Shown: positions 1 to 64,000, counted from the stretch's first letter. The stretch: 64,000 bases of DNA from Nageia nagi (GCA_050084985.1 JBITNC010000001.1:115444001-115508000), one strand, 5' to 3'. Translations and numbers: made by a program. The notes: generated by a model not told the origin, from the sequence alone.

Positions 1-1983
1 TTCTATAGTATTATTTTTACTACTTAAAAATTGAGGTAATATTTATTATATTACACTACATTTGTTGTTAGTCTTGTTAACCTAATGAAATATATTATGG
101 CTAAGTAACATCTATCAGGTAGACTTGCAAAGTGGCAAATGATGTTACAGGAATTTGATATAAATATTGTAAAATAAAAATCTATCAAAGGCCAAGCAAT
201 TATAGATTTAATAGCATATTTACCTCAAGAATGGGAGGTAGTTGTCTATGAAGAATTTGTAGATGAATATCAAGGTGACTCACATTGCCAATAGCATGCA
301 GACTTGCTAGAGATACACTAGCAATGTGACTTTGATGAGATCTTAATCCTTGATGAGTACATATGTCTCATGAAAGTTGATCCAACAATTTGCACCTTGT
401 ATTTTGATGGTTCAAAATGTTCTTACATAGTAGGAGAAGGTATTATTTTGGTATCTCCTACACATCAAGTGATCCCTATGGCATACAAACTTGCTTAGAT
501 TGTACAAATAATATGGTTAAATATGAGGCACTGATATTAGGATTAAAAGCTATTATAATTTTAAAAATTAAGAATATAGAGATATATGGGGATTTCCAAC
601 TTGTTGTGAATCAAGTACAAGATTTATTTGACACTAAGGATGAAAATATAAAAACTTATAGACATGCATTAACTGATTTATTGAATCATATATGTAATGG
701 TAAGTGTAGCTACACTAAAACTAATTGAAATCAAAGATGAAGATACCATTCTTACAATTCATAAGTTAAGTTATCCTTATTATATAGATCATATGGATGA
801 GATTCAGATGTGTCTTATTATAGAAGAGAATGATTTTCAAAATTGGTATGTTGATACCTACAACTATTTGAAAAATAATATAGTGCCTGATAATTTTGAT
901 AGAAATGAAAAATGAGATTGAAAATAATTACAATAAGATATGTGATCATTGGAGAAGTATTATATAGGAGATCATTTGATGGTGCATTCTTGAGATGTTT
1001 AACACAAGATGAGATATCTACTACCTTAGAAGAAGCTCATGATGGTTTATGTGGTGGTCACTTCCATGCAAAAGTAATACAAAGCAAAATTTTGAGGATT
1101 GGATTCTATTGGCCTACTATGGAAGAGGATTGTAAGGCTCATGTTAAAACTTGTTTGTAATGCCAAAAAAATGCAAATTTAGAGAAGAAACCTAACCAAG
1201 AATTACATTCTATTATTTCTCCATGGCCATTCACTACTTGGGGAATAGATTTGATTGGTATGATTAATCCTCAATCTAGAGAAGGACACAAATTTATCAT
1301 CATAGCTATAGAATTCACCACTAAGTGGGTGGAAGTTATCCTAATGAAATCAATCATTGAAACTAAAATCATTACATTCCTCACTGAAAACATCATCATA
1401 ATATTTGGTGTACCATAATGTTTGATAATGGAAAATAGCCCTAATTTCAAAGTTATAGACATGAAGGCATGTTGTAAGAAGTTTCATATTACACAAACCT
1501 TTTCTTCCATCTATTACCCTCTAGTTAATGGTCAAGCTAAAGCCACAAATAAGAAAATTAAGAGCATACTTGCCAAAACCTAGGATAAATACAAGAAAGA
1601 TTGACATCAGCAATTACCATACATTGTTTGGGCTTATATAACTAGTATCTATATAGCCACTAGGACAACATCATTTTCATTGGCATATGGAGATGAAGCC
1701 ATTATTGCACTTGAGTTGGAGATCCACTCCCTTAGAATTTCCTTACAAGGTGACATATTCAATGAAGATGCAAGAAAAGTAAGGTTGCAATAGTTGGAAT
1801 AATTAGATGAGAAGAGAATCACAGCCATTGAACATCAAAAGGTATACCATGCAATACTCAAAAGAGCATTTGGAAAGAAAATCAAAGCAAAGAAATTCAA
1901 GGTAGGAGATCTAGTGTTGAAAGAAAACATTAACATTAACAAGACATTCAATGCTATCCATATTAAATGTTTCTATGCTTAGA
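1..1983 (+). mobile_element. Decayed Ty3/Gypsy pol, Tat/Ogre-type: end of native RNase H, additional RNase H (aRH), integrase
   Basis: GRLAKWQMMLQEFD...SIKGQAI (~115-210); second RNase H with LYFDGS (398-415), CTNNMVKYEALILGL and IYGDFQLVVNQV; HHCC finger EAHDGLCGGH...GFYWPTMEEDCKAHVKTC (912-1160); integrase core WPFTTWGIDLIG (~1224). Many stops and frameshifts. Confidence 0.9.
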
Positions 1984-2421
1984 AATGATACCTTCATGCC
2001 CTAAAAAATATAGAATCCATGAGTAGGGGCATGCAATTTTTTTTTTTTTGTAAAATCTAAAACTTTTCTTCTCTTATGGACTTTACATTCTACGCTATAT
2101 TTATCAAAGCTTTGAACAACATTGTTCTCTTACATGTGTTGCCAATCCATGAATATTACTCAATGATGATGTGGCAGATTTAGGTTGTAGCATACTTCAT
2201 GCATGTGACAAGTCTGCACCCCTTACCCCCTTTGAATAGCATCAGCAGGGGGAAATCTAATATTCAATGATAAGTATAATGAATAAGTAGATATTGATCG
2301 ATAAAAGGCAAGATAATTTTATATTTGCAAGATTCAAGGAATTAAATGCCACTAGTAGTGTATATGACTGTTAGCTTGATACCAACAATATGAAAAAGAA
2401 GGAGAGAAAAAAGAGATAGTC

Positions 2422-2960
2422 TAATGTCTTCAAATCATAGACATAAAATGTATGATTGCCAATGGCCAATGAAATGGCTAGTGAGAGTTCATTCACTTAA
2501 AAGTAAACCAATAAGCAAGATGTTGACATTGGATCATCTCTAATGGATGATAAAATTTGTTATGTATCCACATGATTTTTCCTTTGAACCAATCTAAATC
2601 ATAATATCTTTAGATTATAGACATAAAATGTATGATCATCGATGGCCAATGACAAGGTTAGTGAGAGTTCACTCACTTAAAAGTAAACTAGTAATGCAAC
2701 TATAAGCAAGATGTTGATATTGGATCATCTTGAACAAATGATACAAACTTTTATCTAACCACATGGTTTTTACTTTGAACCAATCCAAAGCATAATGTCC
2801 TCAGATCATAGACATAAAATGTATGATTATCCATGGCCAATGATATAGCTAGTGAGTGTTTGCTCACCTAAAAGATAAATTAGTGATGCATCCATAAGTA
2901 GACTATGGACATTGATTCATCATCAATGCATAATGTAACTAATTGTGCATCCACCATATT
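2422..2960 (+). repeat. ~3 degenerate tandem units of 180-191 bp in the 3' non-coding region of the Tat element
   Basis: The motif ACATAAAATGTATGAT...ATGGCCAATGA...TAGTGAG recurs at 2441, 2621 and 2812. Confidence 0.85.
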
Positions 2961-3514
2961 TTTATGACTGATACTTCATTGTAGGTTTCTACATCCCAAA
3001 GAGCAAAAAAAATACATAGATTTCCACATTGTTAGCAGTGTGTATACAGTTTCCTAAGTCGTTAAGGATGTCCCTTCCATCACCATTTTATTTCAGTCAA
3101 AATAGATCCTCTCTATTTCAAAGCATGGATGTAAGTGAGAATGGTTCTTGGGTATCAAAAATAACGAAATAACTAGATTCATGATTGAAGTAGTATAGGT
3201 GGAAAATACACATCTTCCATCTTCAACATTGGATATGGGACCATCCAACTACATCATTATAGTCATTTCCATCACCTTCACAGCATCATTCCTAGAGACA
3301 AATTCTTCATCACATTTTTCATTGGTTTCACCACTCAAGGACCTTTCCTAGGGCATCCAAGTCAAAAGGGGGTTAGCAAGGGACCCTCATCATCAACAAC
3401 AACAACAAAGGATAGCATAGCAAAGAGTTGAAATTTCTCAAAAACATTTGTTCTACACTTTGTTTTTAGACATGTAATTTCATTGCTTCAATCACACCTC
3501 TAGAGAGGGGTAAA

Positions 3515-4065
3515 TGTAGATGACTAAAAATGAATTATTATTTATTAAATAATTTCTTTTAAAGCCTCAATGATGTATTATGTAAAAGGGGGTTAAATAA
3601 TACTCAAAGTTATGTAATTTATATAGTGGACCCTTGTGACATGTACAAGGGGTCAAAAGATCTAAGTCATGTAAATATGTTGTCATATATAAAGGCATCA
3701 AAAATAACTTAAAAGGATCATCTCCAGAGGAGGAGGTTATAGGAAAATGAATATGAGGAGGTTCCTAGAGAGATTCTAGCACATGATACACCACTCTATT
3801 ATGTATAAATATTATTCATAAGTTATATCTTATGTTTGCTATCTGGTGATTCTTTTGTTCGCTAATCACTAAATTCTTTATTGCATCTGTTATTTTGCTT
3901 ATTTTAAGCCACCAATGGTGTACGTAATATAGGATGCCAATGGTGTGCAATTGAATAAATGTATGCCTATCTTTCATGTATGTTTGTCATAATAGAATAA
4001 ATATGCAATCTAATTAAGAATAAGTTTATGTATTATACTCGTTATCACATTATTTTGGGTCTACA
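3515..4065 (+). mobile_element. 3' LTR (~551 bp) of the Tat-type element, preceded by a polypurine tract
   Basis: PPT AGAGAGGGGTAAA at 3502-3514 is followed by TGTAGA; the segment ends in the inverted TCTACA at 4060-4065. Confidence 0.75.
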
Positions 4066-6674
4066 TTGGGTTTGAACCATAGTTTGCTATCACAAATTAC
4101 AATCTATTTTACTCGAGTAATGTTCTAATTACTCAAGAATAATTTAACTCTTTTATCAAATGCTCTTCAAATTTAAGAAATGTTTCTTGCCTAAGTTTTC
4201 AGTTTTGATTTATTTTTTTATTTTTCTTAATTGTGACGTATTCTATTTTAGAAATTTTTTTTTTAATGTCTCCTCCACCCACCTAGATGTTGTAGATCGA
4301 AAGTACGACGATATATAAAGAGTAACAAAATCACATGTTGGAACAACAATGTAAAGATTCAAACCTGAGGCCTCTTATAAAAGAAGCAAAGTTTGTACTG
4401 TTATATTATTCCCTTGAAAACAAGTTTTCAACTTATTTTCTACCCCTATTCTTTAACATTTTACTATATATATAGAAACTAAAATTTTATTACATAAAAT
4501 TTGAACTTTCCAAAATTTTAATTGTAATTCAATTTTACTTTAGTTAAAACAAGAAAGAAAATAAAATGCACTTTAATCTTAAATATAATGCGCTTTATAT
4601 TTAAAAGACTTGTGAATGCTTATCTCATCTATTTTCTAAACTCAAGTACTTTAATTAATGAATTAACATTGTTTTATTTAAAAAAAAAATCTTTAATAGC
4701 TAAGTTGATATAAAGTTTAACCAAAACAAATATTATTATTTAAAAGTTAATTAATCAATTAAACCTTCAAACATAATCATAAATTGAAACATTTATTTTA
4801 TGTTTCTATAGAATTTTAAGTATGTTTCAACTTTTAAAAGTACTGAGTTTTTGAACCTAAACATTCTTTATCTGAAAACTTTAAACTATCTACCTTTCCA
4901 ACTCCTTTATTAGTCAACTCATACTATTTGAATTTTCAAAAATATGTTTATCCTACTGCAAACCAAGCTAGCTTACGGCTGCAATTGTGAAGAAAGGCTA
5001 TACGCTCCTCAAGCGAGGAGACGATGTAAACATATAGGAAAGATATTTAAGGGTCAAAGGAAATTCGTCAAACCACATATAGGAGCCTAAAGTCTTCATT
5101 CAACTTAGTTTACTAATACTTGTCTACAGCGAACAGCCTAAGGAAAGATATTTGCAAATTGATAGCATTTTATAGTGACAGCAAACTACAGAGGTTTCTA
5201 CCATACTGACGCCTTCTTAAATAGGATTGGAACATACAAGCAGGGTGACTGTGTCTAGATGACGCCTTATTATTATTATTCAACTTGATGGCATCTACAG
5301 AATTCTAGTTGTCCATCAAGGAGCATAGAACGACACAGTATACCCTGGATAGCTCTCAGTTTTTCAAGGTTGTTTTGTAAACACTCTCAAGTTATGTTAA
5401 GAAGGGAAAAACAATCAACTAAGAAGCAGAGATAACAAAATCTTAACAAGTAATACATAGCTGTATAGGATGTCAGATAAGAAAAGCATTCTCGACACTT
5501 GCTATGTCACGGAACCTACCTTGGAATGACCACCTCGAAAGGAGCTTTGTCGAGAAGATAGCCTCATCTTATTACAATTCGTTCCATACAAAATTAAATT
5601 TCCTCCGAGAAAACTAAACTTCAAAAGAATAAAACAACTTCTAAAAGTTTTGTTTCTAATTTTAGCAACCAATATTTCTTATCGAAGAGAAGACTAGTTA
5701 TTAAGACTTAAAAGCAATTACTTCTCACAGTATAAAAGGTTCTTTGCATAAAATAATATGGCTTCTTTTCCACACAAAGCTTGGAATCTTCTACTGAAGG
5801 GTCATTTAAAAAGAAGATTATTACTTCAATTAAAATTGCAGCTATATATATTTATATATAAGTACATATTTATATTTTTGAAATGCAATTTAATTCTAAA
5901 CTCTTAGACCTACTGTACGCATAGATGAAATAAGTTCACTACTTCCGGAGATCATATAAACCATGCAACAATATCATCATAAATTATTCATCCTTCTTTA
6001 TCAGGGAGCCTAGATTGCTTTTCTTGACTCTCAATTTTGCATAGAGCAACGATTGAAAAAGAAAAAAAGTACAAGCATGGATTTTAAAGCATATAATATT
6101 TTACAAACATCCAATGAAATATCTTTTGAAATTTGTCTTCCTGTTAATTTCAAAGATAAAAACATATATAACATGTTTAAAGGAATTATTTATGAGAACA
6201 AGATATTATTTAAAGGAATTATCCACAAAAAATTATTTTAGTTCCAACTAACTAATAAATTTTTCATAAATGAAATTAAGTAAATAGACCATTAATTTTA
6301 TTTTCACTAATGTAGGTTTTAAAATAAATTTATTTTCAAATACAAAATTAATATTTTTATTTAATTTACTAACAACAAAAGTCTAAGAGTGCCATGATAG
6401 AATAACTTGGAATAATGTTTAAAATACCCTACAACAATAGAACATGATAAGGGAACTTGAACTATGCTTAAGAATTAAGAATATCAATATAGAGTGTTAG
6501 GTTATGAAGAAATATTTTTTGAACATAATCAGCTTTGAAAAATTATATCTTATGTTTCTATTGCACTTATTTATTTTTTTTCTCTTTAAGTGGTTTTAAG
6601 ATTCATTTTTTTCTTAAAATAGTTATCAACTTTAGATTTATATCAATCAATAGTGTGAATTTGGTTATTGTAAG

Positions 6675-9600
6675 TTTTTTTTTTGGATGAAAAAATACAT
6701 ATATTACTTATTCACACAAAAAATAGGCAGGGGTGGGAGGGATTAACATTCCCCACAATATCACAAAAATTATCAAGTTACACTAACTGCATTGCATCAT
6801 CGGTTATATACAAGTATCAAAGTACCATAATACCAAAAATAACTACATTACCATCAAATATATACCCTAAAAATCTACTATTTTTCTTATAAAACTTCTT
6901 CACAAATGCATCATAGTGCCACCCTTGATAGATGCTCAGGGCATCCCAACCATTATTAGTGGTCTGGCTACCTTAAGCATTCATTACATTGTCAGCTACA
7001 TTACTTGCTTCCTGAGAAGGTATTACTTTATCATCCTAGCTAATAACCTTTTTAGAAGATTGTGAAGGAGGTGGTTGAGACTAGTATCTTCCTAGGGGAG
7101 GGAATAGATCTTGTGCATGTGTCTGACCTATGCATGATCTAGGACAAGCTCTTCCCTATGCCAATGGTGGAGAAGTCTGCCTTATATCCATTTTGAGAGG
7201 GAGCATGCAAATTGCAAATGGATCATTTCCCTATTAGTGTATGAGATCCCATAAGTGTTAAATCCCAATAGTAATCTTCTCCACTTGATTGTAAATCTAT
7301 AACCAATAGTAATATAATATCTCATATTTATGAAAGAAAGAAAAGGAGAGTGAAGAAATACTATCTGAAAATATGATTTTCCATTTTGTATTCCATAACT
7401 AAAATAGTAAACCAACTAAGAAAATATGCTAAATGACTAAGAGATTTTTAGCAAACTCAACATAGACACTTAACAAAATATGAACCCAAGAATAAGGGCT
7501 TTTCATGTAGGGTATGAAAAAGAAAGAATCCAATCCCAAGCCTCTCATGCTCTAGGGTAGTCCTAGAATGCACGTTTATAGTCTTCTTCTTCCAAATAAA
7601 TTTTACAACATGTATTAGTAACACCCATATATTTTAGTCCTAAGCTAATGTGGAGGCTAATATGTAGCACTCTACATCCAAGAAAGCTCTTCTTGGGATC
7701 TAAGAACTAAGATGCTATTTTATGTTGAGTTTAGCATACATCAAAATCACTAGAGATAACCAAATATAACCCAACTTCAATTTATATTGTAATAGAGGGA
7801 TATTCTTGGGCCAAACCCAATCCTCCACTTAAAATATTTGGTGTTGTTCAAAAACTTTGTTTCATACTGCTAGGGGGATTTTTTCAATCATTGCCTCATA
7901 TGTGGGTCTATCCTTGGTGAGGAGGTTGAATTTCTTTTGAAATTTATCACACAAAATTTGTGGCTTATTAAGGGAAGCCATGAAATTAGTAAAATAGAAA
8001 ATTCCCATTTAAAAAAAATCTTTATGCATGTGAGTCCATTACATATTAACTAATGGGATACCTTGGATATTAAATGCATATCAAATATTTAACTGAGTTA
8101 GAAAAGCAACATAATCTTTTTTTTTCCATGAAAGTTTACTCTTAAGAGACCCTCAAGATTTCCAAATACTCTAGATGACAAAGGAAATCTTAATTTTTTT
8201 TGAAACTAGGAAAGTGATGAGAGTTTGAAGGTTTAAACCTTGCCATACATTTTTTCCAAAGGGAAGCCCAAAGAAGATACTATTCTTAACAAGAATTTTC
8301 TACCTTTCATCTCCCTACAGGGATTTGATAATTCATTTAGCACATAAAGCAAAATCTTATCTTAGACAATCAAACAAACCCATACCATTGAAGGATTTGG
8401 GGAGACAATAGCTTTCCCAAGCTACTCTATGAAGACCCTTCTTACCTTTAGTGTTGGAATAAAGGAAACCTTTAAGATGTTTTTCCAAAGTTTTATAGCA
8501 ATTTTTAGAAGGGACCCAAAAAGAAGAATAATATACATGTTTCAAAGCCAATAACTTGGAACATATCTAGAAACTTATAGCCAAAAAAAGTTTTTAGATT
8601 TTCAATAACTCATTTTTTAACTTTTTGAACCACATAATGTCATAAGCTAGTTGAGGTCCCTTGAAAAGCAAAGGAGATACCCATAACTTTGAACATATCC
8701 CTATGTTTAATCTAATTTAATGATTTTAAATCCAACCATTAAGGGATGTCACTTACCAATTATCTATAACATGAAGTCTTTCTCTATTGTATACTTGAAG
8801 CAAAGGCTAAGCGAAAAGTGTTCAAGAAATTTAGGGTATTAGATATAGAGCATTAATCTTAAATAAGAGTTAAAAGGATTCATCAATAAAGTTACCATTG
8901 ATTAGTTATTTATCTATGTGGGTAAGGAATATGCCTTTCACAAACCTCATATTATCTTTATGAGCTATGATGTACCTAAAGGTTTTAGTTGCAACAATAA
9001 ATAGTGAAGGGGCTAATGGACAACCCTATATAATATATCTTCCTAAGGGAATACTTTGTGATTAAGATTTATTAAGGGATAAAATTGTAGAAGCATCTTT
9101 AAACAATATCCCAATTGTATTCACAAAGAATGACCTAAATCCTAGAGCTCTCTATATTGTAATAATAAAGAACCATTTAATTTTTTCATAAGCCTTTTCA
9201 AAAATTAATTTTGATAAAAAGAGTTAGCTAGTTTGACATTCTAACCCATTCCATTCCTTCCCACACTAATATCACATTATCAAGAACATATCTACCCCTA
9301 ACAAACCCTATTTGCTTAGAATGAATGATAAGAGGAAAAAGAGGCATGATTTTAAGGGCTAGGGATTTGAAGATAATCTTATAACTAATATTTAGTAAAG
9401 TAATGGATCTTTAGTTAGTAATTAATTCTAGATCACCTTCGTTAGGTATGAATTTGATATTTACTTTATTTAAGATTGGACCCAAGTATACAACATATAT
9501 TATTTTCTTTCTATGCATGCCAAAGGTTTGATCCCACAAAGTACTAATGTTATTTATAGAATTCACATAGGAAACCATCCAAACCTAGTGCCTTTTCATT

Positions 9601-12350
9601 TGTAGTTACAAATAGAGCTTAAATCAAATCATCCATGGTAAGTGGAGTATTATTTGTAAATTAGGAAGGGATAATAGCACAACATTACTCAAGGGCCTTT
9701 TGGTAACCTTCAGTGATTTTAGGAAACGTAGTGAGTTTAGAATCATTAATCTTGAAAGTAGGGAACTATGTATGCTTATTAAGAGGCCTAAGTATTTTAA
9801 AAAAAATATTTGGAAACTCTATCACCTATATTAAACAACTACAATTAGGCTCTGATTTGTGCACCTTTTTCTTCATAAATATTTACTTTTTGGAGTTCAA
9901 ATCTAATAGCAAAAACTAGACCTTGTAGTTCAAACTCAAATGGACTACTCTTAGATTTCAAAATAAAATCTAATAGCAAAAACTTGAGCTTATTAGAGAT
10001 TTTCCTTCTCTTGGTAAATTCTTTTCTTAAAGTTTTGAGTAAGACTTTTTTTCTCTTTATGGCATCATTCCACCAATCTATCCATCCAATAGAGACTTTG
10101 GGCCTAGGAAAAGGATTCCATACATGATGGATATGGGAAATAAGAGAAGGTTGATCTAAAAAAGAAGTGTTTAAATTGAACTGAGAAGGAAATTTTAATG
10201 GTCTAACATCATATACAAAGTAATTGGAGCATGATTAGATAGAGTGATCTCTAGAATTTATAATATAAATGAAGCTAAGTTGGACTTTTTTGATGAAGTG
10301 AAAAGTGTTATTTTTCAACATCATATATTGATTCAATCTTGTTAAGAATATGTTATCTCCTTTTGCATATTGCACCAAGTGAACCACTGTTGATCTTAAA
10401 ATTTCTCAATAGTGAAGAAAACATTGGGATCATATAGAATGAGTTTATTTTTTAAAGTAAAATGCTTCTCTTTCAACATTGGTCTACCTCTTCATGGAGA
10501 AATTTTTCTTATGAATAGATTTTGCTACCATGTTAAAATCTCTTTAGAGAATCTAGGTACCAATTAAAACATTCATGGCAATCCATAACCTTATTACACA
10601 TCTATTGAGTGCATGGTTTGAGGCATAAATATAAATAAAACCAAAAGGTCTACCTATTAACTCAAATAAATTTTAAAAAACTTGATTGATAGTGTCCACT
10701 CCCCAAATGACAATGTGAGGCTACCACATTGGGTAAATTATTTTGATAGCTCCCCCCTTTTTGTGTGCATGATTTGTGATATGGATAGTACCTTGAAGTG
10801 AAAGAGAGTTACAAATAAATTTAACTCTAGTGCTAGCTACTTTAGCTTATTAAAGAAATAACATATCCCAACTATCCACATGTCAAAAAATTGAATCTAA
10901 ATCATTGTAGACTCTATATTTTCATATTATGTTCAATAAACCTCTCACATTCTATGAGACATAATTCATTGAATATGGTTAAGGTGAATATCATCCTTTG
11001 CACATATAACATCATCTATATCCCCTAAGTCACCTAGGGATTCAAATATATTAATTAACTATCGGATGGATGCTTCATTATGTTTTCTCTTATGTAGAGT
11101 AAAATCATAAGGATGAGGATTCCAAAAGATTATACTACTTTATCCTTTAGGTAGAGAAATAGAGCTAGATCCTATGACCATGCTCCCTAAATTATGATAA
11201 TTATAAACTATTAAAGCATAACTTGGTGTCTCTATAAAAAAAACCATGTCTTAGTTGGAAGGAGATACTTTAGGTTGAACTAGAAGGGGAGTGAAAGGAC
11301 CTAGGTGAGCTTTTACTGGTACCAACATTCAAGCCTGATCATTTGACTAATAGTTTCATTTGTTATTTATTAGGGTCCATCCATTATGATTATCCTTACT
11401 ACCTTATGTTCCATTTCCTTTATTCTTTCTCTGAGTGGCTTGACTATTTCTTCAAACAATGTTACTTGTAGATTTTGATCATTATTTGGAGGAGCCAAAT
11501 TTTTCTAAAATCTCTTAGTCATAAATGAATATTCCTTAATCTTATATTTTGTGGATTGATAGTAAAAGTAAGTATTTAGGATATGTATATACTAAACCCT
11601 ATAATAAAGCATTTTATCCTCGATATCAATATCAATAAACTTAAGTAAATATTTAGTAAGATTTATGTTAACATAAATTCACCTAGATGGCCTTGCTATG
11701 AAGAATTTAGGTTCCTTAAAGAAAACAAACTTTCCTAAAGGTTCAACTATGTTATGTAGAAAATCCTAGTAAGGCATGGGAATATTTAGAAACTCCACCC
11801 ATATAGGGACCTCAATTGAGTCAATTTTTTCCATTGTACATAAAATTTTGATTATATTCTTACAAAATCATACGTGAGTTCTTAATAGACCAACTACCTT
11901 GGGAAAGTATTTTCTTGGCATGTTCTTCTTTGAAAAAGGTAAATTAAAAACTAACCTTTTGTAAGGTTTTGGATAGAATCATTAATAATACCATGGTAAC
12001 CCCAAACTTGGTTTACCTATGATCTTAGTCAAGTATCATTTTGGATTTGACCTAGGAAATAACCAATAATAGTATGCTTCTCATACCAAACATATATAAA
12101 CTAAAAAATATCCATAGGAATTGAGGCCTTATGAATAGAACTTTTACCTCATGGAACACCTTTGGGATAAATTTTTTGGGTCTCTTCCCTAGTACCATTG
12201 ATCGTACTCCTCACTTTGGTGGCTCTAAAAATCATTGGATTAGTCATTAGAGCATTCATTATAACTAATATTGATCCTCCATGATAGATAAACTACACTA
12301 TTCTTGCAATTAATTATGACATGATGATGGAAATTCTCTGAGCTTGAATC
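6675..12350 (-). mobile_element. Decayed, near full-length L1-clade LINE (ORF1 remnant plus ORF2 endonuclease-RT)
   Basis: Poly(T) tail on + at ~6675; ORF2 start MNYVS*NVRG at ~10969; RT motif GCPLAP at ~9010-9028; post-RT motif LHRVAWESYCLPKSFNGMG (8357-8551). The 5' boundary is approximate. Confidence 0.85.
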
Positions 12351-12450
12351 TGTAACCATGTAAGATAAATCTATTGGCAAAATATAGCAACTATTCTAGC
12401 ATTATTTGAGAATTATATGGAACACACTATAAGCATTTATTTTATATACA

Positions 12451-12649
12451 TTTTTTTTTGTTTGATAAACCATTTTTTGATACATAGCACCATTTATCTT
12501 AGGATTCAAGCCAATGAATAAGGGGCATTAACATTGTCAAAATCCACCAGGGACATGATCATCGCATGTGAGAGGGAGAGATTTGAACTTGGGGCCTACC
12601 TCTTTACACTTGAGAGTTTTAATAACCTACTTTCTTACCAACTCCCCTC
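12451..12649 (-). mobile_element. Candidate tRNA-derived SINE remnant (~200 bp)
   Basis: The minus strand begins GAGGGGAG, has a B-box-like AAGTTCAAATCTC (~12580-12591) and ends in an A-rich tail (T-run at 12451). The A-box is poor. Confidence 0.3.
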
Positions 12650-14310
12650 TGATGGAATTGAAGAATTCCATAAACCAATATCTCCTTGAAGCTTCACTAG
12701 CAATTTAAATATCCATCCATCTAGCAAAGCAACAAATAATCACAAAACAATAACACACCATGTATAGTGATTCCTCCATCTCTTGGGAGTACATCCACTT
12801 TCAACCATCAATTCTATTACTTCTCATAAGATAACTCTCCTATAAATTTACAAGAATTATTCTACAAAAAGTCTTCTACAAAGCTCCTTGAAGAGCATTC
12901 CTACAACTCTACATGATAAGCATTATCATTCTTCATCAAGTACATAATAAGAGGGGTACCTCTTTGTAAGAAGAAATCCACTCTTTAACCTTCATTTTAC
13001 CTAAGGATAAGGTTAAATATGTTTCCATATTTATTTCTATTTTTATATTTATTCTTTTAATGCTTTAAGGTATCTAAATATACTTTATACATTAAGTGAA
13101 TTTACATTAAAGTGAAATATTATATAATACTATATTGCAATTTCTAACACTACCCCTTAATGCAATATTGGGTATATAGTCACAAAGACAAAGAGAAAGA
13201 GTAAGAGAGAGTTCTCCTCTATAGAGATACAAGTGGAGATGAGAACATTTACATCTTTGAGAAAGTAATAAAATATATATGGTTTTAGAATGGTTCAACT
13301 AAACTATTTTAACAAATGATTTTACAATACAATCATTAACCAAAAAATAGTTTCATTGTATAAGAGTAGTCATTCAACAATATGTTGACATGCTGATCTT
13401 CCATGAGCCTACATACTCGAAGTCACCAACAATCTTAAGAAGAAACCTACAAGATATATGAAGCTCATAAATAAGATCAATTAGATACATCATATACACT
13501 CATATAATATAAATATCATCTATAATCTAATCAAAATATACCAAGTCATCACATATGTACAACATTAAAGATGACATACATCATCAACTATATATCACAT
13601 GTGCATACTAAATAAAATGTATCATCCATAACATGATATCATATAATATGCACACAACACTATGAGATGTACAATCAACCAAGTGATATAAATGCATTCT
13701 CAACCAAGGATATAAAAAATATCCTCAATTATTATAAAAATATGATTTTTGATTTTTGTGTTTATTTATTTTAGATCATTATTTTCTATTTATTGAGGGT
13801 ATATGAGGGTTTCATCATATCATAATATTTTCATAAATTAATCTTCTTCCTTGATGACAACTTCACCAAAAAAATAATAATATGACCATGTTATCTTAAC
13901 CATGTCATAAACAATAAAAAATCAACTTAACTAAACCACCAAGTTAAGATTTTTAAGCCATAAATTACACTTTGACCAAATACAAAGCTAATATTTATAA
14001 GGCATAACTACTTGACTATATCACCTAGTCAAGAATTTTAAGCCACATAAAATGCCTACATAACAAGGCAAATCATAAGCTACATACATAAGTTCTTATC
14101 TATTGAAAAATGTGTTGATTTAAAAGTTTAAGTTCTCTATCAATAATATTGTAGTATAGATGAAGAATAAACCATAAAACCATATCAAAATGCAAAAGTC
14201 ACTAATGCCAACTTAACTATGTGCAAGATGCATATGATAAAATTTGGTAGCATTAATCCATCAATATAGATTCAAATTTCATCAAACAACTACAATTTTG
14301 GAGAAGGATA

Positions 14311-14460
14311 GAGCTTTTTAACCACTCCAACAATGTGTAATCACGGAGAAAGGTGAACTTTTTTAACCACTCCATCAATGTAGTCATGGAGAAGTGTAAA
14401 CTTTTTTAAGCATTCTATCAATGTAATAATGAAGAAAAGAGAACTTTTTTACCCACTCCA
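14311..14460. repeat. ~4 degenerate tandem units of about 40 bp
   Basis: Recurring GAACTTTTTTAACCACTCCATCAATGTA..CATGGAGAA-like unit. Confidence 0.75.
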
Positions 14461-16049
14461 TGCACTACAACTTGCTCACAAGTAGCAATATGGAAAATAA
14501 CCCATCAACATGGATAAACTTTCTAAATATGGAAGTATAGTGGTGTCAATCCATAAATATGGATATTATTTCAAAATATGAAAGTATAGAGGAATTAATC
14601 TATAAATATTTTCAAATATGGAAATATTATTAGATTTTATACTCCCCTTTAACAGTAACTTTCATAAAAATATTTTTGCAATTACTAATCTCTACAAATG
14701 TAGAGAGGAATGTAAACTTCCCAAAGGTACTCATACACTTCCCTTTGAATTATCCTCAATAAATATTGTAAAGAAAGTTTTAAAACTTTGCGTTCCAACA
14801 AGTACATTAACTAATGTGTACAAAACTATATGAGGATTAATGCATAACAATTTTAATATTGAGAAAGTTTATAAATTTTGCTCCAACAAGAATTTGTGGA
14901 CAACCAAAACAATTCATTCAACTTAGGATGAATGTGTACAAACAAGAATATGTATATAACCAAAAAGTTTTCATTCAACATAGTACTAAAAATAATGAGG
15001 ATAGTTTAAAGGAAAGTTGCACAAAATTTTACTTCAAATAATGCACATAATAGAAATGTCCATATTTACCATCAATTTTATAATCCAATGCAAATTAAGC
15101 ATACTAAATCTTTTACAAAATTTATGCAAATGCAACCAATAAATGATAGTGCTTATTATAAAGTTTAAAATTTCCATTTTAAACACTAGCACATCCACAA
15201 CAAATTTCCAATGTGCATATATATGTACAATTGCATTGCAACTAATAAGGATAGTGCATTTCAAAGAAATTATTGCCTAAATTTTCACGTTATGCATATT
15301 GCTTTAGGCACATCACATTATGTAAATCACATTATGCATATCCATAACAAAACTTTAAATTAACAATGCACTTGTATGTATATCTATGTACTATATGTTT
15401 GCATCCAACTACGGACATTAATTATGTGCATAAATTAACCATCCAAGCACAATAGCAATAGCAACATAATATGCATAACCAAGTATAACAAGCTCAATAG
15501 CAATATAATATACATAACCAAGTATAACAAGCATAATAACATAATTGTTTATAACATAATGCAAGTTCTATGTATTTCTTTGTAAATTAGAAGAACAAAA
15601 CTCTATAAAATGACATAAGAAAAATAATTGCATTAAAAAATGTGCAATTAATGTGGTTTTTAAGGTATTAACAAAAAATAATTATTGTCTTCAAAAATTT
15701 ATCTTACGTGATAATTATTGTTATACTTGCAAAAGGCTGTGGCATTTTAAAAAAATACAAAAATATTTAATAGAACTTTTAGCCATCCACATCCATTAGG
15801 TCAAAAGATTTAAATCATGCACTAAAACATTTATCCATGCTTAACAAATATGCAATAGTCGAAGTCTACACTTAAAAATATCCTATATATATATATATAA
15901 TATTGTAAAAATAATGACTATAGGGCTTTAGCTCAATATAAAAAAAACAATTACACCTCCCTTAAACTTGCTAAAATCCTTTCCTTATTTTTTTTAATTT
16001 ATTTTTTAACAAAAGGCCCTTTTAAAAAAATATTTTAAAACAAGGGGCC

Positions 16050-16345
16050 ATGCTCCCACTCTTGGAGGGGTTGCACCATTTCAAGGTTGCATGCCCACTC
16101 CAAAGGAGGGGTCACCCCTAGTAGGATGCATGCCCTCTCCAATGGAGGGTTCATTCTTGTTAGGCTGCATGCCCTCTCCAATGGAGGGGCTACCCTTGCT
16201 TGGCTACACACCCTCTTCAATGGAGAGGTCATACCCATTCGGGTTACATGCCCTATCCAATGAAGAATTCATGCCCATTTTGGCTACATGCCCTCTCTAA
16301 TGGAGAGGTTGTGCCCAGTCAAGCTATGCGCCCTCTCCAAAGGGG
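16050..16345. repeat. 39-bp minisatellite (~7 units) with a conserved palindromic core
   Basis: The core ATGCCCTCTCCAATGGAGGG repeats every 39 bp, giving the 13-aa periodicity in ORFs 16035-16238 and 16091-16300. Confidence 0.9.
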
Positions 16346-17034
16346 CCACCCCATTGTTTTTTTTTAAGAAAAAATAGAAGAAAAAATGTATAAAAAAGTT
16401 TTTAAATTTATTTAAAAAAATTCTATTTTTTATATATTAAAAAATCGAAAACTACTAACTTTTTTTAATAATTAAAATAAAAAAATCTATTTTTTAATAT
16501 TAAAAAAAGAAAATATATATATATATATATATATAATTGCATGCTTTTGTAGTTATAATATTAAGATTGTAAACTCCCTCATATGTTGAGAAATTTTTCA
16601 ACAATATTACATTAAATAGTAAAAAAATGTAAAACTTATTTTACTATTGTAAGAATGTAAATTTCTTTGAAAAATAACCTCAATACAAAAATTAGTAACT
16701 TGATTTTTTTAAGCTTGGAATCATATGTATAACCCTATTTCTCAAGATCTTCTAATCTAACCATTGAAAAATTTTAGATTTAACTTCAAATATTACTAAC
16801 ATGTAACTAAGGTAAACTTTTACCTTAAATTTGAGCCCATTATTCTTAATATAAAAATATGTTAGTATAGATGTCAACTTTCAACTTCAAAAGAATAAGA
16901 AATTAAAATTGATTAACCAATGAAGTTTTAAATAAAATTGAAACAATATTAGGGAATAGGTATACCTTAAATTTGAGAAATGTTACCTTAAAAATAATAC
17001 TAAGTAGAAAGTTGAGGAGATTACCACAAGGAAG

Positions 17035-17046
17035 GCTTTGATACCA
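17035..17046 (-). other. Primer-binding site (initiator tRNA-Met type)
   Basis: TGGTATCAAAGC on the minus strand, one mismatch to TGGTATCAGAGC, immediately after the 5' LTR. Confidence 0.85.
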
Positions 17047-18288
17047 CTTATGGAATTGAAGAATTCCACAAACCAAGATCTCATTGAATCTTCTCTAATA
17101 ATTTTAAGATCCATCGATATATCAAAGAAAGAAATAATCATACAAAAGATACTACACCATGTATAGTGGTTTCTTAATCTCTTTGGAGTACATGCACTTT
17201 GAACCATCAATTCTATTACTTCTCACAAGATAACCCTCTTGTAAATTCATGAGAATGTTTCTACAAAATGTATCCTACAAAGCTCCTATAAGAGTATTAC
17301 TACGACTCTATAATTTAAGTATTACCATGCTTCATCAAGTACATAATGATAGGGATACCTCTCTATTTATAAGAAGAAACTCACTCTTTAACCTTCCTTT
17401 TACCCAAGGGTAAGGTTAAAGATGTTTTCATATTTATTTTCATTTCTATATTTATTCCCTTAGTGCTTTAAGGTATCTAAAGATATTTTAAGCATTAAGT
17501 GAATTTACATTAAAGAGAAATATTACACAATATTACATTACAATTTCTAACACTTGCACAACTACTAGTTTATAAAAAGGTAGTGCATAATCTCTACATT
17601 AGAATAGGTTGAGAGGAGAAAGTTTCTAGAATATAGGTTCCCAGTTTAACCCTCCACATTAAGGAGTAAAAATTTATCTCCTCTAATCTTGGGAGAGAAA
17701 TTCTCCACTATTAGTGGCACTACTCCACCTACTTCCTTTGAAGAAGGTGCACCACCTCAAAAAATTTTGGTTAGATCTAAGGAATCTATATCCATGTGCA
17801 TGTAATGGGGTGTCCTTACAACATACCATATATCAAACCCTACTAGGACTTTGCTAGCACCTATATGAGTTTTTCCACTTACTTTATTACCCCTCCACAT
17901 GGGTTTAGTTTCCAATCTTTGGCTTATGGGATTGTAACCCATTATCTCCCAAAGGAAGACCATAACTTATAAGAATAATATTAACGTTATATTATTTTTA
18001 ACTTTATTATTCTAAAATAATTTGGGTATTCTTTTTTAAATTTTAAAATATAAGTTAATAGGTTATGGAAGAGATTTCATAAACCTACAAAGGTATCCTT
18101 TTGAATTTTCTTATTGAATTTATCTATGATGAAAACTATTGAATAAATTAGGTTTACTTTGGAAAATTTATTTGATTGAATGTACTTATCAATGCAACTA
18201 GATTAACTATAAATTTATTTTTTTCTTTAACTAGCATATGTATGTTACTACTTTTAATAAGCATAGCATAAAAGTAAGGACTAGATTG

Positions 18289-18291
<3 letters not shown>

Positions 18292-18338
<47 letters not shown>

Positions 18339-19500
18339 TGAAAAGACTTTATATTAAGAAAAGACTAATCATACAAAAAGGAGTGGGTGGGATTAACACA
18401 CCCTAATAGTCACACTAAATATATAGTTAGGAAAAAAAGAAACAAAATACTGAAACCCCAAAGCATGTTAAATGGCAACATAAACTCCTTACGAAGTAAT
18501 ACAACCAATAACTAAAACATTAATCTATTACTCGCTCATTAGGAGGATGAAAATTGTTCATCTAATCCAAGTAAACCCAACCATGATTATAATTGTCATC
18601 ATTACTCTACCCATAATTCTCTCCCCACTAAGGGTTTGGCACATTTCCCATAATAGGCTTGGACCCCCAAGTGCTCTGTGGCTATGGAGAAGGGTCATCA
18701 CCCCAACCCATCCTCAGAGGAGAAATACTTGGATGCACATCCTAGCTTGACTAGACTAGAGAAGAAGAAGGAGCAATCAAGTGGAGTCTCTATGGGTTTT
18801 AAGGTAGTTGAGAATAGTTTTGAGTTGGTGAAAAAGGAGGTTAGAAAGGAGGGGATCCCTCGATCTAAGGTTGAGACTATCCCTAAGAGACACCCTACCA
18901 TTGAGTCTAATGGTGCTATAGAGGCTGATTAGGAGGGAGCCTTCTAGTGGTATAAGGAGCATTGGCCCAGTAAACTAGCATATTATGTAAGTGTTGAACC
19001 TCCAAGTTAACTCTTTCCACTTAAGCAATAATCTACAACCATGTATCAAAAAATATGGCATATTTTTCAAAAAGAGAAAATGAGATAGAAGCTTCTTCCC
19101 TGCTAAAAATGATGTTGTTTCTACTTTTCCATAAGCAAAAAAATCACATTAACATAATAGATATGCCACACTTCAAGTAAAGGTTTTGAAAAATGTAGGG
19201 GTCACCTAAAAGATCATGAACCCAAGAACATGACAAGAGAAGGAACTAGTTAAAAAAAAAAAGAATCCAATCCCAAATAGCTTTAGCTTTAGAGCAAGAC
19301 CAAAAAACATGGAGGAAACCTTTAGGATAATAATTGCATATATTTTAATCAAATATTCATTAATTTTATCTTAGTCATAATACAAAATAAGTTTAAGCCA
19401 TATTGGACATTTTCTCTTATTATCTTGAGTATTTGTGAAGGTAAAGGAATGAAATTATGTTAAGAATATTACATCATTCCTATATAGTTCTCATGTAGTT
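18292..19500 (-). mobile_element. 3' fragment of an L1 LINE with a (TA)n tail
   Basis: (TA)n run at 18292-18334; the adjacent sequence resembles the L1 3' ends at 6680 and 32990; ORF2 C-terminal motif WKSRNNIIF at ~19107-19133. Confidence 0.65.
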
Positions 19501-19829
19501 ATCTTTTATGGGTAGTTACATTTTTATTCCCCATATTTTTTGCTAATAGGTAAATTATAATAACAAAAAATGATAGGTTTTGTTTGGGTCCCAAAAACTA
19601 GTCAAAATGGTTTCATACAAAACCAACTACCTAGATATTATTATATATAAGTAGCTGCATAGATATTCAAACATCATTGAAACACAATAAAAATATAACA
19701 TTTTCAACTAGATACTTAATAGAAAATAGAACTATAAAAATATAGTACCTAATTCATATGATAGCCTATCTAATTAATATCCTAATACATAAGAACTATC
19801 ATATATACTTCTTCTTTTCCATGTCCTAT

Positions 19830-21301
19830 TTTAGGATATCTTTTCCCATTGTCTTCTTTACAATTCTTTATCATTTGTTCCTTGTTGACCCAAATAACTG
19901 CTCTCCCTCATCCATTGATGAGTAATGGTCCATTATGGTATATAGGGTCTAATCCTTAACCCTAGGAAATAGGGATAGAATTAATGATTTTAGGCTCCCT
20001 TAAATGTTCCAAGATATAACTTAGCTCCTTTGGTTCTATGGCAACTTGGATCTCCATTTTCTTATCAATAATCCTTTCTAATTCTTGATGGGAGGAGGTC
20101 AAGGTTTGGTCACTATGTGTCTTATTTTGTAGTGCCTTCTCCCCCCTCTCTCCTTCCTCTTTTTGGTTGCATTTTTACTAAACATTCTCTTCCTTAGTTC
20201 CCTTTGGAGGACTAAGTTTCAACCTAGGATGTGATTGGGGTGTAGGATAAGGAGGTTTTTCCTTTCCCTCTAGGGGAAAGATTTGTCTAGTGAAAGATCA
20301 TAATTTTCTATAGAAATGGGTGTTGGAAGGTTTGGTTGTGTTTCAACCACATTGGTGGTTGGATCCCTTAAATTATTATCTCCTAAAGAATTTTCTTACC
20401 CTAGAACGTTATTATCTACTTTGATTTGAATGTTTCTAGGAGGCTTTTAAAGAGGGTTATGGATATTACCTTTGTTGACATAAGCCCAAGTTTCCATTCA
20501 CTTAGCCTCTGGTGTGGCTAGTTATGTTGCTTATCTTGACTCATTTATCTTATGCTTGTTAAAGGGGGTTTCCCTTTCAAGGCCTCATTGTATTTCTCTC
20601 TTTATGCTTTTACTTTTTTGTTGAGTCCTCCTTCTCTTTTTTCTTTTCCCTCCCCTCATCTTTAGTTGTAGGTTCCTTTGTCTCTATAGATGCTTTTGAT
20701 TATTTTAGTAGAGCCTTTTAATACATGTAAGTGATCATCCCTTTGTGTTGGGCCTCCTACTCTACTTCATCTATTACCTTTTTTATCCATGTTTTTACAT
20801 AGTCATCCAAGAAGAATGAAAGACACAATTTGAAATTATTCCCACAACTAAAGTGGCTCAACACCAAATATGGTTCAAATATAACTAAGTATCACCCATT
20901 TAGGGTAAAATACTTCACTAGCCAAAAATTCATTTGATCCCAAGGTGCAACTAGGCATTTTTGGTTGATCCTCATTCTAGACTTAACCTTTAATTCCCTA
21001 AGGCCATAGAAAGTTTCTATTTCTTGGTTTGTAACTTGTGTATTCCATTTAAATAGCATCCTTTCTAAACTCATTTTTTGATTTATTGCAAATACCTCCT
21101 TTGAGAAATCAACCTTCACAAATCCAATGATGGCATAGCTCCCCTTCCATCCTTTAACCACCTTCTCACTAACATTAGGTTCAAATCACTAGAAATTTTA
21201 AAGGAAGTGTTTATCCCCCCCTTCTTCAAGCATTTCTAACATACTTTATCATGCTTCAATTCTTCTACACTACTCAACTCTATTTTGCAATATTTCCCCA
21301 T
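19830..21301 (-). pseudogene. Decayed ORF of unknown function downstream of L1 ORF2 ('ORF3'-like)
   Basis: Starts MGKYCKIELSSVEELKHDKVC*KCLKKGG at ATG 21301 and continues as ORF 20892-21161; its pattern matches the ORF at 47359. The 3' boundary is approximate. Confidence 0.5.
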
Positions 21302-21599
21302 TGCATATAGCTTCCTGAATTTTTATAAAATCATGATGGAATTCAAAGAGGGTTGATGAAAATGCTATGCACAACCTTCATTTTGATCATTAGTATTTAA
21401 TACGGGCCTTTAAGTCACTCATGCTAAGTTATCATGTCACAAGGCTTAAGCATTAGAGGTGTAAAGAGGATTAATAAATAATAATTATTCTGTACCTCAT
21501 ATCCCTCTAATTATGTTCATTGAATTTGTTGATATCATCTATTCTCCACCATTTTATGTACCTCATCAAACATCAAACTTTGATGAGAATTTATGCTGA

Positions 21600-24585
21600 G
21601 TAATTTGATGATACCTGCAAGCTCAACATCATTATCAGGATCCACCTTCACACATGCTTTAATATTTTCTCCCATCAATCTCATATAGGTATGGAGTGTT
21701 TCCTCCACCTTTCAACTATATTCTTAAAAAATTCAAGCATTTCATTCCTTCCAAATGGCCCATAGCACATGCAGTACCATCATCATCCAAACATTTCTAG
21801 TTTTATCTTGAGCCTATGGTATTCACCATTAAACAATAATTTTTGTAGTTAAGCTAGGTTTGGTCCATTGGAATTGTAATTATTTTTCCATCCTTTCTCA
21901 TAGTTCATTTGCAAACTCATATTATACTAATAGATGATCAATTATTTCTTCCTCTTTTTTACACATTGTACACCTATTAGGAATCTTCCAACCTTCCTTA
22001 TTTAGGTTTCCATGGCTATATATTATATTTAGTTCCACTACCTATCTAACAAAAGATACTTTTTGGATTGTCCCTTTAGTCCAACTTTTTTTCCAAAGTA
22101 TTGTTCGCTTATGCACTTCATTTGTATTCAAAACTATTATATCCTACTTCTACTTAGTACAATTGTTTTTTTCCTTCATTGTCTATCCATACTAGGATAT
22201 CCTCTTTCAGTGTAGAGAAAAAATTAAATTTAGTTAATCTTTATTTGAACTTTTCTATATTAGATTGTATTCTTAGGTTAGGTGCTCAAGGGAGGACCCA
22301 TTCCATATTATCATCATGCTATTTTTTGAGGTAGTTTTCAACTTTGGTCCTAATGGTAAGTTTTACCCAATTCATCAATTGGCTAAACTCAACTTCTTGG
22401 GCTAGTCAGGACTTTTTGGACCATATTTCAACCCAAAACATAGTTGTATTTCCATTATACACTTTCTATAGAGAATTTTGATGGAGTGAGTTCTAAAATC
22501 CTACTAAGAAATTCCAAAATACTAATCCCTAAGGTGTGGTATTCCTTGTTAAGATATTTTTGTTCCCTTCCATATATTTTTGTTTACATATGCATATCCA
22601 TTCATTTTCTTCACCTACACATAATTTCTATTCAAGTTTAATTCTTAATTCTTGATTTACAAATATAATGTGTCTCATTCCTAGCCCTCCCTCCTTTTTC
22701 CTATATACTTTGAACCAAGCTACCAAGGATATCCATCTTTTTTCTTCCACCCATGTCTAAATAAATCTTGCACATATTTAATCTATTTTTTGAGTAACTA
22801 AAGCTTGAATTAGAAATGAACTAGCCATATATATAGGGATAGTCTATAGTGTGACCTTCACTAACTAAATCTTCCATTCCATACTTAGTAGTTAGCCCTT
22901 CCATCCTAATAATGTTTTATCAAATTGTTCATAACTCTATTCCAAAATTTCTTTGAGATTGTACCATAAAACAAAGGCATTCCAAGGTAGATTGAATGGA
23001 ATGTACCAATTTCGCATTGAAATACCCTAGAAATCCTTGTCTTCTTATCCTTCAGTGTGTTAAAGAAGAAGATACCAATGTTATCATAATTAATATTTAT
23101 ATTAGAAGCTTTCTCATACTTTTCCAAAATTCTTTTAAATTCTACATCTTCCATAAGTCCTTCTTTCTCAACCAAGATTGTGTCATCTACAAACTAGTGG
23201 TGGGTGACCAAATGATAGTTTGGTGTAGGTAGGATTCTATAGATTCTCCCAAATATGTTTTCCCTCTGTATTTTTCTTCTAAGACCTTCAACGATGATGA
23301 TAAAATAGGTAGGGATAAATTGGATCACCTTGTCTTAATCTTTGTCTTGTTTTAAAGAAACTAGAAGGTTACTCATTCACTATTACTGAGAAGGTTAATG
23401 ATGAGATACATAATTGTATCCATTTCCTCCATTGGGTACCAAACCAAAAACTCATTAAAACTTGATCCAAGAGTTTCCATGATACCCTATTATATACCTT
23501 TTGCATGTCTATTTTAATAAGAATCCCTTCTTGATTATTATTTTTAATCATATGGAATTCTTCATGTATTAGAATTATCCCATCTTCTATCTTTCTTTTA
23601 CAAAACCATCATCTACCTCAAAGATTATCTTTGACAAAAATTTCCTCATTCTATTAAATAGTAGGTTAGTAGTGATTTTGTCAATAGTATTGCATAAGCT
23701 AATTGGTCTAAAATGTTTAAGGTGGTTTGCTCCTTGAACCTTGGGGATCAAGGCCAGGAAGGTTGTGTTCAGTAGAGATATATTTCATTGGAATTCCCAA
23801 ATGGCTTTTACCACATCTTCTTCTAATACTTCCAACCAACTTTGAAAGAATTTTTCTATGAAATTATCCAATTCTTGGGCTTTATATGGATTCATCTCCA
23901 ATAAGGAATCATGGATTTTTTCCTTAGAGAATGGCTTAACTAGCATTTAGTTGTCTTCATCATTAATCAAAGTTGGGATGTTGCTAAGTAAACTTTTAGA
24001 TATATTTCAATCAATTTTTGAGAATTTTATGATAATACTCTTATAGAATGCATCTATTATTTATTTGTTATCATCATCATCTACTTCTAGTTCAACTTGT
24101 TTTGTTATAAGATCTTGAATCCTATTATAAGCCCTCCTCCTTAAAGTTGTAAAGTTGAAATATTTTATATTTATATTCCCCTCTTTTACCCAAGATACTC
24201 TTGTTTTTTATCACTACTGGATCTCTCCATTTTTGTGGATTTCAAGTATTGTCATTTTAATTTGTTTCTCTTTTTTTGCTAACTCTTCACTCTACCCTTA
24301 TTATTGTATTATCAGTTAAATATATTGGAGCTCTTTTTATGATGTTTCTTTGTTCCTATCAACCTGTTTCAAGACCTCTCAATTCCACTTTTTCAATTTA
24401 CTTTTAACATTATTAATTTTGGTGGATAGTGGAAATATTTTTGTGCCTTTGGTAGGAATATTCCACCATTCCTAAATATTATCAAATATATCTGAATGGA
24501 AAAGCTACATAGATTCAAATTTGAAAGGAATCATCTTTTGGTGTGAGGAAATGCTTGAAGGATGATTAGAGTATGATCCAAACTA
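21600..24585 (-). mobile_element. 5'-truncated L1 ORF2 (end of endonuclease, RT, C-terminal region), decayed
   Basis: PFKFESM (~24510-24532); KIDMQKVYNRVSW...FGTQWRKWIQLCISS (23369-23551); IYLGMPL (22906-23175); VLWAIWKE*N (~21770). Confidence 0.88.
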
Positions 24586-26728
24586 TTTTTAACATAGTTT
24601 TACTTACAAAATAAATATATTTACATAAAAAATATAATATTAAAAAAAGAGTGTTGGGTGGCACCACAAAGAGTAAGTAATCAGCTTAGAGAGGCATAGC
24701 ATGTCACAAGGTGACTTGGGTGGTCAACCTTAAGGGGTGATGCTACACAAGCCACTTGGTAGTTGGGGGCATGTGCACCTTGTATCCCCATGGTTCATGG
24801 GTAGGGTGATGTGAGTCATAGCCTCTATGTCATGTAGTGCCTAGGGATAGTGCCAAGCACATCCCCCTAACTAGGTTGGGTGAAGTAAGGTTTGGGCAAC
24901 GCACTCCCCCCACCCCCCCCCCTCCCCATAATTAATGTTTTTAAAATTCAAATTAGTTTATTTGATTTTTAATCTTAATCTTAATTTTTAATTTTTTAAA
25001 ATTTAAATGTTTTTTAATATTTTGAATTTCAATTTTTAATTATCTATTTAAATATTTAAATATTTAATTATTAGAGATAATAATCATTAAATATTAGGAA
25101 TTAACATTTAATTAAATATTTATAAAATAAGATTATTTAAATATTAATGAAATTAATATTTAAGAATATATTTTAAATATGTTTAATTATTTGTAATGTA
25201 TACACTAGTTATTATAAAGAGAAAGATTTGTATAATAAGTGTATAGTGGAATTGACTTTAATGTTAATGTAAATCACATTTGCATTAATATTGAGGCAAA
25301 TTTTATGAAGCATTGAATTTATAATGTGTTCAAAGGAAGTGGAATTATTATAAGGTGCTTATATTTATGGAGTATATTTGATAAATGTACCTATGCTACT
25401 CTTTGTAATTATGCATATTATTATGATTTCTTGCATAAGTTATGTTCCCTAAAGCATCAACATGAGATATAGTGATGATAAAACACTTAGAAAATTGGAA
25501 TGCATATCTTTACATCTCTCCTTGTTATGTTGACTACATTAATTATGAAAATAGAATACATAAAATTCAAGATATTAGGTTTACATATTCATTGCGTTAG
25601 AATGAATAAATGTAAACCTATCATGTAAATGCATCACATGTTACCTTAGTGAAATACAAAAGAAAGTGTTTTCTTTGATCCTAAAAGCATCTAGCAAGTG
25701 GTTCACTTTTAAGGTTGATACCTTGGTGGTTCAAGGCTTGTGATATGGAGAAAAACATGATGTTCTATATTACAAATTGTAAATATGATATTGTAAACTT
25801 ATATCTTGATGAGATATGAAATGTGTAACCTTTAGGGTCATATGATCTATTACTTCATGAATTGATCCATTCATAGCTTGGTTAGTTTTATGTAAGTGAA
25901 TTTCATACTTAACATTTAAATTGTATAGTTATACTTGCATGACTATGATATATGAAAAGTAAGGTTAAATAGTACTGAACAATCATGTTTATTTCTATAA
26001 TCATAATTTTCATTTAAATAGCATTTAATAACCATATTGAAACTAGAACATGAATCTATGCTTCTTTACCATCACGAATTCTTAAAAGCATGGTCATAAA
26101 ATTTACTTATTTAAGTTAAGAAAATACTTAGATGAAAAGTGAATGATTTGGAGTCAACCTATAGGTCTTAGGAAATTAATATAGAAAATGCAAGACTAGT
26201 TCTACCTCCAAGATAAACACCTAGTCAAAGATAACAAGTAAGCTAGCATTTGAGGAAACTTAGTAACTATGGGAGTTATGGGAAGGTAGTTATTATGGGT
26301 TAAAGTGGTGGTCTCTTGCATGTATTATCAGTAGGCAAGTGTACATAAGTTAAATATTAGGGTAATAAAATTTAATGTTAAGTTCCATCATAAGAGACGA
26401 TGAAAACTTGATCTACTTGGCGTATGCTAATAGATCACTATCATGGGATATCATGAATTGATGAGAAAAGTGTTCCCCTTAATAGATGTATGGACCCTAA
26501 GAAGAACCCAAAGATAATAGTTTATATAGGTGAGACAAGCATGGGAGATATTTAAATCACATGTACTTAGTTAAATCAAATGCATGGTAGATGCATTGAT
26601 GAAAATTGGTTATCACATAAATTGGGTAAAAAATAGAAATTTCTCATTTATGCATATGTAATGCTTTTTGCTTATTAAAAATGATTTTATGTCTAGTTTT
26701 GAGTTATAATTTAGATCAATGTTTCATT

Positions 26729-26740
26729 TGGTATAAGAGC
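26729..26740 (+). other. Primer-binding site (initiator tRNA-Met type) of chromovirus copy 1
   Basis: TGGTATAAGAGC, 2 bp after the LTR end ...GTTTCA (26726). Confidence 0.8.
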
Positions 26741-26829
26741 AAGAGTAGGATTCATAGGGCATAATGATTCATAGATTCAAATTTTCCTACACCTAATTCA
26801 AACTTTGTGGATCCTTTACAATAGTTATG

Positions 26830-29800
26830 CCACCATGAAGAAATACTTCTCAAAGGAACACTAACCAACCACAATCCTAAGAATATATTTCTCAAGGAAA
26901 TGTAGAAGGGGAAACTTCAAGAAATCAAACTAATAATGTTACCATTTTAATATTGTAGGAAAAATTGACAAAATAATAGGCAATGATTAAAATTTTGATG
27001 ATTAGAGTACAAATCCCTACTAGTATTGAACAAAGAGTTGGTAATAATAGTGTTGCTCATGTTAGATATAGGGTATATCAAGAATTACCTAAATACTTGA
27101 AAAAGCTTTTGATTCCAAGATTTAATCAAAAGAAATGAGGTGAAGTTGTTGAGGTTTGGTTGGAAGAGATGAAAACCTACTTTTTTTTGAAAATTATCCC
27201 TTCTTAAGCTCAAACTACTTGGGCTATAGTAAAATTTGTTGGACATGCATTATAGTGGTGGAAATCCTACAAATACCAACAAAAGATTCAAGGAGTGAAT
27301 ATTAAGTGGGAGGATTTCATAGATGCTTTTAAGAAGCAATATATATAAAAAATATTATTCACAAAAATATGATGAATTCTACACTCTTTAGCAAGGAAAC
27401 TTATCAGTAGAATAATATCATTAGAAATTTGTTAAGTTGTTGAAATATGTACCTAGGAATATAAATTAATTTTAGGTTCATAGATTCATTTTGGGGTTAT
27501 ATGCTAGAATAAAAAATAGCAATAAATATGCATAAGCCTCAAAATTTTAAAAAATGTTTATGATATTACTTTTCAAGTAGAAAGGAACTTAGGAGCCAAA
27601 AGATCATTCATGAATTATAGCATCTTAAATGAATATGAGAAATAGGGAATGAGAAACATGAACAATAAAGGGTTCCTAAAGTGGGAAAAAGATTATCAAC
27701 AATAAAATAATAAAAGGTTCAAGGGAAATAATTATCACAAAAATTAGAATCAACCTTAAAAAAAGAACAATAATAATAATAGTGGTGCAAGAGAAAGGTT
27801 TATATCTTCTTCACTTATTAGAGATATACAAAGGCAACAAAATTTTTAATAAAAGGTTGGTTAGTTGAGTATGGCTCTAAGAAAACTAGGTTTGTAAACC
27901 AATATCTTAGGAGAGCCAAAATCAAGCTTCCTAAAGGGGTTATAGAATAGGATCTCTATGTAGCATCCTTACATTCCTATGATATAATCCTTGGAATGGA
28001 TTGGCTTCAACCTCATAAATCCTCAATTAAGTATCATGAAATATGGATTGAGTTTTCTAACATCAATATATAAATGTAAATGATTTATTGTGATTGAAGT
28101 AATGTTAAACCCTATCTTTTTTTTTCTATGCAGTTAAAGTGAAGAGTGCGAAGAGGTGAGATGATCTACACAATGAAAGTAAAAGAGGTAGAAAAAGATA
28201 AATCAAAAGAGGAAATATTTTACTAATATCCCATTTTATATGGATTTATGATTGTATTTCCTAATGATTTGTTAGGATTACTATAAAATTGAGAATTTGA
28301 TTTCTCAATTGATTTGATTCCTAGTGTTGAACCTATCTTAAAGACTCCGTAAAGGGTGACTACAATCGAGATACAAGAGTTAAAGGTACAATTGTAGTAT
28401 ATATTAGAAAAATATTTAATTAAGCCAAGTGTTTCACCTTAGGGATTTACTATTATTTTTTTTAAGAAGAAATATGGTTCTATGAGGTTATGCATAGACT
28501 ATCAAATGTTGAACAAACTCATGTTAAAAAATAGGTATCATTTACCTTGAATTGATGATTTGTTAGACCAACTTAAGGATGTCTCCATATTTTCAAAAAT
28601 TGATTTAATATCTTGTTATCACCAACCAAGAATCAAAATTTTAGACACACATAGAAGAAAATTTAAGACCAGATATGGACTCTATGAGTTTCTAGTGCTT
28701 CCTTTTGAATTGACCAATGCACCTGCTACATTTATGAATCTCATAAATAATATTTTTTCATTACTAAATAGAAAAATTTATTTGGTATTTTTAAATGATA
28801 TCTTGATATATTTATGAAATAAGGAAGAACATGACTATAATCTTAAAAAAGTATTGTAAGTACGAAGAAAATACCAACTTTTTGGGAACCTTTATAAGTG
28901 TGAATTTTATGTAACTCAAGTACAATATCTCGAACATATAATATTAGTAGAAGGTGTGTCTATAGATACCCGAAAGATCAAAATAGTTATGACTTGGCCT
29001 TCTCCAACTAGTTTAACAAAGGTAAGAAGTTTTATGGGTCTTGTTGGTTACTATCATTAATTTGTTAAGAATTTTTCTAGAATAACAAATTCTAATACAA
29101 GTCTCCAAAAAAAGAATCAAACTTTTAAGTGGATTGAAAAATGCAATAAAGCCTTCAAAATTCTTAAAGAGAATATTACAACTGCACCAATACTTGCTAT
29201 ACCAAATCCTTTCAGAGATTTCGTAGTTTGTACTAATGCTTTTTTGCTTACTTTGGGAGGCTTCATATCTTTGGATGATAGGCATTTAGCATGTGAGTAT
29301 CAAAAGTTAAATGTTCATGAAATGAATTATGCCACACATGATGTGGAGTTGGCTTTCATTGTTCATGCTCTTACAATTTGGAGACATTATTTTTTATGAA
29401 GACCTTTTGAACTTAAGTCAAATCATTAGAGTTTGAAGTATATTTTCACTCAAAATGATCTTAATGCTCATAAAAGAACATGGATGGAGTTCTTGGTTAA
29501 AAATGACTTTCAAATAAAGTATATTAAGTGTCATAAAAATAAGGTTATATATACATTAAGTAGATGCATACATCTTATGACTATGAGTGAAAGTCACTTT
29601 GAATTGTTAGATCGGGTGAAAGAATCTCAAAATAATAATCCATATTGTATTAAAATCATTGAAAAGATGGAGAATTTGACTCTTCAATGAAATATTTTGA
29701 GTACAAAGATGGGTTCTTATATTTTAAGGGCAAAATTATTATTTTAGATACTGTGGTCTTCAAAAAATAATCTTGCAGGAAGCACATCAATTGCCTTTCT

Positions 29801-30947
29801 CTGATTATTCAAGGATGTGAAAATGGGAGAGTCTCAAAAAGACTTTTTATTGATGTGGAATGAAGAAAGATGTAAACAAGTTTGTAACTAGATGCTTGGA
29901 ATTTCAAAAGGTGAATGTAGAACACCAATATCTAGGTGGAATATATCTTATCCACATGATATTCCTATGCAAAAATTTCAAAAGATATCAATGGATTTTA
30001 TTGTAGGTTTCCCTAAAAGGAGATTTCAAGATAATGTCATCTTTGTTTTTGTTTTTGCATATAAGTTCATCAACAAAATTATTTGGTTACATGGGTTTTC
30101 TAAAATCATAGTCTCTAATAGAGATTCTAAGTTCTGTTATCAATTTTGGAGAACACTACACTAATCAGTGGGAAATAAATTTAATATTATTGACACTTAT
30201 CATACTCAAATGGATGCTCCAATTGAATGATTCAATAGGATCCTTGAGGACATGTTGTGGATGTATTGTATGGACCAACAAACTAAATGAATTTGGTTGA
30301 GTTTGCTTATAATAACTCTTGTCACTCTTTCTTGGAGATGGCACCTTTCCAGGTACTACATGGAAGGAGGTGTAGAACTCCATTATTATGGGATAATCTA
30401 TAGGATCAAATAGTGATCATGTTAGATCATTTAAGGGAAATGAAGAAACAACTTAAAACAATTAAAAAAAGTCTTAAGGAAGCATATGATCGTTAAAAGA
30501 GTTATGTAAATTTTAAAAGAACTCCTTGATAATTCTTTATGGTAGATAAAGTATTCTTATGAGTTTGACCTATGAAAAGTGCCACAAGATCTACTAAACT
30601 AAATCTATAATTTGTAGGGCCTTTTCAAGTTATAGGAAAAATAAGCATAGTTTCTTATAATCTTTCCAAATGACCTACACTATCAAAGATTCATGACATC
30701 TTTCATATATCTTTTCTTAGGAAATATATTTCTTATCCTTCACATGTTTTTGAATTTTCTCAATTGGATATGGTAGATGTGGCAGCCATTGAGGTGCTTG
30801 TTATGAGAGTTCTTAGTTTTAGAATTAGGAAGCTAAGAAACAGGGAAATAAAGGAGTGTTAATTTCTATGGGATCAATACTCTAAATCTTCTACAACATG
30901 GGAAGATGTTGATCTTATGAAAGAATAATTTTCTTATTTATTTTGAT
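26830..30947 (+). pseudogene. gag-pol of chromovirus copy 1 (Gag, protease remnant, RT, RNase H, integrase, chromodomain), decayed
   Basis: FSKIDL...FKTRYGLYEFLVLPFELTNAPATFM...LVFLNDILIY (28560-28817); ISMDFIVGFPK; terminal TTWEDVDLMKE*FSYLF. Confidence 0.92.
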
Positions 30948-32984
30948 GTTTTATACACTTATTTTTGATTGAATAATAAGAACACAAAGGATTATTTTAT
31001 TATTAAGAGGGTAAGCATGTCATGACCCTATGTTTTTACATTTCTACATGATTTAATTAATATGTTTGAAGTTGGTGTTATTGCATACTTGCATTTAGAA
31101 TAGTTGATATCATATATTATTTATATATTTTTGATCTTGATATCATGTAAAGGAAGTTTGATACTATTTTGGTTTCATATGATACAATAAAATGTAGTCC
31201 TACAAGTGAACCACTTTGCTATTTGTATGGAGATGATTGGTAACTTGTATCCCTGAAGGGAAGCTATTTCATTTAGGTTGCATGAGCTCCTTGTGTTCTT
31301 ATTCCCTTGTGCTACATGTTTGTTTATTATTTAGTATTGAAGTTATTATTGGACTATATTTTGGCTTTAGGAACCATTATTTTAGTGAGAACGATGATGG
31401 ATTAGCCTAGTTCTCAGCTTCATATCTACAAATTTAAAATAGAAAATTAAATAGGTGCATATATAAATGAAGGTATTTTATTTATTTAGAATATTTAGAT
31501 TGCAAGAAGGAAAGGAAAGTGTTAAATTAGTTTACATTTGATTAGAAGGAATTGTAAATAAATAAACATTTGCATTGAAGGTAACTTGTTAATGGCTTCA
31601 TTTTTATTCATTTAATTAAATAATCTATTTTTAAAATAATGTGCAAAAGGGGAAAAAGAATAAGAAAATAAATAGGTTTTTATATTTCTTCATTTTATGC
31701 ATTTTGGAGTTTTATTCTTAGAGAAAAACTTTTCAAAAGTTTTGGGAGAAAACTACCTCAAGGGGGTTAAGAAATCATTCATGGCCATTTCTGCTACCAT
31801 TTATCATGCTTCTTGTCATTTGCTTGGTTACTTGATCTTTGGAAAGGAAAGAGAAAAGGTGGACCAAGGATTCAAAATGCATTTTTGGATTTTTTGTGCA
31901 AATTTGAATTAGGTTCTCTTGATTTTAATTTTATATGCATGAGTTGGGTTTGTTGATTTTCATTCATGTATATGCTTTTGAAATTTGGAAATGGATTGGT
32001 AAATTGATTTTATGCTTTCTTCAATTCTATGTAATTGAAATTAGGAGAAAAATAAATGATTTTTAGTTTAGTTTTTGGAGAATAATGCTTAAAAATCATA
32101 TTTTAAATGTAAGTAATTCATCTCTATGTTCAATTCAAAACTATAGTTGAAATAAACAAAATTTTGGGTTTTATAATTTAGGAAAAAAGTGAATAAATAG
32201 AGTTTTTAGGCAAAGTTTAAAATTGGTAAGCTTAGTACAAATTATATTTTCTTGTACTCTTTAGATAGAGCTTGGTAGTGAGAACAAAATCGATGTCTCA
32301 ATTTTTAGAATGGATTCCTAGAAGTTGAGATTTTAGTCTCTAAAATATAGGTTTGAGAAAAAATGCACATCTTGAAAATATCATTTCTAGGTTTATAAAA
32401 GCTTAAGAAAAATAGAGGTTTACTTTAAGTGTTCTAAATTCAAAGTAAATATTTTTTTTATTCTCCATTTACTTTAATCAAATTTATTTAATTTAACATA
32501 ATTTTACTTTTAAAACTAAATTATTTACATAAAAAATATAATATTAAAAAAATGTTGGATGGTGCCATAGGGCTTGGGCAGCCACCCTAGAGAGGCATGA
32601 CATGCCATACGGAAATGCAACCCAATCCACTTAGAGGCTAGAGGCATCTTCACCCCTTACCCCTTTGGTGCATGGGGAGGATGATATGAGGTGACACCTC
32701 CAAGCCATGTAGTAGATGGGACTCATGCTAAGCACCTCCCCCTCACTATATTGAGCAAGATGGGGTTTGGGCCATAGGCCACCCCCCCAACAACAATTTG
32801 ATATTTTTAAAATTTAAATTAATTTATTTGATTTTTAATTTTAATTTTAAATTATAAGTTTTTAAAATGTTAATGTATATTAATATTTTGAATTTAATAT
32901 TTTAATTATCTATTTCAATATTTTAATATTTAATTATAAGAGTTTCTAACAATTAAATATTGGGAATTAAAATTTAATGAAATA

Positions 32985-35900
32985 CGTTTTATGAAAGAAC
33001 CTTTTTGTTAAAAATAAAAACACATTACAGCAAAATGTGGGTGGAGTTTAGCATACCTCATATGGAGTTAGACTAACTAGAGTTAAGAAACTAACAAAAT
33101 GGGTCATTACATCCCTTGATATTACAAAAAGCATGGAAAAATGAGCCACCAAAAATAGTCAAGATCACCAATACAACAAAAAACCCAAGGCTAAATAACA
33201 TAAATCACCTTGCATTAAATGAGTGGTGTGGAGTAGAGTGCCTAGCTATCGAGTGGTACTCCACTCTACACTACCTAAATTACCAATTATCCCTATCAAG
33301 AAAACGGATCCAATCACCTCAAGATATATTATCCTAATCTATCATCCATTCAACACCAATGTTTTTGCCTGTATCTCCCAACCATCCATTTTCAAATAAT
33401 ATTCCAATTGATCATCATCCCATCCAACTTGAGGGTGAGAAGAACAATCTCCATTAGACTTAATACATTTATAGGGATGAGAATGCTAAGACTAGTGATG
33501 ATCAGGAGAGCTAGTAGATGCTCACCAAATGTGTGATGGAGGTGACATCAAGAGTGGCAGCAAAAGCACTTAGCACCTCTACACTTCAAAGTAAATTTGA
33601 TAATAGTGTAAGGATCCTATGCCTAATGAGCTATCAAGTCTTGCTGGTGATCTATGTCCATAGCTAATTATTTACTTGATAGATAATCTATAGCCAAACA
33701 TCGCTAAACACTTCTAGTTTGTCATGATGCCCAAAAAAATGGAAGGACATGATCTTTAAACATAATTTTATTTCATATTTTACAAATATGAAATAAAATG
33801 CTAACTCTAAATAACTACCAAAACTCAAATAGGTGAGAAGAAAACATAACAAAATATCCTAGGAGAGCTTGGGGCCATGAAACTCTAGAAATAAAGAGGG
33901 GGGAAAAGAAAGCAAAAACCTAATTCCAAGCTTGTATAGACCAAAGATAATCCCAAAATAGATGACAACATGACTTAGGATCATTGTAAAAAGCACATTT
34001 AGGGTCAAGTACATGCATATACTAAAGCTTATTTCCAATAGGGAAGCCTAGGTGCAATAGACTCTAGGTGAAGATAGCCTATTTGGGTTCAATGTAGGTT
34101 GCCTAGGTATTGCAAAAATGAATTATCTAGTGAGAATTTATGGAAATTAAATACCACCTCTCATTTAACATTGGGACCATAGGTAAAAAAGGGGATAACT
34201 ATTTGTAGCCCATCCTAGCTTTGTAACTAAGAAACAAAGTATCCACATGCCAGTGCCAATGCATCCACCATGGTATCTACAAAAAAACCGTAATTTTATG
34301 AAGCATATCATGAGGGGTAGCATGGATAAGCATATAATATGTATCCTTATTAGTATTAGTGAGCCTAAATTGGTTCTTGAACAATTATGAAGGGATCCAA
34401 TCCTTGGTTTGCCAATTGAAGAAGTTCATTATGGAGCAAATGCCTTTTTTAAAAAATCTCATGGCATGGACCCATTGAACTTGAGCCAAAGGCATATTAT
34501 GATAGCCAAAAAAAAATATCACTAAATGTTCATAGAGTTAAAATATAATCCCTTTTGAAATCTTGCTTCCTTCTAGTGGAGATAGCGGGTAAGTTGTTGC
34601 CAAGTTTTCTAGATGTTGTGTATAATAAAATATTCTTTGGTCTTGATGGCCATCAAAGTTGTAACAAGTGAGGGGAGATCCATTCCTTTCTAGTTGTGAA
34701 GGTTAAGAGGAAGACCTATGGAAATAAAATATCGAATTAAAACTTTGCATGACTCATTACCTTGCATTCCTCAAACTATCCACATGGTACATAGTGAGAT
34801 TTCTTGATGTTTACAGTTAATAATCCCCATTGCTTGACCTCTTTAGGGAGACAAAAATAATCCTAATCCACTCTATGAAACCCTTTTTTATTATAATAAT
34901 TTCACCAAAGAAATTATTGTAAAATGTTTTCTAATTTTTTATAACAAGCATGAGATGGGACCCAATAAGAAGAAGAGTAGACATGGGTAGCTATAGGAAC
35001 TTTAGAACAAATATGGAATTTATTAGCTAGAGAGAGATTTTTAGAGAGCTAATAATCAAGATTATATTCAACCTTTGGGATCACATAGCACCAAAGCTAA
35101 GATAGATGGCCATGAAAAGAAAAAGGGATGCCAAGAAATTTGAAGACCTCAAAAGTGTTGATCCACTTCCATTGAAAGTTTTGTATTCAAGCAGGAAGCT
35201 CATGTATAGATTGTCTATAATAGGAAGTCATTTTCCATTGAATACTTGAAAATAAGGATTTGCAAAAAATATCCAATAAATGGAGACCATTTTAGATAAA
35301 TTTCTCATCATCCCTAAGGGTGAGGAAAAAATCATCCATAAAGTGCCCATTGATCATTTTCCTTTGGTTATGAGGTAGATCAATTCAATGAATGAAGTTC
35401 TGGTATGTTTGAGTTAGAAGAATATAGCCAAAAGTGTCATAGCTAAGATGTAGAGAGAGGGGGGAATAGGACAACCTTGTTTGATTTATCAAAAGAGGCT
35501 ATATTATATGATTTGGAGTTGTTAAGGTTTAGTATAGTTGAAGCATATTTGAAAAGCATGGATATAGAGTTAATTAACATATGCTTAAAGCCAAGCACTT
35601 TGAGCATAGGAAGAATGAATTACCATTGAATATAGTTGTAAGCTTTCACAAAATCAATATTTATGAACAAAATATTCTAACTTGATAGCCAAGCCCATTC
35701 CATTCCTTCCTAGATTATAAGGACATTATCCAAAGTGTAACACCCTCAAATGAAACTAGTTTGCTAAGGTATTACAAATGAAAGTAGAAGATGTTGAATG
35801 TAGAGAGCAAGAGCCTTAGCAATGATTTTGTAGCTAATATTCAACAAAGTGATCGACCTCCAATTTGTGATAACCTTAGGATCAACAAGCTTGGAGATAA

Positions 35901-38900
35901 ACTTGATGTTCCCTGTATTAATGATACCCCAAGGGATCCTGTGAGCATGGCTTGAGGATAAACTTTATGTATATCCTTTCTAACCAAGTCCCAAAGGTCT
36001 TTGTAGAACTCACAGGGGAATCTATCCATTCTAAAGGATTTATCATTAGCCATTTGAGATTAGGCTTATCACATTTAGCTCAATGGTTAGTAGAAAGAAT
36101 GGAGAGGATAATAGAAAGAAAAGCCTCCCAGGCTTGCTCTCTTTCTAGGGTGTAGGATTGAGCAGCAAAAATAGAGGAATTATAGGAATGAAAAGCTATA
36201 GTAATATTAGGAAGAGAAGTAACATGATCTCCATCCACCTCAAGTGATTTGAATTGGGTTTCTTATTGAGGAGAATGAAGCTTCTAAAAGAACTCTTTGG
36301 AAATTCTATCTCCATTTTTAAGCTGATGAAGTTTAGCTTTGAGTTGAGCTCCTTTACCCTCACATAATTTAGCAACCTTGATCTCATAATGAAGATGAGA
36401 AACATGATACTTAAGCTCAAGATTGAGGGGACTAGCCTTGAGTTCAATAGAAGCCCAAACTAGTTCATCATGCAAAGTTGCTTTGGATTGTATAAACTAA
36501 GTAATCTTCTTGCCAAGGATTCTCAACAAAGTAGAGGTCTGATTAATAGCATCATTCCACCATTCAATCCAATTAGAGTCACCCATGGGGCAAGGAACAA
36601 GGTTCCAAACCCTACTAATATGGTATAAAATGGTAGAATGTTGAAGAAAATAAGTTCTTAAGAAAAATTAGGTTTTGTAATGGTAAGGTTGAGGGTTCTT
36701 TTTCTGAATAGAGAACATAATCAAAGCATGGTCAGAGGTGGTGGTGCTAGGAATGGTTGAGATATGCATCTTATGAAAAAATATGAGTATGATTAGATAA
36801 TATAGCTCTATCAAGCTATTTGATAATATGTGCATGGCTAGCTTAAAGGTTAGATCACATATACCAAAGGCTCTCAAGAAAGTATGAATGGAAAAGCAAG
36901 CATCAGGGTTAGAAAAATTAAGCTTGTTGTGCATGAAGTACCAAGATTCCCTTTCTCTAGTAGCCCACCACATGGGATGGTGACCCACCTTGTCAAAACA
37001 CTTCTCAATCATATTAAAGTCCCCACACATGACCCATAGTGTAGGTGGAAGTGAAACAACACACCAATTCCATAGATTGTAGCATTTGTGGGCATTGTTA
37101 GTAGCATACACATTTAAAATTATAAAAGACATTCCATAAACTTCAAGAAACATCTATACTACTTGATTGAGAGGGTCCACTCCCCAAGTAACCAAGTGCT
37201 CTTTCCAATGAGTTACTAAGAGGGTGATAGCCCTCCTACTTCGAGGGGAATGAGTAGTGGCAAACAAAAGACACCTAGGTTGCAAAAAAGAATAAGTACA
37301 TTGAATAATGAAATCAAAAATATTGATTTCTTGTAATCATATGATATTAAGCACTCCATAATACCTGGAACACATACTAATTTCATATTGCACTAGGATT
37401 TGTTAGTCCTCTTACATTCCATGGGAGAAAAATCATGGAAGGAAGTCAAGGTTTATGCCATCATCAATATATTTGGCATCCCTAATGTACGCAAGGGAGG
37501 CATAGGCATTACTAAAGAAATAATCCTAGTTGAAGATGCTAAACTCCATCTTCCTCCTCTTATTAGAATAACCCATAGGTTCACTCAAGGAAGGGATATA
37601 GGATTGCTAACCATTGAGAGGAGGATACTGAGGATCCAAAGAGCTCACTCCCTTCATAATGGGCTATTGAGGACCAGTAGAAAGACTATGGAAACTTTAG
37701 AGTATGAAAACTAACAACCAATGGGAGGAAACTACCAATGATCAATGCAACCACAAGTGCAACCTAGGTAGTGGTAATAGAAATAGCCACTATTGAAGTA
37801 GTGAAAACACCCATCAAGTTCTTTAGTGGACCAAAAGTACCAAGAACATTATAGACCAGGGTATACTTAATAGTTTTTCCTTTCCTTTAGACTACCTACC
37901 ATTTTTCTTATCTGAATTTTGAAGCTGGAATGAAAAGAGGGGGAGCCATAGTTGCCTCTTAAGCTCACTTCTCTACCATTAGAGGGAATTCCTAGATTTT
38001 ATGAGCATTGTACTAGCAATGGTGGTAGATGTTAGGCAAGTTGATGTACACAACTTATTGCTAAAAGTGATGGTCACCAACTTCTAGGTCCACATATTCC
38101 TTAAGTTCTTTTGAAAGATTGACCTTCAAACAAAATCACTTTCATGTGTGGGAACCAAAAAAATGGTCTATTTCATAATAGACAAATTCACTAAGAGGTG
38201 CACATAGTTGCTGGTGGTATGGACATAAAGGTAGGGGAAGACTCAACCCACATAGGAACCCTCAGGGAAACTTGGTTGGTGATGGAAAAACTCTTGGTCC
38301 ATGATTGAAAAACCAAAAGGGAACTACAGATAGACCAAGGACCACAAATCCAAACTACTCTAGCCTAAGTGAGGTCAGGAATGTAGAATAGGAAAAACCC
38401 TTTTCTCAAATTTTGGATACCATCAACCTTAACACCATGCCAAGTTTACTAAATCCAGCTATAGATAATAAAATCCCTAGGGATATGACCCAAAAAATAC
38501 CCAACTAGAGTATGAGACTCCAACCAAGAGCATGTATTATTAAACTTACTCAATGGGATAACAACATCCAAAGGATTAACATTACCTCATGGTACACCTT
38601 GGGGATGAACTTCCTAGCTTACTTATTCACTCTAGGAACCATGATTTCCTTTAGCAGCTTCAACAAAAGTCAAAGATGTAGAGTTGGCATGTGCCATTTA
38701 AAAAAAATAAGGGGAAGCCACTAGGTGGTGGACAAGATAGCTAGCATTGATCAATAAATGCCAACCCTATCCCATATAATCTACAGAGGAGCTATGGTTT
38801 GATGATCGACAAAGAAACCTTAGGACATGCAATATGACTCAAAGCATAGCAACCTCCAGGAAAAAAACTTGACAATCTTGTATATCCAAATGTAAATAAT

Positions 38901-38910
38901 TCTAAAGAAT
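32985..38910 (-). mobile_element. Decayed near full-length L1 LINE nested in the middle chromovirus LTR
   Basis: Endonuclease LNVYATN...WVMCGDFNMIE...SDH (36668-37153); pre-RT DRFPCEFYKDLWDLV (35841-36053); the LTR resumes at 38911; degenerate TSD AATTTAATGAAATA (32971-32984) / AATTATAATGAACTA (38911-38925). Confidence 0.88.
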
Positions 38911-40370
38911 AATTATAATGAACTATTTTTAAAATAAGATTGTTTAAATATTAATGAAATTAATATTTAAGAATAGATTTTAAATGTTTAATTATTTGCA
39001 ATGTATACACTAGTTATTATAAAGAGAAAGATTTGCATAATAAGTGTATAGTGGAATTGACTTTAATGTTAATGTAAATTACTTTTGCATTGGTATTGAG
39101 GCAAGTTTTATCAAGCATTGAATTTATAATGTGGTCCAAAGAAGTGGAAATATTACAAAGTGCATAAATTTATGGAGTATATTTGATAAATGTACCCATG
39201 CTATTCTTTGTAATTATCCCTATTATTATGATCATTTCTTACAAAAGTTATGTTCCTTGAAGCACAAATCATGAGAGAAAGTGATGATTAAATATTTAAA
39301 AAATTAGAATGCATATCTTTACATCTCTCCTTATTATGTTGAGTGTATTCATTATGAAAATAGAATACATGAAATCCAAGATATTGGGTTTATATATTTA
39401 TTGGGTTAGAATGAATAAATGTAAACATATCATGTAAATTCATTGCATGTTGCCTTAGTGAGATACAAAAGAAAGTATTTTCTTTGATCCTAAAAGCATC
39501 TATTAAGTGATTCACTTCGAAGGATGATACTGTGGTGATTCAAGGCTTCGAAGATGGGGAAAAATAGGATATTATGTATTACAAATTGTAAATATGATAT
39601 TATAAACATATATCTCTATGAGATATGAATTGTGTAACCTTTATGGTCATATGATGTATTACTTCATTAATTAAATTGTGAATAGCATGGTTGATTTATG
39701 TAAATGAATTTTATATTTAGCATTTAAATTGTATAGTTTTACTTTCATGAGCATGATGTATGAAAAGGAAGGCTAAATGGTAGTGAACAATCTTATTTGT
39801 TTCTATTATCATAGTTTACATTTCAGCAATATTTAATAAACATATTGAGAGTAGAACTTGAATCTATACTTCTTTTCCATAATGCATTCTTGAAAGTATA
39901 GTCATAAAGTTTACTCATTTAAGTTAAGAAAAGATTTAGATGGAAAGTGAATGGTTTGAAGTTATCCTATAGGTGTTAGGAAATTATCAAAGAAAGTGCA
40001 AGGCTAGTTCTACCTCTAAGATAAACATTTAGTCAAAGATAATGACTAGGTTATCATTTGATGAAAGGTAGTAACTATGAGAGTTATGGGTATGTAGTTA
40101 CTATTGGTTAAAGTGGTGGTCTCTTGCATGTATTAATGGTAGGCAATACTACATTGGTTCAATATTAGGGTAGTAATATTTAATGTTGAGTTCCTTTGTG
40201 GGAGGTGATGAAAATGTGATCCCTTTGGCATATGCTAATAGATCACTATCATGGGGTACTATGAAGTGATGGGAAAAGTGTGCCCCTTCTTAGATGTATG
40301 GACCCTAAGAAGAACCCAAAGATCACAATTTATGTAGGTGAGACAAACATTGGAGATATTTAAATCACAT

Positions 40371-43300
40371 GGGCTATAGTAAAGTTTACAGGACCTACAT
40401 TACAGTTGTGGGAATCCTACAAAGCCAAATAAAAGATTCAAGGAGTGAATATTAAGTAGGAGGATTTCATAGTTTCTTTCAATAAGCAATATATAATAGA
40501 ATAATTTTATTATGAAAAAAATGATTCATTATACACTCTTTATCAAGGAAACTTATCAATAGAATAATATGATTACAAATATATTAAAGTGTAGAAATAT
40601 ATACCCAATGATAAAAATGATTTATAAGTTCATAGATCTATTTTGGGGTTAGATGCTAGAATCAAAATAGCAGTAAATATGCATAAGTATCAAACTTTTC
40701 AAAAAGCTTATGATATTTCTCATCAAGCAAAGAGTAACTTAGGATCAAAAAGATCATTCATGAATTTAGCATCTTAAATAAAGATGAGAAATACGAAATG
40801 AGAAACATGAACAATAAAAGGTTCAAGGGAAATAATTATCATTAAAATCATAATTAACCTCAGAAAAAGAACAAAAATAATAATAATGGTGCAAGAGAAA
40901 TATTTATATCTTTTTCACTTATTTGAGATATACCAAAGGCATAAAAAATTTTGATAGAAGGTTGGTTAGTTGAGTATAGCTCCAGGAAAACTAATTTTAT
41001 AAATCAATATCTTAGTAAATATGAAATAAAGCTACCTAGAGGGGTTATAGAATAGGATCTTTATGTAGCACCCTTACATTCCTATGATATAATCTTTGGA
41101 ATGGATTGGATTCTACCTCACAAAGCTTTAATTGAGAATCATGAAAGATGGATAGCATTTTATGACATCAATATATAATGATAAAGGATTTATTATGAGT
41201 GAAGTAATATTAAAATCTATCTTTTTGTTATACAGTTAAAGCAAACAATGTGAAGAGGTGAGATGATTTATGCAATGGAAGTGAAAGAGGTAGAAAATGA
41301 TAAATCATAAGAGAAAATATTCCAACAATACCCTCTTTTACAAGAATTCATGGATATATTTCCAAACAATGTTTTGGTATTACTATCAAAATGAGAATTT
41401 GATTTTTCAATTGATTTGATTCCTGGTGCTAAGCCTATATCAAAGACTCTAAAAAGGATTAATAAAATCATGATGTAGGAGTTAAAGGTACAATTACATG
41501 ATCTGCTAGAAAAAAGGTTTAATTAAGCCAAGTGTGTCACCTTGGGGTGGTTTTGTTCCTTTCATGAAGCAAGATGGTTTTGTGAGGTTATACATAGACT
41601 ATCAAAGGTTGAACAAATTTAGGATAAATACTAGCTATCCTTTACCTTGAATTGGTGATTTGTTAGACCAAATTAAGGATGTCTTCATATTTTCAAAAAT
41701 TGATTTAAGATTTTATTATCACCAATTGAGAATCAAAAGTTTAGATACACACAAAATAAATTTTAAGACTAGATATGGATACTATGAGTTTGTATTGCTT
41801 CCTTTCAAATTAACAACTATACTTGTTTTATTCATGAATCTTATGAACACCATTTTTCATGAGTACTTGGACAAATTTGTTTTGGTATTTTTAAATGATA
41901 TCTTCACTTATTCAAGAAATAAGGAAGAACATGACTATCATCTTAGGAAAGTATTGGATGTACTAAAAAAACACCAACTTTTTAAGAAACTTCCTAAGAG
42001 TGAATTTTATGTACCTCAAGTATAATATTTCAAACATATAATATCATCATAAGGTGTGCTTATAGATTGTAAAGAGATCAAATAAGTTATATTTTTGCCT
42101 GATCCAACCAATATAATAGAGATAAGAATTTTTATGGGTCTTGTTGGTTACTATCATTGATTTGTTAAGAATTTTTCTAGAATAACAAATCTTATTACAA
42201 GTCTCCAAAAATAGAATCAAAATTTTAAGTGGACTGAAAAATATGAGAAAGCCTTTGAAATTCTTATAGAGAAGCATACAACTGCACCGATACTGGCTAT
42301 ACTAGATCCTTTTGGAGATTTCATAATTTACATTGATTCTTCTTTTCTTGGTTTGGGAGATGTCTTTTCTCAAGATGATAGGCTTGTAGCATTTGAGTCT
42401 TAAAAGTTAAAGATTATTGCACTTAATTTTAAGAGATATTATTTGTTACAAAGACCTTTTGAACTTAAGTTAGATCAGTAGAGTTTGAAGTATATTTTCA
42501 ATTAGAATGATCTTAATGCATACATCTTATAACTATGACTAAAATTCATTTTGAATTATTAGATCAGGTGAAATAATATGAAAATAATAATCCATCTTGT
42601 ATTAAGATCAATTAAAATATGGAAAATGTTAATTCTTCAATGAAAGATTTTGAGTACAAACATGGGTTTATGTACTTTAAGGGGAGGATTATTATTCCAA
42701 TATACTAGTGGTATTTGAAAAAGTATCTTGCAAGAAGCAAATCAATCACCTCTTTTTTATCATCCATGGGGTATGAATATGAGAGAAAATCTCAAAAAGA
42801 CTTTTTGTTAATGTGTAATGAAGAAAGATTTGAATGAGTTTGTAACTAGATGCTTATAATGTTCAGAGGTGAAAGTTAGGAAAGTAGAATCCAGGTGGAA
42901 TATCTTATCTACATGATATTCCTATGCAAAAAATAGCAAAAGATATCAATGAATTTCATTGTAGGTCTCCCTAAAATGAGATTTCAACACAATGTCATTT
43001 TTTTTATTGTTGACTATCTCACTAACATGTCTCACTTTATTCCTATAAATACTAAAGATGATGCATGAACTATTGCACATAAGTTCATGAAGAAAATTAT
43101 TTAGTTACATTGATTTCCTAAAATCATAGTCTCTAATAGTGATCATAAGTTTACTTCTTAGTTTTGGAGAAATTTGCACCAAGTGGTGGGAATAGCTTAT
43201 CATCTTCAAATAGATGGTCATACTGAATGAGTTAATAGGGTACTTGAGGACATGTTGTGGATGTATTGTATGGACCAAAAAACTAAATGGTAAGACTACT

Positions 43301-43958
43301 TGTACTTGGTTGAGTTCTCTTATAAAAGCTCTTATCATTGTTCTTTGTAGATGGTACCTTTTGAGACACTATATGGAAGGAAGCATAGAACTCCATTTTC
43401 ATGGAATAATTTGAATGATTAAGTAGTGATTAAGTCAGATCATCTAAGGAAAAAGGAAGAACAACTTAAATGATTAGAAAAAGCCTTAAGGAAGCATCCA
43501 ATCATTAAAAGCGATATGGATATTTGAAAAGAACTCCTCAAGAATTCTTTGTGGAAGACAAAGTATTCTAATAAGTTTAACCTATGAAAAGTGCCATCAG
43601 ATCTACCCAATTGGATCCATAATTTATAGGGCCTTTTCAAGTCATAGGAAAGATAAGCCTAGTTTCCTATAAGCTTTCCAAACCACTCACATTGTCAAAG
43701 ATTAATGATGTATTTCATATATTATTTCTTAGGAAATATATTTCTCATCCTTCACATGTTTTAGAATTTGGTAAATTGCAAATGGCCGATCTAGTGTCCA
43801 TTGAGATGCTTATTATGAGATTTCTTGGTCTTAGACTCAAGAAGCTGACAAATAAAGAAATAAAAGAGTGTAATATTTTGTGGGATCAATACTTTGAGTC
43901 TTCTACAACATCAAAAGATGATGATCTTATGAAAGAACAATTTTCTTATTTGTTTTGA
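40371..43958 (+). pseudogene. gag-pol of chromovirus copy 2, 5'-deleted and decayed
   Basis: RT ORF 41660-42025 (FKTRYGYYEF...LDKFVLVFLNDIFTYS); chromodomain-like ORF 43692-43958; PPT AAAAGGGGAAGGA followed by TGTCATAACCC at 44030. Confidence 0.92.
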
Positions 43959-45020
43959 TGTTTTATGCTCTTATTTGTGATTAAATAATAATAACACAAA
44001 GGATTATGTTATTATTAAAAGGGGAAGGATGTCATAACCCTTTCTTTTTGCATTTATGTATGATTCAATTATTATGTTTGAAGTATGGGGTTATTGCATA
44101 TTTGTGTTTCGAATATTTGATATCATATGCTATTTATATATTTTTGATCTTGATATCATGTGAAATAAGTTTGATACTATTGTGGTTTCATATGATATAA
44201 GAAAATGTAGTCCTATAAGTGAACCACTTTGCTATTTATATGGATATGATTTAACACTGATAGCCTTAAAGGAAAGTTGTTTCATTTTGGTTGAATGAGC
44301 TCCTTGTGTTCATATTCCCTTTAGGGATCATTATTTGAGTGAGAAAGATGATGGATTAGCCTAGTTCTTAGCTTCATATCTACAAATTTAAATAGAAAAT
44401 TAAATAGGTGCATATAGAAATGAATTTACGTATTAGGCATATTTAGATTGTAAGAAAGAAATAAAAGTGTTAAATTAGTTTGTATTCGATTAAAAACAAT
44501 GTAAATAAATAAACATATGGATTGAAGGTAACTTGTAATGGATTCATTTTTTATGCATTTAATTACATAAGCTATTTTTAAAATAATGTGCAAAAGGGGA
44601 AAAAGCTAAAAAAAAATAAAAATAAAAACAAATAGATTTTTATAATTGGTCATTTTATGCATTTTGGGGTTTTGCTCCTAGGGAGAAAATTTCAAGAAGT
44701 TTTGGGAGAAAACTACCTTAATAGGGTTGAGCAATTATTCATGGCCTTTTATACTACTATTTATCATGATTCTTATTATTTTATTGGTTAGTTTATCTTT
44801 GGAAATGAAAAAGAAAAGCTAAAGCAAGGATTCAAATTGTATTTTTAGATTTTTTGTACAAATTTGAATCAGGTTCTCTCCATTTCCATTTTATATGCAT
44901 GAGTCGGGTTTGTTGACTTTCATTCATCTATATGCATTTGAAATTTTGAAATAGATTGGTAAATTGATTTTATGATTTCTTCAATTGTATGGAATTGAAA
45001 TCAAGAGAAAATGAAATGAT

Positions 45021-47909
45021 TATCCAAAAAAGTTAATAATAAAAAAAGTTAAGTTTATAATAGTCTTCACTAACCTTTACAAAATGATTATCCAAAAACC
45101 CATTCTCTATGTGTTGCATTCTCCTTACTAGAACAAAAAAACCACCAATGCAAAATAATTCTATGAACTTGCTAAGACTAAGATACAATGGCATTCCATC
45201 AGGCTTATCTTTTTAGGTGCCTTTACATTAGCTACTTCACCCCCTTAGATAACTAGGAGTACTAAAATATGAAGCCTAATATACACAAAACAAAACATAG
45301 AGTAAACTATCTATAATATTTAGTAAAATATAAAAAAATTCTTTATAGTTGAACTTATAGAATCTGATGTAGTTCTTCCTAAGCAGGATCGTTTTGAGTC
45401 CTTGATGCTTCCCAACCTCTTTATACTTCTTAATTTTTTCTCCTCTTTTGAGTCTGTCCTCTTTTAGTATCTCCTTATGTAGTGTAGGGTTCATAGCTTT
45501 CTTGAAGCTTATTGAAGTCTCTTTGCTTGTTATTTTTGGGATTTCTAACCCTATTTGTTTAGCTAATTTACCTTTGGTCTAGTCAAATACTTGGTCATGA
45601 ATATCTAGAGTCTTCTTCTTTTCTTAGGTCATTAAGAGGTCTTGGTACCTATACTTGAAAGTCTAACTAATCTTTCTTATCTTAAAATGTATAGGGGGAT
45701 TTTGCTCTTCAAAATGTACTACTTGAAATCTTCAAAAAAAAATTGCATTTTGCTCTAAAGTGTCTTCTTCTTGTATCACATCTATGGTTATTGGAGAGGA
45801 TAGATCTCTTAGCATTTGACACCTTCTAATTGAGTTTCTCGTACCCTCACTTTTTATTGGGTTATTTTCCAAACACTTTTTGGCTTCTTATATGAGTCTA
45901 TTCTTCTAAGCCTACTAGCTTAGACCCATCATCAATGAAATTGATGCATTCTCTTGAATAACCCTTGCTAGTTCTAATCATCAAAGAAAAATTCCTTTCC
46001 TCTAAAGCATGGAGTATTACTAATTGATGTATGGCATCTAGTGGGCTCTCCTAAGGTTCACTAGTTAGAGGATTAGGAGATCTCTCCTCCATTATAGGAG
46101 GTTCAATGGACTCCATATCCTTTGGAATTGGTGTCTAATCTTCTTGAGACCTATCAACATTTTCTTATTGTAGCTCTAGTTTTGTTCTCTTTCCTACTCT
46201 TGCTAGAACCTCATCACTTTACATGTCCTTCTCCAAAATAAGTTTTCTTTTTAGTCTGTTACTCCTTCTTTATTCCTCCTTTCCAAAAATATTAGAGAAT
46301 GGTCTTTCTTCCATACTTTTAAATTATTTAACTCTAACTTTTAATTGACCCTTGTGATTATATAGGACCTTCCTTCTCTTAGAGGCTACAATCTCCTTCT
46401 CTTTTGTGTTCTTAACACTACTTCCTCCTTTTGTCCCCCATTTAGCTCCAATTGTCATGAGGATATCATTTGCCTCAACTTCTTCTTAAGATTCAATTTG
46501 TGATGAATCTTCATTGTCCATTAATGGGAAGGACTCACTAGTGGAGGCCTCCTTTTCCATCACTTTCTTCTTAAAGTTTTCAAGGCTTTTTATACATTGT
46601 ACCATTAGATAGGGACCTATGTTGGGGACTTGTATCATTTCTTTAACCTCCTAGATGTTTTTATTAGCTATTTTACTCTTGTTTGAGACTTTTCCTACTA
46701 TCTTCTTACCTAGTTCATAGAATTTACCATCAATAATGACTTTTACCTTCAAAACTTTTCTAGGATACATAGCCAAAGCTCTTTCTACCACTAATTTGAT
46801 GACACCAACATGCAAAGTAAAGAAGCTTGTTCTTGTTTAAATTTTTCAATTGAGATTGCCAATGAATTAAAGATAAATATGAGGAAGTTTACCTTATCCA
46901 CATATGGAAATATGAAGTGATTTAGCAAGAAAACATATGAAGTGAGAAGAAATTTGTATCTCCCTTCTAGCATGACATATTTGATAAATATTGAAGCCAC
47001 ACCACCCTTATTTGATATTTCTAGATATCTTTATATTGTATTATTTTTAGTAAAAATTTATTTCTTACCTCAAGTTTGTTCAATTTCTCCTCTCTTCAAA
47101 TATGTAAACCTTCATTTGGAAGCATGATAGCCTATGCTATCATCTCAGGATTGAATACAACCTCCCTTCCATTAACCTCACACCTACCATTCTCCCATGA
47201 TCTTCCTACTTCTAGAGAAATTTCATCATCATGCCTTATGCATGTATTAATAAAGTTCTCTAACCCACCCTTGCAAATTATATTCCATAATAAAGGGTTG
47301 TTCTTGAACTCATATAGGGAGGAAGGCTTTACTCTTACTAGATCACCCCTTATCTCCATAGCTCTAAAACACTCCTACTACACTCCTATACAGCTTAGAT
47401 GATTGTAAGCTTGAAATTGGAATTCTATTTTTTACACCCTTGCCACCCTCGATAATTATGGCCACAAGTGCCTCTCATACTTGAAAGTGCTTATCATGCT
47501 TGATGGAAAATTTGATGTAGGGTGGCTCATGTTGAGGGTCATTGGGAGCCCAACATGGTGCCTTGCGATGATTCCTAATTCTTTGTTGGAACTAACACAT
47601 CATGGATCCATCATATCTTTTAGGAAAACTCATGTTTCTTTAGTCATCCAAATAGGATCGATGTTGATCACCATCCACTAAGAGATGGAGGCTCTCCATT
47701 TAATAATCTTGGACCATTTTGAAAGAGTCCTCTAAATAGGATTTGAACTCCTTATTATAGATAAGCATGTTCTAGCATGGTAATATGACTAGGTTTCTTA
47801 AGTTCTTATGCTAACTAAGTGTTACTGATGAGTCATCAACCCTTAAACCTACTTCATATTAAGAGGACAAATTTTGAAATGGCACCTCTGTTTCTACCCC
47901 ATCCTCCAT
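45021..47909 (-). mobile_element. Inserted fragment carrying a second decayed 'ORF3'-like gene (start 47359) and a K/E-rich tail; probably LINE-derived
   Basis: It interrupts the third LTR. ORF MEIRGDLVRVKPSSLYEFKNNPLLWNIICKGGLENF...SWENGRCEVNGREVVFNPEMIA continues in 46791-47000 and 45276-45494. Confidence 0.55.
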
Positions 47910-49529
47910 TTCTAACAATTTTTTACTTTAAAAATAAAAATATTTATATAAAAAATCTAATATTAAAATAAAGTTATGTTAGGTGGTGCCATAAGGTTTG
48001 GATAGTAAGTGTGGAGAGGTACGACATGCCACAGGGTGATGCCACCCAAGTCGCTTTTCAATTGGGGTCATCTGCATCCCATACCCCTTTGCTGTGTGGG
48101 GAGGGTGATACAAGGAATGGCCTCCAAGCCATGTAGCATGTGGTTCTAGTGCAAGCACCTCCCCCTCACTATGTTGAGTGGGGTAGGGTTTGGGCTACAG
48201 GCCACCCCCAATAATTGATGTTTTGAAAATTTAAATCAATTTCTTTGATTTTTAATCTTAATTTTAAATTTTAAGTTTTTAAAATTGTAAAGTTTATTAA
48301 TATTTTGAATTTCAAATTTTAATTATCTATTTAAATATTTTAATATTTAATTTTAATAGTTTCAAATAATTAAATATTGGGAATTAAAATTTAATGAAAT
48401 ATTTTTAAAATAAGATTCTTTGAATATTAATGAAATTAATATTTAAGAATAGATTTTAAATGTTTAATTATTTGTAATATATACACTAGTTATTATAAAG
48501 AGAAAGATTTGCATAATAAGTGTATAGTGGAATTGACTTTAATGCTAATGTAAATTATTTTTGCATTGAAATTGGGGTAAATATTATTAAGCATTGAATT
48601 TATAATGTGTTCCAAGGAGGTGGAATTATTATAAAGTGTGTAAAATTATGGAGAATATTTGACAAATGTACCTATACTATTATTTGTAATTATCCATATT
48701 ATTATGATCATTTCTTGTACAATATATGTTCCTTGAAGCATCAATCATGAGAGAAAGTGTTGATCAAATATTTAGAAAATTAGAATGCATATCTTCACAT
48801 CTCTCCTTGTTATTTTGAGTGCATTAATTAAGAAAATAGAATACATGAAATCCAAGATATTGGGATTAGATATTTATTAGGTTAGAATGAATAAATGGAA
48901 ACCTATCATGTAAAGGAATTGCATGTTACCTTAGTGAAATATAAAATAAAGTATTTTCTCTTATCCTAAAAGCGTGTAGCTAGTGGTTCACTTTGAAGGA
49001 TGATACCTTGGTGGTTCATGGCTTTCCATATGGAGAAAAAAAGGATATTATGTATTACAAATTGTAAATATGATATTATAAACTTATATCTTGATGAGAT
49101 ATGAAATGTGTAACCTTTATGGTCATATGATATTTTGCTTCATGAATTGATTCATTAATAACATGGGTTGTTTATGTAAATAAATTTTATACTTAGCATT
49201 TAAATTGTATAATTTTACTTACATGAGCATGATGTATCAAAACTAAGCTTAAATAGTAGTGACCAATATTGTTTTTTTTTATCCTCATAGTTTACATTTC
49301 AGTAATGTTTAATTACCATATTGAAACTAGAAATTAAATATATGCTTCTTTACCATAATGCATTCATGAAAAGTATAGTCATAAAATTTTTTCATTTAAG
49401 TTAAGAAGAGAATTTGATGGATAGAGAATGGTTTGGAATTAACTTATAGGTATTAGGAAATTAAGATAGAAAATGCAAGGCTAGTTCTACCTCCAAGATA
49501 AACACCTAGTCAAATATAAGGAGTAGGTT

Positions 49530-50730
49530 ATAATGTTAGTATTAGGAATAGGAAATGTTTAAAAATTTGATGACTAGAGTGCAAAACCCTCCTAACAATG
49601 AAGAAAGAGTTGGTAATAATAGTGTTGATCTAGTCAAATCTAGGATAGATCAAGAATTAGCTAAAGACTTGAAAAAGATTTTGTTTCCAATATTTAAATA
49701 GAAAAAGGAGGTGAAGCTAATGAGTTGTGGTTGGAAGAGATGAAAACCTACTTTTCCATGAAATATATATCTCCTAAAGCTCAAATTGCTTGGGCTATAA
49801 TAAAGTTTGTAGAACTTGCATTACAATTGTGAGAATCCTACAAAGTTGAACAAAAGATTCAATGAGTGAATGTTAAGTGGAAGGATTTTATAGTTTCTTC
49901 TAAGAAGCAATATATAAAAGAATAATTTTATCATGAAAAATATGATGAATTCTACACACTTCAGGAAGGAAACTTATAAGTAGAATAATATCATCATAAA
50001 TTTGTTAAATTATTGAAATATATACCCAAGGTTAAAAATGATTTATAATTTTATAGATTCATTTTAGGGTTAGATGCTAGAATCAAAATAGTAGTAAATA
50101 TGCATAAGCCTCAAAATTTAGAAAAAGCTTATGATCTTTCTCATTAAGCAGAAAGTAACTTAGGAGCTAAAAGATCATTCATGAATTATAGCTTCCTAAA
50201 TGAAGATGAGAAACAAGAAATGAGAAACATGAATAATAAAGGGTTCCTCAAGTGGGAAAAATATCATCAATAATAAAACAATAAAAGGTTCAAAGGAAAT
50301 AATTATTAGCAAAATTAGAATCAACCTCAGAAAAAGAACAATAATAATAATAGTGGTTAATGAAAAATCTTTATATCTTCTTCACTTATTTGAGATATAT
50401 CAAAGGCACAAAAAATTTTGATAGAAGGTTGGTTAGTTAAGTATGGCTATGGGAAAACTAGTTTTATAAACCAATGTCTTAGGAAAGTTGAAATACAACT
50501 ACCTAAAGGGGTTATAGAATAGGATATTTATGTAGGACCATTACATTCATACCATATATTCCTTGGAATGAATTGGATTCAACCTCACAAAGCCTTAATT
50601 GACTATCATGAAATATGGATTTAGTTTTTTGACATCAATCTATAAAGGAAAAGGATTTACTATGGTCAAAGTAATGTTAACTCATATCTTCTTTATGTTA
50701 TTCAATTAAAGAGAACAATGTGAAGATGTG
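49530..50730 (+). pseudogene. gag-protease fragment of chromovirus copy 3 (pol deleted)
   Basis: Collinear with ~26960-28160; flanked on both sides by LTR sequence through deletion junctions. Confidence 0.85.
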
Positions 50731-53700
50731 ATATATTAACTATGTAACCTTTATAGACATATAATATATTACTTCATTAATTGATTTGTTAATAGCATGG
50801 TTAGTTTATGTAAATGAATTTTACACTTAGCATTTAAATCGTATAGTTTTATTTGCATGAGCATGATGTATGAAAAGTAAGGTTAAATAGTGGTGAATAA
50901 TCTTGTTTGTTTCTATCATAGTTTACATTTCAGCAATATTTAATAACATATTGAAATTAGAACTTGAATCTATGCTTCTTTACTATTATGCATTCTTGAA
51001 AAGCATAGTCATAAAGTTTACTCATTTAAGTTAAGAAGAGACTTAAATGGAAACTAAATGGTTTGGAGTCAACCTATAGGTGTTAGGAAATTAAGATAGA
51101 AAATGAAAGGCTAGTTCTATCTCTAAGATAAACACCTATTCAAAGATAATGAGTAAGTTGTCACTTGATGAAAGGTAGTAACTACGGTAGTTATGGGAGG
51201 GTAGTTACTATAGGTTAATGTGGTGTCCTCTTGCATGTATTATTGGTAGGAAAGAGTACATCAATTAAATATCATGGTAGTGAAATATAATGTTAACTTT
51301 CATCACAAGAGGTGATGTAAACTTGATCCACTTGGCATATGCTAATAGATCACTATCATGGGGTAGCATGAAGTGATGTGAAAATCATACTCCTTCTTAT
51401 GTGTATGGACTCTATGAAGAACCTAAATTTCATAGTTAATATAGGTGAGACAAACATGGGATATGTTTGAATCATAGGTTCTCAGTTAGATAAAGTGCAT
51501 GGTAGATGCATTGATGAAAACTAGCTATCACATGACTTGGGTAAAAATGAAAACTAATAATTTCCATCCACTTAAGGTTGGTCTGCAATGATAACATTAA
51601 ACTCAAACTTGGAATGCCAGAACCTATATATGCATATGTAATGGTATATCCTTATAAATTAAAAATTTGTGTCTATTTTAAGGTAGAATTTAGATGGATG
51701 TTTCATAAATTTTAGGATTATTTTTTATTTCATGTGATCTAGGAATTCATTAAAGGCTTTAAAATGGGGTTCCTTACAAAGTATTTCATCTATTAGATCT
51801 TTATAAGGTAGATATTGAAAATTTGAGAAATTATTTCTACATGATGGTATAAAATATTGAAAAAGGCCATTCTTCTTTTCTTTATTAGGTATTTGAACTA
51901 GGCTAACTACTTTTGACCATTCAATAATTAAATCACTAATGAGTTGGTCTTATTTTAATTACAAGTTGTACATGTATAAAGGAGAAGGTTCTTCTCATAT
52001 GTATAAATGGTATCTTTCAATAAATATTTTAACTAAGTCATCAAAATATTGGATACTTTCATTGGGTAAATTTAAAAACCATAAAAACAAATTTGAGCAT
52101 AAAGTAAATGAAAAAATTTTAGGCAATAAATCATCATCATCTTCAAATGAAACAACTTCTAAATAATATCTTTACAAATGTGATTTAGAGTTTGAAAAAC
52201 CATCAAATATTGAAAAAGTTACCTATTTTTCATACCTTATTTGACAGATACAATAGTAAAAGGGGTTTTCATTTCCTCTTGAAATTGTGTCAGGTGCAAA
52301 TTATTGATGGAAGCCATTATATAATACTTTTATTTCTTTATTTAAATTATTTCATTGACTTTATCATGCAAATGTTCTTCATTCTTGGATGCTACATTAG
52401 TATTCTTATTCTTATCTTTAGGCATTTCTAAAAATATTCTAAAGAAATGAAGCTTTTCCTTCTCTAATGTTATGACCAGATTATTAACCATTTCGATTTT
52501 ATGCTCTAGTGAAGCAAATTCAAAGTTAAAGTTGAGATTTAGGAAATTTAGCTCTCATTTTAATATATCTCATATTCAACATCAAACCATCCTGGCCTTC
52601 ATCTTATACAAAATTCAATTATAGTGTGTTCCTCTACCATTCAGACATCCTATATGGTTGGTCTATTAGCTTCCTTAGTATCAATCACATCAATCAATTT
52701 TTCCTCATTAATGTTATCTTCCTATTCTTCTTCATAGTTAAGAAATATTTGTTATATACTAGTTATTCTTTATTTTCCCTTTATGTTTATAAATCTTGGT
52801 TCAAAGTTGAGGTTTGTAATAGAGAGACAAGTTTTCAAGCTCAATGACATCACTAGGATCTAATTCATTAGGAATTGGTTATTATTTAATACATAGGAAT
52901 ATCATTTAGTATATGGGAATTTGTAAATTTTATGAGGTGACTCATTGTAGGGAATAAAAATACTTACATACTTAGTGACATGGGGTTATGGTCATATCAT
53001 TTTGGGTTTATTGCATCATTTTCTTTTTTTGGCATACTAATGATCGATTTCTAAGGTAGATCCTAGGAGATGTTTTACTTCAATGGTCATTTCATATATG
53101 TATTGGAAAAAGAGAGGAAAACATTCTTTTTATACTAACAATTTTCTCCCTTATGGACTAGATAATATTTTTATGAGTACCTAGATAACAACAGGGATGA
53201 GTTCTTCATTTAATTTTTATTGGGCATTTCCATTTTCTTAGAACTCTTCATGATCTTTTGAATGACTAAAATCATCAAGAGTACTATTATATTCATAATT
53301 ATGGTATAATTTTTAAACTCATTAACTTTATCACCTTGGTGCATTGGCATAGTTGTTTTTGGCTCTTTTCATTTTTAGTTGTACAAGAGGATAGTTTATA
53401 GTAGCAACATGAAAGATGATAATTATCCAAAATGATCTAATTGACATTGACCTATAAAACTTAGATTAATGAAAGGTACAAACATGTACTTTACCTCTCT
53501 AAAAAAATATGATATTTGACTCAAAGGATATTAACTATGAGATTATATGTATTTTGGAGCCACCAATCCATCATCAACCCATCACCATCACTAGGATCCC
53601 ATCATCATCACTTGGATACCATTATAGATTACCTTATAATCTTACTCATTATTGTCAACAAACCTTTAATTCTCAGAATATCATGCATAATTACTTCAAA

Positions 53701-54479
53701 AGGATCGTAGTATTGTAGAACTCATAATAAAATAAAATCCATATATGATAGGTGGCATTGTGAAATACTAGCCAATAATGAAGCAAGTATATTACCACCT
53801 ATCAAGGATTCCATATCTTGTCATGATTTCTCATGGAAAATTATTCCACCTTTATAGATACTAGATCTAGTTCCAAGAATCATCTTTTATGTTATGGTGC
53901 ATGTTGGCCAAGATTTGTTCTTGGGCTTATCTCTAAATTAACATATTATCATAAAATAGAAAGGTATATCAATATGCACAATGAAAAGGCTATTTAATTA
54001 CTTAAATATATAAATTATTACAAATACCTAAAGGGGGTATTTTAAATAAATTAAAATCCCTTTTTTACATCGAGAGGCGTTTCTACAGCTGCAGCATGGG
54101 GGTGGAGTGGGGGAGCAAAATGTCGCATGTGAGTCCATCCGTTAAACAATTGGCGAGAAAATAATTTTTTTAAAATTAAAATTATATAGCCAACTGAAAT
54201 ATTAAAAGACACATCTTTTCAAAAATTAATATATAAATGGAACGAAGAATATCAAACATCATAAAAAATCATTCCCAAATCAATCGAGAGATGCAGTGAA
54301 TTCGAACAAGCAAAGTTAGAACAAAAGATTGTAAAAATAGAAGAGAACTTTAATTTTATTGTAAGTTAATTCTCTGCTATTGTAAATATATTTTTACTGT
54401 AATATTTCTTATTTCTTATTTTACATACAATTTATACTCTAAATTCTTTTGCACTTCTATTCGTATAAAACTTTATCAA

Positions 54480-54872
54480 AAAATATCTCTAATGGATATT
54501 GTCAAAATGCCTCTCATGGATATTGTCAAAATCGTAGTCTTTTCTCCAGTAAAAGTTAGGGTGTCGTTTAGAAGTACAAATCCATCGCATCCCTGCAAGA
54601 GAAACTTATAGAGATCACGATTATCCAACATATAAAAATAAAATTCATAAAGATATCTCCACATTCAGACATATTTTTTTGTGATAATCTTTATTGACAT
54701 TGTCATACGTTAACAAAACCGTCATGAAAATGAAGGCGAAGACTATGGATAACGCATGTGGACATGTTTTTTCATAAAAAGATGCGCTAAGTTACGCATG
54801 AGAGGTAATATAGCCACAGCATACAATCAATACCAGTCTGCATATCAACTCAATATTTTTTATCTTTGCCAT
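54480..54872 (-). pseudogene. Captured class III peroxidase fragment, copy 1 (premature TAA in place of the mature N-terminal Gln)
   Basis: ATG at 54872; HA*LSASFYEKTCPHALSIV; shifted-frame LRLHFHDGFVN|GTATG; TTGCAG|GCDGFVLLNDTLTFTGEKT. Confidence 0.9.
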
Positions 54873-54989
54873 CCTTCAAGACTGTGGGGACCTGAGATGC
54901 ATAGGGGAGTGCTTTAATAAGGATGGCATTTGATGGAGAAAGAATTTACATTTCTCCAAACTACAGAAAAGGGAGAAAACTTTATCAAA

Positions 54990-55381
54990 AAATATCTCTC
55001 ATGGATATTGTCAAAATGCCTCTCATGGATATTGTCAAAATCGCAGTCTTTTCTCCAGTAAAAGTTAGGGTGTCGTTTAGAAGTACAAATCCATCGCATC
55101 CCTGCAAGAGAAACTTACAGAGATCACGATTATCCAACATATAAAAATAAAATTCATAAAGATATCTCCACATTCATACATATTTTTCTGTGATAATCTT
55201 TATTGACATTGTCATACGTTAACAAAACAGTCATGAAAATGAAGGTGAAGACTATGGATAACGCATGTGGACATGTTTTTTCATAAAAAGATGTGCTAAG
55301 TTGCGCATGAGAGGTAATATAGCCACAGCATACAATCAATACCAGTCTGCATATCAACTCAATATTTTTTATCTTCGCCAT
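54990..55381 (-). pseudogene. Captured class III peroxidase fragment, copy 2: exon 1 (55381-55218), 116-bp intron (55217-55102), exon 2 from 55101
   Basis: Signal peptide plus AQLSTSFYEKTCPHALSIV; LHLHFHDCFVN|GT; AG|GCDGFVLLNDTLTFTGEKTA; ILTISMRD. Confidence 0.92.
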
Positions 55382-55498
55382 CCTTCAAGACTGTGGGGAC
55401 CTGAGATGCACAGGGGAGTGCTTTAATAAGGATGGCATTCGATGGAGAAAGAATTTATGTTTCTCCAAACTACAAAAAAGGGAGAAAACTTTATCAAA

Positions 55499-55889
55499 AA
55501 ATATCTCTCATGGATATTGTCAAAATGCCTCTCGTGGATATTGTCAAAATCGCAGTCTTTTCTCCACTAAAAGTTAGGGTGTCATTTAGAAGTACAAATC
55601 CATCGCATCCCTACAAGAGAAACTTACAGAGATCACGATTATCCAACATATAAAATAAAATTCATAAAGATATCTCCACATTCAGACATATTTTTCTGTG
55701 ATAATCTTTATTGACATTGTCATAAGTTAACAAAACAGTCATGAAAATGAAGGCAAAGACTATGGATAACGCATGTGGACATGTTTTTTCATAAAAAGAT
55801 GCACTAAGTTGCGCATGAGAGGTAATATAGCCACAACATATAATCAATACCAGTCTGCATATCAACTCAATATTTTTTATCTTCGCCAT
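55499..55889 (-). pseudogene. Captured class III peroxidase fragment, copy 3 (splice donor GT mutated to TT)
   Basis: MAKIKNIELICRLVLIICCGYITSHAQLSASFYEKTCPHALSIV; LCLHFHDCFVN|TTATG; the GCDGFVLLNDTL exon is retained. Confidence 0.9.
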
Positions 55890-56734
55890 CCTTCAAGACT
55901 CTGGGGACCTGAGATGCATAGGGGAGTGCTTTAATAAGGATGGCATTCGATGGAGAAAGAAGTTACGTTTCTCCAAACTACAGAAAAGGGAGAAAAGCCA
56001 ATGCATTCAATGCTTTACAAACCAAAACACGTAAATATGTGGCAAATTGAAGCTTTAAGTTGGCTCAATGGAAAAGTAAAAAATTATCATACAGTTGCTT
56101 CTATTTTAGATGTTGTTTTCATTACGAATTTGTTTGATCAATAACTTGGGAATTCATTCTATATTATATAAAGTCCAATAATCTGACAGGCTTTTTTTGA
56201 ACAATAACTCAAGAATTCATTCTATATTAGATAAAGTTCAATAACCTTAATAGATTTTTAAGACAAACTTTTTAATAGTTGAAAAATCATTATCATCCAT
56301 ATTGTTTTTGTGTAAATGCACTCCTGGGTCCCAACAGTTTCAGATACCATTCCCACAAGGAAGTCGCGTATAGATATGAAGTGGCATTTAGGAATAAGAT
56401 ATGTAGATTTTGTGTTCTATTGGAGATACACTATGCACCTATTTGAAGACATTAACTTCAATTAGTAACCTTAGATTCTCTTTTGAGTGTAAGAATTTAA
56501 AACTCTTTTTCTTATTTATTAATAACATATCATTAATATATGAGGGGATAGTTTGGAATTTGGGCTTTTTTTTTAAACACTTCTATGTTTACTTTCTTGT
56601 TAACTTTCTTAACATGAGTTAATTATTTAAGTATATTAATGCTTGAAAATTATGTAAATATCTTTAAGTTGTTATTTAAATAAATATAATGATGTATTCT
56701 CTTATGTTTTTGTAGTAAATTTGTGACAAAGATA

Positions 56735-59700
56735 ATGAATTCTGAAGAGCAAAGAGAACAACAGAGATTAGAACAACATAGACAATATCACAGAGATTAT
56801 AATAGACGATGACGTGAAAGAATGACTGAAAGTGACAAAGAGAGAGAAAGACAAAGACAAAGAGAAAATCGAGCAAAACGTAGGGCAGAAATGACAAATG
56901 AACAAAAACAACGACAAAGAGCAATCGATTATGAACGAAAGAGACAAAATCGTGCTAATATGTCTAATGAAGAAAATGAAGAACAAAGAGCAATACACAC
57001 TCAACAAATGAGAGAAACACGTGCAAAAATATCAGAAGATCAAAGAGAAGAAGCACGCCAAAGATATATGAAACAACAAACAACAAACCAAGAAAATCAA
57101 ACACAATTTCAACTTGAGGAGATTAGGAGAAAACGTGCGAATGACCGCCAACTTCAGCGTGCTAGACGAGCTGAGGAAGATAGTCAAAGAGAGGAAAGAA
57201 TACATCGTAATAATGTTCATGATAATGTAAGTGTTTCCGATGCATCCTCTTTTTTTGAAAGAAATGCTAAAAATATAATTATGGTGAGACAAACACAATA
57301 TGAAGCAACTGAAATGGGAGAGACACCTCCAACACATCGTTTAAGAGAAGGAAATGTAGAAGGTTTACAAATGAATGCAAATCAAACAAATCATAATAGA
57401 ACATATGGACATACTAATACAAATATTCAAATAGATTTCAAAGAAATACAAACCTTATTTTGAAGTCAACTACAAAAACTTGCATCACCATCGATGTGTT
57501 ACATTTGCCAAGAATCTTATCCTGGAATGAAGGTGTTATCTACTACTGAAGGTCCGGCATGTAATAGATGTAGACAAGAGAAAATTCTTCCTCATCGATT
57601 TTCTTCCTCAAATCACATGGATCCTGGATCACAACCATCAGAATTATCAAACTTAACACAAATTGAAGAAATGTTGATAGCACGTGTCAATCCAATATTA
57701 CAAGTAACACATGCTACCGGAGGCCAATATAAGTACAAAGGGCATACAATTAGCTTTCCACAAGAATTGAAACAAATTGCGAAGGTACTACCTCATCCTA
57801 TAAATGAATTACCAGTCATTATTGTTCGAAGAAGAGATCAACGTGGTACAAATTATAATTTCACAGTAAATAAAGAGAGGGTCTTTAAAGCTTTGAAGTA
57901 TAAGATAGAAAATGATAAGTTTTATAAGGATGTGCAAATTAATGAAGATGTTCTAAGAGATCTCCCAGCTAATACAGATACAAACATATTTAACATTCTA
58001 AACTCTATTCATATGGAGTTTAATTCTGATATGAATGAATATGTAGTAATGGGTCCAACAATTGAGATGGATGAAGGAAATGTCATTAATCACACAACAT
58101 CTATGGCCTGTAAACCACCCAATGCACCAAGGGAGATGGAATTAATTCGTGCATGGGTCAACAACCCTAATGTAGAACCAATAACACTCATTGATTGGCC
58201 TGGAATTGGAGCATCTCCTATAAATGAGTATATTACAGAAGGGTTGCTTGATATGGCATTTCCAACATTATTCCCAAATGGAAACTGTGATTGGATAGAA
58301 CCAAGAAATAGAAAAGTTTATCTTCATGAATTTGCAAAACATTTATTACGATATAGAGATCATCGTTTTGGAAAGCATCCAAGATTTAGGTATTTCATAA
58401 TGAACATGATAATGAGACACCGTGCTCAGAATTCTTCAGCAGTGTTTGTGAAGAAGAGTCTTCAAGATTTGCCAACTACAATCCATGAATTACGAGAACA
58501 CATGGATAATATTCCCCAATCACATTTAGCAGATTGTTTAATGCATTTTGGCTCTACATTAAGAGGCACAAGATCTTATTGGATGAAGAGTCATGCTGAA
58601 TTAAGTGATTTATTACATCAAATTGGATCTCCAACCATTTTTTTCACTTTAAGTGCAGCTGATATGTATTGGCCTGACCTTCATGCGTTAATGCCAGGAA
58701 CATCACCATCTGATTCAAGAGAAGCACAAAAATGGCGAAGAAAAAATATTATTGATTACCCACATATTGTAGCTCATTACATGCATCTACGAAATACAAT
58801 TTTTCGTAAAGAGGTATTGCAAAAACAAATGAAAGTCAAAGAATATTGGTGTAGATATGAATGGCAACATAGGGGATCTCCACATGTGCATGGTTTTCTA
58901 TGGATAGAGGGAGCTCCAAACATGGATAATTTAGATTGGACAAGTGAAGAACAAGTGAAAAAAGCACAAACATATTTTGATAATATTGTGCATGCATGGA
59001 ATCCTCGAGGAGACCCACATCAACGAAATATACAGGTATGCATAAAGTATCTATTTTTTTAATTTTATGTTTTAAATACATATATATAATTAATAACCAT
59101 TGTATATATTTCACAGCTTCTTCAAAATATTAATCAACACCCATGTTTGAGGAATACACGTCAACTTGATCAAGTAGACTTAGATCTTGATTATGAAGAG
59201 ATTCTCAATTGTGTTGAGCGTCACACTGTATGTAGAGAAGGTGCATGCTTACGCAAGAAAAGAGGAAAGATGGTTTGTAGGTAAATACTTATGACTACTT
59301 ATATATATTTATAATTTTAAATTCATCATCCTTTATGTTAAACTAATTTTTCTTTTTATAGGTATAATGCACCATGGCCTTTATCTTTAGATGGATCCAA
59401 ATTATATGAAGATCCAGAAACCAAAGATAAAAAGTATGAACCAATAAGAAATGATGATCGAGTCAATACACATAATCGACATATATTACAATTATGGAGA
59501 GCAAATGTAGATTGGCAACCTGTTCTATCAAAGCATGCTGTTATCAATTATATTGCTAAATATGCTGCTAAGGCTGAGAAAAGTTCAGAAACCTATCAAG
59601 AAATGTTGATGCGAATTACAAATTTAGAAAATGATGATGATTTAGCAACAAGAGCATATAGGCATCTTCTAACGGAAACAATTATTGAGAGAGATATAGG

Positions 59701-61914
59701 AGCACAAGAAACATGTCATATGTTATTAGAGCTTCCATTGGTTGAATGTAGTAGAGTTTTTATTTCTCTAAATGTTGGACGAAAAGTTTTCAAGGAGGTG
59801 GAAAATATTGATGAAGAAGAAATAGAAAGAAATGGTAAATCTTTAATTGATGGATATATTCAACGACCATGTATGATGGAAACTATCTCACTTATTGATG
59901 TAGCTAGATCATGGACATATAATCCAAGATGAAGAAGTGAGTTGAAATGGAGCACTAGAAAAAATGCAGCTATTGTGAGGGCATGGCCATGTTTTATGAC
60001 CATTCCTGAAAAAGAATCAGAAAAATTTATTGAATTTTGTTGGTCAGAGTTGTTACTTTACAAGCCATTTAGAAGTATAGAAAGAGATATCGGGGTTGAT
60101 GATAGCACAATCATAACAAATTGGGAGGCATTCAACTATAGGCCTTGGCATATTGAGAGAATGAATAATATCCAAAATACAGAACAAGAATATCACAATG
60201 ATTTAGAAGATGATGATGAACGAACAGTTCATCAGAACACTATAGAGAATGAATGGGAAATTATAGCCCAATTACATCGTGGAAATCACTTTACAAGGAC
60301 AGAAATAGATATGCTTGGTAGAAGGGATGTTGATAGACAAGCACAATGGGATAATGAATATATATCAGAAGAATACACAAAAAAAGCAATAAATTGGATA
60401 ACCAGAATGAAACAAAATGGTGCATTTATTGATGATGATGCCCCTTTAAATTACCTATATGAGAGCCTTAGCATGAAACAAAAACAAGCATATGATATAA
60501 TAATGACACATTATAATCAGGAACAACATATAGACCCTTTATATATGATAATTCAAGGAAAAGCAGGAACAGGAAAATCGTATCTAATTGGAGCACTTCG
60601 TCAAGCATTTCAAGACTTACCATCTATAAAACATTCTCCCCTTCTTTTACTTGCACCTACTGGAGTTGCTGCATTCAACATTGGTGCCACTACAATCCAT
60701 GGAGCACTTCGAATTCCTATCACAGACTTTGATAAATTAGAGGGATCAAGATTAAATACTTTTCAAGAAGATATGAAACATGTAAAATATATATTGATTG
60801 ATGAAATGAGCTTCATAGGGCAGAAAATGTTGGAACACATAGATTCTCACCTTCGAGAAGGTTTTCCAGAAAAATCAAATATATGTTTTGGAGGTAGGTC
60901 AATGATTTTAGTAGGTGATTTAGGACAGTTACCACCTGTTATGGATAGACCACCATATGCCACTAATAGACATGCAAGATTATTATGGCAAAAGTTCACA
61001 ACTGTTATAACATTAGATAGAGTATTTCGACAAGAAGGAGAGAGTGAAGATCAAAAAAGGTTTCGTCAACTTTTAATTAATTTAAGAGATGCAAATCCAA
61101 CTGAAGATGATTGGAAATTATTGATGACAAGAACAAATTCAAATCTAGATCCGGCTATAAGGGATGATTTTGATCAGAATATTCATCTATTTGCAACTAA
61201 TGAAAATGTGCATAATCATAACAGGTATGAATTTATTTTAAATAAATCCATTTTTTAGAATTTTGAATTACTTACTAATTTTTGATATAATATTAATATA
61301 TTGCTAACTAATGAAATATTTTTTATCATAATAGGTTACAACTACTCAAGTTAAATTTTCCAGTAGCACGTAGTATTGCAACAAAATCAGGGAGCACAAA
61401 ACAAGGAGGGGGTGATAGTGAAGAGCTTGAAATTGAGTTATTAATTGCAAATAATGCAAGAGTTATGCTAACATCTAACTTATGGACAGAAGCTGGACTT
61501 GTTAATGGTGCTTTGGGATATGTTAGAAAAATTGTATACAAAACAGGGAATTCTCCACCTGATCTACCAACATATGTTATGGTAGAATTTGATCATTTTA
61601 CAGGATGTTCACTTGAAGGTAAAGCTATTCCAATTATACCTATAGAAAGAGGTCGAACACGTCAACTTCCATTACGATTGGCTTGGGGCTTAACAATACA
61701 TAAATCACAAGGTTTGACACTTAATAAAGCAACAATAGATATTGGAGAAAGGGAAAGGCAAGGTTTAACATTTGTTGCTATATCTCGCATCAAAGCATTG
61801 GATGGACTTAGAATTTTAGAACCGTTTCCATATGATCGTTATGCAAAATTGAAATCAGGAAAAGGAGTTGTGCAAAGGAAAGCTGAAGAAGAAAGACTCA
61901 AATCTTTGGAGTAG
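56735..61914 (+). pseudogene. Helitron RepHel transposase (HUH Rep plus PIF1 helicase), 4 coding exons 56735-59035, 59117-59280, 59362-61224, 61335-61914; ~1635 codons with 3 in-frame TGA
   Basis: Rep motifs FFTLSAAD, RYEWQHRGSPHVH, WRANVDWQ and YIAKY; PIF1 motifs GKAGTGKS, LAPTGVAA, DEMS, GDLGQLPPV, TIHKSQGLTL and VAISR; GT-AG introns of 81, 81 and 110 bp preserve the frame. Confidence 0.95.
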
Positions 61915-62095
61915 CCAAAAATCAATATTACTATGATTAATTTTGATTTTTTTTAAATCTTACTCAATATTATTTGTCAATGACTCCTTATGTATTAGTC
62001 ATATTCATTTGTTAAACATTATTTTTAAAATAATATTTGCATTTGTATTGTATCTCTTAATATTATAATTCAATAATCACGTGATGATGGATGCC

Positions 62096-62250
62096 ACTAG
62101 CTTTGATATAACTTATATATCAAAAAACACCGAGAGATATCATTTCGAGGCGCCTATCTCATTTCTTGGTATTGCTATATCCAAGATAGGCGCCTCTAAA
62201 TGATATCTCTCAGCGTTTTTTGATATATAAGGGGTTATATCAAAGCTAGT
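62096..62250. repeat. 155-bp foldback (inverted repeat with ~65-bp arms)
   Basis: 62096-62159 ACTAGCTTTGATATAAC-TTATATATCAAAAAAC..GAGAGATATCATTT.GAGGCGCCTATCT is the reverse complement of 62184-62250, with 3 mismatches and one 3-bp indel. Confidence 0.95.
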
Positions 62251-62254
62251 TATT

Positions 62255-64000
62255 AACACCATGAAAGGAATAACTAAGTTGTAAAAGTGCAGATATTTGG
62301 ACATCTTAGCCATTATCACCATTATAAGATAATTCCCATAGCATTTGGAGAGGCCCTCAATGAAATACATGAAACTATTAGCCCAAGTTTATTTTTGTAT
62401 AGGCAAAAGATGAAGAAGGGTAGTAATTCCAACAATCTCACTTTTTTTTACATACATCACATTGAATAATAAATTTTTTGATATCTTATTTCATTCTAGT
62501 CCAATAGAAGAAGAAGCTTACTCATTTGTAATCTTCAAAAAAATAGCATATGGTAGTCAAAGTAACATACAATAACTCTTAAATTATTATCTCATAGTAT
62601 GAATAATTGGTAGATAGTACCTTGATATCCTTGAAATGTAGAATCCCATCATACAAAGAAAAATAGGGTTCACTAGCAGGGTCAATCTAGAGTTGGTGAA
62701 TCAACAATTGAATATAGTTTTTATGGATTCATTCTTGTTTAAATTGATCAAGCCATCAAGGAACTAAATATGAAATTGATAGAAGTACCACAATAGCCTT
62801 AAAATTTCAATAAATAAAATCAACAACCACATTTTCTCTATCCTTTCGATACATGACATCATAATCATACCCTACAAAATTTTTAACCTACTTTTATTAT
62901 TTGAGAGTTGATATTATTTTTTGAGAAATTATTTCTAAATATGATGATCCATTCAAATAATAAAGTGTTGAATAATGAGATATGGTTTTCATCATTGAGA
63001 AATGTGAATAATAACTAATATTTATTTCTCATAGGTGGATTTAGCCAAATTTTTACTTAAGAAGACCTTGTTATTGAAAGCCAATATGACTATCATATTT
63101 TATCAATATTTTTCACAACATTATATGCTTGAGGAAATGTAGCTCTCCAAGTAAGGAAATGGATTTAAAGTTTTGAAACAAAAGCTTTAATGTAATATAT
63201 TAGACCTTGAAAAACCGTAGGTCATAGCTCTTGAAATCTACCATGATCTCTTGAGGATGTCTCATAAAGCTCATCAACTAGTCAAAAAGAGAGAAATCAT
63301 ATCCTTCTTATACAAAATTCTTGATAAACCCTTTCACAATATCATCCAATGAGTTAATAGAGATTACTAGCAAGGATCTATACCATTCAACTACTTTTTA
63401 CCTAAATATAAGGATAAGTAGCCTCATCATTATTTAATGTTTTATTATATTAAAATTTGTACCCAAGAAATCAATACCTTAGCAATGTTCCTAGGTTTGT
63501 TTCTTAGTATCATCATGAGTAAGTAGAACTTTGATAACTTTAAATGGTACATATCATGTATTGGTAGGAAAAGCTAATAGATTGGCATTATTCTATACTG
63601 GAAAAGTATTTTTAGTAGTCATGGGTTGAGTAGAGATTCTCATAAGAAAAACTTAAAGAGTAAGAGCCTAAAGAGGAATACGTCCAAGTGAAATAGAATA
63701 ATCTACACCTAGATCTTCTAATTATAATTAGGAGTTCAAAGAATTTAATGTACTCATGGGTATTTCTAGCATCACTTCTAGTAAGTCTATAAGATGGTGG
63801 TGGTATGGTTCAATATTCAATCAATTACAAGAATTGATCATTTTATTAATGAAAAAATAGTCATTAATAAGATCCAACACCATAAGAAAGTAATCTAACC
63901 AAAAATAACTAACAATAATTAGTTATTGTGGTAGTAAGACAACACATAGAAATGGTCTATGGGTTCACATCCCACCAAGAATTCCAAAACATAATTCTTG
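62255..64000 (-). mobile_element. Highly decayed Ty3/Gypsy pol remnant (integrase core start; RT traces)
   Basis: TWANSFMYFIEGLSKCYGNYLIMVIMAKMSKYLHF (~62285-62390) matches the W.DISMDFIEGLPK...IMVVVDRLSKYAHF pattern; PTVFQGL at ~63200-63225. Confidence 0.7.

Follow-up and report, generated by a model that had tools for sequence, protein, structure and literature searches.

The array at positions 54467-55996 of the analysed stretch of DNA (64,000 nucleotides, hereafter the window, with positions counted from its first letter) consists of three head-to-tail units of 509, 509 and 512 bp that are 96-97% identical, each of which shows, as judged from its sequence, the 5'-terminal part of a gene for a class III peroxidase. 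On balance we lean towards reading the array as true cargo inside a Helitron-like element that extends from A/TT at 54039/54040 to CTAG/T at 62249/62250, with the 5' terminus at 54040 being a candidate placed from depth steps and loose contig ends. The array would thereby probably constitute lineage-specific Helitron passenger DNA of one minor lineage. It is a dead, decayed 5' fragment of a pseudogene without coding function, and not a gene. The units and their parts are the following:

55485 to 55996, minus strand: unit 1, the rightmost unit and the first on the minus strand, with its ATG at 55889
Within unit 1, minus strand: front part of exon 1 to 55755, HFHDCFVN piece to ~55726, exon 2 from 55610
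54976 to 55484, minus strand: unit 2, with its ATG at 55381
Within unit 2, minus strand: signal peptide and QLS..IV to 55247, LHLHFHDCFVN ending at 55218
55217 to 55102, minus strand: intron of unit 2, 116 nt, GT..AG, phase 0
55101 to ~55012, minus strand: exon 2 of unit 2, followed by a 24-bp duplication
54467 to 54975, minus strand: unit 3, the leftmost unit, with its ATG at 54872

The array confirms the preliminary description of triplicated units carrying a leader, an ATG, a signal peptide, QLS and FYEKTCP, a shifted-frame HFHDCFVN and a 116-bp intron. Start-to-start spacing is 509/508-509 bp at an identity of about 96-98% (300-nt probes), and pairs of units differ at 15-20 of ~509 sites (3-4%), with transitions in the majority. 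The joint between units is the 4-nt microhomology TTTT. In unit 1, the GT of the 5' splice site has changed to TT, with loss of the splice donor, and the Arg codon from CGC to TGC; in unit 3, a TAA stop occupies the Gln position of QLS, and the Cys of HFHDCF is replaced by Gly. The ancestral CGC for the Arg of LRLHFHD is kept in unit 3 only, the other two units having CAC and TGC, and this loss across the units is a typical CpG-decay pattern.

On the minus strand, each unit comprises a core promoter and a leader of ~107 nt, with a TATA-like TATTAAA ~45 nt 5' of the ATG in every unit, followed by the ATG and a signal peptide of 26 residues ending in SHA. The reading then proceeds through MAKIKNIELICRLVLIVCCGYITSHA/QLSTSFYEKTCPHALSIV (QLS..FYEKTCP) and continues, after a change of frame, into (S)L(R/H/C)LHFHDCFVN; exon 1 is devoid of ~15 codons (~45 nt; mature residues about 20-34), and the frameshift lies at this place. 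The HFHDCFVN piece is followed by a 116-nt phase-0 GT..AG intron and then by GCDGFVLLNDTLTFTGEKTA..SMRG, with exon 2 ending near residue 77, where it closes in a 24-bp internal duplication.

The three coding pieces were queried separately, and not as a joined exon model, against the PDB sequences. The sole match of the first piece was to residues 38-56 of Pvi9 (E 0.96, weak when taken alone), the second matched residues 36-47 of HRP C1A (E ~1) with all 12 of its matches being class III peroxidases, and the third matched residues 48-77 of peanut peroxidase (E 0.0019), again with class III peroxidases only (4/4). The match of the middle piece to Pfam PF00141 (E 0.093) was below the cut-off. The pieces are collinear, corresponding to mature residues 1-19, 35-47 and 48-77. 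Intron 1 of class III peroxidases has a conserved position (bioRxiv 10.1101/2024.01.25.577222), and the array intron, in phase 0 between Cys2 and Cys3 and with exon 2 starting from GCDG, is found at that position. Assignment to class III follows from the order of the pieces, their exclusive match lists and the phase-0 intron between Cys2 and Cys3, in agreement with the earlier recognition of the conserved first two exons of such a gene; copying at the DNA level rather than by retroposition, also proposed there, is upheld by the retained intron.

With the class III genes of HRP C1A, peanut PNP and switchgrass Pvi9, the array shares the signal peptide, the QLS start, FYxxxCP, RLHFHDCFVN, the phase-0 intron 1 and GCDG..GEKTA..S.RG; in contrast to these genes, it has partial residues and a broken frame and is without exons 3-4 and the region of the proximal His. 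No proximal His, exons 3-4 or any further peroxidase motif were found elsewhere in the 64-kb window.

The TATTAAA kept before the ATG of each unit, together with the antisense orientation of the array relative to RepHel, would suit a working module, in which three outward-facing promoter/first-exon copies give rise to transcripts or small RNAs that regulate the donor peroxidase gene or the element itself. We regard such a module as scarcely credible, given the neutral decay of the units (a predominance of transitions, the stop in unit 3 and the splice site lost from unit 1) and the absence of the array from most siblings; moreover, no RNA run with the stretch was found among the public runs searched. 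Very doubtful, too, is the proposal that a RepHel leader intron provides a tolerant slot from which the three peroxidase promoter/first-exon modules of this lineage produce antisense or small RNAs that target a host peroxidase gene.

For the setting of the array, contigs from four public runs (X1, X2, X4 and X8) were placed on 53300-58300. Depth is given as one figure per contig, and use was made of large steps recurring in all four runs only. The parts of the locus are as follows:

54040 to 54484, plus strand: high-copy block, candidate Helitron 5' region, with A/TT at 54039/54040
55997 to 56619, minus strand: low-copy segment of 623 bp, adjoining the peroxidase pieces on their promoter side
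56620 to 56734, plus strand: RepHel leader common to the majority of siblings, beginning at the breakpoint 56619/56620
56735 to 61914, plus strand: RepHel gene region, with its ATG at 56735
62096 to 62249, plus strand: 3' terminal foldback of 154 nt, with CTAG at 62246-62249 and the flanking T at 62250

From 56620 rightward, the RepHel body is repeated (X1 depth about 95-240). The array and the 623-bp segment (~54485-56619) form a block with a depth of 0-30, about one-tenth of that of the RepHel body, which looks like one to few copies. In X1, X2 and X4, one contig each matches from 56620 and is preceded by 113-160 foreign nt; as this foreign sequence is the same in the three runs, the breakpoint is internal to the family and not a terminus. 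Most RepHel siblings have a different sequence upstream of 56620. The array is absent from these majority family contigs (X1, X2, X4) and from L001, a metagenomic contig carrying a sibling element, and such absence from most siblings is expected of lineage-specific passenger DNA. A 714-nt contig of X1 (depth 10, 7 mismatches) spans 55936-56649 and thereby places the array-to-RepHel junction outside this assembly as well.

The same contigs bear on a reading in which the array is not cargo at all. In this case, the Helitron copy would be truncated or recombined at 56620 without a 5' terminus of its own, and would lie beside a patchwork of broken repeats, made up of a retrotransposon LTR, the end of another transposon and a remnant of the peroxidase locus or a repair patch. 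We consider this a possible but distinctly less favoured history. It would accommodate that this copy is without the usual family sequence upstream of 56620, that the low-copy block is joined illegitimately to truncated repeats on either side, that the depth of this block is so much lower than that of the RepHel body, and that nested, truncated retrotransposons lie all around. Divergence also fits: the RepHel body differs from high-depth family contigs by ~0.9-1.0% (6/698 in X1, 10/1001 in X4), compared with 3-4% between the units, a hint that the array predates the separation of this copy from its family. On the other hand, the downstream exons of the peroxidase are nowhere in the window, and a discrete high-copy block directly upstream in the same orientation, with a terminus-like left edge and a flank compatible with an A/T target, would be left unexplained.

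This block was delimited from the depth profile. In X1, the left flank has a depth of about 870-1120 between 53634 and 53967 but of about 55-70 at 53985-53995, followed by a rise to 284 (54033), 593 (54097) and ~1290 (54109), with high values up to 54458; the peaks flanking the trough reach 870-1500, and X2, X4 and X8 show the same depth shape. An interpretation of 53634-54458 as a single uniform LTR was dropped on account of the trough at 53985-53995, which was present in four of the four runs. At 54065, on the left edge of the block, X8 contains 24 contigs with unlike flanks (agreement 0.49), and these heterogeneous loose ends, taken together with the depth steps, suggest that a transposon terminus is situated around 54040-54066. 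An A/T target would be compatible with the nucleotides on either side of the element, A at 54039 and T at 62250. Towards the right, a contig of X2 (depth 181) can be aligned as far as 54484, small insertions aside, and has a different continuation thereafter, and most copies of the block diverge after ~54484. A 5' end at A/TT 54459/54460 was also considered and was dropped because the majority of the block copies align through to ~54484.

The majority continuations at both breakpoints, after ~54484 and before 56620, are absent across the whole window, which does not fit a clean insertion into an intact foreign repeat. The first 18 nt of unit 3 on the plus strand (54467-54484) are common to the neighbouring high-copy block, and as these 18 nt recur at the plus-strand start of every unit, triplication took place in situ after the join, and not at the donor locus.

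The depth of the 54040-54484 block, about ten times that of the RepHel body, and its usual continuation into other sequence would also be accounted for if the array were part of another high-copy transposon, for example in a retrotransposon leader, and the Helitron had been inserted or recombined later. We judge this improbable: no LTR, PBS or coding feature is found on the plus strand to the right of 54040, the rest of such a transposon does not resume after 62250, and an excess of terminal depth is as would arise from non-autonomous Helitron derivatives (PMC11417382).

For the cargo reading, the 3' side of the element is the firmer one. L001 is about 85-86% identical to the window from 57335 to 62009; it keeps the foldback, and its homology ends at 62252, so that the 3' end of the element is fixed. 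Upstream of 56744, L001 and the window have no common sequence, and the 1.35 kb ahead of the Rep ORF of L001 hold no peroxidase piece. The first 675 nt of L001 are without match in the window, so that L001 cannot place the 5' end. The view of the array as Helitron cargo, as originally put forward, is partly supported: most siblings are without the segment, and the 3' end is fixed, while the 5' terminus is a candidate. Among the points against it are the absence of an end signature connecting 54040 with the 3' end, the lack of common sequence between L001 and the window upstream of 56744, the divergence figures given above, the low copy number of the block and the failure of the protein searches to find a donor gene. 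A search for terminal inverted repeats in the 5' region and at the 3' end gave nothing above shuffled controls, and a T/T target was likewise sought and not found, the flanks being A and T; an HLE2 layout of the element is not supported. The Rep ORF had no match in the PDB, and neither it nor a pattern of 22 nt taken from the 5' block had matches in the viral and prokaryote-genome collections. No paralogous empty site was found within the window, in which neither flank (51707-54470 and 62250-64000) occurs a second time.

Under the cargo reading, one lineage of the element would have acquired in its 5' part, by copying at the DNA level, a contiguous piece of ~1.1 kb from a peroxidase locus. This piece would have comprised ~730 bp of upstream DNA, the leader, exon 1, intron 1 and the ~30 first codons of exon 2, and would have been placed between the 5'-terminal region (~54040-54484) and 56619/56620, 115 bp ahead of the RepHel ATG, replacing the sequence carried by most siblings. 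As each of the two junctions lies within family sequence, the likely route would be 'filler' synthesis during repair or template switching, and not read-through of an element end. Exon 1 had lost ~45 nt before the triplication, in which a stretch of 509 bp, composed of 18 nt of the element and the promoter-proximal part of the peroxidase piece, was duplicated twice in place via the TTTT microhomology. CpG transitions, the stop codon and the loss of the splice site represent later decay, and the array may have been mobilised together with the element. The cargo, antisense to RepHel, may reside in a RepHel leader intron, as suggested by TATATAAA at 54230-54237 and the donor-like GTAAGT at 54361-54366, both within the high-copy block, and by the splice-acceptor-like ttgtAG at 56710-56715 in the RepHel leader, ahead of the ATG at 56735; such a location would account for the tolerance of the cargo.

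Plant Helitrons, as in maize, Arabidopsis and rice, are the classical case of gene-fragment capture at the DNA level, for which 'filler DNA' and read-through models have been proposed. As in such captures, the array is an intron-retaining partial gene copy that is truncated at both ends, non-functional, non-terminal and present in some members only. It differs from them in that it precedes a RepHel gene and is not part of a short non-autonomous element, in having been triplicated in place, in that its position inside the termini is a candidate one, and in a copy number that looks very low. Fragments of genes from ectopic sites are also copied into plant genomes as patches during double-strand-break repair. 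Truncated pieces, illegitimate junctions, microhomology (here TTTT) and tandem duplication beside a junction are common to such patches and the array; break-repair patches require no transposon, whereas the patch described here sits between two blocks of transposon families.

For Helitron-like elements, HELIANO has reported the stable capture of 20 protein domains in autonomous HLE families and the presence of HLE2 elements in 13 of the 74 land-plant species sampled (PMC11417382). Both the capture of host DNA by RepHel-encoding elements and the occurrence of HLE2 elements in land plants are therefore published already, and a triplicated cargo in a transposase-encoding element is not the unusual case it had been taken for. 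The captures of autonomous HLEs (RPA, OTU, endonuclease and GIY-YIG among others; PMC11417382) resemble the array in placing additional host-derived DNA beside RepHel, but they are coding domains whose position is conserved across most copies of a family, whereas the array is decayed, non-coding and absent from most siblings.

If the cargo reading is true, the locus adds one more case in which a Helitron-like element has picked up and moved a fragment of a host gene, with the location upstream of the transposase gene, perhaps in a leader intron, and the amplification in place after capture as additional points. Events of this kind are known and ordinary, and no new question is opened. If instead the copy is truncated at 56620, the locus is a mere junkyard junction of broken repeats. 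For annotation, recognition of the array avoids a false 'peroxidase' gene call and provides a lineage tag for tracing the subfamily.

As to the source of the captured piece, the 623-bp segment at 55997-56619, which contains a 63-bp tandem repeat at 56128-56259, is, by its position and contig joins, probably the upstream and promoter DNA of the peroxidase gene itself. Searches with the 45-aa piece of exon 1 against 1.8 billion representatives returned an unrelated repeat protein only, the 75-aa ORF had no homologue within its length class, and the ORFs of the window were absent from the protein collection searched. In X8, a contig of depth 8.2 contains 36 nt encoding LRLHFHDCFVN joined to 55998-56061 and resumes at 56213 onwards, omitting 151 nt of the 63-bp repeat, which links the 623-bp segment to a peroxidase exon 1 in another organism. 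This contig may derive from the donor or a donor orthologue. The search for a donor peroxidase gene, which the preliminary description envisaged, has accordingly yielded this candidate from the contigs and none from the protein searches. A contig of X1 joins 56292 back to 55655 via 12 extra letters and thus represents another copy with a different duplication of 650 bp, spanning the upstream segment and exon 1.

To the left of the element, the following feature was recorded:

53610 to 53960, minus strand: retrotransposon-like flank, with the PBS-like TGGTATCCAAGT at 53621-53610

Directly to the right of TGGTATCCAAGT lies an LTR-like second high-copy block, and a weak gag match was found at 52171-51998; the left flank is probably a retrotransposon that hosts the insertion of the element. 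The neighbourhood as a whole is a mosaic of nested, truncated retrotransposons.

The three tandem class III peroxidase 5' fragments on the minus strand (54467-55996) and the low-copy promoter-side segment adjoining them (55997-56619) were compared with contigs from public sequencing runs (X1, X2, X4 and X8) aligned to 53300-58300. Short tandem repeats lie in both, and within the reading frame of the Helitron transposase, RepHel (plus strand, 56735-61914):

54480-54532, 54989-55041 and 55498-55550, minus-strand end of each peroxidase unit: 24-bp tandem duplication, 2.2 copies
56128-56259, within the promoter-side segment: tandem repeat with a 63-bp period, present in 2.1 copies that are 79% alike
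56891-57028, in the part of the RepHel reading frame that encodes the charged N-terminal region: tandem pair of 69-nt copies that are 71% alike

The peroxidase array has been rearranged more than once, since a separate tandem unit of 650 bp, running from the upstream segment through the leader and exon 1 into the intron, is present in another copy in organism A, where an X1 contig joins 56292 to 55655 with 12 extra letters. The 24-bp duplication converts ..ILTISMRG to ILTISMRGILTISMRD, and its start is the exact point at which the X2 and X4 contigs diverge from the window (55548 and 55039). At the 63-bp repeat, 151 nt are skipped by contigs of X8.

A sibling RepHel element was located at 1190-6259 of the JGI metagenome contig L001 (Ga0099853_1000351), with 86% identity across 4.7 kb; this metagenome evidently contains plant DNA. 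The two elements have the 3' foldback and CTAG end in common, whereas their 5' leaders are entirely different. In the giant foldback itself (62096-62249 in the window, 6108-6257 in L001), the arms are kept between the siblings, but the loop (about 62160-62185) is not.

To the left of the Helitron, the following retrotransposon features were recorded:

24585-32000, 38911-45000 and 47908-51706, plus strand: three related LTR retrotransposon copies, 80-87% alike
51998-52171, minus strand: weak Retrotrans_gag match (E 0.074)
53610-53621, minus strand: PBS-like TGGTATCCAAGT, adjoining the point near 53634 where contig depth rises sharply

The weak gag match, together with the PBS-like sequence beside the depth rise, suggests that the Helitron's left flank is a truncated minus-strand LTR retrotransposon. 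On the plus strand, a tRNA-Met PBS with a good match (TGGTATAAGAGC) is located at 26729-26740, directly past the LTR end; the third copy carries an internal deletion and consists of LTR, 1.2 kb of internal sequence and LTR, ending at 51706.
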